Part shown: positions 1 to 64,000 of the stretch, piece after piece
How positions within the stretch are numbered: the stretch's first letter is position 1
How the letters are laid out: each line of letters begins with the position of its first letter
Assembly (NCBI GenBank): GCA_045561235.1
Contig: JBJKYB010000001.1
Coordinates: 10,566 to 74,565, forward strand
Length of the DNA stretch: 64,000 bases
Direction of reading: 5' to 3'
From: Gammaproteobacteria bacterium
GTDB lineage: Bacteria > Pseudomonadota > Gammaproteobacteria > Poriferisulfidales > GCA-002705445
The notes under the pieces: model-generated
Databases searched by the model: none
Told to the model about the DNA's origin: nothing
The model's input: the letters and a program-made list of their open reading frames with translations, nothing else
Program-made: the position numbers and the translations under genes

Positions 1-865
1 TAATAATCTGAGTGTGTGTTCCAACATAAATTCTCAAAGTCCCTCTTTCCAGAAATAAAGCCGAATCTGTATTTGGTCTTATAAGCATATAAGTAGTTTT
101 TTCAATTAATTGATTAGTTAACAAACTTCCTTTTCTTGGATCACTTTTATTATTTTTTAAAGATATTGCAATTCTTGAAGATGAGGTAATTAAAGTATTC
201 AATTTTTGACCTACTGACTCTACTTCTCTTATATCTAATTGAGTTTGTTGATCATCTACAAACACCTTGTCAAAACTCATATTTTTACTTGCTGTTCCAG
301 TAATTACTTTTCCTATCCCCTCAATAGAAAACACTCTATCAACCCACAAAGAGGGAGGATTTATATTTGATTCAGACTTGTTAAAAAATTCATAAATAAT
401 TTTTTGTACTGATTTTTTATCACTATTTATTGAACTAAACTCAACCAACGAGTAATTAATCTCTTTGAAGTCAATTAATTTATTTATCAATTCATTTTTG
501 CCAAACACGATATCTTTTTTATCTGTTTTAGTCAGGAAAAAGAGTAGATTATTAATTCCTAGATTTATAAGTGATAAAAAATGCTCTTCTGATTGTTGAG
601 ACCAACCTTGGGTTGAGTCAACACAAAACAAAACTCCATCAACATTGGAGAAACCACTAATTGTATTTTTAAAATAATCTGTGTGACCCGGCACATCAAC
701 AATTGAAAATCTATTTTTTTCATAATCAAAGTATGTATAGCCAAGGCTAATGGTTAGGCCTCTTTGTTTTTCCTCTTTCAAGCGGTCAGTTTCTTGTCCT
801 GTTAAGAAATTAACTAATGTGGACTTGCCATGATCAACATGGCCAGCTGTCGCTAATACGGTCAT
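1..865 (-). CDS. selB: Selenocysteine-specific translation elongation factor (N-terminal part; runs off the window edge)
   Basis: Manual translation from ATG at 865: MTVLATAGHVDHGKSTLVNFLTGQETDRLKEEKQRGLTISLGY...IVDVPGH...; ATGA overlap with selA stop. Confidence 0.93.
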   Translation of the reverse strand, partial: MTVLATAGHVDHGKSTLVNFLTGQETDRLKEEKQRGLTISLGYTYFDYEKNRFSIVDVPGHTDYFKNTISGFSNVDGVLFCVDSTQGWSQQSEEHFLSLINLGINNLLFFLTKTDKKDIVFGKNELINKLIDFKEINYSLVEFSSINSDKKSVQKIIYEFFNKSESNINPPSLWVDRVFSIEGIGKVITGTASKNMSFDKVFVDDQQTQLDIREVESVGQKLNTLITSSSRIAISLKNNKSDPRKGSLLTNQLIEKTTYMLIRPNTDSALFLERGTLRIYVGTHTQII

Positions 866-2157
866 AATGAATTTAAAAATTTAGCAATTTCATCATCTTG
901 ACTTTCGAACACACTTCTCAAATCAATATTTATTTTTTCATTAACCACTCTTGGAATAATTGGATATTCATTGCTAATTAGTTTCATCAAAACACTATCT
1001 GATTTATCGACATCTAGAACCATTACAGGAGAATCTAGAGTTATGTTCGGCAGCGTTCCACCCCCAATCAGGCTTTCACCATTAATAATTTTGTATTTTA
1101 TATTGCTTTTTTCAGTAATTTTTTCAAATCTACTTTCTAGCTCCGAATAAGTCTTTTTTAAAAGGTTCCAAAATGGAATATCCTCTTCATCTTTTTGAAT
1201 GTATAATTCTGTAGTTTTTTGAAGTTCATATAAAATTATATCTGAGCATCTGTAAGTTCTGAAGATGCTGAAGTTTTTTATTGAATTTATCAATTCGTTT
1301 TTTCCTGCAATAATTCCAGATTGCACTGAGCCAAATAATTTATCTCCAGAGAACATCACAATATCAACGCCATCTTTTATGGATTGTTGAACTCTCGGCT
1401 CATGTTCAAATATTGATAAACTGTGTTTTGATAGAAAAGAATTTTCAACTACTAAGCCACTACCCAGATCATGGATTAGTAATGTATCATATTTATTTTT
1501 TAAATCAGCAAGTTCAGCAATTCCAACCTCTTCAGTAAAGCCACTAATTGAAAAATTGCTTCTATGAACTTTTAACACAACAGAGTTAGGATATTCTCTT
1601 AAGGCACCTTCATAATCACTTAAACGGGTTTTATTTGTTGTACCAACCTCAATTAAATTCATGCCAGTTTCAGATATTATATCTGGAAGCCTGTAAGAAC
1701 CTCCAATTTCAATGATTTCACCTCTTGACACTATGACTGTATCTTTACTATGTTTTTTTGCTAGGCATAGTAAAGACAGGTATAGAGAGGAGGCGTTGTT
1801 GTTTACGAAAGCTACATTTTCAACACCTAATAAAACCTTCATAGACTCTGTTAAATAATCATTGCGATTACCTCTTGAAGCAGTTGTTAAGTCGTATTCT
1901 ATATTTGTATACATTCCTGAAAAAGACATATTTACTGGAGATCTACCTAAATTTGTATGCAGCACAGTACCAGTTGCATTTATAATTTCTCTTTGTTTTT
2001 TTAAACTTAGTTTGTTGATTAACAACTTGAACTCTTTTTTTGCATCTTCAGCATTTTTAATTGAAGAGAGAATATTTTTTGCGAATTCAATCTTTATATC
2101 TCGAGGAAGATTCGAGTTTGTTGATTCAACCAAGCTATTTACTGAAATATTTCCCAT
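862..2157 (-). CDS. selA: L-seryl-tRNA(Sec) selenium transferase
   Basis: INATGTVLHTNLGRS, VNNNA, SRGEIIEIGGSYRLPDI, EVGTTNKT, HDLGSG, FSGDKLFG (PLP Lys) motifs; adjacent to selB. Confidence 0.95.
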   Translation of the reverse strand: MGNISVNSLVESTNSNLPRDIKIEFAKNILSSIKNAEDAKKEFKLLINKLSLKKQREIINATGTVLHTNLGRSPVNMSFSGMYTNIEYDLTTASRGNRNDYLTESMKVLLGVENVAFVNNNASSLYLSLLCLAKKHSKDTVIVSRGEIIEIGGSYRLPDIISETGMNLIEVGTTNKTRLSDYEGALREYPNSVVLKVHRSNFSISGFTEEVGIAELADLKNKYDTLLIHDLGSGLVVENSFLSKHSLSIFEHEPRVQQSIKDGVDIVMFSGDKLFGSVQSGIIAGKNELINSIKNFSIFRTYRCSDIILYELQKTTELYIQKDEEDIPFWNLLKKTYSELESRFEKITEKSNIKYKIINGESLIGGGTLPNITLDSPVMVLDVDKSDSVLMKLISNEYPIIPRVVNEKINIDLRSVFESQDDEIAKFLNSL

Positions 2158-3284
2158 TACTTAGCAAGCTCTTCAAAAACCTTTGCTAGACGCCCAGTAC
2201 AGGTTTCATCAACTATTGGAGGTAGTTTTTCAGCAATTGCAGAAACGAGTTTTTCAATTTCTGTTTTAGTAGGAGTGTTTTTTTCTTGAAGTATTAACGG
2301 TGTCCCGTCATCTGCAATATCATTTGTGTCTTCACTGATAGGAATTTTCCCCAGCATTGGAAGAGCGAACTGTTCTGCTAGTGCATCTCCTCCACCTTGG
2401 CCAAATATATTAAATTTATCACCAGTATTTGTCTCAAAGTATGACATGTTTTCAATTACACCTAAAAGCGGTATAAAACTTCTTTTTGCCATATCAGCAA
2501 CTCTAGTTGCAACTTTTTGTGCCATGAGTTGAGGGGTTGTAACAACGATAAGTTCAGCTTGTGGAAGTAATCTACTTAATGCCATTTGAATATCACCCGT
2601 ACCTGGTGGAAGATCAATTATTAAGTAATCAAGATCTCCCCACTCTACATTTGTAAGAAATTGTTCCAATGCCTTGCTCAACATTAATCCACGCCACATG
2701 AGAGCAGTATCTTCGTCACTTGTAATGAGTCCGGTTGAAATTACTTTTAAGTTGTCATAGACAAACGGAACCATTAGTTTATCTTCGTTTGCTTCAATTC
2801 TTCCTTTAATTCCTAGAAGTCGAGGAATAGAAAATCCCCAAATATCAGCATCAAGAAGTCCTGTTTTAAATCCTTTTTTTGATAATCCAAGGGCAATATT
2901 TGTTGATAAAGTAGACTTTCCAACACCGCCTTTACCACTACCTATTGCAATTACTCTTGTTCTTGGATCAATTTTTGTTGGTTGGGCGTTTTCTCTTGCT
3001 TTTTTTCTCGCTTTTTCCATAACTGCAGTTCTATCTTTTTGATCCATAGCAACAACATTAATTTGAACGGTTTCGACATTCTCAAGTAATGTTAGTTTTC
3101 TATTAATTTCTTTCTCAATTTGACTTCTCATTGGACAATCTGCAATTGTTAGAGCAAGGTCAATTTTGACAACAGATCCTTCATGATCTACTTTTTTCAC
3201 CATACCAAGCTCAACAATATTAGCTCCTAACTCAGGATCAAACACTGTAGATAGGTGTTTTAGCAATATATCACTTTGTGTCAT
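2157..3284 (-). CDS. mrp: Mrp/ApbC/NBP35 Fe-S cluster carrier ATPase with N-terminal DUF59 domain
   Basis: DPELGANIVELGMV (DUF59), GSGKGGVGKST, DADIWG, WRG, DLPPGTGD, ENMS. Confidence 0.93.
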   Translation of the reverse strand: MTQSDILLKHLSTVFDPELGANIVELGMVKKVDHEGSVVKIDLALTIADCPMRSQIEKEINRKLTLLENVETVQINVVAMDQKDRTAVMEKARKKARENAQPTKIDPRTRVIAIGSGKGGVGKSTLSTNIALGLSKKGFKTGLLDADIWGFSIPRLLGIKGRIEANEDKLMVPFVYDNLKVISTGLITSDEDTALMWRGLMLSKALEQFLTNVEWGDLDYLIIDLPPGTGDIQMALSRLLPQAELIVVTTPQLMAQKVATRVADMAKRSFIPLLGVIENMSYFETNTGDKFNIFGQGGGDALAEQFALPMLGKIPISEDTNDIADDGTPLILQEKNTPTKTEIEKLVSAIAEKLPPIVDETCTGRLAKVFEELAK

Positions 3285-3361
3285 ACGAATATTCTAAGTA
3301 GATTTGTGAAAGATGTAATTATTAATTTATTGAATATTCGTTTTCTTGTTATAATAGGACT

Positions 3362-3709
3362 ATGGATATACAAATCAAATCATCAAGAGCAGTGCTCGCA
3401 ACAGACAGTGCTGTAAAAAAACTTATAGAACTTAAATCAGAGGAAACAGCAGAAGAAAGCTTCCTCAGAATGGGAGTAAAACCAGGAGGTTGCTCTGGCT
3501 ATTCATATGAGATGTTCTTTGATACAGATAAATTTGATGGTGACGTAATAGAAGAGTACGACGGGGTCAACATTGTTGTAGATGGTCAAAGCCTAGAACA
3601 TATCAAAGGTGCAACTTTAGATTACAAAGAAGGCTTAATGGAAACAGGTTTCTCCATTGAAAATCCAAATGTATCCAGAACATGCGGTTGCGGAAATAGC
3701 TTTAGTTAA
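3362..3709 (+). CDS. erpA: A-type Fe-S cluster carrier (ErpA/IscA, HesB family)
   Basis: GGCSG and C-terminal CGCGNSF motifs. Confidence 0.9.
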   Translation: MDIQIKSSRAVLATDSAVKKLIELKSEETAEESFLRMGVKPGGCSGYSYEMFFDTDKFDGDVIEEYDGVNIVVDGQSLEHIKGATLDYKEGLMETGFSIENPNVSRTCGCGNSFS

Positions 3710-4331
3710 ATTTATAACCGACTGAGTGTACTGTTTTAATCCAATTATTTCTTTGGTCACCGAGCTTCGCTCTCAGTCTTCTTACATGAACATCGACTGT
3801 TCTAGCTCCACCGAAATAATCATAACCCCAAACTTTTTCTAGAAGCTGCTCTCTAGACCAAACATTTTCTTGGTTTAAAACAAAAAACTTTAACAATTCA
3901 TATTCCATGAATGTTAGATCAAGCAGTACATCACCAGCTTTTGCTTCATATGTTTTTAAATTAATATTAAGGTCTTTGAACTCAAGTATTTCTGAATCAC
4001 TGTGACCAACTAGTGCATGAACCCTTGCGTCGACCTCTGGTAATTTACTAGAACTTGAAATCAATTCAATTTGAGGGTTTTGAATTAGATCAACTGTTTG
4101 TTCAAAATCTACTTCATTAACAATAATTAAAGTAGGAAAAGGTTTAGTGGAGGATTCTAAATCTGACAAATTTTTCTTAGTTTCACCGTATTTCGATAGT
4201 GATGTTATAACTAAATGTATTTGATTTGGGGTTTGTATATTCTTAATGACGAGTTTTTTAACACCAGAAGACTTTAATAAATCTTCAAAGTTTTTATGTT
4301 CTTTATCTATGTTTATATATGTATCTATCAT
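3702..4331 (-). CDS. glnR: OmpR-family regulator with atypical receiver, GlnR-like
   Basis: LTFMEYELLKF...VWGYDYFGGARTVDVHVRRLRAKLG resembles actinobacterial GlnR winged helix; divergent from glnII; start moved to ATG 4331 to avoid overlap with glnII. Confidence 0.75.
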   Translation of the reverse strand: MIDTYINIDKEHKNFEDLLKSSGVKKLVIKNIQTPNQIHLVITSLSKYGETKKNLSDLESSTKPFPTLIIVNEVDFEQTVDLIQNPQIELISSSSKLPEVDARVHALVGHSDSEILEFKDLNINLKTYEAKAGDVLLDLTFMEYELLKFFVLNQENVWSREQLLEKVWGYDYFGGARTVDVHVRRLRAKLGDQRNNWIKTVHSVGYKFN

Positions 4332-4334
4332 CTC

Positions 4335-4361
4335 GAAACAATTATTTAATAATTCTGTAAC
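4335..4361 (+). promoter_or_regulatory. Candidate GlnR box upstream of glnII
   Basis: GAAAC-n6-TTAAT-n6-GTAAC, pentamers at 11-bp spacing, just upstream of TACATT -10 (4383-4388). Confidence 0.45.
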
Positions 4362-4394
4362 AACATTGCTTGAAATATATATTACATTATTTTC

Positions 4395-5423
4395 ATGAAG
4401 ATAAAAGCAGAATATATATGGATTGACGGTCAAACTCCAACCGCAAAATTAAGGAGTAAAACAAAGATAATAGATCAAGAAACAGAGCCACCTATTTGGG
4501 GTTTTGATGGTTCCAGCACCCAACAAGCATCAGGGGACCAATCTGACTGCGTATTAAAGCCAGTTGCACAATTTCCTGATCCAATTAGAGGTGGCGATAA
4601 CATTTTGGTGATGTGTGAAGTAATGAATGTTGACATGACTCCACATACATCAAACACTAGAGCTGCATTAGTAGAGTCAGCTGAAAACTTTGGAGAATTT
4701 GAGCCTTGGTTTGGAATGGAACAAGAGTACACATTTTACGAACAGTCTTACGACTCACTTAAATATGGACAACCTTTAGGGTTCCCTCCATCAGGATACC
4801 CAGCTCCACAAGGAGGTTACTACTGTGGTGTGGGTGCTGACGAAGTTTATGGAAGAGAAATCTCTGAAGCTCATGCAACAGCTTGCATAGAAGCTGGATT
4901 AGGCATTTCAGGAACAAATGCTGAAGTTATGCCTGGTCAGTGGGAGTTCCAAATTGGACCTGTAAGCGCACCAGACATTGGTGACCAAATTTGGGTCGCA
5001 AGATGGTTGCTATACAGAATAGCTGAAGATTGGAATATTTCTGCAACACTAGATCCAAAACCTGTAAAGGGTGATTGGAACGGTGCAGGTATGCATACCA
5101 ACTTCTCGACTAAACAGATGAGAGAGGACGGCGGATACGACGCAATAGTTGCAGGATGTGAAGCTCTTGGTAAAAATGCTGATTTGCATGTAAAAAATTA
5201 TGGTGCAAACATTGAAGACAGACTAACAGGTGACCATGAAACTCAAAGTTTTGATACTTTTTCTTATGGAGTTAGCGACAGAGGAGCGTCAATTAGAATT
5301 CCATGGCAGGTTGAAGTTGATAAAAAAGGTTATCTAGAAGATAGAAGACCAAATGCTAATGGAGATCCTTACGTCATTGCAATGTTAATGATTGATACAG
5401 TTTGTTCAGCAGCTTCTAGTTAG
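4395..5423 (+). CDS. glnII: Glutamine synthetase type II
   Basis: AEYIWIDG, WGFDGSST, GMEQEY, NAEVMPGQWEFQIGP, WNGAGMHTNFST, YLEDRRP; 342 aa. Confidence 0.95.
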   Translation: MKIKAEYIWIDGQTPTAKLRSKTKIIDQETEPPIWGFDGSSTQQASGDQSDCVLKPVAQFPDPIRGGDNILVMCEVMNVDMTPHTSNTRAALVESAENFGEFEPWFGMEQEYTFYEQSYDSLKYGQPLGFPPSGYPAPQGGYYCGVGADEVYGREISEAHATACIEAGLGISGTNAEVMPGQWEFQIGPVSAPDIGDQIWVARWLLYRIAEDWNISATLDPKPVKGDWNGAGMHTNFSTKQMREDGGYDAIVAGCEALGKNADLHVKNYGANIEDRLTGDHETQSFDTFSYGVSDRGASIRIPWQVEVDKKGYLEDRRPNANGDPYVIAMLMIDTVCSAASS

Positions 5424-5432
5424 AAGCTGTTG
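5407..5432. terminator. Hairpin across the overlapping stops of two convergent genes
   Basis: CAGCAGCTTCT-AGTT-AGAAGCTGTTG, 11-bp stem with one G-U pair; no U-tract. Confidence 0.35.
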
Positions 5433-6021
5433 CAACAATTTCAGAAATCTTTTCTATTAGTTGATCAAGATTCTCATTAAATGAATCTAAAGCAGCTGCT
5501 CTTCTTTCTCCAGTATCAGAAGATTCAAGACCAGCTTTAAGTTCAACAGTATCTTCGTAGATCAAACTTACTAAAGTTTTTATTTCTTCATGACTTGTAA
5601 CCAAATTGGCATAAGTATTTGGAGGTCCAGGATTTGACACTGTATCAACAAACTCATTCCATTTGGCAATAAAGACATCAAATTCATCTTTTGCTTCTTG
5701 ATAGGTTACTGTTTTGTTATCCCAGTTATCATTTGCTTGCAAAACTTCTTCACCAAGGCTAATTGCTACTATCCTTTCTCCATTAATTTCTTCAAGATAG
5801 GAAATGTAATCATCCGGCAATGTTGTAGTGGTTGTAGTTGTAGTGGTGTCTTCTATTGTCTCTTCGGATACAGTTTGAACAGTGGTGTCTTCTACAACAA
5901 TGTTCAAGTCATTATTTGTTGCAACTCTATTGATAAACGTGTAAGTTGTAGCAATCATACCAATTAGTACTAATGGTAAAACTATTCTGCCTGGCTTTGG
6001 GTCCGGATTAAAGGTTTCCAT
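5416..6021 (-). CDS. Membrane-anchored hypothetical protein with Thr-rich linker and acidic helical domain
   Basis: N-terminal hydrophobic helix, poly-T run, 201 aa ORF. Confidence 0.75.
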   Translation of the reverse strand: METFNPDPKPGRIVLPLVLIGMIATTYTFINRVATNNDLNIVVEDTTVQTVSEETIEDTTTTTTTTTLPDDYISYLEEINGERIVAISLGEEVLQANDNWDNKTVTYQEAKDEFDVFIAKWNEFVDTVSNPGPPNTYANLVTSHEEIKTLVSLIYEDTVELKAGLESSDTGERRAAALDSFNENLDQLIEKISEIVATASN

Positions 6022-6023
6022 AG

Positions 6024-6266
6024 CTATATTGTATCAAACTTATTTAATATATCGTTATTAATCATATTCCAGTCCGAGGACTCTTCTTTTGTAATTGTTA
6101 AGAATCCAGGACCAGTAAAAATCGAGAGAATTCCATCTACCTCGATTAAATCTTTTGCAACCCCAATAATATTTTCACTTTCTTTTTTTATATATGTAGC
6201 GATTTCATAGTCATGTTCAATTAAAACTTTTTTAGCGTTTGGGTTTGGTGTGTCTATTAAATTCAT
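6024..6266 (-). CDS. NifU N-terminal (scaffold) domain protein
   Basis: TPNPNAKK...FLTITK...W pattern typical of Nfu_N. Confidence 0.8.
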   Translation of the reverse strand: MNLIDTPNPNAKKVLIEHDYEIATYIKKESENIIGVAKDLIEVDGILSIFTGPGFLTITKEESSDWNMINNDILNKFDTI

Positions 6267-6308
6267 ATTTCAATAATATTTTAATATAAAAAGAACTAAT
6301 ATGTCTGT

Positions 6309-6851
6309 ATGCAATACGAACTTAGTAATTTAACAAAAAATAATATCAGTTTGAGTCGTAATCAAATTTTTCCAATTATAGGTTTGTATTTCTTTGTTTT
6401 GGGTACATCCTTGCTTGGCTTCTCGGTATATTTATTTCTTGAGTCGGCTGGGATTGTAGAACAAACTCTTATAAATTGGAATGGCCAAGGATTATTTTGG
6501 TCATTTATAACATTTTTTGCTTCTCTTTTTATTTTGTTTATACCTGTAGAGTTTTTTGATAAATACTTTATTGAAAACAGATCATTTAGAAACCTTCTTA
6601 CCAATGTTGTTTCCGTGATATTTATATCCCTTTTTTTTCTAATATTATTTCAAGTTTTACTAAGGAATCAAAATATTTTTGTAAATGAATATTTAGTGAT
6701 CGCAAGAGCTGTATCGTTTTCCGGTTTTATAGCAATTCCTTTATTACTATTTTTATTTCATAATTTTGGAAGAAATATCAATTTAATCAATAACAACACG
6801 TACGGATTTACATTAGTTTTCTGGATACTAACTACTCAGATATTTTTATAA
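6309..6851 (+). CDS. Hypothetical integral membrane protein
   Basis: About 5 hydrophobic helices; TAATAT 6 nt before ATG. Confidence 0.75.
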   Translation: MQYELSNLTKNNISLSRNQIFPIIGLYFFVLGTSLLGFSVYLFLESAGIVEQTLINWNGQGLFWSFITFFASLFILFIPVEFFDKYFIENRSFRNLLTNVVSVIFISLFFLILFQVLLRNQNIFVNEYLVIARAVSFSGFIAIPLLLFLFHNFGRNINLINNNTYGFTLVFWILTTQIFL

Positions 6852-8492
6852 TTACATTTCATCAACAGGCAGCATTCCAAGGCAAAACATTGTGTTGTGA
6901 CTTGTAGTCAAAAAGAGATTAGCAATATAGAGTTTTGAAGCAATGTGGCTTGAATCGGTAATATTTGAAAGTTTTTCATTTTCGTAAAATTGATTAAATA
7001 AATTAGAGATTTCATAAAGATAATTTGCAAGATGATGTGGTTCATTTAGTAAAGCTGATTGTTCAAGATAATAAGAAAATAAAAATAATTTTGAAAGCAA
7101 ATGTTTATCTGTTTTGTTTAAAATTAATTCTTCAATTCCTTTGTTATGGTTGTTAATAGTATCTATTAGTTTTTTTGCTCTAACCTGTGAATACTGAACA
7201 TATATACCTGTTTTCCCATTAACATTTGTAAACTTTTCCAAATCAAACTTATAGTCAGTTTTTCTATTTGTGATCAAGTCACTAAATGTTAGAACAGAAT
7301 TAGTTAATTGTGCAATGGTAGAATCATTTAACTCATCATTAATATTTTTTATATAACTACAGGTTTCATTAAATAAATCACTAAGTGGTTTTGTTCCGCC
7401 ATCTCTTGTTTTAAAAGGGTTTCCTTCGTTATCATTTAGCGTACCGTAGGCAATATGTTCATGATATAAATCATTAAATTTGAAAAACTTTATTGAATCA
7501 AATAATTGTTTAAAGTGTAGAGATTGACGATTATCAACAATGTAATATGCCTTATCATATGGAATATTCTTCTGTCTATATAAAATCGTTGCTAAATCTG
7601 TAGTTATGTAGAGGTATGATCCGTCTGACTTAGTAATTAAAACCTTAGGATTGACATCTTCAGCGCTGATTAGTGCGCCACCGTCCTCGACTATCTTCTT
7701 ATTTTTAATTAAGGTATCAATCATTTCAGGTATTAAATTATTTACATCACTTTCCCCAAGCCAGTAATCAAATTTGTGATCTAATGTTTTAAAATTTTCT
7801 TCTAGACTTTTTATAGATATACTTTTTATTATTTTCCAGACAGCAAGCATATCTTTATCGTTATTATTCAGAAGTTTATTAACTTCTTGAGCTCTTTTCT
7901 TGAAGTCACTGTTGTGCTTATACTCTTCACTAGCTTTTGGATAAATTATTTCTAGATGATTAGAGCTTACATTTTCAAGAGCCATATTTTCTTTTTCTAA
8001 ATATGAAATGATTTGAGCTACCGGCATTCCCCAATCTCCCAAGTGAATATCACTTACTACTTTGTTGTTTATAAAAGAATGGATATTATAAAGGCTTCTG
8101 CCAATGTTCAGCGTACGCATATGGCCAACGTGCAATGGTTTACCAATGTTGGGTCCACCATAGTCAAAAATAATCCTATATTTTTTATCATTAATAAAAT
8201 CATTTTTTGTATTGGTTATTTTATTTACAAGAAAATTGTGATTTAAAATTAAGTTAATAAATCCAATATTATTTTTATCTACAGTTTCAAAAATTTGTGA
8301 TTCTTCTATTTTTTTTACAATTTTATCTTTAAGTTCTGTAAAAAAATCTTCTTTGTTGTATTTGACTAAATTATTAATTTGTAGGTCGTATTCATCTAGT
8401 TTTGACACACTTAAACGCACATCTTCATCGAGATCAAATTTTTTAAATTCCTTGTTTAAGGAATCAGTTAAATTATTAAAAATGTTATTCAT
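6852..8492 (-). CDS. argS: Arginine--tRNA ligase
   Basis: FDYGGPNIGKPLHVGHMR (HIGH), HLGDWG, KSDGSYLYITTDLA, FKTRDG, YVQYSQVR. Confidence 0.96.
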   Translation of the reverse strand: MNNIFNNLTDSLNKEFKKFDLDEDVRLSVSKLDEYDLQINNLVKYNKEDFFTELKDKIVKKIEESQIFETVDKNNIGFINLILNHNFLVNKITNTKNDFINDKKYRIIFDYGGPNIGKPLHVGHMRTLNIGRSLYNIHSFINNKVVSDIHLGDWGMPVAQIISYLEKENMALENVSSNHLEIIYPKASEEYKHNSDFKKRAQEVNKLLNNNDKDMLAVWKIIKSISIKSLEENFKTLDHKFDYWLGESDVNNLIPEMIDTLIKNKKIVEDGGALISAEDVNPKVLITKSDGSYLYITTDLATILYRQKNIPYDKAYYIVDNRQSLHFKQLFDSIKFFKFNDLYHEHIAYGTLNDNEGNPFKTRDGGTKPLSDLFNETCSYIKNINDELNDSTIAQLTNSVLTFSDLITNRKTDYKFDLEKFTNVNGKTGIYVQYSQVRAKKLIDTINNHNKGIEELILNKTDKHLLSKLFLFSYYLEQSALLNEPHHLANYLYEISNLFNQFYENEKLSNITDSSHIASKLYIANLFLTTSHNTMFCLGMLPVDEM

Positions 8493-8522
8493 TTAGCAAA
8501 TTTCTATTCTTTATTTTAATGC

Positions 8523-9257
8523 TTATCTACGAAAGAACACTTGCCTCAAAAAGTAAAACACAAATAAAATATTGTCTATTAAATATCTCTTGTAGAGTCT
8601 TTTTGGGTCTTGTATCAATCTTAACAACCACTCAAACCCCATATTTGCAGCCCACTCAGGTGCCTTCTTTTTTGTCCCTGCTACCCACTCAAAAACTCCG
8701 CCAATCCCTACAAAGTTTGAATTATTTTTAGTAATTTTGATTATTTTATCAATAAATATTTCTTGCTTTGGAAAACCAAGTGATACCCAGATAATATCTG
8801 CATTGATATTTTTTATTTCATCTTTATATTTTTCAACAAGAAGATCAGGTTCCATTATTTCTGGACACATGTAGCCTCTTATTTGTATTTCAGGATAAAG
8901 CTTTTCAAGATTGTTAATCATCAATTTAGTTATATATTCATTACTACCAAAAAAATAATGGCTACTGTTTTTACTTAACCCATCTTCAATGGTTTTTAAG
9001 AAAACATTATATCCATCTACCCTCAGAAATTTTTGTTTAGAGATTATTGAAAGAGCTTTTGCGACAGGAAAACCATCAGGAGTTTTAATTGTAAAACTAT
9101 TAATTGTTTCTTTTATATATGAGTTCCGTACACTTCGAACCAGTGTGTTTGCATTACAAATAGCAACTCGTTGGTTAGTTGAGGAGTTTAGAATATTTGA
9201 GACCTCGTTAATATTAGTCTCACTTATATTTGTTTGAAGGACCTTAGTTGTTTTCAT
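8523..9257 (-). CDS. WecB/TagA/CpsF family glycosyltransferase
   Basis: PDGFP, RVDG, VSLGFPKQE, GIGGVF, APEW...EWLLRLIQDPKRL. Confidence 0.92.
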   Translation of the reverse strand: MKTTKVLQTNISETNINEVSNILNSSTNQRVAICNANTLVRSVRNSYIKETINSFTIKTPDGFPVAKALSIISKQKFLRVDGYNVFLKTIEDGLSKNSSHYFFGSNEYITKLMINNLEKLYPEIQIRGYMCPEIMEPDLLVEKYKDEIKNINADIIWVSLGFPKQEIFIDKIIKITKNNSNFVGIGGVFEWVAGTKKKAPEWAANMGFEWLLRLIQDPKRLYKRYLIDNILFVFYFLRQVFFRR

Positions 9258-9305
9258 TATTGAAACTATTATATAAGTATAAAAATTAGATTATGAAAAA
9301 ATCTT

Positions 9306-9379
9306 GCGCCTGTGGCTCAACTGGATAGAGCATCTGACTTCGGATCAGAGGGTTGGGGGTTCGAGTCCCTCCAGGCGTG
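9306..9379 (+). tRNA. tRNA-Arg(UCG)
   Basis: Cloverleaf: acceptor GCGCCTG/CAGGCGT, anticodon arm TCTGA-CTTCGGA-TCAGA, T arm GGGGG-TTCGAGT-CCCTC; CCA not encoded. Confidence 0.93.
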
Positions 9380-10490
9380 CAAAACTCAACATAGATTTAA
9401 CCCTATTTTCGATTGAAAAGTCTACATAATCAACTTCTTGGATGGGATATAAATTAACACTATTTAATATACTTCTTATAAACGACTCTTTTGAATTTTC
9501 ATTAAAGAATAAAATATTTGAAGCAAATGGCAATTCTCTATGAGATTCAAAGTCTACAGCTATAATTTTTAAACCTGCTGCTAGATATTCAAAATATTTT
9601 AAAGGGGAAGTAAATTTTACTGAGTGACTGTTTTTACTTGAATTTATCAAAAGACCTATTTCGGATTCTTGAAGCATGTTTATAGTATTTAAATGGCTCA
9701 ACCGTCCAAGAAAATCAATATTTTTAGGAAATTTATTATTTCTATTTTTCTTTAATTCTTCAATATATTTTTCAGGACCACCAACAATCTTCAAGTTATA
9801 TTTATCTAGTCTCTGATCTTCAAAGCAAGAGATTATAAATTCAATGTTTCTTGTTGTTCCAAATCTTAAAAGTTCACCAACAAAAATAATTTGATTATTT
9901 TTCTTTCTAACATTATCTTTAAATAATTCATTTTTATATCCATTGTTTAAAACAATGTAATTAAAGTCAAACTTGATAAGTTTTTGATAGTTTTTGAATA
10001 AACTGTCATTTAAAAATATAATCTTAGATGTTTTTTTACTTAGACAAACTTTTAAAATAATATTTCTTATCTTTGAGGGTTGATGACACTCGAAAATTAC
10101 ATGCTTGTTTTGTTTAGATAAAAAATAAAATATCCAATCTGATCTTGTAAAAAAGTAATCATTTTTTGAATTATTAATTAAATTTTTTACAGTTTTCTTT
10201 GACCAAAGGAAATGGCTCAAATGATAGGTCAATTTGTTAAAAAATTTAACTTTTCCAAATGGTAAATTGTGTTTTAGTTTAACAATTTCAAAATCTTGCT
10301 CAATTCCATAGAAATTTTGTATTTGAACAAGACTGTCGGAACTAAAATCATCTCTATCTGGGAAAATTAATTTTACCTTAACTCCTTGTTTGACAATTTC
10401 AGCAATATTACTGATAGTCTGTAAAGAGTTTGCAGTGTTTGCTGGAAACGTTTGATATGTAATGTATGTTAAATTTCTCAACTTATTCAC
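9345..10490 (-). CDS. GT4 family glycosyltransferase
   Basis: ANSLQT N-terminus, FECH, FTSPLKYFEYLAAG motif; GTG start; 3' end overlaps tRNA-Arg antisense. Confidence 0.85.
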   Translation of the reverse strand: MNKLRNLTYITYQTFPANTANSLQTISNIAEIVKQGVKVKLIFPDRDDFSSDSLVQIQNFYGIEQDFEIVKLKHNLPFGKVKFFNKLTYHLSHFLWSKKTVKNLINNSKNDYFFTRSDWIFYFLSKQNKHVIFECHQPSKIRNIILKVCLSKKTSKIIFLNDSLFKNYQKLIKFDFNYIVLNNGYKNELFKDNVRKKNNQIIFVGELLRFGTTRNIEFIISCFEDQRLDKYNLKIVGGPEKYIEELKKNRNNKFPKNIDFLGRLSHLNTINMLQESEIGLLINSSKNSHSVKFTSPLKYFEYLAAGLKIIAVDFESHRELPFASNILFFNENSKESFIRSILNSVNLYPIQEVDYVDFSIENRVKSMLSFARLEGLEPPTL

Positions 10491-12438
10491 CTGGTTTTAA
10501 AACACGGTTTACGTTAAAAATAAAAATAAACAGTAAAAAAGAATTTATATATAAAAGAGAGTCACTTTTTATTAAATTTATTAAAAAGAAAAATACAAGT
10601 ACTAAATAGTAGGGATTATGTCGATTAGATATTAATTTATAAGAACAGAAAAGTAAAAATGCTGAAATTCCAAATAATCCAAAAAATATCATTAGAGACA
10701 AAACTGATGAGTGAGGAAGAATAAGTCCATAATTTGCTTTTGAAGCATGTCCAAAATAATAATCGACAATATTGTTTGGTCCTGTACCAATTAGAAGAGT
10801 GCTAAAACTTGGATTATATTTTCCAAAAAATACACCCCACTTTTCACTTCTATTGATTGGAGATGCTACGGAGCTAATTAATGATGTAATGTTAGGAACA
10901 CTATTCCTTTTACTAAAGTGATATTGACTAACTAAGTAATTGAGTGATGTTGAGATTTTTTCATCAGTCCCTTCGCTTAAAATAACTTCATAGAATCGAT
11001 TTTCATCTACAGATGTTTGACCAAACTGATTAGTACTTAAGTATTCAATATTAGAAACTGCAAAGCTTTCTTTTAACAATTTTCTGCTCGATTCTTCAAT
11101 TGAGTAAGTATTAAAGAATAAAAAATATACAATAGGAAAAAATATCAGAACAGAAAATATTGAAAGGAATTTAATTTTTTTATTTTTAATATTCACAAGT
11201 AGAAATAGTAAAAATGTAAAAGCTATTAAAGAAATCAGAGCAGCAAAATTATTAGATTTATATAATCCAAAGCAGTTGATTAGTAAAAAACATACTTCAT
11301 AAACAGATAAACTATAATTTTTTTTATAAATTGCAATTACTAAAGTTAGTAAAATTATAAAAGCATAAAATTCACCAATTGATTCTGCACTTGGACTTAT
11401 CCCCCTCCAAGCATTTCCTTCCACAGACTCAAAAGTTTTACTTGCTGTTTTATTTAATCCAAGGTAATAGTAAGTTAAAAAATTAATAGCAGGATGCAAT
11501 GCTGAAATGACTGAAAATAAAACTACTAAACTTCCTGATAATAAAAAATTAAATCTCAGTTTTATAAGATCGATTTCATTTATTGAAATATTACATATAA
11601 ACAAAAACCCAAACATAAAAAATAAAAAAGAAAGGGACCAGAAAAATACTGAATTTAAATTATATGCCGAGCTTGTAAATCCTTTTATTTTATCAACATC
11701 AAAAAAAGCTATATTGTTTTCGATACTAGAAATCCAAAAATAGACAAAAGGCAAATACAGCACAAGAAAAAATTTATTACCTAAATTTTTGAACAATGCG
11801 TTGATTCCAATAAACATTAAAAATAAGTAAATAATATTTAGATTGGAACTATTAAACGTCCCAGATAATACAAATAAAAAAGGTATAAAATATAAAATAT
11901 TTTTTATTCTTCTTTCCGCCATATCTGAAAATATTCTTAAGAGAATAAAACAAGTAAGAATAATCGAATATAGAAGATAATTATTTTTCCAATCTGTCGA
12001 AAAAATTTTTGAATTAAAGCTATAAAATGCATTTTCAGAAAAGAAATGTATCAATATTAAAATTATTGAAATAAAAATTGATATATTTTTGAATTCTAAA
12101 TTATATTTTTTATGTTTTGGAATTAAAGAAAATAAGATTAACCAAAATAAAGCTTGAATAATTAAATCTAAGTTTAGATTTGTTCCCACATATACAACTG
12201 GTTTTTGATCTATCTCATCAGCACCATTTATTTTGGAAAAACAGTCTATAGTTGCAGGTTTATCTAGATTTATTAAATAACTCTTTTCAGGATTTTGCAT
12301 TATAAATTCAAAAAAAGAATATTTACAGGTAGTAGATTGGTAGTTGCCAATACTATTATTTTCTATTTTAGAAATAGTGTCAAGTGAATCAGAATTGTTT
12401 ATTGTCCATGGTAAAAGAATCAAGATAACAATTAACAA
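10483..12438 (-). CDS. Polytopic membrane protein, O-antigen ligase/polymerase-like
   Basis: Many TM segments; RSEKW...LIGTG...PHSS...GLFG pattern of Wzy_C/WaaL loop. Confidence 0.6.
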   Translation of the reverse strand: MLIVILILLPWTINNSDSLDTISKIENNSIGNYQSTTCKYSFFEFIMQNPEKSYLINLDKPATIDCFSKINGADEIDQKPVVYVGTNLNLDLIIQALFWLILFSLIPKHKKYNLEFKNISIFISIILILIHFFSENAFYSFNSKIFSTDWKNNYLLYSIILTCFILLRIFSDMAERRIKNILYFIPFLFVLSGTFNSSNLNIIYLFLMFIGINALFKNLGNKFFLVLYLPFVYFWISSIENNIAFFDVDKIKGFTSSAYNLNSVFFWSLSFLFFMFGFLFICNISINEIDLIKLRFNFLLSGSLVVLFSVISALHPAINFLTYYYLGLNKTASKTFESVEGNAWRGISPSAESIGEFYAFIILLTLVIAIYKKNYSLSVYEVCFLLINCFGLYKSNNFAALISLIAFTFLLFLLVNIKNKKIKFLSIFSVLIFFPIVYFLFFNTYSIEESSRKLLKESFAVSNIEYLSTNQFGQTSVDENRFYEVILSEGTDEKISTSLNYLVSQYHFSKRNSVPNITSLISSVASPINRSEKWGVFFGKYNPSFSTLLIGTGPNNIVDYYFGHASKANYGLILPHSSVLSLMIFFGLFGISAFLLFCSYKLISNRHNPYYLVLVFFFLINLIKSDSLLYINSFLLFIFIFNVNRVLKPGE

Positions 12439-12471
12439 GTATTTAAATAATTTTGAAATTTTTAAAATTTT

Positions 12472-12774
12472 TTATTCCTTTATTTTTGTGTAAATATTTG
12501 AAGCAATTAAAAAAATTGAAGCAATACCTAATATATAAAACAAATTTTTTTCATAATTAATTATATTTGTAAAATTAGTTACCCACCCACCATTTACATA
12601 ATTTGCACATTCAACCCACGAGTTAACGGTTACAGCGGAGCCGGATTCGTTAAATAGCGTTATAGAAGAAAAATTTGGGTCTGCTTCAAACACAAAGTTT
12701 GGGTCACTTTTAATTTTTTCAAAATCAAACACTTTGTCTGATTCACCACATATAGCTAATATGTTTGTGTCCAT
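12472..12774 (-). CDS. Small hypothetical protein with C-terminal TM helix
   Basis: 100 aa ORF co-oriented with downstream ligase-like gene. Confidence 0.65.
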   Translation of the reverse strand: MDTNILAICGESDKVFDFEKIKSDPNFVFEADPNFSSITLFNESGSAVTVNSWVECANYVNGGWVTNFTNIINYEKNLFYILGIASIFLIASNIYTKIKE

Positions 12775-12866
12775 ATAATATTATCTCTTAAATTAAGACT
12801 TAATTGAATGATAATATTACATCTATTAATTACCTCATATTTCATATTTCGAATAATATATGTTTT

Positions 12867-13709
12867 ATGAAAGGTGACCCCGGATACTTTGGTCCTGACT
12901 CAATGATGTGGAAGGTAAACAAAGAAATCACTGTACTTTTTGGAGGCGCAAGAGCACTATTGATGCATGCTGCGCACCCACTTATCGCTGCAGGAGCTAG
13001 ACAAACCTCTTTCTATCAAAGAGATCCATGGAAAAGATTGATTAGAACTTTATCTCTTCAAAATTCAGTTACATTTGGAACTAAAGCTGAAGCTGATGAA
13101 AGTGCACATAGAATAAACAAGCTACATGAAGTAATTAAGGGAGAGGATGAGGTCACAGGTGGCTATTATGATGCACTTGACCATGAACAGCTTTTATGGG
13201 TACATGCATGTTTACAGATCTCTTCAATTTATTTTTATGAAAAAACAGTAGGTAAGTTAACCGATGATGAAAAAAATAAATATCACGAAGAAAACACCCT
13301 TGCTGCAGACATGGTATTAGTTGATATTAGCCAAATGCCTAAAACTCACAGCAAATTAAAAGAGTGGGTAATTCAAAAATCTAAAGAAAAAAATTATTTG
13401 ATAAAAACTGATGTTGCCATGGATGTATATGACATAATTGGTGGCGGTCCTGTTCCTAAACATATAAAACCAATATGGCCTTTTATTGCATTTACTGCAT
13501 TCAATACACTACCAAAAGAGTTTAAAGATATATATGGAATAAAAAGCTCAAGAATTAAACTATTTTTAGTAAATTTCAACCTTTTTTTATTGAAGTTTAC
13601 AAGACCTTTTCTTCCACCATTCTTTCGTTTAATAGCACCAGCTCGTTGGGCAAAGCAAAGAATTACAAATTCTCCTAACTTATCATTTAAAGACAAAGCT
13701 AACTACTAA
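12867..13709 (+). CDS. MpaB/DUF2236 (rubber oxygenase-like) family oxygenase
   Basis: GYFGPDSMMWKV, ALLMHAAHPLIAAG, RINKLH, LLWVHA; start moved to ATG 12867. Confidence 0.85.
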   Translation: MKGDPGYFGPDSMMWKVNKEITVLFGGARALLMHAAHPLIAAGARQTSFYQRDPWKRLIRTLSLQNSVTFGTKAEADESAHRINKLHEVIKGEDEVTGGYYDALDHEQLLWVHACLQISSIYFYEKTVGKLTDDEKNKYHEENTLAADMVLVDISQMPKTHSKLKEWVIQKSKEKNYLIKTDVAMDVYDIIGGGPVPKHIKPIWPFIAFTAFNTLPKEFKDIYGIKSSRIKLFLVNFNLFLLKFTRPFLPPFFRLIAPARWAKQRITNSPNLSFKDKANY

Positions 13710-13726
13710 GCAATATAATAAACTAC

Positions 13727-14041
13727 ATGAATGAAGAACGAAACTGGTCAGATATCTCGAAAGATATGTCAAATGTTGCAAAAAAAATAAAATCACGTAT
13801 TGATGAAGAAGACCTTGTAGATGATTTAAAAGATACTTTTAAAAATACTATTGAGAATACTTCAGAATTGATAAATAGTATTATTCAGACTGTCGAGTCA
13901 ACAGTTACTGATGAAGAAATAAAAAAAGAAACAAAAGAAATTGTTAGCAATATAAATCAGGAACTTAAAAGCATATTAAATGAAACAAAAAGTAAATTTT
14001 CCAATACTCATGACTCAAGTACTGTTCTTGAGGAAGAGTAA
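13727..14041 (+). CDS. Hypothetical acidic coiled-coil protein
   Basis: 104 aa ORF; TATAAT 7 nt before ATG. Confidence 0.65.
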   Translation: MNEERNWSDISKDMSNVAKKIKSRIDEEDLVDDLKDTFKNTIENTSELINSIIQTVESTVTDEEIKKETKEIVSNINQELKSILNETKSKFSNTHDSSTVLEEE

Positions 14042-14100
14042 ACATTATATTCCTTATAAAGAAGAGAAATGTTTATACTAATCTTTGTTATTGATTAACT

Positions 14101-14173
14101 GGGTCGGTAGCTCAATCGGCAGAGCAGGAGCCTTTTAAGCTCAAGGTCGTGGGTTCGATTCCCACCCGACCCA
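14101..14173 (+). tRNA. tRNA-Lys(UUU)
   Basis: Acceptor GGGTCGG/CCGACCC, anticodon loop CTTTTAA, T arm GTGGG-TTCGATT-CCCAC. Confidence 0.93.
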
Positions 14174-15607
14174 CTAAATACCTCGAATTTTTTTTGAAAA
14201 CATTGCAAAAGGGGTTTTTAAGATGATTTCAAGATCAAGAAAAAGACTCCAATTTTCTATATATTCTATGTCGTATTTATACCAGGTCTCAAAATCGTTT
14301 GTATTTCTTTCATTTATTTGAAGCAAGCCAGTAATTCCCGGCATTACGTTTAACCGTCTCATGTAACTAGTTGTGAATAGTTCTGTATCATTATCAAATA
14401 AAGGTCGAGGTCCAACTATTGACATCTCTCCTTTAAGTACATTAATTAGTTGAGGCAATTCATCTAAACTATACTCTCTAATAAAAGAAAGTCCTTTCAG
14501 AATTCTTGGGTCATTTTCAATTTTAAATAAAGGACCTTTACCTTTGTTGAGATCTTCAAGTTCACTTCGTAATTCATGAGACTCCTTTTTCATTGTTCTG
14601 AATTTATACATACTAAATTGATCTCCATGTAATCCAACTCGATTTTGTTTAATAACGATTGGAGTACCATCTTTTATAAAAATAAAAATAGAAATTAATA
14701 AAATAACCGGCGAGAACAATGCCAATAAAATTAAACTAAGAAAAATATCATTTGCTCTTTTCAGGATAAACTTGGCACCGTATTGTATATCATTATTAAA
14801 ATAAATAAGCCTAGAGTCTTCTAAAGCTTCTTCCCTATAAATAAAATTATTAGCAAACTTTAATTTACTTTTTGAAATTATTAAAACTTTTTTATTTAGA
14901 TTAATTAAATATTTTTCAAGCTCTTCTGAAATGGATTCAAAATTTAACTCTATAACAACTAAATTTACTTTATTCTTCTTATTCTCCCTATTAATAATCT
15001 TTATAATTTCTTCACTTGTATTAATACTTTCTGTAAAAAAAGATCCTAAGTTTTTTCGAAAAGTCATTATTCTTAATTTTCTAAATTTTGAATTCTCATC
15101 CAAGTTAAATGAAATAAAAGATTCATTTGTTACAGATCTGCCGAGTAAAGTTGATATAAATTCAGTATTTCTAAAAACAAGCAATATTAAAGGAATTAGA
15201 AAAGAAAATAGCAAAAGACTTCCTCTAAACAAGTTATTAAACCTTAATATAAAGAAGCTAACCATTAAGTAGCTTGTCCAAACAAGGTAAATTTGAAAAT
15301 ACTCACCAAACAGATTTCTATTCATAGAGTATGTAAGTTCATTTACATATGTATAAAACTTTGTCGAATAAAGTAAAAGTAAAAAAATAAATATTAATAA
15401 TGCCAAAACTAAATCTACAGAAATTAAACTATCACTTAGTAAAGGAAAAAACCGTTCTTTGTCTTCAAGTAAATTGAGATAAATCTCTCTCTTAAATTCT
15501 TGACTCCAAATTAAATAATTATCAAAGTAAAAGATTGTAAATGCTGTGAGAATTCCTTGTAACATTAGGAATCTAAGTGAATATTTTGCTAAAGCCTTTA
15601 TCTTCAT
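14174..15607 (-). CDS. Initiating polyprenyl-phosphate phosphoglycosyltransferase (WcaJ/WbaP-type sugar transferase)
   Basis: KRANDI, YKFRTM, DPRI, SLDELPQLINVLKGEMSIVGPRP, PGITGLLQ, DIEYIENWSLFLD. Confidence 0.92.
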   Translation of the reverse strand: MKIKALAKYSLRFLMLQGILTAFTIFYFDNYLIWSQEFKREIYLNLLEDKERFFPLLSDSLISVDLVLALLIFIFLLLLYSTKFYTYVNELTYSMNRNLFGEYFQIYLVWTSYLMVSFFILRFNNLFRGSLLLFSFLIPLILLVFRNTEFISTLLGRSVTNESFISFNLDENSKFRKLRIMTFRKNLGSFFTESINTSEEIIKIINRENKKNKVNLVVIELNFESISEELEKYLINLNKKVLIISKSKLKFANNFIYREEALEDSRLIYFNNDIQYGAKFILKRANDIFLSLILLALFSPVILLISIFIFIKDGTPIVIKQNRVGLHGDQFSMYKFRTMKKESHELRSELEDLNKGKGPLFKIENDPRILKGLSFIREYSLDELPQLINVLKGEMSIVGPRPLFDNDTELFTTSYMRRLNVMPGITGLLQINERNTNDFETWYKYDIEYIENWSLFLDLEIILKTPFAMFSKKIRGI

Positions 15608-15675
15608 CTACTCCATATTATTGGTAATAAATTTATTACTATGTATTTTTTTTGTAGTTATACTTTATTTATTAC

Positions 15676-15753
15676 GGGGGCGTGGTGAAGTCTGGAGTTC
15701 ACGCCTGCCTGTCACGCAGGAGGTCGCGGGTTCGAATCCCGTCGTCCCCGCCA
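15676..15753 (+). tRNA. tRNA-Asp(GUC)
   Basis: Acceptor GGGGGCG/CGTCCCC, anticodon arm CCTGC-CTGTCAC-GCAGG, T arm GCGGG-TTCGAAT-CCCGT, encoded CCA. Confidence 0.95.
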
Positions 15754-15756
15754 ACT

Positions 15757-15829
15757 GGCCAGATAGCTCAGTCGGTAGAGCACTTGTCTGAAAAACAAGG
15801 GGTCGGCAGTTCGATTCTGCCTCTGGCCA
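15757..15829 (+). tRNA. tRNA-Phe(GAA)
   Basis: Acceptor GGCCAGA/TCTGGCC, anticodon arm CTTGT-CTGAAAA-ACAAG, T arm GGCAG-TTCGATT-CTGCC. Confidence 0.95.
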
Positions 15830-15855
15830 CTGGGTTTTTTCCTAGTGAACACAGA

Positions 15856-15876
15856 ACTGTGCCATAAACTGTGGCA
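15856..15876 (+). repeat. Tandem 9-bp direct repeat, candidate integrase arm-type site
   Basis: ACTGTGCCA-TAA-ACTGTGGCA. Confidence 0.6.
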
Positions 15877-15954
15877 GATAGTTTGAAGATTTAGACTTAT
15901 AAACAACAAATTTTTTATAATTGTCAATCGTAGTACTATTGAAAAAAGAAAAAT

Positions 15955-16875
15955 ATGATGAAGAACAAGATGAAGAACAATTCTAATATTAGTTTTAAAA
16001 ACAAGCTTGTGGCTGGAGCTCTTGTCTCTGGTGTTGCAATTACTGCGTTTGTCTTAATTAGTGATTTAGATATTTCTTCAGATGATATTAATGAAATTTT
16101 TGATGAGGCATTAGAAGAGAATACTGAGCTTGTAACTAAATTGTGTAAAGAAAATCTAAATGAAACTACAGAAGCTCAAGAATTTCTTGACATTCTTGGT
16201 GATTCGGGCTTTAACATTGGTGGTGATTCGGGCTTTAACATTGGTGATCCGGGCTTTACAGAAGACAATAATCAGCTCGCTACAGTCATAAAGAGGTGTG
16301 ATGAAATTTTGAATTCTACAACTATTACTCTTACTTCAACAACCATTCCCGTTGAGACAACAATTCCAGTTGAGACAACTACAACTACGACTATTCCGAG
16401 CACAGAGTGTGATGAGTCCTTATCTAAAGTTGTAGCTGAAGACCCTAGCCAGGTTAGGGTATCTATTATTCAAGATGCCATTTATGCAGAGTATTACGAT
16501 GATGGGGAATCTTATATTGATAAAGGTATCTTGATTTGTTGGGAACCATTTTTAGTTGACGGGTTAGAATCTGAAGACTACTGGGTAGTATTTGGTTGGA
16601 CATTAGATGATTATATCTCAGCTGACGGAGGTAGTTATGACACCGGAGTAATTTATTCAGTGTCATCAAGATATGGACCTTATGGAGATGAAGAACCCGC
16701 CAGAACATATATGTTTTTTGATTATGAGTATTTTTATAATTTTGATGAAGCAAAACCATTCATTGTGAATGAAAAATTGCAGATTTACTTCCAAATAGAA
16801 GCACTTAATGAGAGCTCTCCGAATTATTGGTCTGAAAAAACTCAGCCTGTTTCAGTCATAATAGATGTTCCTTAA
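15955..16875 (+). CDS. Membrane-anchored acidic surface protein with GDSGFNIG repeats and Thr-rich linker (cassette cargo)
   Basis: N-terminal TM (LVAGALVSGVAITAFVLI), GDSGFNIG x2 plus DPGF, TTIPVE x2, aromatic-rich C-terminal domain. Confidence 0.8.
   Translation: MMKNKMKNNSNISFKNKLVAGALVSGVAITAFVLISDLDISSDDINEIFDEALEENTELVTKLCKENLNETTEAQEFLDILGDSGFNIGGDSGFNIGDPGFTEDNNQLATVIKRCDEILNSTTITLTSTTIPVETTIPVETTTTTTIPSTECDESLSKVVAEDPSQVRVSIIQDAIYAEYYDDGESYIDKGILICWEPFLVDGLESEDYWVVFGWTLDDYISADGGSYDTGVIYSVSSRYGPYGDEEPARTYMFFDYEYFYNFDEAKPFIVNEKLQIYFQIEALNESSPNYWSEKTQPVSVIIDVP
16198..16258 (+). repeat. In-frame 24-bp tandem repeat
   Basis: GGTGATTCGGGCTTTAACATTGGT x2 followed by partial GATCCGGGCTTTA. 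Confidence 0.9.
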
Positions 16876-16917
16876 ATACTAAATAATTACAACAAGAAGT
16901 TATCTAGGAAGTTATTT

Positions 16918-16937
16918 ACTGTGCCAAAACTGTGCCA
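16918..16937 (+). repeat. Tandem 9-bp direct repeat, candidate integrase arm-type site
   Basis: ACTGTGCCA-AA-ACTGTGCCA, same motif and orientation as 15856-15876. Confidence 0.6.
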
Positions 16938-17055
16938 CTTGGGTTTCTTTATTGTGATTTATTTACTGCTCGTTAGATGATACAAGCGCAAGGTAATGAG
17001 CGAAAACTAACAACGAATAAGTTACAATGAGATAAGGTCAAGTGGTCTGCCTTTA

Positions 17056-17100
17056 TCTGAAAAACAAGGGGTCGGCAGTTCGATTCTGCCTCTGGCCACT
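17056..17100 (+). repeat. att-like copy of tRNA-Phe 3' half (exact)
   Basis: TCTGAAAAACAAGGGGTCGGCAGTTCGATTCTGCCTCTGGCCACT identical to 15787-15831. Confidence 0.97.
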
Positions 17101-17153
17101 AGATAATTATAAAAAACAATATGAATATACAGCTTATTTTGAAGATATAAACA

Positions 17154-17981
17154 ATGTGCAAAAAAACTGTCTTAAATAGATTGACTGGAAGAGATTTTTA
17201 TTTAAGTTATGCCGCATTTTCAATAGTCGCTACAAATCGATTAAAACTTTTTAAATTAGGAAAATTTGTTGACATAAACGAAGTCAGTAAATCAGATGAT
17301 ATGTATGGTGTTTGGAAAAATGTTAACAATTTGAATAAGTTTTTAGGGTTTCGACTTACAAATATAGATTTAATACAGTTTATATCTACGTTGCTATCTC
17401 AAAAGGTTGTTTATACAGAAATAGGCGTTTCTGTATTAAAAAATTTTTACTTAATGGCAAATTTTTTAAACAAGTCTGAATTATATGCATTTGATATTAA
17501 TGATATATATAAGCCTATGGAGGAGAAATTTAAATTTGTGAATAAATCTGGGATTAAAAAAAACTATGTTTTGGACAACAATGAAATAATTTATTTTAAA
17601 GGGGATGTTTTTTCTTCAGATGACTTGACAGCTTTTTCTGATGAATTTAAAGGAAAGACAAATTTAATTTATTCAGATGCTGATCACACAGAAAAAGGTT
17701 TGCTGTTTGAATATGAATATTTTTATAAATTAGTTTTGGATGAAGAGTTTATTTTATACTTCGATGATGTAAACTCAAAAACTATGCCTGGGTTTTTAAA
17801 AATTCTCGAAAAAATTAGAACAGAAAGACCCTCCAGTAGTATTAATGGTTATACATTCTGGATAAATGGCTGGATGGGAAAGAATAAAAATCAGCATCGA
17901 AATGGAATAATAAGTACTGTGAATATTCACAATGCATTGAAAAAAAATAAAATAAAGTTAAAAAACTTCAAGATACTTTAG
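17154..17981 (+). CDS. Putative class I SAM-dependent methyltransferase
   Basis: YTEIGVS, YAFDIN, IYSDADH, LYFDD motifs. Confidence 0.6.
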   Translation: MCKKTVLNRLTGRDFYLSYAAFSIVATNRLKLFKLGKFVDINEVSKSDDMYGVWKNVNNLNKFLGFRLTNIDLIQFISTLLSQKVVYTEIGVSVLKNFYLMANFLNKSELYAFDINDIYKPMEEKFKFVNKSGIKKNYVLDNNEIIYFKGDVFSSDDLTAFSDEFKGKTNLIYSDADHTEKGLLFEYEYFYKLVLDEEFILYFDDVNSKTMPGFLKILEKIRTERPSSSINGYTFWINGWMGKNKNQHRNGIISTVNIHNALKKNKIKLKNFKIL

Positions 17982-17993
17982 CGATTATTAATT

Positions 17994-18839
17994 TTAGACT
18001 TTTATACCAACTCTTCCTGTAAAATCTGATTGAGCAAAAAATGGCCTTGTAGGTGTATCGTGCCTTAAAAAATAGTCATCAACTGCTTTTCTTGCTCCAT
18101 CCCAATACCCATAATCATCGATTAGAAGTACTCCACCAATTTCAAGTTTAGGATACAAAACTTCTAATTCAACGATAGTTGAATCGTACCAATCAGTATC
18201 AAGCCTTAAAACAGAAATTTTTTCAGGTAAATTTGATTTAATTTTTAAAGTATCTTCTACTTTTCCTTTTATAAAAGTTATATTTTCGAGAGTTAAGCCT
18301 GCTTTTTTAAAATTTTCTCTTACCTCATCTAGGGAGGCATAGCACCAAGAATTGAAATTTAGTTCTTGGTGTTTATTAAAGACATTTTTTGAGGTATCAC
18401 CAATAAATACTGATTTATCTACACCATCATCAGGTTCACTCATTCCTGTAAAGGTATCATAAATGTAAAAATTTCTATTTTTAAAGTACTTCTTACATGC
18501 AAGTGATGCTGCTATAGCATTACCACCCCTCCATGTTCCACACTCTACAAATGAACCTCGAATATTATTAAACTCTACATGCTTGACCGCTAGGACAGTG
18601 TCTGTCAATCTAGCGGGAGATACCATTGTTAAATCATTTTTTAAAACATACTTTATTGCATTTACATCTTCTTCATTTAATTCTGGTCGCTTTTCTAGAA
18701 ATTTATTTTTTTTTATTCTTTCAACTCTTTCTAGATTCAAATATTCATAGCTAAGTTGTTTGTTATCATATTTAGTTTTTAAGATTTCGTAATTAAATGA
18801 TTCAAAAATTTTTTTAATTATTTTTTTAAAAAACTGCAT
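17994..18839 (-). CDS. TylF/MycF/NovP-family O-methyltransferase
   Basis: GSFVECGTWRGG, YDTFTGM, LRLDTDWYDST, LIDDYGYWDGARKAVD. Confidence 0.92.
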   Translation of the reverse strand: MQFFKKIIKKIFESFNYEILKTKYDNKQLSYEYLNLERVERIKKNKFLEKRPELNEEDVNAIKYVLKNDLTMVSPARLTDTVLAVKHVEFNNIRGSFVECGTWRGGNAIAASLACKKYFKNRNFYIYDTFTGMSEPDDGVDKSVFIGDTSKNVFNKHQELNFNSWCYASLDEVRENFKKAGLTLENITFIKGKVEDTLKIKSNLPEKISVLRLDTDWYDSTIVELEVLYPKLEIGGVLLIDDYGYWDGARKAVDDYFLRHDTPTRPFFAQSDFTGRVGIKV

Positions 18840-18989
18840 TACATAAATTAATTTAGCAGGTTTGAATCATAGCTTGATTCAATTGGAATAATTGTTATTT
18901 ATCAAATCAAAACTTGTAAAGAAGACTAATTTAAATTATTTGCATGGCTGTAGATTTTGATTGAGATTTAGTATAAAGTTTTTTATGAA

Positions 18990-20348
18990 ATGAAAAATTA
19001 TAATTTTAACTTCTCAAATTCTGTATTTGTTTTGATAAGCATTTCAACTTTGTTTATTTTAATTTATAACATTTTTCATTACTCTCCAATTCTGGGTTAC
19101 GATGCTGAAGCACACTTCAATTATGTTGATTATTTATCCAGGTATCTTCCTAAAGAAATAAAATTACCTAGCCAAGATGAAACAAGAGAATTTTTCAATC
19201 CACCAATCGGTTATCTTTTTCCTTCATTTGCACAACTAATTTGCAGAAATATAATTGAATCCAATAACTTATTATCTGATTGTCAGCCTATCTATGGTAA
19301 AGCAACCCAAATATTTCAATCTATTTTATATGTAATAACTTTATGTATTAATCTTTTTACGTTAAAACTAGTTACAAAATCAAAAAATATTTTTAATGTT
19401 GAGTATTTAATTTTAATTTCTCTCCTCGCTGTAAATTACAGGACAATATCAATGATTCGTGGTGAAACATATATACTATTTTTTCTAAGTTTATTCTTAC
19501 TGGTTGTACTAAAAGCAGATAACCATAATTATGATTTAGGTTTGAAACAAATAATTTATACAGGTGTCATTATTGCCTGCATTGCATTAAGTAGACAATG
19601 GGGCTTTTTATTATTCATTCCATTAATTGTTTTATTAATTTATAAAAACACAAAACTAAATTATTTCAAATTTTGGTCAAAAAGTGCATCTATCGGTGCG
19701 TTATTATCAAGCTGGTTTTATGTTGGTCTATATCAGAATTATGGATCTTTTACTGCCTTCAATATGGAATCAAAAGGCTTTTCATTAAACAATCAAAATC
19801 TATCTTTTTATATACCTAATTTCTCTCAACTTGAGTTCTTATTTACAAAACCGATTAGACCTAATTTAAATAATCAATTTATTTCTATATTATATTCTGA
19901 TTTATGGGGTGATTACTGGGGATATTTTACTTTTACATCTAGGTTTTTAAATGATGGTCGAAATCAATTAAATATTGGAGACTATCTTGCAAGAGTAAAT
20001 CTTGTTTCAATTATCACTACTTTTATTGTCGTTATTTTTTGCTACCTAGCCTACAAAAAGTATAAATCTAATTTTATTATTCAGTATGTCAATTTAGCTT
20101 GGATTGCAAGCCTAATAGGCTATTTACTATTTACAATTTCATATCCTAATTCAACTGGAGATACAATTAAATCCACATACATAATTCAAGCATTTCACTT
20201 AATGGTATTTTTGGCATCTATCTACTTTTATGAATTGAAAAGAGTAAATAAAAAAATGCATACTGGGGTTATAATTTCGTTGATTATTATTTATATTCAT
20301 AATTTCCAATCATATTTATCACACTTTCCATACAATTTTTTACCTTAA
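18990..20348 (+). CDS. GT-C-like polytopic membrane glycosyltransferase
   Basis: GYDAEAH acidic motif after first TM, NPP, about 11 TM; homologous motifs to 53516-55183. Confidence 0.6.
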   Translation: MKNYNFNFSNSVFVLISISTLFILIYNIFHYSPILGYDAEAHFNYVDYLSRYLPKEIKLPSQDETREFFNPPIGYLFPSFAQLICRNIIESNNLLSDCQPIYGKATQIFQSILYVITLCINLFTLKLVTKSKNIFNVEYLILISLLAVNYRTISMIRGETYILFFLSLFLLVVLKADNHNYDLGLKQIIYTGVIIACIALSRQWGFLLFIPLIVLLIYKNTKLNYFKFWSKSASIGALLSSWFYVGLYQNYGSFTAFNMESKGFSLNNQNLSFYIPNFSQLEFLFTKPIRPNLNNQFISILYSDLWGDYWGYFTFTSRFLNDGRNQLNIGDYLARVNLVSIITTFIVVIFCYLAYKKYKSNFIIQYVNLAWIASLIGYLLFTISYPNSTGDTIKSTYIIQAFHLMVFLASIYFYELKRVNKKMHTGVIISLIIIYIHNFQSYLSHFPYNFLP

Positions 20349-20453
20349 TTTATTTTTATTTAAATAAATTATCCTTTTGAAATATATTTTTTGAGGATAT
20401 AGGTTATAATTTTCAAAGCGGCAAAACGGGGGAGCAGAAAGGCTTCCTTGAGC

Positions 20454-22115
20454 ATGTTTAAAATTCGACATCTCAATCTCAATTTAGAAAAAAATTTTAT
20501 TCCTGCTCTAATTTTTGTGTGCGGTTTATATTTTAGGTTTTTATGGTCACATCTCTCTCAATGGAAACATGAAGAAGCAGTAATATTGTGGATTTCTTTA
20601 ACAAAAAATATTCTCAATTCTCCATTTAGTAATGTATCGTCACCTGGGGTTCCTAATCCAAATTTATCGATTCTTTTTTCAAAAGTATTAATTTTATTTG
20701 ATTCTTTTGTTGCAGTTTCAATATTTTTAAGTTCTGTTCAGTGTATTATCTTATTCTTTTGTTTAAAAACAACCGATAAAAAATTTAATATTATTTTAGG
20801 CCTCTTTTTGTCTTTTAGTTCGTACCTTGTTTTTGTAACATCTTCAATTGCTTTACATATGGCAGTCTTAACTTTTAATGCATTATTTTTAAAATTATTT
20901 TTTGAATACTTTCTATATAAAAAATATTATCTAGGATCTTATTTTCCAATAGTAACTATTTTGCCAGTATCTCTTTATCTTGGTGGATTTTCAAACACTT
21001 TGATATATTTTTTAATTTTTGTTGGCATATTATTATTTAATTTTAAAAATTTCAAAATGAACTTTTCGAGTAAATACCATTTTGGTGCAGGACTCTTTCT
21101 ACTTACTTCTATTTTTTACATCACGTGGTATCAATATTTTACTAATATTGAATTTAATTCTTTAAAAATACAAAGTTCAGGAACTGAACTTTTTCCTTAT
21201 TCAAGAATTATGGATTATCTTTATTTAGGGGTTCAAAATACTAAAATCTTTCCATCTTTTTTCTTAAATATTTTTGCTGATCAAGCAAATATTTATTGGC
21301 CATTTCAATACAGTGATAAGTTTTCACCATCAACGGAAAATACTGTTGGTCTTTTACTAAAATATCATAAAATTTTTAATCTATTTTCTGTCTTAGCTAT
21401 TTTCTCTGGATTATTTGTAAGCGACTCAAAATTTAAAAAAAAGGTTAATACTGAATACTTACTGAAAGCTATTTTTACACTTTTTCTAATATATGTTTAT
21501 ACCGTATTAACACCGATTTTGGGGCAGGGAAGGTCTTTTTTTGATTTTGATATTGGTAGTTTAATGGTTTATTCATCAATGTATATTCTTTACATATATC
21601 TATGGTCTACTTCTTTTTTTATTTTCAGATATAATAAATTATTTTCTAGGAGCATTGTATTATTTATATCCTCTTTTTTTCTTTTAAATCTAATTACTTC
21701 CAAAAGCCTTCAGAATGAATTTAACAATTCTATAAGTTATGGCCATTCTGTCGCTGATGAATCAATAATTCATAAAGAAGAAATAGTCGATTTTTTAGCT
21801 GGATATGTTAATGATGAAATATCAATTTATTACGGTCTAATGGAATTTGAGTACGAATGGTCAAATTATTTTAATCAAATAAACTATTCCGGTTCTTATT
21901 ACAAATTTATATACAGCAATGGAAGAGAGTTTGATTATTTATTAAAGAGAAAATATGGGATTGATAATTTACAAGAAGGTTTTTTAAATAGAAATCCAGA
22001 CAATACTCAATTTTTTCTTAGCTACTCCTTTGACGATCTACCTACGGATGTTTACAAGAACTTCAATCACTATCAGTTTGGCAATTATATTGTGACTGTT
22101 AACTTAGATTTTTAA
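20454..22115 (+). CDS. GT-C-like polytopic membrane protein (paralog of 22880-24532)
   Basis: WKHEE after first TM, SSPGVPNPNL, C-terminal GREFDYLLKRKY. Confidence 0.6.
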   Translation: MFKIRHLNLNLEKNFIPALIFVCGLYFRFLWSHLSQWKHEEAVILWISLTKNILNSPFSNVSSPGVPNPNLSILFSKVLILFDSFVAVSIFLSSVQCIILFFCLKTTDKKFNIILGLFLSFSSYLVFVTSSIALHMAVLTFNALFLKLFFEYFLYKKYYLGSYFPIVTILPVSLYLGGFSNTLIYFLIFVGILLFNFKNFKMNFSSKYHFGAGLFLLTSIFYITWYQYFTNIEFNSLKIQSSGTELFPYSRIMDYLYLGVQNTKIFPSFFLNIFADQANIYWPFQYSDKFSPSTENTVGLLLKYHKIFNLFSVLAIFSGLFVSDSKFKKKVNTEYLLKAIFTLFLIYVYTVLTPILGQGRSFFDFDIGSLMVYSSMYILYIYLWSTSFFIFRYNKLFSRSIVLFISSFFLLNLITSKSLQNEFNNSISYGHSVADESIIHKEEIVDFLAGYVNDEISIYYGLMEFEYEWSNYFNQINYSGSYYKFIYSNGREFDYLLKRKYGIDNLQEGFLNRNPDNTQFFLSYSFDDLPTDVYKNFNHYQFGNYIVTVNLDF

Positions 22116-22121
22116 CATTTA

Positions 22122-22817
22122 ATGAAAAATATAAATTACTCAGTAATAATGCCTTTTTTTAATGAAGAAAAAACACTAGAAACTGCAGTTTTAAATTTAT
22201 TAAAAGAAGACTTTGCCAGCGAGATTATTTTGGTTAATGATGGATCATACGATAACTCATATGAAATTGCTTTAAAACTAATTAATAAATATAAAAATAT
22301 TAAATTAGTTAACTCAAAAACAAATAAAGGAAAAGGACATGCTCTCAAAGTTGGAATTAACGAATCAACTAAAAAATACATTGGGATACTTGATGCTGAT
22401 TTGGAGTACTCACCAAATGATTTAAAAAGATTATTTTTTGAAATTAATTCAAGTGAAGGTGATGTAACATGCGGTTCAAGATTTATAGGTGATTTTAAAA
22501 GGGAAAATATATATTTAAGAACCTATTTTGCTAATAAGTTTTTAAGTAAGCTTTTTTCAACGATACATAAACAAAAAGTTACAGATATTGCAACCTGTCT
22601 TAAAGTTTTTAGAAAAGATATTCTTCAATCTATTGAGCTAAAAGAAAAAGGTTTTACTATAGAGGTAGAACTTTTGGCAAAAACCCTTGCTAAGTCAAAT
22701 AAATATACTGAAATTCCCATAAGCTATTCTGCTAGGAGTTATAAAGATGGAAAAAAAATAAAATTCATTGATGGTTTTAGATATATCGCCTCTATCTTCA
22801 AATTGGCTAGTCAATAA
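22122..22817 (+). CDS. GT2 polyprenyl-phosphate glycosyltransferase (DPM1/GtrB-like)
   Basis: SVIMPFFNEE, NDGS, NKGKG, DADLEY, GSRF, EIPISYSAR...GKKIKFIDG. Confidence 0.9.
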   Translation: MKNINYSVIMPFFNEEKTLETAVLNLLKEDFASEIILVNDGSYDNSYEIALKLINKYKNIKLVNSKTNKGKGHALKVGINESTKKYIGILDADLEYSPNDLKRLFFEINSSEGDVTCGSRFIGDFKRENIYLRTYFANKFLSKLFSTIHKQKVTDIATCLKVFRKDILQSIELKEKGFTIEVELLAKTLAKSNKYTEIPISYSARSYKDGKKIKFIDGFRYIASIFKLASQ

Positions 22818-22879
22818 AATAAAAATGAAGATTAATACTTACAAATATTTAATTACAAAATCTATAGTTTAAAAAAATC

Positions 22880-24532
22880 ATGAAAAATTTTAAAATACAA
22901 AAAGAAAAAGCACTTTTCTCTCTTGCTACAGTTTTATTAATTATTTATAAAATTTTTTGGGGTGCAATAGCTGCATCTTGGAGAGAAGATGAGTCAACTG
23001 TAATTTGGATTGCTGACAATATAACGGCTATAAATACTCATGTAGGTCTTATAAGTTCAGTAGGGCTACCAAATCCAAATTTATTAATCTTATTTTCAAA
23101 AATATTTACAATTTTTGACTCCCTAATTTCCGTCTCTTTATTTATTGCTTTTTTAAATATTATCCTTATTTATCTGGCACTAAAAAACAAAGAAAATGAT
23201 TATAAAAATATTCTTTTATTTTTACTAATTGGATTTTCAACCTACTTAAGCCAGCATACAATTGAGCCATGGGGACAATCTTTATTAACAACTATTAACT
23301 CTTTATTTTTATATTTTTTATTTAAATTTGCTGTTAATAAACAATATTATTTATTTCCTTTATTTCCTGTTATTGCAATCTTGCCATCTGGGATTTATCT
23401 TGCAGGTTTAACAAACTCTGTATTGTATACAATATTTTTTACAATTTTTACTTTGTTATATATAAAAAATATAAAATATTTTTTTACCAATAAATATATA
23501 AATTTGATTTCAATAACTTTATTATTTTTAATCTCTAGATTAACTTGGATTCCCTATTTCAATAAAGTCACTCTAAATGAAATTTCAAAAGTTGGAAACA
23601 GCTCACATGATATTTTATTGATATTTATTGAGAGATATAAGAATACCGTTAGATCATTATTCGGATTTTGGGTTGATGATAGGTCATATTATTTTCCAAC
23701 TATGAATACCAATATAATTTCTAATTCAACTAATGATCTTTATCAATTATTTCTAAAATTTCATTGGTTTCTTCAGAGATATGCGCTGATAAATATTTTG
23801 TTAATTTTTATCCTATTAATATTTTTTCAAAAAATGCTTGATATGCATTATATTAAAAAAGTTTTTATTCTAATTTTTTATTTGTTCTTGTTTACATCTA
23901 TAAGTCCTGCTGTTGGTGGAAGAGAGTTTCTAAAATATCAAAGAATGGATAATTATATAGAAACATATTTTATTTATTTATATTTATGGTTTTTCTTGGG
24001 ATATTGTTATAAAAATTTTAAACTATCAAAATTGTTTCATTTTTTAAATAGTTTTTTAATTGTAGTTTTTGTTGTATTCAACGTATATTTTTCTTACAAT
24101 ATTTTAATTGACAACTATCAAAATAAAGCAAGTGTTTTGTCGGAATCTGATGTACCCATGTTGCATAAACAGCAAATTACAGAATTTATTGCTGATGATT
24201 GGAGTAAAACAGGAGACAGCAAAAAAATTCCAATTTTTTATGATTTGGGAGGCGGTATCTACGACTGGGTAAACGAATTTGGTACAAAGTATTCACCATA
24301 TTATCCATCAAATCCATACACAATTGGACGAGGATTCGATTACATATTTAAGAAAAAATATGACTTAAGTAATTCGCAAGAAGGAAAACAATTTAGGAAT
24401 ATAGACGAAGCAAAGTATATTATTTCTTATATATTCACCGAGGAAAATAAAGAGATTTATGATGAATATGAAAATATTTATTTTGGTAAGTTAAGGTTGT
24501 CAATAAATAACAATTTTGATTTGAACAACTGA
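22880..24532 (+). CDS. GT-C-like polytopic membrane protein (paralog of 20454-22115)
   Basis: WREDE after first TM, SSVGLPNPNL, C-terminal GRGFDYIFKKKY. Confidence 0.6.
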   Translation: MKNFKIQKEKALFSLATVLLIIYKIFWGAIAASWREDESTVIWIADNITAINTHVGLISSVGLPNPNLLILFSKIFTIFDSLISVSLFIAFLNIILIYLALKNKENDYKNILLFLLIGFSTYLSQHTIEPWGQSLLTTINSLFLYFLFKFAVNKQYYLFPLFPVIAILPSGIYLAGLTNSVLYTIFFTIFTLLYIKNIKYFFTNKYINLISITLLFLISRLTWIPYFNKVTLNEISKVGNSSHDILLIFIERYKNTVRSLFGFWVDDRSYYFPTMNTNIISNSTNDLYQLFLKFHWFLQRYALINILLIFILLIFFQKMLDMHYIKKVFILIFYLFLFTSISPAVGGREFLKYQRMDNYIETYFIYLYLWFFLGYCYKNFKLSKLFHFLNSFLIVVFVVFNVYFSYNILIDNYQNKASVLSESDVPMLHKQQITEFIADDWSKTGDSKKIPIFYDLGGGIYDWVNEFGTKYSPYYPSNPYTIGRGFDYIFKKKYDLSNSQEGKQFRNIDEAKYIISYIFTEENKEIYDEYENIYFGKLRLSINNNFDLNN

Positions 24533-24600
24533 TGGCAAAAATTTAAATTTATCATAGATTTAGATACATAATCTCAATCATAAATTTATAATTAAATAGT

Positions 24601-24679
24601 AAAGAATGTGTTTATAATCAACTTAGGTCAAATGGTTAGCCCACATCTACTAAAACAAGGGATCGGCAGTTCGATTCTG
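24601..24679 (+). repeat. Degenerate att/tRNA-Phe 3' copy with upstream conserved module
   Basis: 24652-24679 matches tRNA-Phe 15792-15819 at 27/28; upstream 24601-24650 resembles 17012-17060. Confidence 0.88.
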
Positions 24680-24692
24680 TTAATGACTTCAA

Positions 24693-26012
24693 ATGTGTGG
24701 AATTTACTTTTCAAATAATGGCGAAACTGCCAAATTAGATAAAAAGTTTTTAACTCGTGGCCCTGATTATTACAACGAAAAATATTTTAATAATTTATGC
24801 ATGAGTCATTCTCTTTTAAGCCTGACAGGTGAATTCACTACCCAGCCTGTTTCAAAAAAAGATATAAATCTTATATTTAATGGTCAAATTTATAATTATG
24901 ATTCAACGAAGTACTTATCAGACTCATATTTTATTCTTGATGAATATATTAAGAATCCAAAGTCTTTTTGGAAGAATCTTGATGGAGAATATGCAATTGT
25001 TATATACGATAGCAAAAATAGTAAGGTAATCTTTCTTACTGATATTTTCGGAACGAAGCCTTTATATTATTCAGTCGAAAAAGAAATAATAACTATTTCT
25101 TCTTTAAAATCTACTCTAGAAGAAAATGGCCACAAAAATATAATAAAGTGTAAACCAAATACAAGTTATTCATTTGACTTAATTAATTCAAATTTACAAA
25201 TAGAGGAAGAGTATTTTAAGTTTAACTTAGATCAACATGTTGATAGTTATGATGGTTGGAATGAAAAGTTTATAGAAAGTATAAAAAAAAGATTTATGAA
25301 TACAAATCATGGAATAATACTCCCACTCAGTAGCGGTCATGACAGTGGGGCAATTTCTTTAGCTTTTGATTTATTAGGTATCGAATATTATACATATTCA
25401 TTTTTTAGGCATGAGCACAGAAAAATACTATCAAAAAGAATTATGCGAAGGCTTATAAATTCGCCATTTAGGACTAGATTTAAAAAAGATTTACAGAATC
25501 ATAAAGTCAGAAATCGTATAAAGAAACACATAAATCAAAATAGTGATAAATTTTACTACGGCCCTAATATTGAAAACCTAACCATAAATGGACACGAGGA
25601 TCCTGGAGCAATTGGATTGTCGTATATTTTAGAAAGGATGAAAAATATAGATTCCAAAATTAAAATTGTTGCGTCAGGCCAAGGTGCTGATGAAATTTTT
25701 TCTAATATTCAAAACTATAAATTTGAAAAGCCAAACCCCAAGTTCTTTACTGAGAATTTAAAAGACATATTTCCTTGGCAAAATTTTTACTACGGTACTC
25801 AAATTAGCTATTTAGGTAAAGAGGAATCTATTGGAGGTAGTTTTGGTCTTGAAACAAGATATCCATTTCTTGATAAGAATTTAGTACAGGAGTATTTAAA
25901 CCTTAAACCAGAGTTAAAAAATAAATATTATAAAGCCCCCATAACCAACTTTTTAATGCAACACAATTATCCATTTCGTAAAGATATCAGCAAAACAGGA
26001 TTCAACCCTTAA
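24693..26012 (+). CDS. Asparagine synthetase B-family glutamine amidotransferase (probable glycan amidation)
   Basis: N-terminal MCGI, RGPD, FNGQIYN, LSSGHDS, SGQGADEIF, ETRYPFLD. Confidence 0.88.
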   Translation: MCGIYFSNNGETAKLDKKFLTRGPDYYNEKYFNNLCMSHSLLSLTGEFTTQPVSKKDINLIFNGQIYNYDSTKYLSDSYFILDEYIKNPKSFWKNLDGEYAIVIYDSKNSKVIFLTDIFGTKPLYYSVEKEIITISSLKSTLEENGHKNIIKCKPNTSYSFDLINSNLQIEEEYFKFNLDQHVDSYDGWNEKFIESIKKRFMNTNHGIILPLSSGHDSGAISLAFDLLGIEYYTYSFFRHEHRKILSKRIMRRLINSPFRTRFKKDLQNHKVRNRIKKHINQNSDKFYYGPNIENLTINGHEDPGAIGLSYILERMKNIDSKIKIVASGQGADEIFSNIQNYKFEKPNPKFFTENLKDIFPWQNFYYGTQISYLGKEESIGGSFGLETRYPFLDKNLVQEYLNLKPELKNKYYKAPITNFLMQHNYPFRKDISKTGFNP

Positions 26013-26042
26013 TTCAAGCCAACTGTGCATCAAAAACTTTGT

Positions 26043-26120
26043 AACGAATCATATATAATTAGTTAAGTTTAAATAATTAACCTATTTTTGGAAAACAAGA
26101 AATCGGCAATTAGATTATGC
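26043..26120 (+). repeat. More degenerate att/tRNA-Phe 3' copy with upstream module
   Basis: 26092-26120 AAAACAAGAAATCGGCAATTAGATTATGC matches tRNA-Phe 15792-15820 at 23/29; TATAAT 38 bp upstream as in the exact copy. Confidence 0.75.
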
Positions 26121-26133
26121 TTATATCAACAAA

Positions 26134-26874
26134 ATGATTAAATACTTTAATCCATTAAATTATTTAAAATATATTCTCAGATTTATAAAATCCTATCTAG
26201 AAAATAGAAATAAAAAACTGATAAACAATAGTGACTTTTTAGAAAAAAAATTAGAAAAAATAAATAATATACATGATTTGTTAGATTTTCATTTTAAAAC
26301 ATACGCAAATCCAAAACATGTTAATAGAGATATGTTCAAAGTTTTATTAGAAAATTCATTCGGCTCAAGCATGAATATTTTGGAAACAGGAAGTGCTGCT
26401 CATGGAACAAAAAGCTCAATACTTTTTGCTAGCTATGTAAAAATCTTTGGTGGACGATTTGAAACTGTTGACATAAATCCAAAAATTAAATTATATTTTA
26501 GTTTTCTTGAATCAAGTAATATTAAATTTCATTCTGAAGATTCCCTAAAGTTTATAAATGATTTAGAAGATAAATATATAAATTCGTTAGATCTTGTATA
26601 TTTAGATAGTTTTGATTTAGATCTTAATAATCCTAGTCCATCTCAAAATCATGGGTTGAATGAGTTTTTGTCATTAAATAAAAATTTGAAAAAAGGAGCA
26701 TTGATAGCAATAGATGACACTCCAATCAGGTATGAACTATTTGGTAATTCAAAAAAAAACAAATTTGATTTTATTCCTGGTAAAGGTCGATTAGTTCTAG
26801 ATTTTCTTGATAAAAATCCAGATCTTTATGAAATTTTGTATCATAACTATTCTGTAGTTCTTAAAAAACTTTAA
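26134..26874 (+). CDS. Putative class I SAM-dependent methyltransferase
   Basis: ILETGS, VDIN, DLVYLDSFD, IAIDDT, GKG. Confidence 0.7.
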   Translation: MIKYFNPLNYLKYILRFIKSYLENRNKKLINNSDFLEKKLEKINNIHDLLDFHFKTYANPKHVNRDMFKVLLENSFGSSMNILETGSAAHGTKSSILFASYVKIFGGRFETVDINPKIKLYFSFLESSNIKFHSEDSLKFINDLEDKYINSLDLVYLDSFDLDLNNPSPSQNHGLNEFLSLNKNLKKGALIAIDDTPIRYELFGNSKKNKFDFIPGKGRLVLDFLDKNPDLYEILYHNYSVVLKKL

Positions 26875-27050
26875 TGTGTATAGAAATTATTTTTTTAATT
26901 AGTAAGAAACATAATATATTATGAATAGCTTAATCTCATGAGCTTTAAAATATTAAATCATATATCTTTTCAAAACATCAAAAAAGGAAAGAAGTTAATT
27001 ACTAAAAATCCTTAAATCTAAAAAAATATTAATTTATCTGTTAACTTTCA

Positions 27051-27074
27051 AGTTATAATCGACTTAGTCAAATT
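27051..27074 (+). repeat. Remnant of the att-associated module (tRNA part lost)
   Basis: AGTTATAATCGACTTAGTCAAATT resembles GTTTATAATCAACTTAGGTCAAATG at 24610-24634. Confidence 0.55.
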
Positions 27075-27094
27075 AATTCTATGGTATTAAATTT

Positions 27095-27850
27095 ATGTTT
27101 GAATTAAAAAAAGTTACAAAAGCAAGAAGAAGATTGCAATTAATAACTAATTTTCTATTTAAATTATTTCAAATAAATTTAAGATATAAAGAAACAAGGA
27201 AAGAATATGGTATTGAGATATTTGAATACTTTTACTTACCTTGGAGAACAAATGAGGTATTTAATTCCGCTTATTCTATGATTTCAGATTACACTTTAAA
27301 TCCAAAATCCAGACTTTATACACTATACGAGTTTTCACAGCGGTACCTACTTGAAAATACCTCATTTATTGAAGTAGGGTGTTGGAATGGTGGAGCATCA
27401 GGATTAGTAGCTTTAACTAATCATAATAAAAACTCTGACTTTATACTTTGTGATACATTTTCTGGAGTAGCAAAAGCTTCAGATAAAGACACCTTCTTTC
27501 AAGGCAATGAATATGCGGATGCAAGTTTAGAAAAAATAAGAGAAATAGAAAATATGCTTAATAAAGAATTAAAGGTTGTAAAAGGAGTTTTTCCTAATTC
27601 AATGGACAAAATTAAAATTGAAAAACCAATCTCATTTGCCCACATTGATGTTGATACTTATGAATCTGCAAAAGAAAGTTTTGAGTACATTTCTATGCAC
27701 GCAATTAAAAATGCAGTGATAATTTTGGATGATTTTGGTGGTTGGTTTACAGATGGTGTGACAAAATTTGGAAATGAACTTAAAAACGATGTTAATTATT
27801 TTGTAGTTCCAAACCACCTTGGCCAAATTGTTATATATAAGATTAATTGA
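27095..27850 (+). CDS. TylF/MycF-family O-methyltransferase
   Basis: IEVGCWNGG, CDTFSG, KGVFP, FAHIDVDTYES, LDDFG. Confidence 0.85.
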   Translation: MFELKKVTKARRRLQLITNFLFKLFQINLRYKETRKEYGIEIFEYFYLPWRTNEVFNSAYSMISDYTLNPKSRLYTLYEFSQRYLLENTSFIEVGCWNGGASGLVALTNHNKNSDFILCDTFSGVAKASDKDTFFQGNEYADASLEKIREIENMLNKELKVVKGVFPNSMDKIKIEKPISFAHIDVDTYESAKESFEYISMHAIKNAVIILDDFGGWFTDGVTKFGNELKNDVNYFVVPNHLGQIVIYKIN

Positions 27851-27857
27851 CTTCATA

Positions 27858-28742
27858 ATGCTAAAAATTATATTTAATATATTTAAAAAAATTTACAAGT
27901 TTATTGGTTTTAACAAATTTGCTTTGCTTAATTACTATTCAGTTTTTTATTTTTTAAATTACAAAAAAAATAAAAACGAATTAAAAATAAAAAGAATCAA
28001 CTTCAATAAATTAGATAGACAAAAAATTGATTATTTTAAAAATAAATACTCAAATGAAAGCTGTGTAATTGTTGGGAATGGACCCTCGTTGAATAAAACT
28101 GATATGTCTAAATTACACAACATAAAAACTTTTGGAGTAAACAGCATTTTTTTAATGTCAGAAAAAAATTCTTTTAAGCCGAGTTTTTATATGGTTGAGG
28201 ATAGGTTAGTTATGAAACAAAATTTAAAAGAAATAAATGAATACGATATTGAATACAAATTTTTTCCTCATTTTTATAAAAAAGAAGGATTATACAAAAA
28301 CTCTCTTTTTTTTAATATGGACTCACGTTTTTATCGTGATGAATATAATATCTTAAAAAATACAAATATTAAATTTTCTGATAATTTTGCAAAAGTTGCT
28401 TACGCAGGTCAAACGGTAACATACTTAAATATGCAGTTAGCTTATTTTATGGGATTTAAAAATATTTATTTAATAGGAGTTGACTTTGATTATGTTTTGC
28501 CAAAAGATGTTATAAAAAAAGGGAAAGTATGGGAATCCCATGGTGATGATCCGAATCATTTTGACCCTAGATATTTTGGGAAAGGCATAGAGTCAAATGA
28601 TCCCCAATTACACAAAACAATAATTGCTTACAGAAAAGCTAGAGAGTTTCTTGAAAAAAATAATGTAAAAATAGTTAATTTAACAAAAGGTGGAAAACTA
28701 GAAGTTTTTGAACGCGGAATCTATGATGAAGTTTTTAACTAA
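27858..28742 (+). CDS. DUF115/Maf-like, sialyltransferase-like protein
   Basis: IVGNGPSLN, FGVN, QLAYFMGFKNIYLIGVDFDY, NHFDPRYFG; start moved to ATG 27858. Confidence 0.75.
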   Translation: MLKIIFNIFKKIYKFIGFNKFALLNYYSVFYFLNYKKNKNELKIKRINFNKLDRQKIDYFKNKYSNESCVIVGNGPSLNKTDMSKLHNIKTFGVNSIFLMSEKNSFKPSFYMVEDRLVMKQNLKEINEYDIEYKFFPHFYKKEGLYKNSLFFNMDSRFYRDEYNILKNTNIKFSDNFAKVAYAGQTVTYLNMQLAYFMGFKNIYLIGVDFDYVLPKDVIKKGKVWESHGDDPNHFDPRYFGKGIESNDPQLHKTIIAYRKAREFLEKNNVKIVNLTKGGKLEVFERGIYDEVFN

Positions 28743-28744
28743 AT

Positions 28745-29728
28745 TTATTTAAGTTTTGAAATTTTATTAAGTACATCTGTCCAGTCGCTAAATTTAATTG
28801 CCTTATCGTCAATATATGCGACAGCCCTTGGTTTTTCAGCTGTTACTTTAGAGATTAAATGAGACAAATTATTTTTCTCAAGCCATTCCCAAATCAACTG
28901 CGTGCCAGACTTACCGTCTATAAAACCTCTATCATGACGTGCTTTAGCTGTATAAACGATGACTGTATACTTTTTTGCAATCTCTTCAAGCGCTTCCTTT
29001 GCACCATCTACTACATCGTCATAAATTGTTCCATCGTGATAGCCTTTTGAGTTTTTATGTATAACCCCATCAAAATCTATCGCAATATTTACGTGCTCAT
29101 CAGGATATGAGTATTTTCTTTCCTTTGAGGCACCAGCTTGTCTATTTAATTGTTCCAAATCCTTTGGTTTGTTTTTGAAAATTGGAGGGGTAGCTTTTCC
29201 TGAACCATGTGTTAATTGGTAAGTTAAAAGAAGAGCAAGAACTTCAGCAGTATGGTAAAACTCAACCCCTTGAATTACTTCAGTCAAGTTACTTAAGTTT
29301 GAATTTGAGGGGTACGCCGTTATTAATCCGATTTGCATTCCTTCTAACTCTGCATACCCAAATGCATTTATGATATCTGTTGATGTACCTGAAGATGATA
29401 TTCCTAAGACTAGCGATTTGTCTTTTTGTTCTTTATTATATGAAACTGTTCGTTGTTGAAGCCAGTGAACAAGCCAATCATCAAAACTAGTATCATTTAT
29501 TAAGGATGTTGCAACGATAGCACTTCCAGGAGCTTGAGCATTTTTAGTACCATTTGAAAGCCTGGAAATATCAACAGATGCATGATCAGCTACAGCTAAG
29601 TTTCCGCCGTGTCCAATAATAAAAATATCATCGCAGTAATTAAATTTTTCTTGTAGTTCTTGCCACTCTTTAGAATCGGTTACTTCATTGAAAACATTAC
29701 CAATATTTTCAAAATTTAGTTTGTCCAT
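28745..29728 (-). CDS. SIS (GmhA-like) sugar isomerase domain fused to HAD phosphatase
   Basis: N-terminal IIGHGGNLAVADH...GISSSG; C-terminal IAIDFDGVIH...KP...YIDDKA. Confidence 0.75.
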   Translation of the reverse strand: MDKLNFENIGNVFNEVTDSKEWQELQEKFNYCDDIFIIGHGGNLAVADHASVDISRLSNGTKNAQAPGSAIVATSLINDTSFDDWLVHWLQQRTVSYNKEQKDKSLVLGISSSGTSTDIINAFGYAELEGMQIGLITAYPSNSNLSNLTEVIQGVEFYHTAEVLALLLTYQLTHGSGKATPPIFKNKPKDLEQLNRQAGASKERKYSYPDEHVNIAIDFDGVIHKNSKGYHDGTIYDDVVDGAKEALEEIAKKYTVIVYTAKARHDRGFIDGKSGTQLIWEWLEKNNLSHLISKVTAEKPRAVAYIDDKAIKFSDWTDVLNKISKLK

Positions 29729-29779
29729 GTAATGATTTTAATGATTTATATTTATATAGATAAACTCTAATTTATTTTT

Positions 29780-30472
29780 TTAATAAGAAATGAGGCCAGA
29801 GATTAGATTGTTTTTATATAAAGTTTCTGCAATTGTAAATTCATCAACAGTATTAATGTCTATAGACTGAAAGCTGTCAAGCTCAAAAAAACTTGGTTTA
29901 TGACCAATCAAAGCTTTAAGCTCTCTCATGCTATTCTTTTCAATGATTGAAATTCCATAATTAAGCATTTTTATCTTAGGCAAATCTTGGCTATTAGGGA
30001 CATTGTCAAGTCTATAGTTTAAAGGCTTTCCATCCAACCACAGGTGCCCAATTACATCATTAGTAGATGTAAGGCTATCATTTGTATTTAACATGAATTT
30101 TTCAATCGCATCATCATGTATTTTAGAGCTTATAAATGGAGAGCAAACAGGAGTTAAAAATATAAAATCAGTGTCTGTTGTTTCAGCAATATGTCCATGA
30201 AATTCGGAATTTGTTGCTTCACTGCTTGCAAAGTAATCATCTCTTAATTTTGTTTTTAAACCGTATTGTTTACCAATCTTAAGCATTTTTTCACTGTCGC
30301 TATTTATAATAATTTCATCGATGAGCTTACAATTTTTTAAAACTTTAATTTTTAACTCAAGTAGATTTGTGTCTGCAAATGGTCGTATATTTTTATCAGG
30401 TACTCTTTGAGACCCTTTTCTTACAGCAATTACTGCTGTCAGCTTCCCCTTTTTTTTATAGCTGTCCACCAT
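29780..30472 (-). CDS. CMP-nonulosonate/acylneuraminate cytidylyltransferase (NeuA family)
   Basis: AVIAVRKGSQRVPDKN, INSD, SPF, SQDL, SIDINT. Confidence 0.85.
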   Translation of the reverse strand: MVDSYKKKGKLTAVIAVRKGSQRVPDKNIRPFADTNLLELKIKVLKNCKLIDEIIINSDSEKMLKIGKQYGLKTKLRDDYFASSEATNSEFHGHIAETTDTDFIFLTPVCSPFISSKIHDDAIEKFMLNTNDSLTSTNDVIGHLWLDGKPLNYRLDNVPNSQDLPKIKMLNYGISIIEKNSMRELKALIGHKPSFFELDSFQSIDINTVDEFTIAETLYKNNLISGLISY

Positions 30473-31127
30473 TTACATCAATAACTGCACCATTTATATA
30501 ATTCGATAATTCTGAACATAAAAATACAACGGGTCCCACCTGATCTTCAATGCTTGCAAGCCTATTAAGTGGAATATTTTCACTAAGTTTTTCTTGTTCT
30601 TCTTTTGACATTGACTCAAGCAACATCTTTGTTTTCGTTTGGGATGGGCAAACACAATTAACATTAATATTTCTTGGTCCTAGCTCATAAGCTAGCTGTC
30701 TTGTAAAGCCTATGATCCCTGCTTTGGATGATGTGTAATGCAAACCGCTTACCAAGCTTCGATTTCTTCCTGCAATTGACGAAAAATTTACAATTCTTGA
30801 ACCACTTTTCATCAATTTTAAACTTTTTTTTGTTATATAAAAGATAGATGAAAGGTTTGTTGAAATAACATCATTCCACTCTTCAACTGATATATCATCA
30901 ATTTTATTTGTAGAGTTTATTGCAGCAACATTAATTAAAAAATCAACTTTACTTAAGTTTTGAAGAAAACTATCAACTTGTTGGGTATTTCTAATGTCAA
31001 TTCCTTCAGTTCTTGAAATAGAAAATACTTCTGAGCCTAATTCAGAAAATTTTGTTTTAATTCCCTCTCCAATACCACTAGAGCCTCCAACAATTAAAGA
31101 TGTTTTGCCGGTAAAATCAATCCTCAT
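30456..31127 (-). CDS. Short-chain dehydrogenase/reductase
   Basis: GGSSGIG, NFSS, YTSSK, VNGG. Confidence 0.92.
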   Translation of the reverse strand: MRIDFTGKTSLIVGGSSGIGEGIKTKFSELGSEVFSISRTEGIDIRNTQQVDSFLQNLSKVDFLINVAAINSTNKIDDISVEEWNDVISTNLSSIFYITKKSLKLMKSGSRIVNFSSIAGRNRSLVSGLHYTSSKAGIIGFTRQLAYELGPRNINVNCVCPSQTKTKMLLESMSKEEQEKLSENIPLNRLASIEDQVGPVVFLCSELSNYINGAVIDVNGGQL

Positions 31128-31542
31128 ATATATGTTCTACATCTGGCTTTGTTATAGCAAGTCTTGCTGCTGGCTTGTCACCAATAACAGTTATTTGGTG
31201 CCAAGTTTTTTCTTTTACAACGACAATATCTCCAACCGAAACTTCTTGCTGAACACCATCGATGCTCCATATATATGTTCCTTCAAGTATTACCCAACAC
31301 TCATCAGCATCTGGATGATAGTGAAGCCTATTTCCTTCACCGGGATTTTGTTTAATTATAACTCCAGCAAATCTTGAATTATATACGACTCTAGCAGCCC
31401 AAGAGTCATCAAAATTTAATTCGCTTTCAATTTTATAAATACTGTTACTTGTTAAGTTTTCGTAATCATGCCCAGGCTCTAATATAGAAAATTTAATACC
31501 GTCATCTTTTAAAACTTGCTCAACATTGTCATCTGACTTCAT
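31117..31542 (-). CDS. Cupin domain protein
   Basis: HYHPDADECW...GD...WH cupin motifs. Confidence 0.85.
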   Translation of the reverse strand: MKSDDNVEQVLKDDGIKFSILEPGHDYENLTSNSIYKIESELNFDDSWAARVVYNSRFAGVIIKQNPGEGNRLHYHPDADECWVILEGTYIWSIDGVQQEVSVGDIVVVKEKTWHQITVIGDKPAARLAITKPDVEHIYED

Positions 31543-31667
31543 GAGATTATATTAGTAGATAAGTTTAAAATATTTCTTTCTATTTTTATGTTTATAAGTA
31601 TTTATCAAAATTTTTATTGCATTAGATATTACAAAGCAACTTTTATAATTACTACAAGACAAAAATT

Positions 31668-32141
31668 ATGAAAAATTTAAAATATATTGCACTATTAGTA
31701 GCAAGCTCATTAATCTTTTATACCTTTCATCTTTTGACTTGGTCTATATTTAAAAATATTTTCTCATCTCTTTTTTCAACTTTTTTTGTTCAACTTTTTC
31801 TTTATATACTTTTATTGATCTATTATTTAAAAACAGATTTATTTAAAATACTGTCCTTAATTACACCACTAATTCTAGGAAGTACTTTATATTTCATAAC
31901 TGTAATATCGTTTACAGAGAGATCATTAACCGTTGATATGATAACTACTTTGGACTCGAATATTGAAATGTCTTTAGATGAATTTTCTTCAGCAATAGAT
32001 TTTGAGTCTTACCTATCTAAAAGAATTTCTGAACAAGAAATTACAGGAATTGTTAAAAAAGAGTCTGACTATTACTCATTGAGCAATCGAGGTAAATTTG
32101 TGTCCAAAATATATAAATTTTTTATTAAATTTTATAACTAA
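31668..32141 (+). CDS. Hypothetical membrane protein with possible winged-helix C-terminus
   Basis: 3 TM then KRISEQ...GIV...YSLSNRG pattern. Confidence 0.55.
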   Translation: MKNLKYIALLVASSLIFYTFHLLTWSIFKNIFSSLFSTFFVQLFLYILLLIYYLKTDLFKILSLITPLILGSTLYFITVISFTERSLTVDMITTLDSNIEMSLDEFSSAIDFESYLSKRISEQEITGIVKKESDYYSLSNRGKFVSKIYKFFIKFYN

Positions 32142-32760
32142 ATATCGAACTATTGGCTTCCCAAATACTTGAATTTTCTGGGTCTGTCATAACATAATCG
32201 AGCTTAATTTTTTCATTTTGAAGTTTTTTAATAAAGATATTTAAATCTGAATTAATGTCCCATCTTTCTGGTGAAACTAAAACAGTATTCAAATCATCTA
32301 ACATATAATTTTTTATTTTGCTTAAATCTAAATTTTCATAAGTATCAATCCATACCCACTTAACATATTGAGAAAAATTTTTAACAGTTTCTATTGATTC
32401 GAGCTTAGAATATCTAATTGATAAGTATTTGCCAAACTTTTTTTGATTCTTTATTAAAAAAGGCATTTCGCAATCTAAAAGAAAGAATTTTTCACTATAA
32501 CTTTGTAAAAGATTAATTACTCTTTCCTCGATGCCAGCTTCTTTTATATTTGCAATCAAAAGCCTTCCTTCGCAAAGTTTAATAAAATCATCTAAAAAGT
32601 TAAGCTCGTCATTAGCTCCAACAGGGTCATGGCTTAATACAAGATCACCATTGTTACTTCTTACATCAAACTCAACGCCATAATTTGGATTAATTTCAGA
32701 CAAATATCTAGTATCATTTACTTTATGAATAATTATGTTGCTCAAACCTTCTTTTGTCAT
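32125..32760 (-). CDS. PI-PLC/glycerophosphodiester phosphodiesterase-like protein
   Basis: IIIHKVN, GVEFDVR, LVLSHDP, NIKE, WVWID, LVSPE. Confidence 0.7.
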   Translation of the reverse strand: MTKEGLSNIIIHKVNDTRYLSEINPNYGVEFDVRSNNGDLVLSHDPVGANDELNFLDDFIKLCEGRLLIANIKEAGIEERVINLLQSYSEKFFLLDCEMPFLIKNQKKFGKYLSIRYSKLESIETVKNFSQYVKWVWIDTYENLDLSKIKNYMLDDLNTVLVSPERWDINSDLNIFIKKLQNEKIKLDYVMTDPENSSIWEANSSIFSYKI

Positions 32761-32767
32761 TAATGAT

Positions 32768-33457
32768 ATGTTAAACCAAGTAAAACAAAGAGTCTATTTA
32801 TCAAACAAATCACTTAAAGAAAGTGATTTGGTTATTCAAAGCTTTGGAAATGTAAGCGAAAGATTTGAAGATAAGTTGGTCATAAAGCCATCAGGAATAA
32901 ATCTATTCTCTTGCAATGGAGAAGACATGTCAGTTGTTGATATAGAAACTGGTAAAAATTTATCTGAACTAAACCCATCTGTAGACGAGCCAACTCATAG
33001 GATTATGTACAATGCCTTTCCTGAAATCAATAGTGTAGTACATACCCATTCTTTATACGCTACCTCATTTGCACAGGCTAAAATTTCAATTAAAAACTTT
33101 GGTACTACTCATTCTGATTTTACAAAACATACAATACCCTGTACTAAGACAATTTCTGAAGAGTTTACAAAAAAAAATTATGAAGAAAATACAGGTATTT
33201 TAATTGTTGATACCTTAAAAAAACTTAATATAAGCCCTCTTGAGATTCCGGGAATACTTGTAGCTAATCATGGCGTATTTTCGTGGGCAGAAGATATTGA
33301 AACTGCAGTTAGGAACGCAGAAGCAATTGAGTACATTGCTCATTTATCTTTTAACACGTTAATAATTGAACCAAACATAAATATTATCGAACCTTATATA
33401 TCAGAATTACATCATAATAGAAAACATGGAGACAACTCCTATTATGGTCAAAACTAG
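32768..33457 (+). CDS. araD: L-ribulose-5-phosphate 4-epimerase (class II aldolase fold)
   Basis: GNVS, IKPSG, PSVDEPTH, VVHTHS, GTTHSD, LVANHG, RKHG..YYGQ; start moved to ATG 32768. Confidence 0.88.
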   Translation: MLNQVKQRVYLSNKSLKESDLVIQSFGNVSERFEDKLVIKPSGINLFSCNGEDMSVVDIETGKNLSELNPSVDEPTHRIMYNAFPEINSVVHTHSLYATSFAQAKISIKNFGTTHSDFTKHTIPCTKTISEEFTKKNYEENTGILIVDTLKKLNISPLEIPGILVANHGVFSWAEDIETAVRNAEAIEYIAHLSFNTLIIEPNINIIEPYISELHHNRKHGDNSYYGQN

Positions 33458-34493
33458 TGTTGCAGGTACCTTTAAAAAGGTTGTTGTTAAAAATAGATAT
33501 CTAATAACCTATATTTTTTTTGGAGCATTAAGCCTACTTATTGAAATATCATTAAGAATTTTCTTAAATCAACTCTTAAATTTTGAGTATATAAATATTT
33601 ATGCTGTTATTTTTGGAATTTTGTTTTCTGCGTATGCGAATTTGAAATTTAATTTCAATGTACCGAGAAAAAAATATCTTCGCTCTGTGACTTATTTTTT
33701 TTTAGTATCAATTTCGTCATACCTATCTCAATTATTTTTTGTTGATCAAATTCCAAATCTTCTTCCTGAAAATGAATATTTGTCACGAATTCTTGTTTCT
33801 GGAATCTTTTTTATCTTTTTTTATTTTGTTCATTTAAATTTTACTTTTTCAAAAATAGTAAAAATTGGATATGCTGTACATCCAAAAAGTGATATGAATT
33901 TAGGTAAGGATGAAGATACTGCAATTGATTACTCTGATTTTATTCATATAGATCTAATTGATGAAAGTTACAATATTGATAATATTTGTAATGACATTCT
34001 TCTAATAAATTCGCTGATTTCAAAACTGAAAACTAAAGAAATTCAAATTCACATTATGTCTAAAAATCCTGGGCAGTATTTAAATCAAATTTCTTTGGAA
34101 TACGTGGATGTTTTTATTCACTATGAAGATTTAGCAAGTGTTGCTGAAGAAATATATATCGGTAAAAATAATTTTGGAGTAGTTTTAAACGATCCAAAAA
34201 TAGACAGCTCAGAATTAAAAACAATAGTAAATAAATTTAAAAAAATTATGATACTTTGTATTGATAAGCCAGGTTTTTCTGGACAAAAGTTTAATGAAGA
34301 ATATTTTGAATTATTGGACAAGCTCTATCAAATAAAACTTCAGGATACTGAAATTACAGTTGATGGAGGAATTAATAATTTAAATGTTAAAAACTTTTCA
34401 GTTGAAAAAATTGTATCCCAAAGCTATTTATCAAATGGCAATAATCCAATAGAAAAAATTATTAATTTAAAAGATTCTAATAAGTATGGTTAG
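33444..34493 (+). CDS. GtrA-like flippase fused to ribulose-phosphate 3-epimerase domain
   Basis: N-terminal 4 TM with YIFFG...N.KFNF...FTF; C-terminal HIDLID, HIM, PGFSGQKF, VDGGIN. Confidence 0.75.
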   Translation: MVKTSVAGTFKKVVVKNRYLITYIFFGALSLLIEISLRIFLNQLLNFEYINIYAVIFGILFSAYANLKFNFNVPRKKYLRSVTYFFLVSISSYLSQLFFVDQIPNLLPENEYLSRILVSGIFFIFFYFVHLNFTFSKIVKIGYAVHPKSDMNLGKDEDTAIDYSDFIHIDLIDESYNIDNICNDILLINSLISKLKTKEIQIHIMSKNPGQYLNQISLEYVDVFIHYEDLASVAEEIYIGKNNFGVVLNDPKIDSSELKTIVNKFKKIMILCIDKPGFSGQKFNEEYFELLDKLYQIKLQDTEITVDGGINNLNVKNFSVEKIVSQSYLSNGNNPIEKIINLKDSNKYG

Positions 34494-34496
34494 GCC

Positions 34497-35903
34497 ATGA
34501 GAAAAGATTATATTGAAAGCTTGCTAAGTGGAGTATCAATAATACCGAGTGTTCTTTCAGTAAATCTAGTTGGAAGTTATTTTGAAAAACAACTAGAAGA
34601 TATTTCCGACATAGACTTTGTAATTGTTGTAAAAAAACTTGATAGAGAAATTTATGATTACATTCTAAATTATTTCAAAAAATTTGATCATAAGAAATTT
34701 TTAGGAAATTATGAAATTCAAATCAATTCTTCATTTGGGCCACTGAAAATTTATGATGATAAATTAATAATTCTTCACATAATGATTTATGACATAGATG
34801 GGCATGTAGAGCATGTAATAAATAGCCCCTTTACTTGTTTCGACTGGGAAAGAACAGAAAATTTTAAATTAAACAAATTGAATAAACTTTTTCCAGTTGG
34901 AAGATTAATGTTAAATGATTTTTTAAATGCAAGAAGAGGAGTTGTTGATTATAAAAATGATATTAAAAAAAATCAATTATCAATTAGAGAATACAGTTTT
35001 GAAAATCAATCAAATTATGCAGTTTCTAAGAAATATATTGAACTTGATTCAATTCATTTGACGGAATATACATATCATATAGTTAAAAATTTGCTAAACA
35101 ATTATGTCAAATTTTTATTAAATATAAATGAATTAGAAAAAATAGATGATGAGAATTACTCCAAGCATTTAGGATTGACTTATACAAAATATAAAGAAAA
35201 AATTTATGAGATTAAAAATAGAAAAGACACAAGAAGTCCATCAACACAAAACGATGTAACTTGGGTCAGTGAATTTTTAGATGAATTTTATAGGAAGACT
35301 GAGTTTATTTATCAAGACTCTACTAAATTAATATTTATACGGCACGCCAAAACTAAATCAAATAATTTACCAATATTTTTTGGAACTAAGAATAATTCAG
35401 AAATTATAAATAAAGATAAGGTAAAAAGTAAGTACGAGAAATATACCTGTTATACTTCTCCTTCAATTAGGGCAAAACAAACTGTGTCTAAGTACGGATT
35501 TGATAACTTTACGGAATCAGAGCTACTTTCTGAAATAGATTACGGTAAGGCTGATGGCATGTTGTTTGACGAATTTAAAGAAAATTACAGTGAAATTATT
35601 AGAAAATGGTCTGAAAAAGAAGATCCTAGGTTTCCAGAAGGTGAAAACAACTATGATGTTTCATTGAGAGTCGAAAAATTTTTAAATTCCACTAAATTTA
35701 GCGATTCATTTATTGTTACACATCAAGTATTTCTCCGTTGCCTTTTTGGAAAATTATTTAATATACCCATACACCTGTGGTATTTAATCAACATCCCTCA
35801 CAACACACCTCTCGAAGTAATTAAAATAAACCATACCTATTATCCAAATATTTCAAGAAATATGTATAAAGTAATGTTTAAGAATTTTATACATCAGGAG
35901 TAA
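34497..35903 (+). CDS. Pol-beta-like nucleotidyltransferase domain fused to histidine phosphatase
   Basis: N-terminal VGS...SDIDFV; C-terminal FIRHA, SPSIRAKQT, EIDYG, GE, VTHQ. Confidence 0.72.
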   Translation: MRKDYIESLLSGVSIIPSVLSVNLVGSYFEKQLEDISDIDFVIVVKKLDREIYDYILNYFKKFDHKKFLGNYEIQINSSFGPLKIYDDKLIILHIMIYDIDGHVEHVINSPFTCFDWERTENFKLNKLNKLFPVGRLMLNDFLNARRGVVDYKNDIKKNQLSIREYSFENQSNYAVSKKYIELDSIHLTEYTYHIVKNLLNNYVKFLLNINELEKIDDENYSKHLGLTYTKYKEKIYEIKNRKDTRSPSTQNDVTWVSEFLDEFYRKTEFIYQDSTKLIFIRHAKTKSNNLPIFFGTKNNSEIINKDKVKSKYEKYTCYTSPSIRAKQTVSKYGFDNFTESELLSEIDYGKADGMLFDEFKENYSEIIRKWSEKEDPRFPEGENNYDVSLRVEKFLNSTKFSDSFIVTHQVFLRCLFGKLFNIPIHLWYLINIPHNTPLEVIKINHTYYPNISRNMYKVMFKNFIHQE

Positions 35904-35905
35904 AT

Positions 35906-36490
35906 ATGAAACAAAAATTTGCAATAGTTATTGAACCAAGTAAAGAATTAAGTAAAGAAATTTCTGAAATAAAACAAAGCTTCAAAGATTATTCAATTAA
36001 TGATTATATCGATCACCCTAATCACTTGACATTACTACACGGATATTTTGAAGAGAATGACTTGATTAAGGTTTTAGAAAATTTTATATTTAAAGAGATA
36101 GAAATTTCTACGAATAAAATCGAGTGTTTTGAAAATGATTTACTTACCGATTCTAAGACCCTGTTTCTTTCAATTCAGCCACAAAAAGAGCTTATTGATT
36201 TACAACTTAGATTAATTGAAATATTAAAAGAGTACATTGACAATAATGATTTAGAATCTTTATTTTTACCTGAAACTAATTATGGCAAAAATTTAAACAT
36301 TTATAAATATCCATATGTAGGCTCTGATTGGATTCCTCATTTTACGATATGTAGTTTAGAAAATATTGATAGTACAGAATATAAAAAAACGATAAATAAA
36401 CAAATTACTAAAACTTTTAAAGTAAATAAAATCATCATTTTTAAAGTAAATAATTCCGAGCATCTAAAAATAGCGCAAATTTCATCATGA
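35906..36490 (+). CDS. 2H phosphoesterase (2'-5' RNA ligase/cyclic phosphodiesterase fold)
   Basis: Two HxT motifs: HLTL and PHFTI. Confidence 0.8.
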   Translation: MKQKFAIVIEPSKELSKEISEIKQSFKDYSINDYIDHPNHLTLLHGYFEENDLIKVLENFIFKEIEISTNKIECFENDLLTDSKTLFLSIQPQKELIDLQLRLIEILKEYIDNNDLESLFLPETNYGKNLNIYKYPYVGSDWIPHFTICSLENIDSTEYKKTINKQITKTFKVNKIIIFKVNNSEHLKIAQISS

Positions 36491-37212
36491 ATACAAATGT
36501 ATTTTTAATGAGTGGTCGAGGTCAGCGCTTTAAAAATAGTAGCTATGATGTACCAAAACAATTTCTTAAGATAAAAAATAGTAAATATATTATTGATGAA
36601 ATAATACAAAATAGTCCCACTGCTGATGAAACTATATTTGTAATTAATGACGAATTAAATAATTATGATATTTATAAAGAGTGGATATCTAGTTTGAAGT
36701 TTAAATTTAGAATACACAACGTAGGCACATTAACTGAAGGTCAAGCCTCTTCTTTATACTCTATAAAAGACATAGTCAATAAGTCTTCAAGTTTATTTGT
36801 ATCTCCGTGTGATACTGTCATTTATAGCAAAAAGGTAAAAAATATATTTTCAACCTCAGCTGAACATGCAGTTTTCACGGTAAACCCAAATAATTATCAT
36901 ATTAAAAACAGCTCTCAATTTGGATGGGTTGAAAACACTTCACAGAACATAAAAATTTATTGTAAGGAAATGCCAAGTAATTTACTGTTGAGTAATGTAA
37001 TTTTAGGATTTTTTTATTATAAAAATTTTTCTGTTTTTGAAAAAGGTTATTCTCAAGTAGTGAAACAAAATACAAAAGTAAACAATGAATACTATTTAGA
37101 TACAGTTATTGAATCTTTGTTGAACAAGGAAAATAAATTTGAAGAGATAATTGTAAAAAAATATTTATCATTTGGCACTCCAAAAGAATACGAAAAAAAT
37201 AAAAATGTTTAA
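36487..37212 (+). CDS. Sugar-phosphate nucleotidyltransferase (NTP transferase family)
   Basis: MSGRGQRF...PKQFL, TEGQA, CD, NEYY, FGTPKE. Confidence 0.8.
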   Translation: MNTNVFLMSGRGQRFKNSSYDVPKQFLKIKNSKYIIDEIIQNSPTADETIFVINDELNNYDIYKEWISSLKFKFRIHNVGTLTEGQASSLYSIKDIVNKSSSLFVSPCDTVIYSKKVKNIFSTSAEHAVFTVNPNNYHIKNSSQFGWVENTSQNIKIYCKEMPSNLLLSNVILGFFYYKNFSVFEKGYSQVVKQNTKVNNEYYLDTVIESLLNKENKFEEIIVKKYLSFGTPKEYEKNKNV

Positions 37213-37900
37213 ACTAACTTTAGTTTTGCCCTGTTATAACGAAGAAGAAAATATTGATACATTATTTAAAAATTTTTATGATTGCATAGAAAATTTAAAT
37301 GATACGTGTATTTTGTTTCTCGATAATGGATCTACTGATAATTCTTTAATTAAAATAAAAGAAAACATTAATAAATACCACATACCAAATTTTAGCTATA
37401 TGTCATTAAAGCAAAATAAAGGTTATGGATATGGTTTAAAAATTGCTTTAAGCAATATTACTACTCCGTATATCGGTATATCTCATGCTGATCTTCAAAT
37501 TCCTGCTGAAGAAACAATTAATATAGCGAAATTATTTTTAGCAGCTGATAAAAATAGTTTGCATATGGGAAAACGTAAAGGAAGAAGCGTGTTAGATAAG
37601 TTTTTTACAAAAGGAATGCTTTTTATTGTTTTCTTATTTACAGGAATTATATTTAAAGATATAAACGCTCAACCAAAATACTTTAAAAATTCAAAAGACT
37701 TTTACTTTGACAATTTTCCAAATGATTTTAATTTTGATTTACATCTTTTATTAAAAATTAAAAAAATGTCAAAATTGATAAATTATTACGAAATAGATTT
37801 CCTTGAGAGAAAAGCAGGTATTGCAAAAGGTGGTGGAAGTGTTAAAGGAAAGATTAAACTAACACTGTCTACTTTAAGATATTTAATTGGAAAAAAATAA
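37205..37900 (+). CDS. GT2 polyprenyl-phosphate glycosyltransferase (GtrB/DPM1-like)
   Basis: LVLPCYNEEEN, DNGSTD, NKGYG, HADLQ; start moved to ATG 37205. Confidence 0.85.
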   Translation: MFKLTLVLPCYNEEENIDTLFKNFYDCIENLNDTCILFLDNGSTDNSLIKIKENINKYHIPNFSYMSLKQNKGYGYGLKIALSNITTPYIGISHADLQIPAEETINIAKLFLAADKNSLHMGKRKGRSVLDKFFTKGMLFIVFLFTGIIFKDINAQPKYFKNSKDFYFDNFPNDFNFDLHLLLKIKKMSKLINYYEIDFLERKAGIAKGGGSVKGKIKLTLSTLRYLIGKK

Positions 37901-39424
37901 TTGATTATGAAAACATCCTTTAAATATTTTTTTTCAACTTTACTTTTTTTTATTTACCTTTTTATCGTTTCTGATGATTATTTTGTTGGTGATCTTAGTC
38001 ACCTTACATTAAATTCTTCATTTAATATATTTAAAGGATATGGTTACACCTACGGAAATGAAAATAACCTAACAACAGCAGTTAAAAATTCTCCTTTAAC
38101 ATCTTTTATTTTTGGGATTGTTTTAAAGGGTATTAGTCAGTTTTTATTATTAGATACAACAACAATTATTCAAATTGTTTCACTATTAATTACTTTATTT
38201 AGTGCACTAAGCATGGTTTTCTTTTATGACACTGTTAAATCGATCTCAACTTTAAATATATCAATTGTTATCACTGCTTTATTTTTTAGTAATCGATATA
38301 TTCTTGAAACTCTTCTAAAAATATCTTCCGAAGCACTTGGATTTTTCTTACTAATTTTTTGGTTTAATAGATTGTACAAGTTTAGCCTAACTAATGAGTA
38401 CCATTATTTTTTTACCGGATTATTGGCTAGCAGCCTATTTTACAGTTCAAGATATCAATTACTCTTTTTACATATCTTTGCAATATTGTTGAGCATGTTT
38501 ATTTGCAAAAAGCATAAATTTTCTTATAAGGTTTTATTTATTCCTACTATGAGTATTTTCGCAAATTTCTATTTTAATTGGATAAGAAGTGGGAGTGTTT
38601 TTGGCCATCCAGCTGGAGTAGAGGGAGACACGTTTAAAGTTCTAATACATGATTTGATAATATTATTAAAGCGCACTTTCTTGATTCCAAACTTACCTTT
38701 CAACAAATTATTAGTTACATTAATTTTGCTGTCTACTTTTTATTATTTGTCGAAATTTGATTTAACAAGATCGACTTTGTTTAGTAAATTATTAATTCCA
38801 AATGTAAGCTTTGAGTTTTTAATATCCTTTACAACAGTGAATATTGCATTATTGTTAATTACTCTAAGAGTAAATAAAGTTGATACACTTTCTTTTAGAT
38901 ACTTTATTTACAATTTATTTTTTATTTTTTTAATCATTTCATATTTGTGTATTAAGAATAAGATTCTTTTTGTTTATATTGGTGCTCTATTGCTTTTCAA
39001 TATTACAACACTAAATCTAAGTTTTGAAAATAGTTTAAAAAGTTGTTATTGCTCAGATTTATCAATTGAGACAATTGAATACATAAATAAAAACCTCAGA
39101 AATGAAAATATTTTAGGCTCTAGATTTTCAAGCCAGATTTACTATTCAGATTTTCAAGGAAAGGTATTTTTACTACCTTTTTATTCTGAATATAACAAAA
39201 GCTATGGAAGATTGTTGCAACTTGACGAAGCCGGCTTTAAAGAATTAATTGCTGAAGAACAAATTAATTATATTGTTTTTTTTGAAGGGAATGATAAAAA
39301 TGATAGTTTCATTGAAAATAATTTATATGGAGATTTTATTGAAAGTATATACAGTAATTCAAGCATCTATGTTGATAATATAATCGACTTAAGTGATGGT
39401 AAAGTTTTAAAACTCAAAAAATAG
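37901..39424 (+). CDS. GT-C-like polytopic membrane glycosyltransferase
   Basis: Acidic GD after first TM, SEA and SRY motifs, RYF, soluble C-terminal domain; directly after GT2. Confidence 0.65.
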   Translation: MIMKTSFKYFFSTLLFFIYLFIVSDDYFVGDLSHLTLNSSFNIFKGYGYTYGNENNLTTAVKNSPLTSFIFGIVLKGISQFLLLDTTTIIQIVSLLITLFSALSMVFFYDTVKSISTLNISIVITALFFSNRYILETLLKISSEALGFFLLIFWFNRLYKFSLTNEYHYFFTGLLASSLFYSSRYQLLFLHIFAILLSMFICKKHKFSYKVLFIPTMSIFANFYFNWIRSGSVFGHPAGVEGDTFKVLIHDLIILLKRTFLIPNLPFNKLLVTLILLSTFYYLSKFDLTRSTLFSKLLIPNVSFEFLISFTTVNIALLLITLRVNKVDTLSFRYFIYNLFFIFLIISYLCIKNKILFVYIGALLLFNITTLNLSFENSLKSCYCSDLSIETIEYINKNLRNENILGSRFSSQIYYSDFQGKVFLLPFYSEYNKSYGRLLQLDEAGFKELIAEEQINYIVFFEGNDKNDSFIENNLYGDFIESIYSNSSIYVDNIIDLSDGKVLKLKK

Positions 39425-39427
39425 TTG

Positions 39428-40297
39428 TTATTTTTTTGGGAATATTCTTACATTTAACAAATAGTAAATTATTTTTTGCGGAAATAAATAAAAAAGATTC
39501 TGAAAATAAGAATTTATATTCACTCCAAAATATTCGTTTACAAAAACTTTCAAGAATATTTTTTTACATTCTCTGGCCAAATTATTTGTCAGATTTAAAA
39601 CAGAAAAAAAATGCACAACTTCATATGTGTTTTCAGTTATTTTTTTATAAATTCTACGATTGTTTTCATTCCAACTGATATTTTGTGAAATATATTTATT
39701 TTTTTTATGATTTGCCATTTTAATTGCATTATAAAATTTTTGATTAGTTGACTTAGAGTTAAATCTTAAATTGTCACTGTGGTCATTAACTTCAATGAAT
39801 TCATTATTTGTATCATTAACATTTGTCATATTTTTTGCACGATTATGAAAGTCTATATCGTCATAACCCCATCCATATATATACTCATTAAATCCATTTA
39901 GTTCTTCAAAAAGTTTTTTGGTGATTAAAAAATTTCCAAATCCGTTATCTTTGTGAGTAAAATTTAAGTAGTTTATTTTTTCAAGATTTATTTTATTTAA
40001 TGCATTGTGTTTTATGGATGTGTCAGCATCAAGTTTTAAAATAAAATCTCCTTTGGCTAAAAATGCTCCAAAATTGTATGCACGAGAAAGCCACCAACTT
40101 TTCTCTCCTTGAACATTAAATATTCGTAATTTGGAGTTGTGTTTAATGAGACCGGTGGGAACAAGATCTTTACTTGACCAATTTATAATTATGTGCTCCT
40201 CTAAGTGTTTTAATTGTTGAGTTGATTTAATTGCTTCAATTAAATCGTCATGTCTGTTCATGGAGCAGGTAATTACAGAAATATTTTTGTTACTCAT
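39428..40297 (-). CDS. GT2/GT7-type glycosyltransferase
   Basis: SVITCSMNR, LSRAYN, LDAD, GFNEYIYGWGYDDIDF. Confidence 0.8.
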   Translation of the reverse strand: MSNKNISVITCSMNRHDDLIEAIKSTQQLKHLEEHIIINWSSKDLVPTGLIKHNSKLRIFNVQGEKSWWLSRAYNFGAFLAKGDFILKLDADTSIKHNALNKINLEKINYLNFTHKDNGFGNFLITKKLFEELNGFNEYIYGWGYDDIDFHNRAKNMTNVNDTNNEFIEVNDHSDNLRFNSKSTNQKFYNAIKMANHKKNKYISQNISWNENNRRIYKKITENTYEVVHFFSVLNLTNNLARECKKIFLKVFVNEYFGVNINSYFQNLFYLFPQKIIYYLLNVRIFPKK

Positions 40298-40332
40298 TTT
40301 GTTATTGATATAGTTGAAAATATGTAATTGCT

Positions 40333-40704
40333 TTATTTAAAAACATATTTTTTATATATTAAAAATCTTAGCAGTGAAGTAAATATTGAACTAAAAACAA
40401 AAGAAATACTATATAAAGATAATGAGTTTTTTAAAAATGTTGATATAAAAAAGTCAAATATTGCAAAAATGAAATTGACGAAAAAGTATTTTTTAAAGTT
40501 ATGAGATTTAGATTTAAATACAAATTTTTTGTGTAGATAATAACCCTGAAGAATAATATAAATTAAAGATGCCCAAAAAATAAATGTATAACTAAATTTT
40601 AAAAGATCAGATAATAAAAAAATTAGTGTAGTACGAGTCAAAAAATTTACTCCAGTAACCAATTGGAACTTTGAAATTTGAAAAATAAATTTTTTTTCTA
40701 TGAT
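40333..40704 (-). CDS. GtrA-family flippase (start uncertain)
   Basis: 4 TM, LHKKFVFK and KKYVFK repeats; frame open upstream of TTG 40662 as IIEKKFIFQISKFQL without ATG/GTG. Confidence 0.7.
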   Translation of the reverse strand: MIEKKFIFQISKFQLVTGVNFLTRTTLIFLLSDLLKFSYTFIFWASLIYIILQGYYLHKKFVFKSKSHNFKKYFFVNFIFAIFDFFISTFLKNSLSLYSISFVFSSIFTSLLRFLIYKKYVFK

Positions 40705-40742
40705 TGTATATTTTAATTATCTAATATTAAATTACAACAGTC

Positions 40743-41639
40743 ATGAAAATAAATATTTGTATACCTGTATTCAATGAAGAGAACAATTTACCAGATGTAA
40801 TTAAAAATTTAGATGATTACTTATCAACGGTAAGTAATAAAGACCTACAATTTAACGTTGTATTTTATGATGACGGCTCAACAGATAATTCATTATCAAT
40901 TTTAAAAAATTCGAAATTTGAAGTTTTATTTGGATTAAATAATAAAGGCTTAGGAAATGCAATTTCTACTCTTTTTAAACACTCTTTAGAAAACGACGTA
41001 GATGGAGTTATTAAACTAGACGGTGACGGACAAATGGATATAAGTGATATTGACTTATTTTTAGATAGATTAATGAGCAAACCTACAGACTTAATTCAAG
41101 GTAACAGGTTTTATAGATCACATAGCTTCACGCCAGGATATTTAAAAAGATTTGGGATGTTATTTTTTAGAATAATTTTCAGAATTATAGGATTAAAAAT
41201 AAAAGATACATCAAACGGGTTTATTTACGTTTCTAAAAAATGGTTAGAAGATTTTAAAATTATCGGGAACTACAATGCTGCACAACAGATTATCTTAGAT
41301 ACAAAGCTTAGAGATTTAACTTATTCTGAAGTGGATGTAAATATTAAAAATAGAGAAGCAGGAAAATCATTCATAGGAATCAAGTACCCATTTAATGTTC
41401 TCAGCTCAATGTTTTTGCTTTTTCTATATAGAAAAACAGTAAAATTCCTTATAATTCCAGGTTTAGTTTTTTTGTTATTTGCATTTTTATTTTTTGTAAA
41501 TGATGTATCTTTGTGGATTAGACAATTGGAACCAAAAGTTATTTCAAATGAAATTACAATTCTTGCATTTTTATTAGGAGTACAGTTTGTTTCACTAGGT
41601 TCGATAATAGAAATTTTAAAAAAACAAAAAATTATTTAA
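40743..41639 (+). CDS. GT2 polyprenyl-phosphate glycosyltransferase with C-terminal TM pair
   Basis: CIPVFNEENN, DDGSTD, DGDGQ, GNRF, two C-terminal TM. Confidence 0.85.
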   Translation: MKINICIPVFNEENNLPDVIKNLDDYLSTVSNKDLQFNVVFYDDGSTDNSLSILKNSKFEVLFGLNNKGLGNAISTLFKHSLENDVDGVIKLDGDGQMDISDIDLFLDRLMSKPTDLIQGNRFYRSHSFTPGYLKRFGMLFFRIIFRIIGLKIKDTSNGFIYVSKKWLEDFKIIGNYNAAQQIILDTKLRDLTYSEVDVNIKNREAGKSFIGIKYPFNVLSSMFLLFLYRKTVKFLIIPGLVFLLFAFLFFVNDVSLWIRQLEPKVISNEITILAFLLGVQFVSLGSIIEILKKQKII

Positions 41640-41691
41640 ATTTATTAAATTAAAAAAATTTTACGTAATACTATTTAGAGTGATAATTTAA

Positions 41692-43290
41692 ATGAAAAAA
41701 TTCAAAAAAACTATTTCTGAAGTACTGTATATATCAAAAATAACGGCAGTAAATAGCAAGAAAGTTAGGATATTATTCTCTGTAGTCCTTGCAAATGTAA
41801 ATGTTTTAGCAGACATTTTAATAATTCTTTTTTTTGCAAACATAATAGTCGGCGAAGTAACTTCTAGTGAGTTTTTAAACAATATAGTAGAAAAACTTTA
41901 TTTACTTCCTGTAATAATATTCATTAGATTTATTAACAATTTCATACAGGCTGCAAATATTATAAATCTTCAACTAAATGTAGAATCGAATTTAAAAGAC
42001 CATTTGATAAGAGAAATTTATAAAAAGGGCAATTACTCAATTGCTGATGCGACTTATTTAATTAATACACTCAGTGGCCATATAGGTTATTTTTATGGTG
42101 CTTTAACAAATTTAATTAATAGCTCAATACAGGTAATTGTTTATGCAGCATTTTTGTTTTATACAAATTTCGAAACTATTGGCTTATTTGTACTTGGTGC
42201 AGCTTTGCTCGCGTTACCAACCAGATACTTACTTGTTAGGGGTAGAAAATATATGCATGATTATTGGGTTAGTGGACAACAAGCCCAAAAAGATATTCAG
42301 CGAGTTATCCAAAATATTTTTCTAATAAAAATTTTAAGGACAAGCGAATATGAAATCAAAAATTTTAACAACACTATTGAAAAAGTAGTTAAAGCAAGTG
42401 AAAAGAATCAGAATTTTGCAATAATCAACGCGGCACTTCCAAATTTTGTGACCGCGTTTACCATAGCAATATTGTTAGTTTTTTTTGGTGTACTTAAAAA
42501 TCTAACATTAGAATTTTTAGGAATAACATTAAGACTAGTTCAAACTATTGGAGTTTGGAATAAGTCTTTAAGTCAACTTATAAATTCGCATGTTCATTTA
42601 GAAAAATTTACTCAATTAGAAAATAACAAAGTAATAATTAAAAAAGAATATTTTTCACATATTGAATCGAATGAAGATGCGGTAAGGTTTAACAATATTA
42701 GTTTTAAATATTTTAATTCAGAGGATTATATTTTCGAAAATTTAGACTTATCTATACCTAAAAATAAACATACAGTCATCACTGGTCCTAATGGATCAGG
42801 AAAAAGTACTCTTTTAGGTTTAATCTCACAAGTTTTTTATCCGGAAGATGGAAATATAAATATATCATCCAACAAAATTGGTTATGTAGGAGTAACGCCA
42901 TTAATTTTAGACGATACTTTAAGAGAGAATTTTTTGTATGGAAACACAAAAAATATCAAAGATGATGAATTAATTAATCTTGCAAATGAGTTTGAATTAT
43001 TTGTTGAGAACGAAATTAATTTAGATAAATCAATTTCAAACAGATCTTTGTCAGCAGGACAAATGCAAAAAATAGCTTTTATTCGTGCACTATTAGCTGA
43101 AGTAGAAATTTTACTTTTAGATGAATCAACATCAAACTTAGATATAGATACTAAGCAATTTATTTTCAATATTTTAAATAATAAAAATATTACTATTATT
43201 AATTCAACTCATAATCATGAAGATTTTTCATATGATCACCACATTCGAATAGTTTATAACGGTGAAAAAAGGAAATTAGTTTTTAATTAG
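41692..43290 (+). CDS. ABC transporter, fused permease/ATPase (MsbA/PglK-like glycolipid flippase)
   Basis: TM domain then GPNGSGKST, LSAGQ, LLLDESTSNLD. Confidence 0.85.
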   Translation: MKKFKKTISEVLYISKITAVNSKKVRILFSVVLANVNVLADILIILFFANIIVGEVTSSEFLNNIVEKLYLLPVIIFIRFINNFIQAANIINLQLNVESNLKDHLIREIYKKGNYSIADATYLINTLSGHIGYFYGALTNLINSSIQVIVYAAFLFYTNFETIGLFVLGAALLALPTRYLLVRGRKYMHDYWVSGQQAQKDIQRVIQNIFLIKILRTSEYEIKNFNNTIEKVVKASEKNQNFAIINAALPNFVTAFTIAILLVFFGVLKNLTLEFLGITLRLVQTIGVWNKSLSQLINSHVHLEKFTQLENNKVIIKKEYFSHIESNEDAVRFNNISFKYFNSEDYIFENLDLSIPKNKHTVITGPNGSGKSTLLGLISQVFYPEDGNINISSNKIGYVGVTPLILDDTLRENFLYGNTKNIKDDELINLANEFELFVENEINLDKSISNRSLSAGQMQKIAFIRALLAEVEILLLDESTSNLDIDTKQFIFNILNNKNITIINSTHNHEDFSYDHHIRIVYNGEKRKLVFN

Positions 43291-44414
43291 TTTTCTGTAA
43301 ATCTCTACTTCTTTGTCTTTTATTAAATCAAGTAAATATTTTTGCTCAACAACATCGTAATTATTTCTTGAAATTTTATTGAAAATGTTTACGTCTGACA
43401 TAACTTTTGCGATTATTGCTTTGACATTACTAACTTCTTCGTAAAGAAAACCATTAACCTCGTCAACAACTATTTCTCTATGACTTTCAATGTTTGTAGC
43501 TACTATACAACAGCCATTTGCCATTGCTTCAAGTATTGTTTTTGGATTACCTTCAAAAGAAGAATTAGATATAAAAATTTTATATTCTTTGTATAAATTA
43601 TTTAGGTTTTGAAACTCTAATTTACCTAAAAAATTAACTTTAATATTCTCCTTTTTTGCAAATTCAATCAATTTGCTTCTTTCAGATCCATCACCAACTA
43701 TGTCAATTTCAAATTCTGTTTGTTTTAAATGTTTTAAAAGATCAAAAAAGTTTTTTTGCTTCTCCAGCCTACCAACACTAATTATTTTATTAATATGCCT
43801 ACTATCAGCCTCATTTAAATTGATTTTTGGTACATAATTTGGAATTACCATAATATTTGTATTTGTTCCCACCATATTTTGAAGAAAAATATTATCTTTG
43901 TTTGATGTAACAATATAAAGATCTGAATATTTTAAAGATAATTTTGTTAAGTATTTGTAGAATGTTTGTACCAAAACTGATTTGTTTTCTTTAACCTTAA
44001 ATTCATATATGTTGTATCCAGTTCTGACTATAAGTGGAATTCCTAAGTACCTTCTTTAAAATAATGCCAACCCAGGAACCACTCAAGTTGATTAGTTTTA
44101 ATTAAGTCTGGCAATCATGTAAGTTCTTTACTCAAAGAAAATGGAAAAATAGATAGACTTTAATAAGATTAAACAAATTAAGTTTAGCTATGTTTGATAC
44201 GAGCATAGACAGGCAGAATACTCTGGAGTTATCAGAACCCTTGAAAGTAATCTTCAATCGCTTCTGAATCACCAAATGTTATAAAAGTAATACTTCAATA
44301 CCATGTATCCTTTCCTCAAGACCTTGGATAAAGCAGCATCTCTCTATCGTAAATACCTGAATCAACCCAATGTTTCAAAGAAATGCCATAAGTAAAAATA
44401 ACAATTACTTTCAT
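43276..44414 (-). pseudogene. GT4 glycosyltransferase with multiply frameshifted 5' part (pseudogene or assembly error)
   Basis: ATG 44414 gives MKVIVIFTYGISLKHWVDSGIYDREMLLY, then frame breaks; fragments ITFGD, DLIKTNQL, PLIVRTGYNIYEF lead into intact C-terminus (VGRLEKQKN, FEGNPKTILEAMANG). Confidence 0.7.
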
Positions 44415-44456
44415 TGAGTTAATATTAACTACATATATGGTTTTAAAATTTAAGAT

Positions 44457-45587
44457 ATGAGAATTTTATTTGTTCATAACGAGTATTTAGAAGTAGGCGG
44501 TGAAGACATTGCTGTACAAAATGAAATAAGATACTTGAAAGACCACTACCAAGTAAGCGAACTTATATACTCTAACAATATCAAAAACTATATTTTTCAA
44601 ATATTGTACTTTTTATTTAATAAAAACTTTGAGAGCGGGAAAATTCTTGAAAAAGAAATTCTTGAATTTAAGCCAGACATTGTATATGTACACAATACTT
44701 GGTTCGCAGCTTCTCTAGAGGTATTTAAAATTTTGAAAAAATACAATATGAATACCGTAATCAAATTGCATAACTTTAGATATGTTTGTACAAAGTCTTA
44801 TTTAGCTAAAGCACACACAAACAATGAAGAAAGATGTCTCGCCTGCGGGTTTTCTAAAACAGAGAATTTTTTTAATAAGTATTACAAAGATTCATTTCTA
44901 AAATCATTGTTAGTTATAAGGTATGGAAAAAAATATTACAAGGTTTTACAAGACCCATTTTTTAAGATCGCAGTTTTGACAACATTTCACAAAAAATATT
45001 TAGAAGAGAAAGGTTTTAAAAATAATATATATGTATTTCCAAATTATCTAGAACCTATAGAAAGTGTGAAGTCTCATCCAAAAGAAGATTATATAGTTTA
45101 TGCAGGAAGAATATCTTCTGAAAAAGGACTAGAAGAATTAATAGATACATTCAAAAGATCAGCGCTCGATAATTTAAACCTTAAAATTATTGGTGAAGGC
45201 CCATTGTCAAAGCAATTAAATTTGAGCAAAAATATAAAATTTCTTGGAAGGCTTTCGAACAAAGAAGTATTAGAAATTGTTGCTAATGCTAGGGCAGTAG
45301 TGACCTGTACAAAATTGTATGAAGGCCAACCAAATTTTTTATGTGAAGCATCCATGCTTGGAATTCCATCAATCTTTCCAAGAACGGGTGGAATTGAAGA
45401 ATTTTTTCCTAATCACTATAGACTATCTTTTGAACAATTTAACTATGAAGACTTAAAAGAAAAATTAATATTAGTGAATGATAAAAACTATGCTTTAAAA
45501 ATAGGAAATGAAAATAAAAATTATTTACAAAATTTAATAAATAAGAAAGTGCTGGTTGAGACGTTTGAAACAATGGTGAAATTATAA
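44457..45587 (+). CDS. GT4 family glycosyltransferase
   Basis: HNEY..GGED, VHN, LHNFR..C, YAGRISSEKG, YEG...EA. Confidence 0.88.
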   Translation: MRILFVHNEYLEVGGEDIAVQNEIRYLKDHYQVSELIYSNNIKNYIFQILYFLFNKNFESGKILEKEILEFKPDIVYVHNTWFAASLEVFKILKKYNMNTVIKLHNFRYVCTKSYLAKAHTNNEERCLACGFSKTENFFNKYYKDSFLKSLLVIRYGKKYYKVLQDPFFKIAVLTTFHKKYLEEKGFKNNIYVFPNYLEPIESVKSHPKEDYIVYAGRISSEKGLEELIDTFKRSALDNLNLKIIGEGPLSKQLNLSKNIKFLGRLSNKEVLEIVANARAVVTCTKLYEGQPNFLCEASMLGIPSIFPRTGGIEEFFPNHYRLSFEQFNYEDLKEKLILVNDKNYALKIGNENKNYLQNLINKKVLVETFETMVKL

Positions 45588-46270
45588 ATAAATTAGTTTC
45601 TGTAATATTAAGCGCTTACAATAGTGAAAAAACAATTGAAAAATCTATTGAAAGCATCCTTAGTCAGTCGTATCAAAATTTCGAATTGTTGATAATGGAT
45701 GATTTTTCAACAGACAATACTTCTCTAATACTTGAGAAAAAGTATTCTGATAATAAAAAAATAAAACTTTTTAAAAATTCAGAAAATCTCGGTTTAACAA
45801 AATCATTAAACTATTTGATAAATAACTCTAATGGTGAATTGATAGCAAGACAGGATTCAGATGACATTAGCCTGTCCGATAGATTGATGACTCAAGTTAG
45901 GATCGTAAATAAATATAATTTAGATTTCTGCACTACAAGAGCAACTCGCCTAGATAATAATAAGTATATTCCAGGTCTTTCTCGTTATATTCCAAAAAAA
46001 CTAAGTATTAAATTAAAAAATCCTTTTATACACGGCACATTAATGATAAAAAAAAATGTCATCAAAGATATTGGATACTATGACGAGAAGTTTTATTTTG
46101 CCCAAGATTACAAACTGTTTATAGATTTAATTAGCAGAGGTTATAAATATAAAGACTTAATGAAGTCTTACTACATTCTAAATACGGACAACAACATATC
46201 TTCGAACTACAAAAAACAGCAAGAATACTACTCTAATTGTGCAAGAAAAAAAATAGAACCTCAAAATTGA
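45584..46270 (+). CDS. GT2 family glycosyltransferase (apparent ATA start)
   Basis: Frame open from 45584: INKLVSVILSAYNSEKTIEKSIESILSQSYQNFELLIMDDFSTD; NLGLTKSLN, ARQDSDD, AQDY. Confidence 0.85.
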   Translation: MNKLVSVILSAYNSEKTIEKSIESILSQSYQNFELLIMDDFSTDNTSLILEKKYSDNKKIKLFKNSENLGLTKSLNYLINNSNGELIARQDSDDISLSDRLMTQVRIVNKYNLDFCTTRATRLDNNKYIPGLSRYIPKKLSIKLKNPFIHGTLMIKKNVIKDIGYYDEKFYFAQDYKLFIDLISRGYKYKDLMKSYYILNTDNNISSNYKKQQEYYSNCARKKIEPQN

Positions 46271-47199
46271 AAGACAATAAAACATTTATCAACAACCCAA
46301 AAGAATCTTGGATTACAGACAGATTTAGACGTGAATGGTATAAATATAATAAAAAAAATGTTACCAGGTTCGAGAGACCTGCTTCATTAATATGGCTGAT
46401 TGCTCCATGGACTTGGGAAAATGTAAATAAAACTTATTTAAAAAATAAGAAAGTAATATGTACAATCCACCACATTGACGAGCAAAAGTTTGACATCGCT
46501 GAAAAAACAAATTTTTATAAACGAGACGAATATGTTGATGCTTATCATGTTCCTTCAATAAAATCTTTTGATCAATTAAGTAAATTAACAGACAAAAAAA
46601 TTTTTCAAATACCATTTTGGGTAAATCAAAATATTTTTTACACAATACAAGACAAAAAAACACTTAGAGAAAAGTTTGGTATTAGCGAAAAAAGTTTTGT
46701 GGTGGGTTCATTTCAAAGAGACACAGAAGGATATGACCTTAAAACACCAAAGGCTTCTAAGGGTCCTGATTTATTTGTAAAAAATGTAGTTGAGCTAAGT
46801 AAAATTAAAACTAATTTAGTTGTATTACTCGCTGGCTATAGAAGACAATTTATAATTAATGAGCTTGAAAAACATAAGATTGAATATAAATATTTTGAAA
46901 AGCCTAAATTTCAAACAATAAACGAACTATACAATTGTTTAGATTTATATATTGTATCATCTAGAGTCGAAGGAGGTCCCGCAGCGATAATTGAGTGTGC
47001 CATTACAAAAACCCCTATTGTTTCTACGGATGTTGGCATAGCAAGGCAAATTCTAAATCCTATTTCTATATATGATGAAAGTAAATTTTCTGAGGCGAAG
47101 CAAGATATTGAATATGCTTTTAGAAAATCATTGGCTTATACATTAACAGATGGAATGAATGATTTTAATAACATGATTAAGGAAGTTAATGAAAATTAG
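46267..47199 (+). CDS. GT4-like glycosyltransferase
   Basis: GSFQRD, KGPD, SSRVEGGP..IIE...PIVSTDVG; TTGA coupling at 46267. Confidence 0.8.
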   Translation: MKDNKTFINNPKESWITDRFRREWYKYNKKNVTRFERPASLIWLIAPWTWENVNKTYLKNKKVICTIHHIDEQKFDIAEKTNFYKRDEYVDAYHVPSIKSFDQLSKLTDKKIFQIPFWVNQNIFYTIQDKKTLREKFGISEKSFVVGSFQRDTEGYDLKTPKASKGPDLFVKNVVELSKIKTNLVVLLAGYRRQFIINELEKHKIEYKYFEKPKFQTINELYNCLDLYIVSSRVEGGPAAIIECAITKTPIVSTDVGIARQILNPISIYDESKFSEAKQDIEYAFRKSLAYTLTDGMNDFNNMIKEVNEN

Positions 47200-48244
47200 T
47201 ATTGGTACAAATATAAAAGATGGCCCTTGGGGTGGTGGAAATCTATTTGCTATTAACTTAGCACACCATTTGAAAAGCTCAGGACATACAGTTGTTAATA
47301 ATTTGATGGATGATGATATTGATATAATTTTATTAACTGAACCAAGAAAAACTTCTGAATCTTCCGCATTTACTCATATAGATGTAAATAATTATTTAAA
47401 GTATGTAAATAATCAAGCTTTGGTAGTTCATAGAATTAATGAATGCGATGAAAGAAAAAATACAGACTTTGTAAATAAGTACTTGATTGATGTTAATAAA
47501 TCTGCAGATTTTACAGTTTTTGTAAGTACATGGTTAATGCAACTTTTTGAAAAACAAGGATTAAATACTGTTAACAAAAAAGTTATCTTAGCTGGCGCAA
47601 ATGAAAAAATATTTAATGATACAGATTTTATTCCATGGAATCGCAAAGAAAAACTCAAAATTGTTACTCACCACTGGGGAGCTAATTGGAATAAGGGTTT
47701 TGATGTTTACCAAAAAATTGACAATATGCTTTCCGAAAAATATTGGAATGAAAAAATTGAATTTACATATATTGGCAATGTACCTAAAGATTTTTCATTT
47801 AAACATTCAAATAAAGTGGAACCGCTATCGGGATTACAATTAGCAAAAAAAATTAAGGAAAATCATATTTATATTACAGCTTCTATTAACGAGCCTTCGG
47901 GAAACCATCATATTGAAGCCGCACAATGTTCATTGCCAATAATGTATATCAACTCTGGAGGAATCACAGAATATTGTAGAGATTTTGGAATTATGTTCGA
48001 CTTAAAAAATTTGGAAGAGAAGATTGTATATGTTTTAAAAAATTATTATAAGTATCAAAAAAATATGAGTAATTATCCTTTTAACGCTTCTACAATGTCA
48101 AGCGAATATCTTGGTGAATTTAACAATTTATTAAATCAAAAAACGCAACTAATAAGCAAGAGAGACTTATCTATGCTTGAAACAAGTTCTGAGTTTTTAT
48201 TTAAATTTAAGAGATATATTAAAAGAATATTTAATGTACGCTAA
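47189..48244 (+). CDS. GT4-like glycosyltransferase
   Basis: GPWGGGN, NKGF, ASINEPSGNHHIEA, SGG. Confidence 0.75.
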   Translation: MKISIGTNIKDGPWGGGNLFAINLAHHLKSSGHTVVNNLMDDDIDIILLTEPRKTSESSAFTHIDVNNYLKYVNNQALVVHRINECDERKNTDFVNKYLIDVNKSADFTVFVSTWLMQLFEKQGLNTVNKKVILAGANEKIFNDTDFIPWNRKEKLKIVTHHWGANWNKGFDVYQKIDNMLSEKYWNEKIEFTYIGNVPKDFSFKHSNKVEPLSGLQLAKKIKENHIYITASINEPSGNHHIEAAQCSLPIMYINSGGITEYCRDFGIMFDLKNLEEKIVYVLKNYYKYQKNMSNYPFNASTMSSEYLGEFNNLLNQKTQLISKRDLSMLETSSEFLFKFKRYIKRIFNVR

Positions 48245-49580
48245 TAAAATAAACCTTATGAAAATATTAAGCCACATTAGTTTTATTATATTCTTTTTAC
48301 TTTTAGTTTTTACAAGATCATTTGCAGGTATTTACGTTTTTGGCTTTAGGTTAGGTGAATATCTAGTTGCATTTGGTCTATTGACCTTTATTTTTTTAAT
48401 TTTCTATCCGAAAGAAACTACATTTCCAAAAGAAGTCATTACTTATCAAAAAATTATATTTTTATCCTTTTTACTTATTAATTACATTACTTATACAGAT
48501 ATTTTTAACAAATTTACATATAAAAATAGTTCATATATTTGGACAATAAGTTATTTATTTTTAGGTTATTTACTTTTTGGAAGGTATCTCGATAAAAATA
48601 AATTCTATATACTTTTTATTGGGATAATAATTTTATATGCTTTCGGTACAGGCAACTATCCTGATACACTTCAGATTCTTTTTAGAACTATAGGAGATAA
48701 ATTCACATTTGTTAAGGCAGCAGACATGCTTTTGGCAGTTGTAGTAACAAACTTATTAGCTGTACATTTATTGAGTAAAAAATACTCAAATCTTTACTTT
48801 TTGTTTTCTGTAGGTATATTTTTACCTTTACTTATTCAAATGAGTCGAGGAACAGGGGTTGCTCTTGGCATGTTCGCATTGCTATATGTTGTTTTTAACT
48901 TTAAATATTACTTTTCTAGTTTTAAAAATTTTATTATTTTAGTAACAGTTTTACCTTTATTTTTTGTAGTTTCTACATTTAGAGTTACACAATTTAATTT
49001 TGCAGACATATCAGCAGATGAACTTGAAACGGTTGTTATACAGTCCGCACCTGAGGAGCTTAAAAAAATTAAAAGAGTTGATAATAGAAGTGGGGAGATA
49101 GATCCATTTTGGTCATTTTATATATTAGATGGGAGATTAATCTCAACTGACGGAACATTTAATTGGAGGCTAAATATTTGGCAAGACCAAAATGATTACC
49201 AAAGAGAACTAAATAAATCTTTTTTTGGATATGGGTACAACGTACTGCTACCTGTTTTTGATCTACAAGTCGACAGCCAAAATATTTGGAACATTGGGCA
49301 TGATCAACAAAATAGACATGTTCATAACTACCTTGTAAATATATACAGTAGAGGCGGAGTGTTACAACTCGTATTATTTCTAGGACTGCATTTTTTTCTT
49401 TACTATTTGTATTATAAAAAGTTTAAAAATCATAATATCTTGATTCTTGTTATACCACTTATGTTCAACTCCATGACGGATATCACAATGGAAGGTGTTC
49501 AATTTCCAATAAACTTTTATTTAATTTATGGATATATTTTGTCTGTAGGGATAAAATTTGATAAGAAAGTTGAGGTTTAG
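48234..49580 (+). CDS. O-antigen ligase/polymerase-like membrane protein
   Basis: About 11 TM, SRG, WRLNIW, FGYG, HNYLVNIYSRGG. Confidence 0.75.
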   Translation: MYANKINLMKILSHISFIIFFLLLVFTRSFAGIYVFGFRLGEYLVAFGLLTFIFLIFYPKETTFPKEVITYQKIIFLSFLLINYITYTDIFNKFTYKNSSYIWTISYLFLGYLLFGRYLDKNKFYILFIGIIILYAFGTGNYPDTLQILFRTIGDKFTFVKAADMLLAVVVTNLLAVHLLSKKYSNLYFLFSVGIFLPLLIQMSRGTGVALGMFALLYVVFNFKYYFSSFKNFIILVTVLPLFFVVSTFRVTQFNFADISADELETVVIQSAPEELKKIKRVDNRSGEIDPFWSFYILDGRLISTDGTFNWRLNIWQDQNDYQRELNKSFFGYGYNVLLPVFDLQVDSQNIWNIGHDQQNRHVHNYLVNIYSRGGVLQLVLFLGLHFFLYYLYYKKFKNHNILILVIPLMFNSMTDITMEGVQFPINFYLIYGYILSVGIKFDKKVEV

Positions 49581-50609
49581 TTGAAGATTGCTTTTATTAC
49601 AGGTATAACCGGTCAAGATGGCTACTATCTTGCAAAGTTACTCCTTGAAAAAGGTTATTTAGTCCACGGGACAGTTAGAAGATCCTCCCTAATTAATACT
49701 TTTAGAATTGACTCTTTAATATCTGAGTACGGGGATAATCAATTAAATCTTCATTATTCAGATTTATTAGACTCAGCTTCCTTAAATAATTTAATCAGTG
49801 AAATTATGCCGGATGAAATATATAATCTTGCTGCACAATCACATGTTTCAGTTTCTTTTAAAAATCCAGTTTACACTACTCAGGTTGGAACACTTGGATC
49901 TATAGCAATTCTTGAGGCTATAAGGCATCATAAAAAGGATATAAAATTTTATCAAGCATCATCTTCTGAGATGTATGGCGGTGTTAATAAGGAGATGCTT
50001 AATGAAGAATCCCCTTTTGACCCCAAGAGCCCTTATGCAGCATCAAAAGTGTTCGCACACAACATGACATCAATTTACAGAGAATCATATGGAATGTTTT
50101 GTGTTAATGGTATATTGTTTAACCACGAATCTCCAATGAGAGGTGAAACTTTCGTTACAAGAAAAATCACAAGAGCTGTAGGAAGAATAAAATTAGGTAT
50201 TCAAAGTAAATTAACTCTTGGAAATTTAGAAGCATCAAGAGACTGGGGATTTTCAGGAGACTATGTCGAGGGTATGTGGAGAATGCTTCAACATAGTAAA
50301 GCAGATGATTTTGTTTTAGCAACAAGTAAATCTATTACTGTTAAAGAATTTGCAAAACTTGCCTTTGAAAATCAAGGGCTAAACTTTGAAGATTACGTAA
50401 CAACTTCGGAGAGATATTTTCGACCTAATGAAGTTGACTATCTACTGGGAGATTATTCCAAAGCAAAATCAGATTTAGGTTGGGAGCCAAAAACTAATAT
50501 AAACAAACTAGTTGATATGATGGTTCAAGAAGATTTGTTACTAGCAAAAAGAGAAAAAGTTTTAATTGATGAGGGCTTGCTAATGCCTACTTGGGAAAAC
50601 TCTTTATAA
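49581..50609 (+). CDS. gmd: GDP-mannose 4,6-dehydratase
   Basis: ITGITGQDG, YNLAAQSHV, YQASSSE, SPYAASK, LFNHESP.RG, RDWG. Confidence 0.96.
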   Translation: MKIAFITGITGQDGYYLAKLLLEKGYLVHGTVRRSSLINTFRIDSLISEYGDNQLNLHYSDLLDSASLNNLISEIMPDEIYNLAAQSHVSVSFKNPVYTTQVGTLGSIAILEAIRHHKKDIKFYQASSSEMYGGVNKEMLNEESPFDPKSPYAASKVFAHNMTSIYRESYGMFCVNGILFNHESPMRGETFVTRKITRAVGRIKLGIQSKLTLGNLEASRDWGFSGDYVEGMWRMLQHSKADDFVLATSKSITVKEFAKLAFENQGLNFEDYVTTSERYFRPNEVDYLLGDYSKAKSDLGWEPKTNINKLVDMMVQEDLLLAKREKVLIDEGLLMPTWENSL

Positions 50610-51524
50610 TTCAGTATTTTCAACAAACCATTTGTAAGTATCTTTTAAACCAGATTTAAGATTTATTTCTGGACGCCACCCAAGTTGATACATTTTTGTT
50701 GAATCTAATAACTTTCTTGGATTGCCGTCTGGTTTACTACTATCAAAATTAAGTTCCCCTTCGTAACCTACAATTGACTTGATTATTTGAGCTAATTCTT
50801 TAATGGAAATTTCTTCAGCGCTACCGACATTAATTAACGATTCAGAAGTATCTGATTTAATAATTGTATCTATTGCTTTTGCAAGGTCGTCAACATGTAA
50901 GAATTCTCTGAGTGGATTTCCCGAACCCCAGATTAAGAATTCTTTATCATTGTTTAATTTTGCTTTATGCATACGCATAATTAATCCGGGAATAACGTGA
51001 CTGTTAAGTTCAGAGAAGTAGTCGTTTGGTCCGTATAGGTTTGTTGGCATAAGGTTAATTACTTTGTGGCCGTATTCTAAATGCATTGCGTTTCCTATTT
51101 CTATTGCAGTTAGTTTTGCCATTGCATAAGGAGAGTTTGTTGGTTCAAGCTTTCCATTCATAAACTCCTCTTCCTTGATAGGGTTTTTTGAATCTAAAGG
51201 ATATATACAACTACTTCCTAAATTGACAATTTTTATATCTTTTAAATCAATACAAGCTTCTAAGATGTTCATATTTATTTTTAAATTATCAAGAATAAAT
51301 GAGACTCTTTGTGTATTGTTAGCATAAATTCCACCAACTTTTGCTGCCGCATTTACAATCACATCAGGTTGTGATTTTTTTAACTTACTGGCAGTTTGCT
51401 CAAAATTAAATAAATCAGTATCTTTTCTTGATGAAAGTTCTAGATTGTAATCACTATTTAAAGAGAAAACTCTGTTTACTGCACTTCCAACCATTCCATT
51501 TGATCCAAAAACTAATACTTTCAA
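50604..51524 (-). CDS. fcl: GDP-L-fucose synthase
   Basis: GSNGMVGS, AAAKVGGI.AN, LGSSCIYP, LEPTN.PYA.AK, PTNLYGP, SHVIP, REFLHVDD, KPDG. Confidence 0.95.
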   Translation of the reverse strand: MKVLVFGSNGMVGSAVNRVFSLNSDYNLELSSRKDTDLFNFEQTASKLKKSQPDVIVNAAAKVGGIYANNTQRVSFILDNLKINMNILEACIDLKDIKIVNLGSSCIYPLDSKNPIKEEEFMNGKLEPTNSPYAMAKLTAIEIGNAMHLEYGHKVINLMPTNLYGPNDYFSELNSHVIPGLIMRMHKAKLNNDKEFLIWGSGNPLREFLHVDDLAKAIDTIIKSDTSESLINVGSAEEISIKELAQIIKSIVGYEGELNFDSSKPDGNPRKLLDSTKMYQLGWRPEINLKSGLKDTYKWFVENTEL

Positions 51525-51578
51525 AATAACTCCAATTTAGAATACTTTTTAATTATATAGATTATTATTTGTTTATAC

Positions 51579-52445
51579 ATGATTACATTTAATCCTGAAA
51601 TCTTAAAAATACCAGCTTTTATGACAAAGTTTATAGATATAAATAACTTGAGCAGTTTTAAAAAGTTTTTGTTAATTTTAAAAGGAAAATTAACAAGTTA
51701 TATATTTAATAATTTAAGTAATAAGAATATATGTAGATTTATTAATTTATTTTTTAAACCTGATGGTGACTTAATTTATTCAGATGGCTATTTTGTTAAA
51801 AAAACTAAAGAAAAAGATATTTATTATCCAAATACAAGGTTTACACGAATCGTTATTGATCAAAAAAGATTTCTTGAGTACCTGTTTAATTCTTATTTAC
51901 TAGATCACATAGATTTTTTTAACGGAGATTTAATCATTGATTGTGGGGCAAATGTTGGTGAATTAGATTTAGCTTTCAAACAAAAAAAAATAAATATTGA
52001 TTATGTTGGAATTGAACCTGAACCCAAAACATTTTATTGCTTGAATAAGAATTCAAATAGTCAGAATTTAAATTTATGCTTATCTGAAAAGGAGGGCTCA
52101 GTACAATTTTATATTGATAGCCTTGGTGCTAATTCATCCATGATAAGCTCTCAGACTACTGAAAAATCAATTGAGGTACCCACTAAAAGATTAGATAGTA
52201 TCTTTTTAGATAAAAAAATAAAATTGCTAAAAATCGATGCAGAGGGATCAGAGCCAGAGGTGCTAAATGGAACATTAGGAATAATCAAAAATATCGATTA
52301 TATCAGTGTTGATTGTGGAGCTGAAAGAGGGGTCTCTCAAGAAACTACTTTCAGGGAAGTATATAAAATTATGGCAGAAAACAATTTTGAAATTGTTGAC
52401 ATATACCAACAGAGGTTTACTGTGCTATTTAGAAATAAAAAATGA
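51579..52445 (+). CDS. FkbM-family methyltransferase
   Basis: IDCGANVG, IEPEP, RLD, LLKIDAEGSE. Confidence 0.9.
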   Translation: MITFNPEILKIPAFMTKFIDINNLSSFKKFLLILKGKLTSYIFNNLSNKNICRFINLFFKPDGDLIYSDGYFVKKTKEKDIYYPNTRFTRIVIDQKRFLEYLFNSYLLDHIDFFNGDLIIDCGANVGELDLAFKQKKINIDYVGIEPEPKTFYCLNKNSNSQNLNLCLSEKEGSVQFYIDSLGANSSMISSQTTEKSIEVPTKRLDSIFLDKKIKLLKIDAEGSEPEVLNGTLGIIKNIDYISVDCGAERGVSQETTFREVYKIMAENNFEIVDIYQQRFTVLFRNKK

Positions 52446-53533
52446 ATTACTTTGAGTTAAATTTGCAAATTGAAAATTTTATAAAATCTTTAAAAAAGTC
52501 AGAGTATTCATTTAAACCAGTTTTAGATGGTTCAACTGAATCTGGATTAAGTATCGAATTAGGGTTTACATGTTATGCTATAAAAACACTGTACACTATA
52601 AATTCTCCAGTTGTTACTGATAGTAAGGAAATTAAGAAATATACAGATTTTATAAAATCATTTTCAAAAAGCAAAAAAGGCTTTCCATACGGTTCATTTA
52701 TTGATGAGAATTATTTAAACAGTTATAAAAAGAAATATTTTTTATTGTTAATTAAAAACATTGCAAAATTTACACTTGCTAGGATAAAGTTTTTAGAAAT
52801 ATCACCAAATTTTAAATTAAAAGAGTTTATATCAGCAGAAACAAAACAATCACTTTCTACTTTAAAACAAATCGGAATTGAGTTTAGTGACTATTCATCA
52901 GGTTTCCCAAATAATGAACTTAGTATAAAAAAGTATTCTAACTCTCTAGATTGGTCAAAACCTTGGAATGCGGGTGCTCAGCTATCAGGTATATGTATTT
53001 TTAATTCATACACGAATAATAAAGATAAAATTCGAAAAATTATTGACGATATTTTAAAAGAGTTAGTTCAAAGCGATGGTGCTTATTATCAAGGAAAAAA
53101 TATTGGAGATTCAGAAAAGATAAACGGGGCAATGAAAGTAATAACTGGAATGGATTGGTTAGGCATAGAAATTCATAAACCAAAAGAATTGATTGATATT
53201 TGTTTGTCTCATAAACCAAATAGTGAAGGTTGTGATTTAGTAGATGTTGTTTATGTCTTGTTCAAGTGCAACCAGCTAACAGATTACAAACATAAAGATA
53301 TAGAGATGTACTTGGAAAGTTTACTCCCGAGTATTATGTCTCATTACCATGCTGATTATGGTGGTTTTTCTTATTTTAAAAATAAAAGTCAAACACATTA
53401 TTACGGAGTTGAAATTTCTTATGGACATAATTCTCCTGACATACATGGAACAACTTTATTGGTTTGGGCATTGGCCATGATATTTAAAATTTTAGGCGAT
53501 GATTATCCCAATTGGTCAATCATTAAACCGTAG
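52442..53533 (+). CDS. Hypothetical protein, possible prenyltransferase/alpha-alpha barrel fold
   Basis: PWNAG, NGAMK, C..VD, GGFSYF, PDIHGT motifs. Confidence 0.55.
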   Translation: MNYFELNLQIENFIKSLKKSEYSFKPVLDGSTESGLSIELGFTCYAIKTLYTINSPVVTDSKEIKKYTDFIKSFSKSKKGFPYGSFIDENYLNSYKKKYFLLLIKNIAKFTLARIKFLEISPNFKLKEFISAETKQSLSTLKQIGIEFSDYSSGFPNNELSIKKYSNSLDWSKPWNAGAQLSGICIFNSYTNNKDKIRKIIDDILKELVQSDGAYYQGKNIGDSEKINGAMKVITGMDWLGIEIHKPKELIDICLSHKPNSEGCDLVDVVYVLFKCNQLTDYKHKDIEMYLESLLPSIMSHYHADYGGFSYFKNKSQTHYYGVEISYGHNSPDIHGTTLLVWALAMIFKILGDDYPNWSIIKP

Positions 53534-55183
53534 CCTTGCCGACCAAGTTAAAACAATAAGAAAATAGATCAAGTTTATGTAGGGAGCTTTTTTAAATAAA
53601 TTATTTGAAAATATATATGATTTAGAAATTTCACATTTGTCAACATTGCTGACCTTATATTTGTTTAGCATGAATGCAGAAATATCATTAGATTTTGCAT
53701 TTTCAATATAACTAAGACAAATTTCGCGTTCTTGGTCAATACAATTAGATTCATTATCAATGTCGTAAATAATTAACTTATTTATTTCACATAAAACACT
53801 TACACTATTTAAATCTTCAAGTTCAGAATAATATTGACTGCTATCTTGCTTTGGAAACCCAACAATATATAAATTTAAAAATATAAAAATTATAGAAAAA
53901 AACACAAAAAATCTTTTGTTTACTAAAAAAAATAAACAATAAAAAAAACTTAAAATAAGCAATGGTGAGTAATAGAAAACTTTAAATGTATCTGACGTAT
54001 ATGGATCAAAGTTATTTTCTGGTATTCCTAATGAGTTAAAATACAAAATAGCCATTCCGATAAAAGGACTAAGATAAAAGACTTTGTTTTTTTTGTCATT
54101 GTAAGAAAATAAAAATATAAATGTAAAAAGTAATAATGTAAACAGATACGATGTATAACTTCTTAATAAAGAGACTTTATCTTTAAAGGGTCCATTAAAA
54201 AAAATAAATCTATTTTTAAAATCAAAACTTATCACTTCTTCAGACTCAGAAGCTAATACAATATTCTTCCTATGCTTGTTAAACAAACTTACATCTTTAT
54301 CCCAATAAAAATTAAAATGATCACTAAAAGTATCTAATAGTGTAATACCAAGTAGTGTATTCTCATCCACTGAAAACCCACCTATTTGACGACTTTTGCC
54401 AAGGGGGTTTTTATAAAGAATATTTATAGATGCTTTATTATCATATTTTTCGTAACTAGCTCTACTTAAAATAGAATTTTCATTTTTGATATAGTTTTCA
54501 ATAAATATAGGTGTTGCAATTATTGAAAATAATAATGCAAGTAAGAAAATTGCTTTAATGCCAAGTTCTTTAATAAAATCTTTATATATAAAAATTAAAA
54601 AAATAGGAATCATACCAAAAAAGGTTCCTTTAGTACTAATTATTAAAGCCAAAGTAAGAAACCCTAGAAATAAATTTGGTAGTCGCTTTGTATTCTTAAA
54701 TTGTTCTATGTGGAGTAACAGCACTGGCAAAAGAGCATAAACTAAAACCTCGGGCTTCATAGTTATTCTTAAAGCCAGCAATGGAGGGAAAAAATTAATA
54801 ATATTTAAAACAAGAATTATTTTGACTTCATCAAATTTGATAAATTTAAAATATCTGTAGTAAAAGTAAGATCCGAAAAACACTAGCAGAGTGTTTACTA
54901 ATTGAATAGAAAAACTCAAAGAAGATTGTAAATTTGATAAATTTAAAAAATCATTATGTAAATTTATAGCTAATGAAATAAGAAAAAAATATAATGAACC
55001 TTGGTCCAATCCAGTGTTTTTAGTTTCATCAAAGAAATATTCAAGATAATAAATATATCTCTCATAATCGGCTCCAAATGTTGAATTAAAAAATAAATTT
55101 GTAAAGATAAATATATACAAATTACTAAAAATAAAAGAAATTATTAGAAATATTTTTTTAGTATTTCGATTAATTAAGTTCAT
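53516..55183 (-). CDS. GT-C-like polytopic membrane glycosyltransferase
   Basis: GADYERY after first TM, MKPE, DTFSDHF, DTFK; homologous motifs to 18990-20348. Confidence 0.6.
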   Translation of the reverse strand: MNLINRNTKKIFLIISFIFSNLYIFIFTNLFFNSTFGADYERYIYYLEYFFDETKNTGLDQGSLYFFLISLAINLHNDFLNLSNLQSSLSFSIQLVNTLLVFFGSYFYYRYFKFIKFDEVKIILVLNIINFFPPLLALRITMKPEVLVYALLPVLLLHIEQFKNTKRLPNLFLGFLTLALIISTKGTFFGMIPIFLIFIYKDFIKELGIKAIFLLALLFSIIATPIFIENYIKNENSILSRASYEKYDNKASINILYKNPLGKSRQIGGFSVDENTLLGITLLDTFSDHFNFYWDKDVSLFNKHRKNIVLASESEEVISFDFKNRFIFFNGPFKDKVSLLRSYTSYLFTLLLFTFIFLFSYNDKKNKVFYLSPFIGMAILYFNSLGIPENNFDPYTSDTFKVFYYSPLLILSFFYCLFFLVNKRFFVFFSIIFIFLNLYIVGFPKQDSSQYYSELEDLNSVSVLCEINKLIIYDIDNESNCIDQEREICLSYIENAKSNDISAFMLNKYKVSNVDKCEISKSYIFSNNLFKKAPYINLIYFLIVLTWSARLRFND

Positions 55184-56484
55184 CTAGATACATTGAATTT
55201 ATATAAAGAATTAATAAAGTATATTAATAATTTCCAACCATCACGAAATCTAGATATTTGTGTAGATCCATACTTTCTACTTCTGTAATGAACTGGATAT
55301 TCTAAAATTTTTTGACCAGAGTAAGCAGCTGAAAAAATGAAATCAAAATCACCAAAAGGGTCTTTTATTATTGTTGAACCAGCCCACCTGTTAAGGTGGT
55401 TTAAATAACTTTTTTTAAAAACTTTTGTTCCACATAAAGAGTCCGTCAATTTTTGTTTTATAACAACAGAAATCATTGCTTGAAATAATAAATTACCTAC
55501 AACATTCAAAAGACGCATTGCATTTTTTTCTTTTCCGTATATGAGCCTTGTTCCATTTACAAAATCAGCATGACCATCTTCAATAATCTTGAAAAAATGA
55601 GATAAAGTTTCAGGGTCAACACTAATGTCCGAATCAAGGATTGCAATAAGTTCATTATTAGAAGCAGATATCCCCTGAAAAACAGCATTTGATTTTCCCC
55701 TGCCATCCTGTTCGAGTACTTTAATATTCTTTTCTGAATTCTTTACTTTAATTTTTTCGGAAACGCCTAAAGTATTATCTGATGAGTCTCCACAAATTAT
55801 TATTATTTCATATTCACCTTCAAAATCAGGAATTCTATTGATTAGTTCTTCTAAATTTCCTTCTTCATTTTTTGCAGGAACAATTATTGATTTTGAATAT
55901 TTTTTTTCTTTTATATTTACAAAACGAAATAACGAATAAGTTTTGATGCCTAAATTTAAGTAAAAGAATAAAAGCTCTAAAAATTTGTTTATAAACGATC
56001 CAAGTCCGTAGACGTGAAATGGAAATACTTGTCTAGTATTAGTAGATATTAACTCTAAACCAGCAGATCTTGCTATATTATTAATTTTTTTTGGATTAAT
56101 ATAGCTTCTTCTTTTTGTGTCTTTTTTAAATTTAAAAACCTCAAATAATTTTAAAATATTATTCCATTTTGGGTTTATTGATGTAATTAGCAACTTTCCA
56201 TCATCTTCTAAAATTTGGCCTATTTTCAAAAGAAAATCATAAACATCTTCAGACAATTCAAAAAGATCTGTAATTATAACAAAAGCAAATTTTTCATTAT
56301 TTTTAATATAATTTTCTACGACTGTAAAGTCATTAAACTTTATTCTTACAACATTTTCCTTGTTATTATTTTCTACATAATTTGAATCAGTGTTTATTAA
56401 ATGTAAGGAGTTTGAAGTGAAATCATTATATCTTGCAATCTCATAAGAATGATTTTTATAAAAAGTTTTAGAGCTGATTAACAT
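55180..56484 (-). CDS. GT2 polyprenyl-phosphate glycosyltransferase with degenerate N-terminal methyltransferase-like domain
   Basis: C-terminal SIIVPAKNEEGN, GKSNAV, LDSD, NGTRL, DSLCGTK, DPFGDF. Confidence 0.82.
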   Translation of the reverse strand: MLISSKTFYKNHSYEIARYNDFTSNSLHLINTDSNYVENNNKENVVRIKFNDFTVVENYIKNNEKFAFVIITDLFELSEDVYDFLLKIGQILEDDGKLLITSINPKWNNILKLFEVFKFKKDTKRRSYINPKKINNIARSAGLELISTNTRQVFPFHVYGLGSFINKFLELLFFYLNLGIKTYSLFRFVNIKEKKYSKSIIVPAKNEEGNLEELINRIPDFEGEYEIIIICGDSSDNTLGVSEKIKVKNSEKNIKVLEQDGRGKSNAVFQGISASNNELIAILDSDISVDPETLSHFFKIIEDGHADFVNGTRLIYGKEKNAMRLLNVVGNLLFQAMISVVIKQKLTDSLCGTKVFKKSYLNHLNRWAGSTIIKDPFGDFDFIFSAAYSGQKILEYPVHYRSRKYGSTQISRFRDGWKLLIYFINSLYKFNVSR

Positions 56485-56552
56485 TTTCCAAGTATATTAT
56501 ATTAAATATTTTTCTAGAAAGTTATTTAAATTCTTTAATTAGCATTAGTTAG

Positions 56553-57497
56553 ATGATTAATTATTTATTTTGTCTAGATGAGAATTATAATAATCAATTT
56601 TTGACTACACTATGTTCTTTAAATGAAAACTCCACAAAAAAATTTAATGTATTTGTAATTCATAAAAATCCAAAAAATTTAAAAAAATATTTTCTTAACT
56701 CAAAGAATCAATTTAATCTAATAAATGAAATTAATTTCTATCAAATAGATAATTTAGATTTCGCCTTTCCAAATCTTGAAAAAAATCACATATCTGAAGC
56801 AACATACTACAGATTTTTTATCGAAAAATACTTACCTACTGACATAGATTCTATTGTTTATTTAGACTGCGACATTGTTTGCATTAATAACCCTGAAGAT
56901 ATTTTAAGTTCAGCTTTAGAAGAATTAAAAGACTCAAACTACATAGTCGGAGCTTCTACAGAATATATAAAAAATAAAAGAACAAAAGAAGTATTTAACA
57001 GATTAAATTTAAATTCAAATACTTACTTCAATGCAGGAGTTATGTTAATTGATTATAAAAAGTGGATAAAAGAAAGTCTTATGAGTAAACTTTTGGAGCT
57101 TATGGTAGATATAAGAGATGATATTAATTTCTGGGACCAAGACGTATTGAATAAATTTATAGACGGAAGTTATTTAGAATTATCAAACTACTTAAATTTC
57201 AGCTTGATTAACGAGTTCTCAAATAACTTAAGTGAAATTAGTAGGAAAATAGTTTTTATTCATTATTCGGGAAGTTCAAAACCATGGACAATAAAGGGCA
57301 TAAACATCAAATCTTCTTATTATTTTCACTATTACTATCACATTCATTCTGATAAATATTACTTTCTAACTACTAATTACAAAAAAGGAGCATTACTTGA
57401 CTTACTCAAAGTATTATTTTCTTTAAAAATTCTAACCTTAAACTATCCAAGGAAGTTCTTAAGAGTTTCTTTAAAGGTAATTTTTAACAATGAGTAA
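56553..57497 (+). CDS. GT8 family glycosyltransferase
   Basis: DENY, TYYRF, YLDCD, YFNAGVMLI, DQDVLN, HYSG..KPW. Confidence 0.92.
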   Translation: MINYLFCLDENYNNQFLTTLCSLNENSTKKFNVFVIHKNPKNLKKYFLNSKNQFNLINEINFYQIDNLDFAFPNLEKNHISEATYYRFFIEKYLPTDIDSIVYLDCDIVCINNPEDILSSALEELKDSNYIVGASTEYIKNKRTKEVFNRLNLNSNTYFNAGVMLIDYKKWIKESLMSKLLELMVDIRDDINFWDQDVLNKFIDGSYLELSNYLNFSLINEFSNNLSEISRKIVFIHYSGSSKPWTIKGINIKSSYYFHYYYHIHSDKYYFLTTNYKKGALLDLLKVLFSLKILTLNYPRKFLRVSLKVIFNNE

Positions 57498-58131
57498 AAA
57501 ATTTAAAACATACGTAGTTCATTTCAAACTATTAGAAGAAAGAAAAAAAAATCTTGAGACAGTTTTGAATAATGAGGATATTGAATATGAATTTATTACT
57601 TTATATGACAGGAGGAACCTTCAAATTGAAGTAATTAATAAATTTAAAGTTATTGAAAATAAATTTATTGCAAACTTTATGTCTCATATTGAAATATATA
57701 AAAATATTTCGGAGAGTGAGGATGATTATGGTCTTGTATTAGAAGATGATTCTATTCCAGATAAAAAATTCAATAACAATGTATACAATTATTTGAATAA
57801 ACTGCCAAAAGAGTTTGATCTGTTCTATATAAGTCCTGGTAAAGGAAATTTTCATATCCCATATTTTAAAAGGAGACCATTTAAAAAAATTTATAAGAAA
57901 GAAAACGAAATAACTAGTTGGGGTGGACACGGGGCAAGCAGATACGCTGATGCTTATTTTATTTCAAACAAATGTGCTTCTTTGTTGTATGATGAGTTCA
58001 TTAATTGTAATGAAAAGATTGATACAACAATTGATTGGTGGAAAAACCAAATGATTGATAAATTAAAATTAAATGTTTATTGGGCTGAACCCACAATTAT
58101 TAAAACAAATGTATATGAAACATCATTTTAG
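57490..58131 (+). CDS. GT25 family glycosyltransferase
   Basis: ERKK, SH..IY, LVLEDD, AYFIS. Confidence 0.8.
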   Translation: MSKKFKTYVVHFKLLEERKKNLETVLNNEDIEYEFITLYDRRNLQIEVINKFKVIENKFIANFMSHIEIYKNISESEDDYGLVLEDDSIPDKKFNNNVYNYLNKLPKEFDLFYISPGKGNFHIPYFKRRPFKKIYKKENEITSWGGHGASRYADAYFISNKCASLLYDEFINCNEKIDTTIDWWKNQMIDKLKLNVYWAEPTIIKTNVYETSF

Positions 58132-58140
58132 CTTCTAACC

Positions 58141-59274
58141 ATGAAAGAATTTGATTACTGTTTTATTTACTTTAATGGTAGAAAAGATAAATTGAATGAC
58201 AAGAAGCAAAGACCTGACGAATTCTACTATGGGTATCATTATGTTAAATCTAGAGGTTACGATGTAAAGATTTTAGAATTTGGAACTAAGGATTCTTTTA
58301 ACTATCTTCAATCAAAGCTGTTAGTACTAATTCAGTATGTAGTTCTTAAATTATTTAAGTTTCAGTATGATTTTGCTGGAATTATTAAACCAAATAATTG
58401 GAAAACACTTAAAAATTCTAAAAACATTATTCTTACTAACAACAGAATTGCACATTCCATATTGCCTTTTTTAATTTACTCTAAATTTTCTAAATTCAAA
58501 CCGAAATTTACTGTTATTGCAATGGGTATGTTTAACAGCTCTTCAAATAAGAATTACATCCTAAAAGTACATCATTTTCTGCATAAGTTAATGATTAGAA
58601 ATATAGATAGGTTGGTTTTCATTGGCGAACCAGAATATAGTTACGCAATAAAAAAATATCCAGAATTTAAAAATAAAATTCAATTTATTCCTTTTGGTGT
58701 TGATACAGAATTTTGGAAGAAACAAAAAAATAATTTTGAAAAAAATGGTTATATATTATTTATTGGAAATGATTCAAAAAGAGATTTTGATTTTTTAAAA
58801 ACCTTAATTTACAAATTTGACAATATAGAATTTGTTGTAGTTACTGAAAATTCTAACTTTCAAAATATAAGGAATAGTAATGTCACTGTTATTAAAGGGT
58901 CGTGGAACAAAGATTTAATTGACGATATTTATTTAAGAAACTTATATACGAATGCAAAGATGACAATTATACCCTTGCAAGAAACATTACAACCATCTGG
59001 ACAGAGTGTAGCGCTTCAATCTATGTCTACTGAAACACCTGTTATTATTACAAAAACTCAAGGATTTTGGAAAGAGGATGACTTTAAACATCTTAAAAAT
59101 ATTTACTTCGTAAAAAACAATAACTTAAAAGAATGGGGAGATGCAATAAATTTTATTTTTGAAAATGAAGAATTAGTAAATAAAATTACCAAAAATGGAA
59201 GAAAACTTGTGTCTGGTAAATATAGCTCAAAGAGTTTTAATAATAAACTATTTACCTTGGATAAACTAGATTGA
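58141..59274 (+). CDS. GT4 family glycosyltransferase
   Basis: PFGVDTEFW, GND..RD, PSGQSVALQSMS..PVI. Confidence 0.82.
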   Translation: MKEFDYCFIYFNGRKDKLNDKKQRPDEFYYGYHYVKSRGYDVKILEFGTKDSFNYLQSKLLVLIQYVVLKLFKFQYDFAGIIKPNNWKTLKNSKNIILTNNRIAHSILPFLIYSKFSKFKPKFTVIAMGMFNSSSNKNYILKVHHFLHKLMIRNIDRLVFIGEPEYSYAIKKYPEFKNKIQFIPFGVDTEFWKKQKNNFEKNGYILFIGNDSKRDFDFLKTLIYKFDNIEFVVVTENSNFQNIRNSNVTVIKGSWNKDLIDDIYLRNLYTNAKMTIIPLQETLQPSGQSVALQSMSTETPVIITKTQGFWKEDDFKHLKNIYFVKNNNLKEWGDAINFIFENEELVNKITKNGRKLVSGKYSSKSFNNKLFTLDKLD

Positions 59275-60071
59275 AAATTTCAATAATTACAACAATGACT
59301 AATCCAGAGGAAAGAAAAGATCCTTGGCAAGAGGCTCTAAGTTGCTACGAAGATTTTTCTGATGAAGTAATAATTACTGGAAAAGATTGGCCAATTGAAT
59401 TCTCTTGGGAACAAATTGGACAGTATTTTCAAGAAGGATTTGACAAAGCATCTTCTGACTGGGTTTTAAGAATGGACTTAGATTATTTCTTTCATGAAAA
59501 AGATTTTCAAAAAATAAAAAATTTTCTAATAGAAAATAAAAAATCTCCAGTTGTTTCATTTCCTCAATATCAGATTTTTACTTCTGACAGATATCAAGTA
59601 AAAACTAAATTGTGTAATGCATTCAATAAAAAGTACTTTCCAAATATCTTTCTTAATGGTGGTGGAGATTTGTGCCAACCAACACTAAATGAACTCCAAT
59701 TATTACATAAAGATTATCCAACAATAAATACACCTTTATATCAGTATGACTCAATCCTGAGAACCAAGGAAATTATCGCTAATGATAGAGCTAGGTTTGC
59801 AAGAGCCTGGTATAGATACTTTAATAATTATGGTGATAGGGGTGGTTCTCAACCGGAGGAAGCATTTGAAGCATGGTTTCAAATGATAATTCAGAGGTAT
59901 AAATTTCATGTAAATAAATTGAAAATAGAAGATCATCCAAAATATATTAAAGAAACCTTATTATCTCTAGATGAGAATCAATTTGGATATTCAGCTTTTG
60001 GTCTTAAGGACAACATCAAACGAAATATTTTTCATAGATACGTTGGATATAAACAAAAATACCTGAGTTAG
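59271..60071 (+). CDS. Putative GT-A fold glycosyltransferase
   Basis: KISII, DEVII, WVLRMDLD, C-terminal HP; TTGA coupling. Confidence 0.6.
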   Translation: MKISIITTMTNPEERKDPWQEALSCYEDFSDEVIITGKDWPIEFSWEQIGQYFQEGFDKASSDWVLRMDLDYFFHEKDFQKIKNFLIENKKSPVVSFPQYQIFTSDRYQVKTKLCNAFNKKYFPNIFLNGGGDLCQPTLNELQLLHKDYPTINTPLYQYDSILRTKEIIANDRARFARAWYRYFNNYGDRGGSQPEEAFEAWFQMIIQRYKFHVNKLKIEDHPKYIKETLLSLDENQFGYSAFGLKDNIKRNIFHRYVGYKQKYLS

Positions 60072-60112
60072 ATAATAAAATTAATTTAATAATTAGTATG
60101 CTTTAATTACAT

Positions 60113-60832
60113 ATGAGTGAATTTTGGAGTAATAAAATTGAACCCGGATATTATGATCTTATACTGAAAAGTGGAATACTTTCAGATAAAAGTCCACAAG
60201 CAGCATGGCATAATAAAACTTTTACAAAAATATCTAATTTTATCAACGAGGAAGATTATTTACTAGATTTTGCTTGCGGCCCAGGCACTCTTACAGGTCA
60301 ATACTTAAATTTAAAAAAAAATCCAGTATGTGTTGATATTTCTGAAAAACAAATCAATTACGCAACAAAGACATACAAGGGAAAAGCAACATACATGACT
60401 CTTAATGAATTTGATTTTAATGATTACCACGATACTTTTGATACAGTTACTTGTTTAGGACTGTTTGAATTTATATCAAAAGAAGAAGGTATAAATTTAT
60501 TAAATAATTTTTATAAAATATTAAAACCAAATGGCAAGTTGTATTTAACAACTCCAAATTTTAAAACAAGTATGAGATTACTAGAGTTTTTTTTAAACAG
60601 ACTTGGATCATTAGATTATTCAAAAGAATATAAATCAAGATATACAAAAAAAACTTTTAATGAGCTAATTAAAAAGTCAACGTTTAAAATTGAAAATATA
60701 GAAAAATATATGACTCCGATGATATTTATGAGCATTTTTGGAAATCGGGCAGGTTTATTTTTGGATAATTATCTTGAGAAATTTTTTAGAAATCATTTGG
60801 GATATATTCTTTTTTTTGGGTTAAAAAAATGA
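60113..60832 (+). CDS. Class I SAM-dependent methyltransferase
   Basis: LLDFACGPG, VDIS, FDTV, LKPNG..TTPN. Confidence 0.88.
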   Translation: MSEFWSNKIEPGYYDLILKSGILSDKSPQAAWHNKTFTKISNFINEEDYLLDFACGPGTLTGQYLNLKKNPVCVDISEKQINYATKTYKGKATYMTLNEFDFNDYHDTFDTVTCLGLFEFISKEEGINLLNNFYKILKPNGKLYLTTPNFKTSMRLLEFFLNRLGSLDYSKEYKSRYTKKTFNELIKKSTFKIENIEKYMTPMIFMSIFGNRAGLFLDNYLEKFFRNHLGYILFFGLKK

Positions 60833-61620
60833 AAAAAGAGTTAAGTATTATATTGCCAACACTAAATGAATATGAAAACCTCAAAGTTTTAGTTCCTGAA
60901 CTCGAGAAAATTTTAGTGGAAGAAAAATTAGATAATTACGAAATTATTATCGTAGATGATGGCTCTATTGACAATACCGTTGGTTTAATTAATAACTTTA
61001 ATAAAACAAATTCAAATATTAAAATAATTTCTCGTAGTTCAAACCCTTCACTTCCTCTATCCATTTGGGAAGGGATTGATGTAGCAATATGTAAAAACGT
61101 CATGTGGCTAGATGCCGATGGCTCTATGCACAACAAAGCTGTAAAAGAATTAGTCATAAGTTATTTTGAAAATCAAAAAGTAATTATCGGTTCAAGATTT
61201 GTTGAAGGTGGGGGGTATAAAGGTGTTACTGAATTGAATAATAAGTCATTCCTAAAGGCAGCTTTTAATGTTAGTAAGTCTGAAGACTCTGTCCTCGGAA
61301 TGATTGTATCTATTATGTTTAATAAACTTTTAAATTTAATTTTGAAATCAGAAGTAAAAGATCTAACTAGTGGTTTTATAATTCTTAAAAAAAAATATTT
61401 ATCAAAATCTTTATTTGATGATTCAAATTATGGAGAGTATTTTTTGAACATTGTGACATTTTTAATGAAATCAAATATTCCTATAAAAGAAATTGGTTAT
61501 ATTTGTGATACTAGAAAGTATGGAAAATCAAAAACAGCTTCATCAATATTTCAATTAATATCAAGAGGAATTCCATATTTAACAACAGCATATAAATGCA
61601 GGGTAGAATTAAAACTATGA
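60829..61620 (+). CDS. GT2 polyprenol-phosphate sugar synthase (DPM1-like)
   Basis: SIILPTLNE.EN, VDDGS, DADGS, GSRFV.GG, DLTSGF, R.YG.SK. Confidence 0.88.
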   Translation: MKKELSIILPTLNEYENLKVLVPELEKILVEEKLDNYEIIIVDDGSIDNTVGLINNFNKTNSNIKIISRSSNPSLPLSIWEGIDVAICKNVMWLDADGSMHNKAVKELVISYFENQKVIIGSRFVEGGGYKGVTELNNKSFLKAAFNVSKSEDSVLGMIVSIMFNKLLNLILKSEVKDLTSGFIILKKKYLSKSLFDDSNYGEYFLNIVTFLMKSNIPIKEIGYICDTRKYGKSKTASSIFQLISRGIPYLTTAYKCRVELKL

Positions 61621-62009
61621 AAATATATGATTCAAATAATTTGCTTTTAGCACAAAAGATAATTCCATTTTCTACAGATTCTCAAAAGCAATTTTTTACA
61701 GAGGACTATTTAGATTTTCAAGTTGCATCTTTTTCTTTAGAAAAAGATAGTGTAATCGAACGTCATATACACAACAAACAAAATAGGATTATAGAAACTA
61801 CTTCTGAAGTTCTAATTTTATTAAGTGGAAGAATAGAAGTAGAAATATATGACAATAATTTAAAATTTATAGATAAATTTTTAATAATGCCCGGTGAAAT
61901 CATTGTTTTGTTTTCGGGAGGGCATTCATTAAAGATCATTGAAGAAGCTAAATTTATTGAAATAAAGCAGGGGCCTTTCGATGAAAACAATGATAAAAAA
62001 AGATTTTAA
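61617..62009 (+). CDS. Cupin-fold protein (WbuC-like)
   Basis: HIH...E...GGH...EIKQGP; ATGA coupling at 61617. Confidence 0.75.
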   Translation: MKIYDSNNLLLAQKIIPFSTDSQKQFFTEDYLDFQVASFSLEKDSVIERHIHNKQNRIIETTSEVLILLSGRIEVEIYDNNLKFIDKFLIMPGEIIVLFSGGHSLKIIEEAKFIEIKQGPFDENNDKKRF

Positions 62010-63136
62010 TGATTCGAGTATTTAAACCTTGGATTACGTTTACCAACTCTTTTGATGTATTTAAGGCAGCATTAAAAAAAGAAATTTCTGGATCAAGTAT
62101 TTATGTAAAAAAATTTGAAACTGAATTTTCCAAAAAACACAACAATATGTTTTCAGTTGCTGTTTCGAATGGTTCAGTCGCATTAGACCTAGTGTTAAAC
62201 AGTTTAGATTTAAACGAAGAGGATGAGATAATAATTCCATCCTTAACTATAATTTCTTGTTTAGCTTCTATATCAAGAACACCGGCAAAGCCAATATTTT
62301 GCGATGTAAACTTCGATTCATGGAATATGACACTTGATAACGTAAAGGAAAAAGTTACGAAAAATACAAAAGCAATTCTTGCTGTTCATACATATGGATT
62401 GCCATGTGATATTGAAAAAATTTCAGAATTCTGTACTGAAAATAGCATTACTTTAATTGAAGATTCGGCTGAAGCTCATGGAATTTTTGTCAATGATAAA
62501 CTTTGCGGCACATTTGGTGATTTTGCTACATTCAGCTTTTATGCAAATAAACATATCACTGCTGGAGAAGGGGGAATGATACTATCTAGAGATAAAGACA
62601 ACTATTCAAAATTTTTACAAATGAGAAATTTAGATTTTACAAAAATTAATCGTTTTAAAACAAATAATTTATATTGGAATTCTAGGCTAGGGGGCCTTCA
62701 AGCAGCTTTGGGCTACTCTCAAATAAAAAATAAAACCTATGAAAAAATTATCCTTAAAAAGAAAAAACAGGGATATTTTTATAATGAACTGTTAAGCAAA
62801 TATAGCGACTATTTTTATTTACCTTTAAAACAGGTAAACGATGTTAATAATAATTATTGGGTATATGGCCTAGTATTAAAAAGTCCTGGCTTAAGGGATA
62901 AGTTACTCGAATTATTGATGAATGATAACATTGAAAGTAGACCTTTTTTTTGGCCACTTCATCAACAACCATCTTATGAAAACAATTATGAGGAAATATT
63001 TCACCTTCCAAATTCAGAATATTTAGGTAAAAACGGATTTTATATTCCCTTAGGGTCGCATATGAGTAAAAAAAAGCAAAAGTATGTTGTAACTAGATTA
63101 GTTTTTAATATTGAAAAATTACTAGAAAATGACTGA
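62009..63136 (+). CDS. DegT/DnrJ family aminotransferase, probable GDP-perosamine synthase
   Basis: SNGSVAL, VHTYG, EDSAEAHG, FSFYANKHITAGEGG, RPFF; gmd in the same island. Confidence 0.85.
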   Translation: MIRVFKPWITFTNSFDVFKAALKKEISGSSIYVKKFETEFSKKHNNMFSVAVSNGSVALDLVLNSLDLNEEDEIIIPSLTIISCLASISRTPAKPIFCDVNFDSWNMTLDNVKEKVTKNTKAILAVHTYGLPCDIEKISEFCTENSITLIEDSAEAHGIFVNDKLCGTFGDFATFSFYANKHITAGEGGMILSRDKDNYSKFLQMRNLDFTKINRFKTNNLYWNSRLGGLQAALGYSQIKNKTYEKIILKKKKQGYFYNELLSKYSDYFYLPLKQVNDVNNNYWVYGLVLKSPGLRDKLLELLMNDNIESRPFFWPLHQQPSYENNYEEIFHLPNSEYLGKNGFYIPLGSHMSKKKQKYVVTRLVFNIEKLLEND

Positions 63137-64000
63137 TATTAAATTTAAACCGTACAAAGATATATATCTTTATTATTCTTTATTATTCGTTTTTTTTCTT
63201 TTTACAAATGTATCAATTTTTTCTATATACGCTTTTTTAATCATTGTTTTGTTAAATCATAATAGATTTCTTCCGTATGGTGGAATTTTTGTGTTTACGA
63301 CTATTACATTTTATATATTAAGGTTTTCAGCATCAATTTCAGATAAATTTAATGGATTGTGGAAAAGCTTATCTTTGAGCAACTATGCTTCGGATGAAAG
63401 ATTTTGGGATTTACAATTAAATTTAATTTCTATGAAATGCATAGTGGGTAATGTTGAAAATTATTACCTAAAGTTTTCAACAACTAGTTATAAATCATGT
63501 CCCTATTCAGCAAAGTATGGACCTTTATCAACAAAAATTCCTTACATCGGAGATATTTGGGTTGGTACTATAATATTTTCTTTTTTAGGAATAGCTTCAT
63601 TAATCTTCATATATTTTTTACTTATAAAAAGAGAGGCTGATAACAAACTATATTGTTCTATTCTTTTGTTAATTTCTCCAATAAATTTCGTTGTGGAGAG
63701 AATGAATATTGATTTGTTTATATTTTTATTTTTACTTCTTGCAATTATAAATTATTCGAAATATCCCAGACTCTCTATTTTGCTAGTTTTGTTTTTGTCT
63801 CTATATAAAATTCATCCTTTAGGAGTAATGATTGGTTTGCTATTTTATTCTTATTTTATTGATAACAAAAAAAATATTGATTACATAATAAATTCATTGG
63901 TTTCTTTTTTTACGATCTACTTTTTAGATGCAATCTTCTTTACGAGCACCCTTATTGATACAGAATGGAGACCTGCTGGTTTAGACATAACATTTGGAAT
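63129..64000 (+). CDS. GT87/GT-C-like membrane protein (runs off the window edge)
   Basis: Manual translation from ATG 63129: hydrophobic, FWDLQ, YGP, ERMNIDLFIF, YKIHP motifs. Confidence 0.6.
   Translation, partial: MTDIKFKPYKDIYLYYSLLFVFFLFTNVSIFSIYAFLIIVLLNHNRFLPYGGIFVFTTITFYILRFSASISDKFNGLWKSLSLSNYASDERFWDLQLNLISMKCIVGNVENYYLKFSTTSYKSCPYSAKYGPLSTKIPYIGDIWVGTIIFSFLGIASLIFIYFLLIKREADNKLYCSILLLISPINFVVERMNIDLFIFLFLLLAIINYSKYPRLSILLVLFLSLYKIHPLGVMIGLLFYSYFIDNKKNIDYIINSLVSFFTIYFLDAIFFTSTLIDTEWRPAGLDITFG

Follow-up and report, generated by a model that had tools for sequence, protein, structure and literature searches.

A single-gene cassette with two attachment-type arms and no integrase at tRNA-Phe of Candidatus Actinomarina

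The 64-kb stretch of DNA analysed here (64,000 nucleotides, henceforth referred to as the window) contains, at a tRNA-Phe gene, a cassette of 1269 bp that holds a single gene and is probably a non-autonomous, integrase-less deletion derivative of a family of integrative elements targeting the anticodon loop of tRNA-Phe in Candidatus Actinomarina. Because the docking sequences of a mobile element have been kept and its own integrase has been lost, the insert is in all likelihood a hitch-hiking remnant of the elements from which the variable cell-surface island of this organism is built, and its movement by a helper integrase is plausible. Actinomarina is among the most abundant and most streamlined marine bacteria. 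What is new here is the anatomy of the cassette, namely where crossover is likely to occur, the two arms and the repeat pairs specific to each cassette, together with a candidate enzyme family and a sibling element that still carries the enzyme. The mechanism is now directly testable, and the cassette ends provide a sequence signature for locating cassette boundaries in metagenomes.

Host contig, boundaries and arms

Judged by sequence comparison, the window's contig is that of Candidatus Actinomarina and the bin pairs it with an unrelated genome, a mis-assignment that matters to users of that genome. The host was assigned on the grounds of collinear identity of 83–94% to an Actinomarina single-cell genome: positions 1-10264 of the window are collinear with it at 83% identity, and another part of the contig (C1) matches that genome at 94% identity but nothing in the genus of the bin. 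Since the contig proved to be Actinomarina, the search for the integrase in the bin's own family, which found none in 17 genomes, is irrelevant. The insertion site lies in a tRNA-bounded cell-envelope island, in surroundings rich in glycosyltransferases. Exact matches to the last 29 nt of the tRNA-Phe gene were found in representative genomes at 75 loci, of which 72 bear the label Actinomarina, Actinomarinales or a related one, and the same Asp-Phe tRNA pair also heads cassette arrays in three other loci (L037, G081 and G091). When the right flank (17101-18950) was compared with 65 Actinomarinales genomes, two short matches (90 and 263 nt) were obtained and otherwise only the ORF452 region matched.

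Table 1. Features of the cassette and its surroundings (positions in the window)
Feature	Position	Strand	Basis
tRNA-Asp(GTC), upstream neighbour of the target tRNA	15676..15753	+	ARAGORN
tRNA-Phe(GAA), integration target, 3' part supplied by the repeat (attL)	15757..15830	+	ARAGORN
attL identity block, 45 bp, anticodon loop to tRNA 3' end	15787..15831	+	script/repeat comparison
Left end (P' arm when excised): GGGTTTTTTCC, doublet, TTTGAAGAT..TATAAACAA	15832..15906	+	motif scans, arm comparison
Promoter-like site TAGACT-18-TATAAT upstream of the cargo ORF	15892..15921	+	consensus match only, 10/12 positions
Cargo ORF, 306 aa	15955..16875	+	ORF list; homologues suggest start at 15970
Relic of integrase gene 3' end (caacaagaagttatctag), 18 nt	16890..16907	+	by-eye comparison
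Right end (P arm)	16908..17055	+	alignment of 26 distinct right arms; ARAGORN; profile 16996-17099
attR identity block, 45 bp	17056..17100	+	script/repeat comparison
Left-arm relic of the next, older segment (TTTGAAGATATAAACAA), without doublet	17138..17154	+	motif scan
Decayed right arm and repeat, older cassette	24611..24691	+	65% repeat identity; profile E 6.5e-14
Decayed right arm and repeat, older cassette	26041..26131	+	67% repeat identity; profile E 5.4e-06

In lambda and mycobacteriophage L5, the core of attP lies between P and P' arms, in which short direct repeats serve the N-terminal domain of the integrase; in such sites adjacent pairs of arm sites occur, the target being a tRNA gene with a duplicated 3' part. 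An earlier reading of the window from its sequence alone (henceforth the sequence-only reading) had described an exact 45-bp flanking repeat that begins in the anticodon loop of tRNA-Phe, and a script check bore this out at every coordinate. The repeat reaches 48 nt with one mismatch and has a period of 1269; the unit 15787-17055 consists of one repeat copy and a body of 1224 bp, and the exact bracketing repeat restores tRNA-Phe. The identity block shared by attL and attR thus covers the 3' part of the target gene, as in lambda-type sites. A profile built from the right arm and repeat matched four sites in the 64-kb window, namely the tRNA, 16996-17099 (E 8e-33) and the two decayed copies listed in Table 1, matched by the profile over 24611-24679 and 26041-26122, which agrees with the suggestion that this is the youngest cassette.

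Short arm repeats distinct from the core were likewise found on what would be both of its sides upon excision. The left doublet is ACTGTGCCA-n3-ACTGTGGCA (15856-15876), with TTTGAAGAT..TATAAACAA at 15882-15906, and the right doublet is ACTGTGCCA-n2-ACTGTGCCA (16918-16937). That these are paired direct repeats in the same orientation was confirmed by scanning the 64 kb for ACTGTGSCA, which occurs four times, always on the + strand (15856, 15868, 16918 and 16929), against 0.29 occurrences expected by chance and with none of 100 shuffles reaching four; in the whole 1.23-Mb assembly the doublet pattern is present in only those two places. The doublets are in direct orientation on both sides of the core and at fixed distances, ~25–45 nt after the repeat and ~138 nt before it. 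The left-end motif TTTGAAGA..ATAAACAA occurs twice, at 15882-15906 and 17138-17154 (0.01 expected; two were reached in 0 of 100 shuffles), in support of the view that the segment next to the cassette has a homologous left end.

In the right arm the boxes GCTCGTT/AATGAGC, inverted relative to each other, lie at 16968-16974 and 16995-17001. This arm also has a stretch rich in A/T with AATAAGTTACAAT and a 5' half resembling that of a tRNA, which terminates in the 5' strand of an anticodon-stem mimic, and ARAGORN reported 17020-17099 as an 80-nt tRNA-Phe-like gene. RNAalifold applied to 26 right arms recovered the T arm only, with no conserved structure elsewhere and compensatory change in none of nine predicted pairs, and the inverted GCTC/GAGC boxes give the impression of sequence conservation and not of a covarying stem. 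The number of promoter-like sites in the region showed no excess over shuffles.

The body contains a single long ORF (ORF306) that matched nothing in Pfam or PHROG, consistent with the claim that the cassette carries no recombinase, and PF00589 was detected in the assembly only in two Xer-sized genes on another contig. ORF306 has a hydrophobic anchor at its N-terminus, repeats of GDSGFNIG, a TTIPVE linker rich in Thr and a C-terminal domain rich in beta structure, and it has 28 homologues, none with a recorded Pfam domain. Its AF2 model was poor (mean pLDDT 53.6), the ESM Atlas returned no usable match, and 40 pattern matches in representative genomes yielded no confirmed relative.

Cassette arrays and an integrase-bearing sibling

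The repeat is present in 29 of 49 metagenome loci that encode a relative of ORF306. Cassette arrays with differing cargo were found in metagenome contigs and Actinomarina genomes, with up to five repeat copies spaced by 1.1–1.8 kb in the metagenome loci. Cassettes with unrelated cargo have ~150 nt in common before each repeat and 50–75 nt after it: 26 distinct right arms align across ~150 nt with the position of the doublet fixed, and the left-end layout recurs in other cassettes with different doublet sequences. The doublets vary among cassette types yet match between a cassette's own ends in 12 of 25 types, where a match is a GC-containing word of at least 8 nt common to left and right arms; for mismatched arm pairs the corresponding figure is 70 of 1032. 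This co-variation between the ends supports the proposal of a lambda-type att site with P and P' arms. The remaining 13 of 25 types have no matching doublets, and some of them have mismatched left and right arms; arms are therefore subject to decay and recombination as well.

L040, a sibling element whose cargo gene is the same, encodes, beside its ORF306 homologue, a tyrosine integrase (P0030; PF00589 at 4.6e-17, PHROG integrase at 2e-55), an excisionase-like protein of 78 aa, a repressor-like protein and a primase/helicase; the contig is partial, being truncated on the left, and showed neither relaxase nor conjugation genes. An AP2 match is present at the N-terminus of 22 of 24 members of the integrase family, and the AF2 model of the integrase (pLDDT 88.2) displays three strands and a helix followed by core-binding and catalytic domains, with the Tn1549 integrase and, over 372 columns, full-length lambda integrase as its best folds. 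In L040 the integrase gene is followed, 45 nt downstream, by the ORF306 homologue, and this in turn by a 53-nt copy of the integrase 3' end. The relic caacaagaagttatctag in the window was compared by eye with the integrase end (L040 3805-3823) and with the 53-nt copy (L040 4831-4883). A graded series runs from the full integrase of L040 through G081, an intermediate in which the cassette consists of cargo and a 145-aa C-terminal fragment of the integrase, and the longer integrase relics of L035 and L039 to the 18 nt of the window.

The arms of the sibling are of the CTATACGCA type, as opposed to ACTGTGCCA in the window. The integrase-bearing sibling is known from two contigs, L040 and L044, and among the contigs and genomes covered no integrase was found to adjoin ACTGTGCCA-type arms, the sole integrase-bearing sibling being that with CTATACGCA-type arms. 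The integrase family forms 75 clusters in metagenomes. None of the 65 Actinomarinales genomes contained an intact close relative of P0030 and, Xer-sized genes aside, one intact tyrosine recombinase gene was seen in them (G113). The sequence-only reading had named a phage or an island as the source of the integrase. The island half of this claim is supported by the same-cargo sibling with its three-domain tyrosine integrase and AP2-like N-terminal domain; the phage half is not, as three scans of viral contigs gave nothing close: the exact 36-nt repeat had no match, and P0030, both as a single query and as a 24-member alignment, found only relatives at ≤34% identity. Nothing in these scans pointed to a catalogued phage, and the putative helper looks like an island-type element instead.

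We propose that an autonomous element would have given rise to the cassette by losing its integrase and replication genes. The doublets are predicted to be arm-type sites at which the cognate integrase would bind through its AP2-like N-terminal domain, and strand exchange would take place in the anticodon loop, with the two halves of the anticodon stem serving as core-type sites. A 1269-bp circle might then be excised and re-inserted whenever a matching helper integrase and excisionase share the cell; alternatively, the cassette may be carried along in tandem with the helper element.

Evidence bearing on possible movement, and rival explanations

Positions 1198-3797 of L025 are 97.0% identical to G091 over 2601 nt. 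In G091, tRNA-Phe directly abuts the downstream cassette, whereas in L025 an ORF306 cassette and one repeat stand in front of it, and hence the occupied and empty alleles differ by exactly one body and one repeat. This pair involves a sister cassette, 87–89% identical to that of the window, on a 97% identical background. The lack of an empty-site allele in any relative and of an integrase-bearing element sharing the arm motif had been named as grounds for giving up the idea of a mobilised cassette. Neither is taken to apply, as such an allele exists for the sister cassette (G091 versus L025) and the sibling with the same cargo carries an integrase, though its arms are of the CTATACGCA type. 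With regard to the place of crossover, in another locus (L026), the right arm and TCTGAAAAA are joined to the remainder of a decayed repeat, and the site is a poor substrate for homologous recombination on that side because homology extends only up to the anticodon loop. The window-type left arm is preceded by six different upstream sequences (a count that leaves out the over-long types U28-U30), and of the copies of the cassette in other contexts one reaches 99.2% identity over the first 374 nt of the body and another 95.5%. Logan contigs from four runs of four studies all stop at the repeat and none bridges it. In all four runs the depth of the cassette contig was 1.4–3.9x that of its flanks; since depths sum other organisms, this excess is at most a hint that the cassette occurs in further backgrounds.

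An unlikely alternative is that the cassette is an inert fossil, delivered once by an element that later lost its integrase, with no site-specific movement since; its different contexts would have arisen by homologous recombination and exchange of island segments, and its arms would look intact only owing to the young age of the insertion. Homologous recombination across the 45–95 nt of shared ends could indeed yield much shuffling of contexts without an integrase, but the L026 cassette sits at a decayed repeat with homology ending at the anticodon loop, and the occupied and empty alleles differ by exactly one unit. Decay is evident in the hybrid cassettes with mismatched arms (L039, L081 and the second of G081) and in the older repeats of the window, now at 65–67% identity; however, neutral decay is a poor account of an arm layout and matched doublets that were kept while cargo and arm sequences diverged widely. 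Integrases are very rare in Actinomarinales genomes, and López-Pérez et al. 2020 (PMC7771536), in the portion of the paper available, describe these cassettes and report no mobile elements, yet metagenomes of the same type contain a diverse integrase family with 75 clusters.

It is considerably less probable that the doublets are leftover sites of some other function of the parent element, such as iterons of the primase/helicase, repressor operators or excisionase sites. The parent element does encode primase/helicase, repressor-like and excisionase-like proteins, the left doublet is closely followed by a promoter-like site, and binding of the doublets by the integrase is a prediction. Against this, the same doublet flanks the core on both sides, in direct orientation and at fixed distances, which is the arrangement of arm-type sites, whereas excisionase sites are normally found in one arm only; moreover, doublets are kept in cassettes that have lost every gene of the element, and the predicted AP2-like DNA-binding domain at the N-terminus of the integrase family would need such sites. 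Finally, movement by host machinery, be it the two Xer-type recombinases that almost all genomes have or an integron-like mechanism acting on a folded single strand, is most improbable: Xer-sized tyrosine recombinases, and almost no others, are present in 62 of 65 Actinomarinales genomes, and the single-gene arrays resemble those of integrons, but the repeat corresponds to the 3' half of a tRNA, with crossover in the anticodon loop, and not to a dif-like site, the 26 right arms have no conserved structure outside the T arm, no integron-type integrase lies beside the array, and an element-borne integrase and relics of its gene are found inside cassettes.

Relation to known systems

The kind of cassette is already known. 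As far as the available text of López-Pérez et al. 2020 (PMC7771536) goes, cassettes with tRNA direct repeats occur in flexible genomic island 1 (fGI1) of 'Candidatus Actinomarinales', where tRNAs, Phe included, are hot spots. These cassettes belong to the same organism group and island as that of the window, which likewise lies in an envelope island beside a tRNA and ends in a partial tRNA repeat. In that text mobile elements are absent save three insertion sequences, the word 'integrase' occurs zero times, and the account contains no recombinase, arm structure or parent element, all of which are described here.

According to the accessible part of a review (PMC5704250), CIMEs (cis-mobilizable elements) arise from autonomous elements by decay, stand in tandem at the 3' end of tRNA genes and are mobile given a related integrase. 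The window's cassette resembles them in being bounded by att sites without a recombinase (one ORF, both repeats exact) and in its derivation from an autonomous element by decay or deletion, as indicated by the relic at 16890-16907 and the graded series. CIMEs are described there as many kilobases long and derived from conjugative or mobilizable elements of Firmicutes, whereas our cassette is a 1.27-kb single-gene unit whose parent is represented by an incomplete contig (L040) that showed a primase/helicase and, as far as it extends, neither conjugation nor relaxase genes.

The tycheposons of Prochlorococcus, in the sections of the report at hand (10.1101/2020.12.28.424599), integrate at island-associated tRNAs, leave partial tRNA repeats, and carry cargo together with a tyrosine recombinase, an excisionase and a primase/helicase; partial tRNAs stand between tandem elements, and the island is built up from degenerated remnants, which are fragments without clear boundaries. 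As in Actinomarina, the host is a streamlined marine bacterium and tandem elements are integrated at a tRNA, and the window has the tRNA-targeted integration, the partial repeats and the island of tandem elements and remnants. The hallmark recombinase and replication genes are found only in the sibling L040 and not in the cassette itself, and tycheposons, so far as described there, differ further in phylum, in target tRNA and in that their remnants are not bounded cassettes with both arms.

While the attP sites of lambda and L5 are located on phages that encode their own integrase, the window has a full site with a single cargo gene and no integrase. Integron cassettes are alike in being recombinase-less, in forming arrays of mostly single genes, each with its own recombination site, and in that the youngest lies nearest the fixed site; they differ in using a folded attC and an integron integrase, neither a folded attC nor an adjoining integrase of this type (window and assembly) being found here, where a tRNA 3' half and double-stranded lambda-type arms make up the site. 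It is conceivable, though we hold this wider view only tentatively, that the tRNA-Phe end of the island is built by a system that is integron-like but mechanistically different, with dozens of mostly single-gene cassettes that each have a complete lambda-type attP (core, P arm and P' arm), an arm code specific to each cassette that corresponds to one lineage within a diverse family of AP2-tyrosine integrases, and rare helpers that act in trans. Such helpers, equipped with an integrase, an excisionase and a primase/helicase, would be responsible for both excision and insertion of the cassettes. If true, this would account for gene flux in a streamlined marine bacterium that reportedly lacks mobile elements, by providing the machinery missing so far, and the cassettes would form a class of miniature non-autonomous integrative elements that stand to integrative islands as MITEs stand to transposons.

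Anatomy of the cassette and its host

The cassette beside tRNA-Phe (15787-17055) consists of one repeat copy and a 1224-bp body, and the coordinates of its features are collected in the table. As proposed in the sequence-only reading, the 3' end of tRNA-Phe is duplicated exactly over 45 bp downstream of the body (48 nt if one mismatch is allowed), with a period of 1269, and paired short direct repeats (henceforth referred to as ‘doublets’) lie on the same strand at both ends, one in the left arm (P') that follows the repeat and one in the right arm (P) that precedes the next repeat. The 64-kb window contains four copies of their motif, ACTGTGSCA, all on the + strand and within the body, against a chance expectation of 0.29; none of 100 shuffles reached four copies, and the doublet pattern did not occur again in the 1.23-Mb assembly. 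The downstream sequence taken to be a shortened left-end relic of a previous cassette was also recovered (chance expectation 0.01). A profile of the right arm plus repeat matched the window at four places: the tRNA, the exact copy and two copies decayed to 65-67% identity. Since these two older copies are decayed, the tRNA-adjacent cassette is the youngest of the series, as had been claimed. ARAGORN called an 80-nt tRNA-Phe-like gene composed of the last 36 nt of the right arm and the repeat, a call repeated in 9 of the 49 related loci; on excision, the site would thus include a diverged look-alike of a whole tRNA. Overall, the original observation was right, and its structural interpretation largely so.

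Features of the cassette and its surroundings in the window
Feature	Coordinates	Strand	Remarks
tRNA-Asp	15676-15753
tRNA-Phe	15757-15830
Left doublet, ACTGTGSCA	15856-15876	+
Left-end pair TTTGAAGA..ATAAACAA	15882-15906
ORF306 (306 aa)	15955-16875		sole long ORF of the body; Pfam, PHROG scan
In-frame tandem repeats in ORF306	16196-16258; 16330-16385		GDSGFNIG-like and TTIPVE units
Remnant of integrase 3'-end copy	16890-16907		18 nt
Right doublet, ACTGTGSCA	16918-16937	+
Right arm plus repeat, exact copy	16996-17099		profile site
tRNA-Phe-like gene	17020-17099		ARAGORN
Second repeat copy	17056-17100		last 45 nt of tRNA-Phe plus one base
Shorter version of left-end pair	17138-17154
Older repeat copies	24611-24679; 26041-26122		profile sites

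Pfam and PHROG gave no family for the cargo protein, ORF306. Its N-terminus forms a hydrophobic anchor, and the rest of the chain includes short tandem repeats (differing in copy number among homologues), a Thr-rich linker that varies in length and, at the C-terminus, a conserved part rich in beta structure. The structure model was poor.

Of the three contigs of the assembly, the one that holds the window (C1) duplicates four tRNA genes (tRNA-Phe, -Asp, -Lys and -Val) also present on C2 or C3. The tRNA-Phe genes of the bin's own genus are only 77-82% identical to that of the window, and the exact 29-nt end of the latter was found at 75 loci in representative genomes, 72 of which are labelled Candidatus Actinomarina, Actinomarinales, OCS155, Acidimicrobi- or Actinomycetota. 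Positions 1-10264 of the window are collinear with G064, an Actinomarina single-cell genome, at 83% identity. A further 20 kb of C1 gave a match of about 7.8 kb to G064, at 94% identity, and none to either of two genomes from the bin's genus. The reverse holds for C2 and C3, which match the bin's genus and not Actinomarina. The identity to G064, the duplicated tRNAs and the lack of a match in the bin's genus therefore show that C1 comes from Actinomarina and was placed in the bin of an unrelated genome. The surroundings contain many glycosyltransferases, sugar-nucleotide enzymes and methyltransferases, and the site is the cell-envelope flexible island (fGI1) of Actinomarinales. At the corresponding site the closest Actinomarina genome, G064, contains the repeat three times (contig 1, about 456.8-466.3 kb), at intervals of about 2.7 and 2.9 kb. 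Right arms with different doublets (CTGCCC type and CGTCGTCCA type) stand before two of these copies. Because a genome 94% identical in flanking core DNA has other doublets here, turnover at the site is fast.

A cassette family with shared ends and matched arm repeats

The protein collection contains 28 relatives of ORF306, mostly on contigs of 1.1-1.5 kb; none was found in representative genomes, and 49 metagenome loci encode one. The repeat (searched as 35 nt with at most 6 mismatches) is present in 29 of these 49 loci, often flanking the gene on both sides, and ACTGTGSCA in 17. The 20 loci lacking the repeat include two whose contigs begin within it (L022 and L029) and distant homologues with 41-46% identity. 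The loci with distant homologues include L059, L065 and L069 (41-55% identity). In L059 the gene is preceded by an ABC ATPase and a MacB/FtsX-type permease, and the other two have ORFs that agree with these in size and order; these neighbours are a possible hint at an envelope function of the cargo.

Cargo between repeat copies is unrelated in arrays such as L051 (copies at 41, 1176, 2826, 3989 and 5816), L052 (167, 1541, 2399 and 2833) and L025 (2, 1211 and 2858), and Actinomarina genomes contain many loci with two or three copies inside 4 kb. The ends, in turn, follow a common plan. About 150 nt of uniform layout lie upstream of every non-tRNA repeat copy (26 distinct right arms aligned): an 8-11-nt direct-repeat pair, a GCTCA box, inverted GCTC/GAGC boxes, an A/T-rich stretch with AATAAGTTAnAAT and a tRNA-like 5' half, the final bases of which mimic the 5' strand of the anticodon stem. 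On the 3' side of each copy stands one of a few left-end types, among them GGGTTTTTTCC.. and ATAAACATAGGC..TTCACAAACAAAC, followed by a second direct-repeat pair and then frequently by TATAAACA. An integron-like folded site finds no support, since RNAalifold found no conserved structure in the right arms besides the T arm. A 163-nt ‘empty’ cassette without cargo was seen between two repeat copies (L118:3515-3677; also in L160), where a left end with one ACTGGGACA doublet continues directly into a right arm.

The doublet sequence varies among cassettes (for example ACTGTGCCA, CTATACGCA, TCGTCCC, CCGAAC, ACTCCGACA, AACCGCACAC, ACTGTCACA and ACTGGGACA), and left and right doublets match inside one cassette. 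With one representative per arm type, an exact word of at least 8 nt with at least 3 G or C was shared between a cassette's own first 75 nt and its own right arm (-180 to -95) in 12 of 25 cassette types, one of them a possible chance match, compared to 70 of 1032 mismatched pairs. The 13 non-matching types are mostly cassettes without recognisable arms, together with a few hybrids of two arm types. In lambda-like attP sites, the arm-type integrase sites are laid out as two pairs of one short repeat that flank the core in direct orientation; the cassette doublets, putative arm sites, share this arrangement, with one pair on each side of the core.

Gain and loss of cassettes

An empty-site allele, which the sequence-only reading asked for in relatives, was found for a sister of the window cassette (87-89% identical). 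Over 2601 nt, L025 (positions 1198-3797) shares 97.0% identity with the Actinomarina genome G091, where the genuine tRNA-Phe directly adjoins the cassette in this stretch; in L025 the ORF306 cassette and one repeat stand ahead of it. The two differ by precisely one body and one repeat and are an occupied/empty pair. In L026 the left repeat copy is pristine, while what remains of the repeat beyond the cassette's right arm and TCTGAAAAA is heavily decayed. This arrangement would result from insertion into an old repeat copy with strand exchange in the anticodon loop, which fits the 5' anticodon-stem mimic kept beside the loop in every right arm.

Six different sequences stand upstream of the window-type left arm (the genuine tRNA, three different right arms and two truncated tRNA remnants). 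A copy in L064, which matches the first 374 nt of the body at 99.2% identity, sits after the right arm of another cassette, and a 95.5% identical copy in L047 has a different cassette downstream. One and the same cassette adjoins a 5'-truncated tRNA-Phe remnant in L031, L032 and L035, with its right arm truncated in the first two. Housekeeping-type genes surround it in L031 and L035 (TauE, FGGY kinase and GH1 glycosidase downstream in both, joined there by glycine-cleavage genes in L031, and panB upstream in L035), a setting that may represent a second chromosomal location.

A near-identical stretch was present in 19 runs from 9 studies; the contigs of the four runs examined all end at the repeat, and neither circle nor empty site is visible in them. 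In run X7, one Logan contig (depth 8.4, shorter side 54 nt) joins 15873 to 16918, linking left to right doublet and omitting 1044 nt, as would a cargo-less form of the window cassette; the joint was seen at 90% likeness, where joints may stem from other organisms or repeats.

An integrase-bearing sibling and relation to known elements

A scan of 92 ORFs from the longer loci yielded a single tyrosine recombinase, P0030 on L040 (381 aa), which recurs on L044 at 99.7% identity. L040 encodes, in order, a primase/helicase (AAA_25), a 78-aa excisionase-like ORF, a 70-aa repressor-like ORF, ORF255 and the integrase, followed 45 nt past its stop by an ORF306 homologue, a right arm (doublet ACTATACGCA..ATATACGCA), the repeat and the next cassette. 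An AP2 domain matched the N-terminus of 22 of 24 family members (P0030 itself at E 2e-4, under the Pfam cut-off). In the AlphaFold model (mean pLDDT 88.2), three strands with one helix precede a helical core-binding domain and the catalytic domain; its best structural match is the Tn1549 integrase (E 2.5e-15), and it aligns with full-length lambda integrase over 372 columns. P0030 is, by its predicted fold, an integrase of the heterobivalent type. Marine metagenomes hold 75 clusters of the family (E 1e-20 or better, 29-100% identity to P0030), one bearing an NCBI name from an Acidimicrobiaceae bacterium. No intact close relative was found in 65 Actinomarinales representative genomes, which yielded two fragments, two distant integrases at tRNA-Val and tRNA-Leu, and otherwise solely Xer-sized genes (62 of 65).

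The final 53 nt of the integrase gene (3771-3823 of L040) are copied after the ORF306 homologue (4831-4883) at 89% identity, a duplication suggesting that the integrase 3' end was copied in the same event that brought the cargo gene into the parent element. In two mini-cassettes of the L040 subtype (L036 and L037), homology to L040 begins in the last 17 nt of the integrase gene and the downstream copy is retained; the window cassette keeps a remnant of this copy, and L035 and L039 have longer ones. In G081, a single-cell genome, the second cassette after tRNA-Phe pairs a 495-aa ORF with a C-terminal integrase fragment (145 aa, 76% identical to P0030) and is an intermediate between integrase-bearing element and mini-cassettes. 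The relics and this intermediate thus indicate that the mini-cassettes are deletion derivatives of integrase-bearing elements. The G081 cassette (L168, G081:C1:80000-98000, reverse strand 7438-9750), whose 495-aa ORF weakly matches carbohydrate-binding, is a hybrid, because its left doublet, CTGCACACA, differs from the right, ACCAACC. No integrase was found adjoining ACTGTGCCA-type arms. Mobilisation in trans, as proposed in the sequence-only reading, is inferred to be the most likely route by which these cassettes spread.

Cassettes of this kind are already described for the taxon, as the tRNA-repeat cassettes of fGI1. The portions of López-Pérez et al. 2020 (PMC7771536) considered here report mobile elements as absent bar three insertion sequences and name no recombinase, and the words integrase, cassette and direct repeat are absent from the text of a 2026 preprint on complete Actinomarina genomes. 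What is new here is the cis-acting anatomy, with cassette-specific matched arm repeats as putative integrase sites, the integrase-bearing sibling element and the occupied/empty pair. In the general terms of the excerpted descriptions, the cassette is likewise att-flanked without an integrase, as are cis-mobilizable elements (CIMEs; PMC5704250), and resembles the remnants in the tycheposon islands of Prochlorococcus (preprint 10.1101/2020.12.28.424599).

Follow-up and report, generated by a model that had tools for sequence, protein, structure and literature searches.

The envelope-glycan island of 'Ca. Actinomarinales' has been described as fGI1, or the tRNA-bounded hypervariable region (HVR), by Lopez-Perez et al. 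(2020; PMC7771536), and the same HVR is treated in 'Actinomarina, resolved' (bioRxiv 10.64898/2026.04.03.716425). It lies by selA and tRNA-Arg/Lys/Asp/Phe, and the available portions of these sources indicate that small cassettes inserted at the island tRNAs, marked by partial-tRNA repeats, are known already for this group (PMC7771536). In those portions, mobile elements are stated to be absent (PMC7771536), the integration mechanism is called unidentified (bioRxiv 10.64898/2026.04.03.716425), and the word 'integrase' occurs in neither text. The tycheposons of Prochlorococcus (Hackl et al., bioRxiv 10.1101/2020.12.28.424599) are, according to the accessible sections, elements that target tRNAs by means of a tyrosine recombinase and also contain an excisionase, cargo and a helicase/primase module; where they stand in tandem, partial tRNAs lie between them, newcomers push older ones into the island, and degenerate integrases and scattered partial tRNAs occur. 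The CIMEs of streptococcal ICE/IME islands (PMC5704250, in the part available) have lost their integration genes and kept attL and attR, new elements integrate adjacent to them, and the composite can move together. CIMEs are, however, decayed conjugative elements of Firmicutes, typically many kb in size (PMC5704250), whereas the master elements described below lack conjugation genes and have derivatives of down to 0.6 kb.

The window, a stretch of 64,000 nucleotides, was taken from contig JBJKYB010000001.1, which is a Candidatus Actinomarina sequence binned into a gammaproteobacterial MAG. The region considered here is the tRNA-Phe edge of fGI1/HVR, and thus belongs to the same organism group and island. 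The exact 39-mer of the tRNA-Phe 3' half occurs at 60 loci in genome contigs, nearly all from Ca. Actinomarina or Actinomarinales, the left flank (13000-15830) is syntenic with Actinomarina at ~70-79 % identity, with similarity ending at the tRNA-Phe 3' end, and selA and tRNA-Arg/Lys/Asp/Phe are placed as described for the right HVR boundary. The tRNA-Asp(GTC) gene (ARAGORN; 15676-15753, plus strand, as are all features below unless indicated otherwise) belongs to the conserved tRNA cluster bordering the island and is syntenic in most Actinomarina loci. The attachment site is tRNA-Phe(GAA) (15757-15830; CCA not encoded), exactly at the 3' end of which the similarity of other Actinomarina genomes stops, and it is the only one of the five contig tRNAs with partial copies. 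Among the 35 genome loci that extend for 2 kb or more beyond the tRNA, 19 contain a further tRNA-Phe copy, and seventeen of these nineteen also carry the module described below.

We consider it likely (probability roughly 0.8) that the island grows by serial site-specific integration of one small integrative element family at tRNA-Phe, with tandem accretion and decay to CIME-like cassettes. A repeat search of the window returned a single four-copy family, at 15784-15831, 17053-17100 (98 %), 24644-24691 (65 %) and 26084-26131 (67 %). Displaced copies of the tRNA-Phe 3' half, as reported in the earlier note, follow the tRNA: att copy 1 (17056-17100) is identical at 45/45 positions, att copy 2 (24652-24679) at 27/28, with the last ~12 nt of the tRNA replaced, and att copy 3 lies at 26092-26121. 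A 30-mer of this half matched with up to three mismatches at 15792, 17061 and 24652 (0 expected from 100 shuffles), and the 45-nt half gave local alignment scores of 45, 45, 26 and 18, against a window background maximum of 12. The same non-tRNA module precedes each copy, and the TAYAAT spacing of 38, 39 and 38 nt in the three module copies, also claimed previously, was borne out on reading the sequence. A junction profile built solely from other genomes (13 junctions, aligned over ~160 nt) matched 16993-17099 (E 5e-33), 24611-24679 (E 4.5e-13) and 26039-26121 (E 7e-5), the last comprising the eroded module copy 3 with att copy 3; L059 shares this junction and the following gene at 73 %. The module-only profile matched 16918-17060 (E 2.5e-30) and 24612-24648 (E 1.4e-4) and missed the module copy at 26043. 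Module copy 2 (24597-24651) has TATAAT at 24613-24618, and the upstream part of its arm is gone. Of the proposed module-only remnant (27051-27074), directly upstream of a TylF-like gene (27095-27850), the stretch 27053-27073 shares 20/20 specified bases with 24612-24633 across a 1-nt gap (0 expected in shuffles), but the pattern was derived from these two copies and neither independent profile detects the remnant (E>10). The decay of copies with distance is true of this window; in the older copies the att and the module have eroded together, with no sign of selection to keep either.

The window itself encodes no integrase, in agreement with the earlier note: PF00589 six-frame matches were confined to contig C2, and tblastn of the window with seven integrases of the family gave nothing below E 0.1. 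Searches of 65 Actinomarinales genomes (fragments only, in G064 and G123) and of 60 genome tiles turned up no full-length family integrase, and the helper is therefore rarely, if ever, resident. The suggested search for a tyrosine integrase whose attP carries the module was successful in metagenomes, where 485 of 573 pattern-matching stretches encode integrase relatives and 80 were kept as loci, with 49 module-plus-half matches of the junction profile on 39 of the 80. Full integrases of a ~381-aa family lie next to the module in ~40 metagenome contigs, and the module and tRNA-Phe half lie 172-1259 bp downstream of the integrase stop in 19/19 contigs examined with both a full-length integrase and a junction. 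Elements that are integrated and complete include L140 (9.1 kb), L181 (7.4 kb) and L159 (9.0 kb, directly after tRNA-Lys/Asp/Phe). Besides their cargo, the complete elements carry a helicase/primase-like gene (AAA_25) and an excisionase-like one (HTH_17), and the ~381-aa tyrosine integrase occupies the right end; its N-terminal domain is weakly AP2-like (20.5 bits, below the Pfam cut-off of 33.3). These elements resemble tycheposons in architecture. While the sections available give one to two integrase-carrying elements for each Prochlorococcus genome, the search of the 65 Actinomarinales genomes gave no full-length integrase of the present family, and integrase-less units with both arms are not mentioned for tycheposons in those sections (bioRxiv 10.1101/2020.12.28.424599).

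The module is the integrase-proximal attP arm of these 7-9 kb integrase-carrying elements. In the attP, two direct repeats of 10-12 nt come first, followed by a short inverted repeat, the module (conserved, ~70 nt), the final 43-45 nt of tRNA-Phe (anticodon loop to 3' end), a T-rich stretch and, once more, the same repeat pair. Eighteen aligned right ends (17 from metagenome contigs) contain invariant blocks, and RNAalifold found no compensatory change in this alignment. The repeat pairs at the left and right of a single unit match each other in cassette 1 of the window, L063/L091, L064, L082 and L043, and also in the integrase-bearing L181, L159 and L199. The claim of one element family with shared ends, inserting repeatedly at the anticodon-loop-to-3'-end segment of tRNA-Phe, is supported. 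The repeat pair is not always tied to the integrase, which counts against this explanation: L139 and L140 have the same N-terminal 62 integrase residues and different right-end repeat pairs, and L136 and L137 share the integrase N-terminus, with repeat pairs that differ at two positions.

Cassette 1, directly behind the tRNA, retains both arms. Its left arm (15831-15880) includes TGGGTTTTTT, then the doubled 10-mer AACTGTGCCA / AACTGTGGCA at 15855-15876, an architecture that also follows the tRNA in many genomes and is found in integrase-bearing elements. The cargo gene (15955-16875) encodes a 306-aa protein without family match, in which a single TM segment at the N-terminus is combined with a Thr/Pro-rich linker and an internal GDSGFNIG repeat; over 991 nt, the gene shares 84.7 % identity with one directly following a full integrase in L143. 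It is followed by a 24-nt vestige of an integrase 3' end (..QQEVI stop; 16887-16910), with 22/24 bases equal to the end of the family's integrase gene. This is the sole match in the window (0 in 100 shuffles), and its position relative to the repeat pair is the same as in L132 and L039, the latter with a 145-aa integrase remnant (full-length relatives ~381 aa) 175 bp upstream of the att copy. The right arm (16918-17055) contains the doubled repeat ACTGTGCCA/AACTGTGCCA at 16918-16937, the inverted repeat GCTCGTTA/TAATGAGC at 16968-16975 and 16994-17001, and the module GAATAAGTTACAAT..AAGGTCAAGTGGTCTGCCTTTA, and the right end is 97.3 % identical over 182 nt to L163, where it lies downstream of a full-length integrase. 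On account of the vestige and the full integrases beside the same module in the metagenome contigs, the cassettes can be seen to derive from integrase-bearing elements.

The genes of the array code for a GT2 glycosyltransferase, two TylF-like methyltransferases, an AsnB-like amidotransferase, three proteins with 7-8 TM segments and a Thr-rich one with a single TM segment. Unit 2 (17101-24596; 7.5 kb, no single strand assigned) contains six genes, for an unknown 275-aa protein, a TylF-like methyltransferase (minus strand), a 452-aa 7-TM protein, a 555-aa 8-TM protein, the GT2 enzyme and a 550-aa 8-TM protein. No cassette arms are recognisable within it, and in L069 (70 %) and L059 (83 %) its 452-aa gene is found as the only cargo gene of a cassette; this armless unit, holding a gene that elsewhere constitutes a single-gene cassette, is probably a fused composite. 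Unit 3 (24693-26012) encodes the AsnB-like glutamine amidotransferase (439 aa), and unit 4 (26134-26874) a 246-aa protein with no family match.

It is possible, though rather doubtful, that the units are inert scars, i.e. dead, deletion-reduced remnants of integrase-bearing elements, with presence in several genomes reflecting inheritance or homologous replacement of island segments. The vestige in cassette 1, the C-terminal stubs of integrases that precede modules in L039, L070, L182, L184, L187, L188, L191, L192, L199 and L206, the lack of a resident family integrase in the 65 genomes, the decay of older copies and the identical configuration, at 99 % identity or more, of contigs from four studies are all in keeping with this. 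However, integrase-less minis of 0.6-3 kb are common, and some recur with identical deletion end-points between different species: a 626-bp cassette in L064, L075 and L051 (98.9-99.7 %), a 758-bp cassette in L051 and L061+L049 (99.3 %) and a 953-bp cassette in L063 and L091 (98.7 %), where the adjoining chromosomal flank is just 67-70 % identical between pairs. Their identity is bounded exactly by the att copies, both arms are kept with matching repeat pairs, and array positions differ: the 626-bp unit opens the array in L064 and L075 and comes second in L051. Cassette content and order differ among relatives, and the observation that would have refuted the earlier note, an identical gene order across relatives, is therefore not borne out. 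The earlier idea of a time-ordered array, newest nearest the tRNA, stands as a tendency only (5/9 informative arrays): across eleven arrays five are monotonic, two are ties and four are non-monotonic, and a strict order is not general. The public contigs matched to the region break at the tRNA repeats, and neither an excised circle nor an empty site or excision joint was seen.

Traffic independent of a recombinase appears unlikely, whereby units would loop out and re-insert by RecA-type recombination through the 45-nt tRNA repeats and ~165-nt arms once foreign DNA has been taken up. Every unit does lie between direct repeats that are near-identical and 45 to ~210 nt long, the 169-bp 'empty' unit of L069 resembles the product of a deletion between the two repeat pairs, mosaic cassettes exist (L041 combines the L064 cargo with a window-type right end), and the missing resident integrase would also fit. 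Yet the arms belong to elements encoding an integrase and an excisionase-like gene, the identity block begins at the same anticodon-loop base in all junctions, as a fixed crossover site predicts, and 45 nt is a poor substrate for homologous insertion.

Integrons hold arrays of recombinase-less cassettes at one fixed site, with insertion mostly next to that site, and share this with the tRNA-Phe arrays. A true integron-like platform, where a resident recombinase such as one of two Xer-like proteins captures promoterless cassettes at a fixed site, is nonetheless highly improbable. The five Actinomarina genomes tested encode no full integrase beyond one or two Xer-like PF00589 ORFs (288-301 aa), and the first ORF after each att copy of the window is on the strand of the tRNA. 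However, IntI, attI and attC are absent and no integrase gene adjoins the site, in place of attC hairpins there are direct copies of the tRNA with arms of the phage type, the same arms lie beside a dedicated phage-type integrase in ~40 contigs, no link between Xer and the site was found, and the cassettes derive from autonomous elements; the system is not an integron. Chance similarity of AT-rich intergenic DNA has a negligible probability and is refuted for three copies (the 27053 remnant alone rests on a post-hoc pattern), for although the module alone scores marginally within the window (16.5 and 14, against a background of 13.5), the independent profile and shuffles exclude it and the junctions are conserved in dozens of other genomes and contigs.

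Under serial integration at tRNA-Phe, a crossover presumably located in the anticodon loop would restore the tRNA using the 3' half brought in by the element, and the 3' half that was there before would come to lie behind the element's right arm, pushed into the island, with the repeat pairs as putative arm-type integrase sites. The streamlined host would then delete the integrase and backbone, leaving integrase-less units with both att sites as CIME-like cassettes, and older units would additionally lose their arms and fuse. The CIME-like cassettes are probably still mobilisable, and the newest may be moved by the integrase of a master element that is co-resident or newly arriving, acting in trans or, after accretion, by cis-mobilisation. 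New here are the conserved arms of the cassettes, the family of integrases, the master elements of 7-9 kb and the identity that integrase-less cassettes show across species, although supplementary figures (Fig. S4A) to the earlier work on the island may show some of the arrays. The cell-surface gene island of a tiny marine actinobacterium grows by stacking small cassettes at tRNA-Phe.

The assembly comprises three contigs, with the window situated on the 125-kb contig C1 (C1:10566-74565). The five tRNAs of this contig lack an encoded CCA, and those for Phe, Asp, Lys and Val duplicate CCA-encoding tRNAs of contigs C2 and C3, while an ArgRS was found on C1 only. The 60-61 relatives of the assembly carry the C2-type tRNA-Phe only, save for a 1.8-kb contig fragment with the C1 type in one genome (G010), and a same-genus relative of the bin (L083, contig C33 of G010) is labelled as Gammaproteobacteria. 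Exact matches to a 39-mer of the C1 tRNA-Phe half were obtained at 60 loci in species-representative genomes, nearly all of which are Candidatus Actinomarina, Actinomarinales or OCS155. The assembly thus looks chimeric, with C1 derived from a different organism than C2 and C3, and the tRNA types and Actinomarina loci identify C1 as an Actinomarina contig binned with a gammaproteobacterium. As C1 is foreign to the bin, the relatives of the latter are of no use for the synteny of the window locus.

Positions 13000-15830 encode, in order, an MpaB-like gene, tRNA-Lys (from 14101), a sugar transferase, tRNA-Asp (15676-15753) and tRNA-Phe(GAA) (15757-15830; both as delimited by ARAGORN). This order is syntenic with most Actinomarina loci at ~70-79 % identity, with the similarity ending exactly at the 3' end of tRNA-Phe. 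The edge of the island further includes tRNA-Arg (from 9306) and selA (L-seryl-tRNA selenium transferase; 862-2157), with glycosyltransferases encoded on either side of the tRNA/selA boundary. The synteny, selA and the flanking glycosyltransferases thus place the locus at the boundary of an envelope-glycan island. Its conserved position, bounded by tRNA-Phe, -Arg, -Lys and -Asp and selA, is that of the Actinomarinales flexible island named fGI1 by Lopez-Perez et al. [quoted passage not shown]

A repeat search of the window returned one direct-repeat family of four copies (15784-15831, 17053-17100, 24644-24691 and 26084-26131), the first lying within tRNA-Phe. Three places match the 3'-half 30-mer with at most three mismatches, against none expected in shuffles, and local alignment of the 45-nt half gave scores of 45, 45, 26 and 18, against a background maximum of 12 across the window. 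No partial copies of the other tRNAs of C1 were found. The spacing between TAYAAT and AAAAC, read from the sequence, is 38, 39 and 38 nt, in agreement with the earlier note. Scored by local alignment within the window alone, the upstream module scored only marginally above background, and the decisive test was therefore built on sequences from other genomes. A joint profile of module and tRNA half, constructed from thirteen junctions of other genomes with the window left out, recovered 16993-17099 (E-value 5e-33), 24611-24679 (4.5e-13) and 26039-26121 (7e-5), as well as the tRNA itself (3e-17). The repeats and the shared module, for which the earlier note had proposed a profile check, are thus real. 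The module copy at 26043 was missed by a module-only profile, while the module remnant at 27051-27074 was missed by both profiles. This remnant, from 27053, equals 24612-24633 at 20/20 specified bases, a pattern defined post hoc with none expected in shuffles, and resembles the copy at 24612 more closely than does the nearer copy at 26054. The units of the window are accordingly flanked by a full tRNA and by partial-tRNA direct repeats, as in the tRNA-targeting tycheposons of Prochlorococcus.

At the thirteen junctions of other genomes, the DNA upstream of the partial tRNA-Phe copy aligns across ~160 nt. This right arm begins with a doubled 10-12-mer (~-145 to -122; period 11-12 nt), the sequence of which varies among units, followed by a short inverted repeat (TTATTTACTGCTCATTGC ... 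AATGAGCGA), by GAATAAGTTAnAATGA and by AAGGTCAAATGGTTTGCC, and ends in TCTGA before the tRNA identity block. The left ends, just 3' of the tRNA, are of few conserved kinds ([T/A]AGGGTTTTT.., AATAAACATAGGCTC.., or CAATAnCnATAAnG..TTTTTTC), after which the same kind of doubled repeat occurs. The left and right repeat pairs match within the first unit of the window (cassette 1; AACTGTGCCA), L063/L091, L064, L082 and L043, the latter being loci of other genomes. Among 35 genome loci in which 2 kb or more of sequence follows the tRNA, nineteen have a further copy of the tRNA half, seventeen of them together with the module. Module and half together are called by ARAGORN as a tRNA-Phe of 80-82 nt with the anticodon at position 40, both at 17020-17099 (a pseudo 'tRNA-Phe' of 80 nt) and at ~13 metagenome junctions. 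RNAalifold analysis of eighteen right ends predicted a D-arm-less tRNA-like fold, in which two motifs conserved in the module pair up, AGGTCA with the acceptor 3' strand and GCCYTT with AAGGGG, plus the T arm. No compensatory pairs occur among these eighteen right ends, the 3' partner being invariant, and an RNA role gains no support. At a second locus in four genomes (L054, L073, L089 and L090), a partial tRNA-Phe 3' half adjoins a conserved gene that begins with MKRIYTFGHEQV and lies in the vicinity of lexA/nrdR-like genes. Left ends of the same element type, again with doubled repeats, come after this half. This locus may represent a secondary attachment site.

No integrase is encoded in the window, with no PF00589 match on contig C1 and no tblastn match below E 0.1 in the window using seven integrases of the family described here. 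A 145-aa C-terminal integrase remnant is, however, present in a single amplified genome (L039), ending 175 bp upstream of an att copy, and public protein sets include full-length relatives (~381 aa; identity up to 97 %) that retain the catalytic R..HxxR..H..Y pattern. A metagenome scan, in which 485/573 pattern-matching stretches encoded integrase relatives, yielded eighty retained loci, and 39 of these hold 49 matches to the module-plus-half profile, most at ~E 1e-24 to 1e-32. In 19/19 examined contigs with both a full-length integrase and a junction, module and half lie 172-1259 bp downstream of the integrase stop codon. The tyrosine integrase with the same module that the earlier note suggested should be sought is found in metagenome contigs, and while the outline of that note holds, its view of the cassettes as integrase-independent by nature does not, as the same arms adjoin full integrases.

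Site-specific recombinases are encoded by relatives with the same arms, including L140, L181, L159 and L163, among others. Whole integrated elements between two att copies could be delimited in L140 (9.1 kb), L181 (7.4 kb) and L159 (9.0 kb), the last of which lies directly 3' of tRNA-Lys, tRNA-Asp and tRNA-Phe, ahead of a 1.5-kb integrase-less unit. These master elements carry the integrase at the right end, cargo genes to which a function is not assignable, and a further gene for a 247-313-aa protein of the same kind. Their AAA_25 protein has primase/helicase matches and their HTH_17 protein an excisionase match in PHROG; this helicase/primase and excisionase module is absent from the window units. 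The integrase is distantly related to temperate-phage integrases of Gram-positive bacteria (up to 29 % identity), with Integrase, XerA, Int protein and IntI4 as its closest solved relatives. An AP2-like N-terminal domain is matched weakly (20.5 bits, with the cut-off at 33.3), while PF00847 is present in the precomputed domains of several relatives.

The repeat pairs are, with exceptions, specific to the integrase subtype, and in L181, L159 and L199 the left and right pairs agree. L139 and L140 share the same integrase, and the right pair of L139 recurs as the left pair of L140. A strict correspondence of pair and integrase is ruled out by L136/L137 and by L139/L140, the right pair of L140 being the exception in the latter. 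The positions of the pairs, ~-145 and +25 to +50 relative to the identity block, presumably resemble those of arm-type sites in phage attP, and the pairs are considered putative arm-type integrase sites, a qualification called for by the right pair of L140 and by L136 versus L137.

Viral contigs contain neither exact copies of the 39-mer nor a relative of the integrase remnant, and among 65 Actinomarinales genomes no full-length integrase of the family was found, with fragments in G064 and G123. The stub in the latter (L103) has no tRNA-Phe copy within 3 kb. The remaining integrase matches in these genomes comprise Xer-like ORFs and integrases located at tRNA-Leu or tRNA-Val, among the latter those of L106 and L110, which belong to other elements.

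In cassette 1 (15831-17055) both arms are present and their repeat pairs match. The cargo gene shares 84.7 % identity with an L143 gene that immediately follows a full integrase, the right end shares 97.3 % over 182 nt with that beside a full integrase in L163, and positions 16887-16910 correspond in 22/24 bases to the last codons and stop of the integrase gene, the sole such match in the window, with none in shuffles. Both arms, the vestige and these likenesses identify cassette 1 as a deletion derivative of an integrase-bearing element with complete attL and attR. Both att sites are thus kept while the integration genes are lost, which fits the published definition of a cis-mobilisable element (CIME; PMC5704250). 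Within the cassette-1 surface protein, a unit of 21-24 nt (GDSGFNIG) is present in three tandem copies (16196-16258), with 21 nt at 16221 missing in one metagenome contig, and the number of TTIPVE-coding repeats differs in its L143/L145 homologues. In L143 and L145 the homologue lies between the full integrase and a remnant of ~17 codons from the 3' end of another integrase gene, with the right arm coming next, an arrangement that looks like a cassette captured by a master element.

Unit 2 (17101-24596) is without arms. Its 452-aa 7-TM gene makes up a cassette by itself in L069 and the tRNA-proximal unit in L059, and unit 2 thus probably comprises several fused units. Units 3 (24693-26012) and 4 (26134-26874) are single genes starting 14 nt past eroded att copies, and the junction and gene at 26039-26892 are shared with L059 at 73 %, indicating that this arrangement is old. 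Plus-strand ORFs start at 17154, 24693, 26134 and 27095, each 14-54 nt after an att copy or module remnant and 41-131 nt downstream of the module TAYAAT, which, judged from this position, could be an outward promoter.

The earlier note had further proposed a time-ordered array. Mismatches in the 43-nt half do rise with distance from the tRNA in the window (0, 0, 12 and 13), but strict order is not general: among eleven arrays having two or more junctions (L159 and L160 taken as one), five are monotonic, two show ties and four are non-monotonic. Insertion beside the tRNA is thus the trend, alongside which displaced copies are also used for insertion and conversion or deletion takes place.

Contigs of four independent studies match the region at 99 % identity or more across both old junctions, and 14800-18200 is present at a word share of 0.87-0.97 in nineteen runs of ten studies, so that the window configuration is fixed in a widespread population. 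The Logan contigs of four runs, when aligned to the region, terminate at the tRNA and at position 17071; the junctions of cassette 1 are not bridged by any of them, and no excision, circle or empty-site joint was listed; their summed depth is higher over 16005-17006, a value that is not interpretable as given. Between species representatives, integrase-less units are shared at near identity. A 626-bp unit of L064, L075 and L051 (98.9-99.7 % identity) leads the array in two of these loci and comes second in L051; its counterpart in L041, with a right end of the window type, is 90 % identical. L051 and L061+L049 share a 758-bp unit (99.3 %), L063 and L091 a 953-bp unit (98.7 %). The chromosomal neighbour gene in such pairs is only 67-70 % identical, and the stretch of high identity stops at the att copies.

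Homologous recombination acting on the repeats of 45-210 nt could produce the same pattern as site-specific traffic. L069 (oriented 5238-5487) contains a 169-bp cargo-less unit, in which a tRNA half with slight degeneration precedes the left end TGGGTTTTTTCCTAGTG and one repeat pair, after which come a complete right arm and an exact half. This 'empty' unit resembles a deletion by such recombination. This possible imitation counts against mobility, together with the lack of a resident full-length integrase and of a circle or empty-site joint; the near-identical units across species, the att-bounded identity, the changed array position and the further copies in 19/35 loci count in its favour. 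Indirectly, and from sequence comparison, the cross-species units and their array positions suggest that cassettes may be movable by the integrase of a related element. A broader reading, to which a probability of about 0.3 is assigned, would see the integrase-less units as an active, population-wide pool of miniature elements with complete attP arms, which would be inserted, excised and captured as cargo by rare masters with an integrase, which would almost never reside in a cell and would perhaps travel in vesicles or capsids. The right-arm module, with its conserved GTTAnAAT 38-39 nt before the tRNA copy, would then serve as outward promoter for the gene behind it, and the glycan island as a 'distributed integron' with its recombinase outside the genome.

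An integron proper, as the earlier note's comparison might imply, is dismissed by the lack of IntI, attI and attC: C1 has no PF00589 match that could represent an IntI beside attI, and the units end in direct tRNA-Phe 3'-half copies behind a conserved arm, unlike the imperfect inverted repeats of variable sequence of attC. For a Pc-like promoter reading into the array, a consensus promoter/terminator scan of this AT-rich window returned 74 sites against 77 expected from shuffles, a count that has no bearing on the module either. The likeness is confined to behaviour, with recombinase-less cassettes stacked at a single site. In the Prochlorococcus tycheposons, tandem tRNA-site insertion likewise moves older elements inward, and degenerate integrases and stray partial tRNAs occur (10.1101/2020.12.28.424599); a tycheposon-type recombinase is absent from the window units, where the 24-nt integrase vestige is all that remains. 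Cassettes at island tRNAs of Actinomarinales, marked by partial-tRNA repeats (PMC7771536), and CIMEs and accretion (PMC5704250) are already in print.

The mechanism is thus of a known kind, in a new extreme form. Both Actinomarina papers leave the rebuilding of the island open, one stating that mobile elements are absent (PMC7771536) and the other that the integration mechanism is still to be identified (10.64898/2026.04.03.716425), and 'integrase' does not occur in the available text of either. Neither an integrase or attP for this island nor two-armed integrase-less mini-cassettes appear in the titles and opening abstract lines of the literature on Actinomarinales islands, tRNAs and integrases, of which supplementary figures may show more. 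The new elements are a candidate integrase family, a defined attP and integrase-less mini-cassettes common to different species, which together make the rebuilding of the island experimentally testable. They carry the tycheposon/accretion model over to a streamlined Gram-positive lineage, in the extreme case where genomes keep almost only non-autonomous derivatives. Actinomarina are among the most abundant surface-ocean bacteria, and their sole order-wide flexible island encodes the cell surface met by phages and grazers.

Follow-up and report, generated by a model that had tools for sequence, protein, structure and literature searches.

A recurrent gene cassette that likely encodes Gtr-like extracytoplasmic glycosylation with its own sugar-activation module

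Gene content of the locus

The window analyzed here, a 64,000-nucleotide stretch of a gammaproteobacterial contig, carries eight genes packed as an operon at positions 32125–39424 (Table 1). Along the + strand, the order is AraD, GtrA::Rpe-like, NT::HP, 2H, NTPt, GT2a and a 507-amino acid (aa) protein. Junctions between the cassette genes are overlaps of 32, 4 and 41 nt or spacers of 3, 2 and 0 nt, and no terminator-like sites were found across 31400–40800. Domains were assigned to the window ORFs with the Pfam and NCBIfam libraries. The ORF positions and domain calls confirmed the gene set of the original prediction, apart from its GT-C label for the 507-aa protein.

Table 1. Genes of the cassette and its 157-aa neighbor, with positions in the window.
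Feature	Coordinates	Strand	Basis
157-aa protein, three TM segments	31668..32141	+	No family membership
GDPD-like TIM-barrel protein, 211 aa	32125..32760	- (divergent)	Predicted structure, GDPD/PI-PLC fold
AraD-type L-ribulose-5-phosphate 4-epimerase	32768..33457 (ORF opens 32735)	+	Aldolase_II, NCBIfam AraD, 1jdi
GtrA membrane domain::Rpe-like ketose-phosphate 3-epimerase barrel	33426..34493	+	Pfam
NT::HP, Pol-beta-type nucleotidyltransferase::branch-1 histidine phosphatase	34497..35903	+	Pfam, predicted structure
2H phosphoesterase (cyclic phosphodiesterase/2'-5' ligase superfamily)	35906..36490	+	PF13563
NTPt, sugar-phosphate nucleotidylyltransferase	36487..37212	+	PF00483
GT2a, short GT2, polyprenyl-phosphate glycosyltransferase type	37172..37900	+	PF00535
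507-aa multi-TM protein, candidate GT-C transferase	37901..39424	+	Hydrophobicity, language-model look-alikes

The AraD ORF matched Aldolase_II at 121.9 bits (Pfam), and its best NCBIfam model was AraD (NF006047; 249.5 bits, slightly below the cut-off of 257). It aligned over its full length with E. coli AraD (1jdi; 176 bits, residues 12–239), with an identity estimated from the alignment at ≈50%. Since this match begins at Met12, the protein probably starts at 32768. The following ORF combines the Pfam domains GtrA_DPMS_TM (residues 29–141, 30.4 bits) and Ribul_P_3_epim (residues 161–325, 74.9 bits). The epimerase domain shares the invariant columns H24, D26, D29, H59, M61, H82, G101, G133 and D163-G164-G165 with the housekeeping Rpe, which is encoded by a separate gene elsewhere in the same genome. 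This genome, which is 98% complete, contains no AraA, and AraD is its sole class II aldolase-family (Aldolase_II) gene; together with the separate Rpe, these observations make catabolism unlikely, as had been proposed.

NT::HP matched His_Phos_1 at residues 279–446 (70.1 bits, Pfam), and its N-terminal nucleotidyltransferase matches fell below the Pfam cut-offs, at 17.2 and 16.9 bits. The predicted structure (pLDDT 93.8) confirmed the nucleotidyltransferase fold of the N-terminal part, with NT spanning residues 1–272 and HP residues 275–468. Structural matches of NT were the enzymes ANT(9) (6sxj; Z 10.3, 211 residues aligned) and ANT(3'')(9) (7uy4; Z 10.1), and those of HP were PhoE, PspA and FBPase-2 (Z 19–21). 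The family comprises 150 representatives (E ≤ 1e-30), and its invariant residues are G26, D38, D40 and D99 in NT and R282, H283, R325, E346 and H409 in HP. The 2H protein matched PF13563 (38.9 bits, Pfam). Its family profile matched YjcG (2d4g) and the LigT-type Pyrococcus hypothetical protein PH0099 (1vdx); a weaker match was the cyclic phosphodiesterase 1fsi (E 0.011). Two H-x-T motifs are present, with H40 and H145 invariant and T42 almost invariant.

NTPt matched NTP_transferase (PF00483, 38.8 bits, Pfam), and its family profile found the NDP-sugar pyrophosphorylase 4evw (3.4e-18), with GlmU next; residues G10, G12, R14, K24, Q86 and D109 are invariant. GT2a (PF00535, 53.9 bits, Pfam) has a probable ATG start at 37202 and a single hydrophobic segment. 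Its best NCBIfam models were ArnC and PgfS, and its best solved relatives were ArnC, the GT2 domain of TagF, DPMS and GtrB sll0501, which supports the polyprenyl-phosphate type originally predicted. The GDPD-like gene had no Pfam family and no PDB match by profile. In the predicted structure (pLDDT 92.1), the top Foldseek matches were glycerophosphodiester phosphodiesterases (TMq 0.60–0.69, E ≈ 1e-5), and we regard the modeled protein as a candidate metal-dependent phosphodiesterase. It lacks a signal peptide and TM segments, and H12, E30, D32, R34, H44, K73 and E98, among others, are invariant in 48 homologues. Every cassette enzyme retains the invariant residues that an active representative of its fold should have.

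The 507-aa protein has at least seven strongly hydrophobic segments and ends in a soluble domain of about 130 aa. It had no Pfam, NCBIfam or PDB match, and no sequence relation to any GT-C family was detectable. Its language-model look-alikes (score 0.99) carry PMT or PMT_2. Just eight homologues were found, with an invariant G28-D29-x-S31-H32 following TM1; the protein is also 42% identical to one adjoining an Actinomarina cassette (L017). We regard it as a likely candidate for the GT-C transferase of the original prediction. The 157-aa protein matched no Pfam or NCBIfam family. Its sole relative among the loci (E 2e-32) is encoded immediately next to the GT-C-like gene of L017, and it is possibly an accessory of the 507-aa protein, with an uncertain place in the system.

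Recurrence of the cassette across genomes

Co-occurrence was assessed in 68 NT::HP-bearing loci out of 77 fetched, and in a full-context subset of 36 loci flanked by 6 kb or more on each side. Among the 68, the Rpe-like domain was present in 61, NTPt in 59, GtrA in 58, GT2a in 51 and AraD in 45, and 2H in 50, plus a divergent 2H in eight. The GDPD-like gene was found in 51, mostly directly 3' of GT2a. In the full-context subset, the counts were 35 for Rpe-like and for NTPt, 34 for GtrA, 33 for 2H, 31 for GT2a and for GDPD-like, and 27 for AraD. A large multi-TM ORF lay within 4 kb of 44 of the 68 cassettes, and 3 of the 24 such proteins scanned matched the GT-C families PMT_2 or GT87.

Seven of the eight cassette genes recur jointly in at least nine bacterial phyla and in DPANN archaea. 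Carriers include SAR11, Actinomarina, Verrucomicrobiota, Planctomycetota, Bacteroidota, Gemmatimonadota, Marinimicrobia and Gracilibacteria. Gene order is kept between loci, across phyla, and the parts are fused in several combinations in the loci and in database proteins: GtrA::Rpe::NT::HP, GtrA::GtrA::Rpe::NT::HP, Rpe::NT::HP, NT::HP::2H and 2H::NT::HP (2H with NT::HP in four Bacteroidota loci, the planctomycete L045 and database proteins), NT::HP::NTPt (P0096, P0334) and NTPt::GT2a (L027). A second, free-standing GtrA occurs in 22 loci, and some loci have extra 2H or CPDase copies. This co-occurrence is far beyond chance, and the prediction of one functional unit held up in the neighborhood survey, in which the set recurred elsewhere with its order and fusions. 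That these are ordinary pentose-metabolism genes, unconnected by any pathway and placed in a glycan island by chance, is hardly a credible explanation. AraD and Rpe do belong to central-metabolism families, but this reading is already contradicted by the order kept across phyla, the fused parts, the membrane-anchored epimerase, and a genome that has no AraA and a separate housekeeping Rpe.

The GDPD-like gene and GT2a were jointly present or absent in the full-context loci, except in L002 and L051, which fits a role for the GDPD-like enzyme beside the lipid-loading step as well as in soluble steps. Four loci without either gene keep Rpe, NT::HP, 2H and NTPt, which fits a soluble module ending in an NDP-sugar; two of these add an extra 2H.

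Proposed pathway and alternatives

The overall function is likely Gtr-like extracytoplasmic glycosylation with a dedicated sugar-activation module. On balance, we favor the more specific reading of a polyprenyl-phosphate system whose activation module is undescribed in the literature searched and starts from a ketose phosphate. The Rpe-like 3-epimerase, with AraD where present, would turn a central ketose phosphate (ribulose-5-P or xylulose-5-P) into a rarer epimer, and the histidine phosphatase would take off the terminal phosphate, letting the ketose close to a furanose. The ANT-like NT would then nucleotidylate a hydroxyl of the sugar, probably that at the anomeric carbon, much as in CMP-Kdo synthesis. 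The 2H enzyme, aided by the GDPD-like enzyme or a second 2H, would convert the phosphodiester via a cyclic phosphate to an anomeric sugar phosphate, from which NTPt would make the NDP-sugar. GT2a would transfer the sugar to polyprenyl phosphate, GtrA would aid membrane crossing of the lipid-linked sugar, and the large adjoining membrane protein would install it on a surface glycan.

Here, we infer the identity of the sugar as well as the nucleotidyl and cyclic-phosphate steps. The originally proposed route through a nucleotidylated and then a cyclic-phosphate intermediate is chemically coherent, because NT resembles sugar-hydroxyl nucleotidylating enzymes and the divergent gene is GDPD/PI-PLC-like. 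We nevertheless doubt that these two steps proceed exactly as drawn: a kinase would be a simpler source of the anomeric phosphate, two nucleotidyl transfers per pathway are unusual, and, given its joint occurrence with GT2a, the GDPD-like enzyme may have a lipid-linked phosphodiester as its substrate instead of a nucleotidylated sugar.

A ketopentose is our tentative choice of sugar. The original proposal of L-ribulose, or of any pentulose, stays a conjecture. Of the 35 complete cassettes, 8 lack AraD, and as a weak check, no cassette turned up in a taxon with a known xylulose-containing glycan. A hexulose is possible, because the best solved match of the Rpe-like domain is the D-allulose-6-P 3-epimerase AlsE (3ct7; 1.1e-11) and not an Rpe (best, 1.8e-8). 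The otherwise identical system would then have fructose-6-P or another ketohexose 6-phosphate as its starting point, and the 3- and 4-epimerases would yield allulose-, tagatose- or sorbose-6-P. Anomeric activation with the 6-phosphate still on would produce a ketofuranose 2,6-bisphosphate-like compound, whose 6-phosphate the FBPase-2-like phosphatase would cleave off ahead of NTPt. The furanose ring can close in hexulose-6-P while the phosphate stays in place, which is impossible in pentulose-5-P; HP lies near fructose-2,6-bisphosphatase (profile E 7e-21, Z 19.8), and the transferase::histidine phosphatase fusion parallels the PFK-2/FBPase-2 architecture. However, HP is equally near PhoE, PspA and CobC, the margin of AlsE over Rpe is narrow, and the full-length identity to E. 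coli AraD points to pentulose-5-P. A ketohexose start therefore appears unlikely.

The membrane-anchored and fused parts suggest that labile intermediates are channelled. NDP-furanoses are reported to decay to 1,2-cyclic phosphates, with UDP-apiose spontaneously giving apiofuranosyl-1,2-cyclic phosphate (PMC5607165), which makes cyclic sugar phosphates plausible species in the cassette pathway. The same instability would suit a repair role, in which 2H and the GDPD-like enzyme do not build the donor, a highly labile NDP- or NMP-furanose, but salvage the cyclic sugar phosphate from its breakdown, and the phosphatase clears dead-end phosphates; the extra 2H or CPDase copies and the signs of channelling agree with this. 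In such a scheme, no enzyme would remain to form the initial anomeric phosphate, and repair enzymes are rarely so universally retained, and so fused into the core pathway, as 2H, with its presence in 33 of 36 full-context loci and its NT::HP::2H fusions. We consider repair rather unlikely.

The cassette might also serve phosphodiester decoration, like that of teichoic acids or dystroglycan with ribitol phosphate. From the ketose phosphate, NTPt would make a CDP-5-ketose or similar compound, as ISPD does, NT would be a LicD/fukutin-like phosphotransferase that attaches a sugar phosphate to an acceptor, and GT2a would supply only an ordinary lipid-linked hexose. LicD and fukutin-type enzymes have an NTase fold, NTPt has weak IspD matches and its database relatives carry PF01128, and a phosphodiesterase-fold gene belongs to the set. 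CDP-ribulose also appears as a term in PMC4924997. Against this, the near-universal phosphomonoesterase and 2H would be left without a role, the best structural matches of NT are hydroxyl-adenylylating ANT enzymes, NTPt keeps the signature residues of sugar-1-P transferases, and the NTPt::GT2a fusion argues that NTPt feeds GT2a. Phosphodiester decoration is thus quite improbable. Under the favored glycosylation pathway, ocean bacteria of many phyla and tiny DPANN archaea seem to make an unusual activated sugar from a common sugar phosphate and to place it on their surface.

Comparison with known systems

No description of the cassette pathway was found in the literature searched, and the closest known systems (GtrABC, Arn and PRPP-based pentofuranose) run on different chemistry. 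As outlined in PMC11127046, Gtr O-antigen glucosylation in Shigella and Salmonella uses a GT2 that loads undecaprenyl phosphate, GtrA and a large outer-acting membrane transferase. The cassette shares this GtrA/GtrB/Gtr* plan, including the flexible, strain-specific region. Gtr systems draw UDP-glucose from housekeeping metabolism, whereas the cassette brings five or six additional enzymes (two epimerases, NT::HP, 2H, NTPt and GDPD-like) and joins its GtrA to an epimerase; its short GT2a lacks the C-terminal helix pair of GtrB.

The same report describes a PRPP-dependent Citrobacter youngae system with a polyprenyl phosphoribose synthase, a MATE flippase and a GT136 GT-C, and places the mycobacterial decaprenyl-phospho-arabinose pathway in this three-component class (PMC11127046). 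As described there, these systems also put a pentose-phosphate-derived sugar on polyprenyl phosphate, with a phosphatase step, auxiliary epimerases and GT-C transfer outside the cytoplasm, and the DprE1-like FAD oxidase of two variant cassettes (L004, L026) adds to the likeness. In contrast, the ORFs scanned revealed neither a UbiA-type synthase nor a MATE protein, the donor is made via an NTP transferase and GT2, epimerization of the Rpe/AraD type acts at the sugar-phosphate level, and NT, 2H and GDPD-like have no counterpart in those systems.

The Arn system (ArnC/ArnE-F/ArnT), which places L-Ara4N on lipid A, likewise leads from a dedicated cytoplasmic sugar-nucleotide module through a polyprenyl-phosphate carrier to a GT-C, and ArnC enzymes are the nearest solved relatives of GT2a. 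However, its module starts from UDP-glucuronic acid and proceeds by oxidative decarboxylation and transamination, and the cassette has none of those enzymes. The syntheses of CMP-Kdo (KdsD, KdsA, KdsC, KdsB) and ADP-heptose (HldE, GmhB) start from ribulose-5-P or sedoheptulose-7-P and use a phosphatase followed by nucleotidylyl transfer; in CMP-Kdo, the free ketose anomeric hydroxyl is nucleotidylated directly. The cassette follows a similar logic of terminal sugar phosphate, dedicated phosphatase and nucleotidylyl transfer, but with other enzyme families: it lacks a kinase, its two nucleotidyltransferases have unrelated folds, and it includes phosphodiesterases of the 2H and GDPD-fold types. 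Finally, 6-phosphofructo-2-kinase/fructose-2,6-bisphosphatase, which supplies the top Foldseek matches of HP and handles a ketofuranose anomeric phosphate, also has a transfer domain followed by a branch-1 histidine phosphatase; in NT::HP, the N-terminal domain has the Pol-beta NTase/ANT fold instead of that of a P-loop kinase, and the context is biosynthetic rather than regulatory.

Gene content of the cassette

Eight genes, co-directional or divergent, exactly fill positions 32125–39424 in the ORF list. Neighboring genes either overlap, by 32, 4 and 41 nt, or are separated by spacers of 3, 2 and 0 nt. No terminator-like site was found in window 31400–40800, and a promoter scan returned 73 sites versus 69 in shuffles, showing no excess. 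The start codons of the divergent GDPD-like and AraD genes lie ≈7 bp apart (window 32760–32768), so both promoters must be located within coding sequence. The gene set of the original prediction was confirmed and much strengthened by the ORFs at these coordinates, by the domain calls and by its recurrence elsewhere.

Genes of the cassette, with window coordinates and family matches
Product	Position	Strand	Family match
211-aa GDPD-like protein	32125–32760	minus	no Pfam or NCBIfam family
AraD-like class II aldolase-family protein	32735–33457		Pfam, NCBIfam
GtrA membrane domain::Rpe-like barrel fusion	33426–34493		Pfam, NCBIfam
Histidine phosphatase with N-terminal domain weakly matching Pol-beta NTase models (NT::HP)	34497–35903		Pfam, NCBIfam
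2H phosphoesterase (2H)	35906–36490		Pfam, NCBIfam
NTP_transferase (NTPt)	36487–37212		Pfam, NCBIfam
Short GT2 (GT2a)	37172–37900		Pfam, NCBIfam
507-aa protein	37901–39424		no Pfam or NCBIfam family

Residues 12–239 of the AraD-like protein aligned with all 231 residues of E. coli AraD (1jdi; 176 bits, E = 9e-51). Because the alignment begins at Met12, the true start is probably at 32768. The metal and acid/base residues match at the positions where we take them to be. The protein scored below the curated NCBIfam cut-offs, with 249.5 bits versus 257 for NF006047 and 214.3 versus 389.1 for TIGR00760. The Rpe-like domain scored 74.9 bits against PF00834 (cut-off 21.1), and it is not Rpe at the equivalog level (TIGR01163, 69.3 bits versus a cut-off of 212.6). 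In an alignment of 43 sequences that included the housekeeping Rpe of the genome, the His-Asp-His-Asp set for metal binding and catalysis (H24, D26, H59 and D163) was invariant, as were the H-x-D, H-x-M and D-G-G columns. The best solved match was the allulose-6-P 3-epimerase AlsE, followed by Rpe; it is possible that the sugar handled by the cassette is a hexulose in place of a pentulose.

A catabolic role, which the original prediction had considered unlikely, was rejected: the genome has no AraA and no other class II aldolase-family gene, and it encodes a separate, true Rpe (267 bits) elsewhere.

The AlphaFold model of NT::HP, built from 80 homologues, had a pLDDT of 93.8. Its C-terminal half matched PhoE, PspA, FBPase-2 and CobC at Z 19–21 and scored 70.1 bits against PF00300; the catalytic R-H-G, R, E, H set (R282, H283, R325, E346 and H409) was invariant. 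Residues 1–272 matched ANT(9) (Z 10.3, rmsd 4.0 over 211 aligned residues) and ANT(3'')(9) (Z 10.1), both of which are aminoglycoside O-adenylyltransferases. The Pfam matches of this domain were on their own below cut-off, and its look-alikes carry PF01909. The G-S ... D-x-D motif and third acidic residue (G26, D38, D40 and D99) were invariant in 80 sequences. The domain thus has a Pol-beta-type nucleotidyltransferase fold of the ANT-like kind.

The 2H protein scored 38.9 bits against PF13563 (cut-off 27) and has two H-x-T/S motifs, with H40 and H145 invariant and T42 nearly so. Its family profile matched YjcG and the Pyrococcus protein PH0099, which we take to be of the LigT type. NTPt scored 38.8 bits against PF00483 (cut-off 21.2), and its G-x-G-x-R ... 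K signature (G10, G12, R14 and K24) was invariant. The family profile matched the NDP-sugar pyrophosphorylase 4evw at 3.4e-18, and also GlmU, and NTPt is predicted to belong to the sugar-1-phosphate nucleotidylyltransferase family.

The GDPD-like protein matched no Pfam or NCBIfam family and is therefore not a member of Pfam GDPD by sequence, and its profile gave 0 matches in the PDB at E ≤ 10. Its structural model (pLDDT 92.1) retrieved glycerophosphodiester phosphodiesterases with Foldseek (TMq 0.60–0.69). H12, E30, D32, R34, H44 and E98 were invariant, forming an H / E-x-D / H pattern that, in our reading of the motif and without superposition, is equivalent to the catalytic residues of GDPD. 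A complex prediction with GT2a scored 0.00, and the method gave no verdict. The signature residues of the phosphomonoesterase, the ANT-like O-nucleotidyltransferase, 2H, the sugar-phosphate NTP transferase and the GDPD-fold enzyme are all intact.

On the membrane side, GT2a scored 53.9 bits against PF00535. Its best NCBIfam models were ArnC and PgfS, and its closest solved relatives ArnC, DPMS and GtrB. The GtrA domain, residues 29–141 of the fusion, scored 30.4 bits against PF04138 (cut-off 26.1). The cassette starts with two ketose-phosphate epimerases and ends in a polyprenyl-phosphate-type GT2 with GtrA. Seven or more strongly hydrophobic segments and a soluble tail make up the 507-aa protein. 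It matched nothing in Pfam, NCBIfam or the PDB; a profile of its homologues, of which only eight were found, gave no link to GT-C in the PDB, and hhalign against a PMT_2-bearing neighbor returned a probability of 0.2. Its language-model look-alikes carry PMT or PMT_2. When Pfam was run on 24 big membrane proteins (23 cassette neighbors and the 507-aa protein), two had PMT_2, one had GT87, and the rest gave nothing useful. Of the 68 related cassettes, 44 have a large multi-TM ORF no more than 4 kb away. The 507-aa protein is a likely candidate for a GT-C transferase.

Recurrence in other genomes and the host island

A scan of one genome per species with two peptide patterns returned 77 loci; none is enterobacterial, the group to which E. 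coli O95/O97 and Yersinia O:5,27/O:10, with their xylulose glycans, belong. Nine from Chloroflexota (L069–L077) hold only an unrelated histidine phosphatase and were set aside, and six-frame ORFs of the remaining 68 were searched with the proteins of the window. Matches were found for Rpe-like in 61 loci, NTPt in 59, GtrA in 58, GDPD-like in 51, GT2a in 51, 2H in 50 and AraD in 45; a divergent 2H was present in eight further loci, mostly planctomycete. Many absences are accounted for by contig ends. When the count was restricted to the 36 loci flanked by 6 kb or more on each side, Rpe-like and NTPt were each present in 35, GtrA in 34, 2H in 33 (30 plus 3 divergent), GT2a and GDPD-like in 31 each, and AraD in 27. 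The co-occurrence on which the original prediction depended was thereby borne out. The sole outlier of this full-context set, L068, is a gene fragment. The cassette is thus one conserved unit.

The usual order is [AraD]-GtrA::Rpe-NT::HP-2H-NTPt-(free GtrA)-GT2a-GDPD-like, with free GtrA copies in 22 loci. The GDPD-like gene mostly lies behind GT2a, in the same orientation, in the other loci; in the window and in one other locus (L017) it appears to have been relocated. Fused forms were collected from open frames of the loci and from database proteins. They comprise GtrA::Rpe::NT::HP in DPANN archaea, GtrA::GtrA::Rpe::NT::HP (about 960–990 aa), Rpe::NT::HP, NT::HP::2H and 2H::NT::HP, NT::HP::NTPt (database proteins P0096 and P0334) and NTPt::GT2a (L027); the GDPD-like protein was fused in none of the open frames or database proteins examined.

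Four short-form cassettes (L013, L018, L037 and L038) lack GT2a, GDPD-like and AraD but retain the remaining four genes. Additional genes encode a second 2H and a PAP2 membrane protein (≈460–475 aa) in L013 and L038, and a methyltransferase in L037 and L038. Locus L004 has an insert (5836–10394) encoding a free GtrA, a DOT1-like methyltransferase, a DprE1-like FAD oxidase, a class III aminotransferase and an extra CPDase, and L026 carries genes that are similar by clustering. The insert suggests that the carried sugar is oxidized and aminated.

By record title, the bacterial carriers are Pelagibacterales, other Alphaproteobacteria, Actinomarina, Verrucomicrobiota, Lentisphaerota, Planctomycetota, Bacteroidota, Gemmatimonadota, Marinimicrobia and Gracilibacteria, and the archaeal carriers are Woesearchaeota/Nanoarchaeota. 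That bacteria and DPANN archaea have the cassette in common points to cross-domain transfer of a complete glycan-decoration module. NT::HP has >400 full-length relatives in 90% clusters and 150 representatives at E ≤ 1e-30 in a 50% library. By tblastn, it was not found in 50,697 phage records, and the sole match in 72,556 plasmid records was an unrelated His-phosphatase stretch.

NT::HP was sought in 60 relatives of the host genome (1.23 Mb, 98% complete): 14 from its genus, 2 others from its family, 36 from its order and 8 from its class. None carries it, which argues that the cassette is a strain-specific acquisition in a flexible island. Its surroundings are a 47 kb low-GC glycan island with GT1, GT2, GT8, GT25, Wzy_C, GDP-mannose dehydratase and DegT genes. 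Eighteen sequencing runs dated 2013–2025 contained the 7.3-kb stretch at full word share; most are recorded as marine metagenomes, and four have no organism label. This suggests that the genotype is widespread or repeatedly sampled, although its source may be among these runs. Any part of the stretch was found in 20 rows from ten studies; two metatranscriptome runs had a 0.07 share of its words.

Several other features of the region were observed. A separate, second Gtr-like set adjoins the cassette (window 39428–41639), with a GT2 at 39428–40297 (minus), a free 109-aa GtrA-family gene at 40333–40662 (minus) and a divergent 298-aa GT2 at 40743–41639, which has two C-terminal TM segments and PgfS and AglJ as best NCBIfam models; an ABC exporter follows at 41692–43290. 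Four big multi-TM ORFs without a family (452, 555, 550 and 555 aa; window 18990–24532 and 53516–56484) flank a 231-aa GT2 and a methyltransferase::GT2 fusion, and the island may thus contain additional sets of lipid-linked-donor transferases. MptE-like, CTP_transf_3 cytidylyltransferase, SDR and cupin genes occur together at 27819–31542, reminiscent of nonulosonic-acid modification loci. Just ahead of the island, a tRNA cluster (window 14101–17099) has Lys, Asp and two Phe-GAA genes, the second tRNA-Phe having a length of 80 nt and an anticodon at position 40. The cluster possibly marks a boundary of the island or a site of integration.

A possible route of sugar activation

The original prediction was a pentulose glycosylation pathway. 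Its outline holds, namely one conserved unit with a polyprenyl-phosphate GT2 and GtrA; the chemistry is a matter of interpretation. The donor required by GT2a is an anomeric NDP-sugar, and one lineage has a fusion of NTPt with GT2a, from which we infer that the other enzymes convert a terminal ketose phosphate to an anomeric sugar phosphate. Our reading, a speculative and rather improbable one, is that the cassette is a kinase-free route that places phosphate on the anomeric carbon of a ketofuranose via nucleotidylation and a cyclic phosphate.

A pentulose-5-P cannot form a furanose, so the phosphatase would be expected to act first, with HP removing phosphate from the ketose phosphate. The ANT-like domain might then nucleotidylate the anomeric hydroxyl of the free ketose; in CMP-Kdo synthesis, a free ketose is nucleotidylated directly. 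Together with either the GDPD-like enzyme or another 2H, the 2H enzyme could take off the nucleoside via a cyclic sugar phosphate, the ring of which would then be opened to give the anomeric phosphate. RNA cleavage and the action of CPDase on ADP-ribose 1'',2''-cyclic phosphate are parallel chemistry. Finally, NTPt would make an NDP-ketofuranose, to be loaded at once on polyprenyl phosphate, and the variable AraD could switch the sugar series. Three points count against this activation route: it is more roundabout than a kinase; with only two exceptions among the 36 full-context loci, the GDPD-like gene and GT2a are jointly present or absent; and the sugar may be a hexulose.

If true, the kinase-free route would be the missing biosynthesis of the ketofuranose residues (xylulofuranose, for example) of prokaryotic surface glycans, operating in SAR11, Bacteroidota, Planctomycetota, CPR bacteria and DPANN archaea. 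The cassette lies in strain-variable surface-glycan islands of very abundant marine microbes, and islands of this kind are generally regarded as shaping recognition by phages and grazers. It also holds new protein families, as the GDPD-like protein has no database model and the NT domain is poorly modeled.

Comparison with known systems

In the literature searched, we found no GtrA::Rpe fusion, no nucleotide-activated (NDP- or CMP-) xylulose or ribulose glycosyl donor, and no paper on this gene set, for which subscription journals and supplements (e.g., SI Fig. S11 of PMC11127046) may hold relevant material. According to a 2019 review, no genes for nucleotide-activated precursors of the Ribf or Xulf residues of E. 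coli O antigens were known (PMC7685785), and in a 2024 study of Yersinia O:10 the L-Xulf transferase was only guessed at (PMC11380512); both state that Xulf precursors are not known. The entry of ribofuranose into glycans has since been solved, via PRPP (PMC11127046). The ketose half of the question is still without a solution in the literature searched, and the cassette is a concrete, widely distributed candidate route by which ketofuranoses may enter bacterial glycans.

The closest described systems, namely GtrABC, Arn and the PRPP-based polyprenyl-phospho-pentofuranose systems (PMC11127046), have the same lipid carrier logic and none of the activation enzymes of the cassette. The PRPP-dependent PPPRS/MATE/GT136 systems use a UbiA-type synthase and MATE that have no counterpart near the cassette: no UbiA-type polyprenyl phosphoribose synthase or MATE flippase was found among ORFs of at least 120 aa in window 17154–63136. 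With Gtr-type three-component systems, the cassette shares a polyprenyl-phosphate GT2 and a GtrA-family small membrane protein; the 507-aa protein is its candidate counterpart of the serotype-specific GT-C transferase. In outline it is a Gtr-like system with a new sugar-activation module. Whereas Gtr systems draw their donor from the housekeeping UDP-hexose pool, the cassette brings an NTP transferase and sugar-modifying enzymes of its own, which occur in forms fused to GT2a and to each other.
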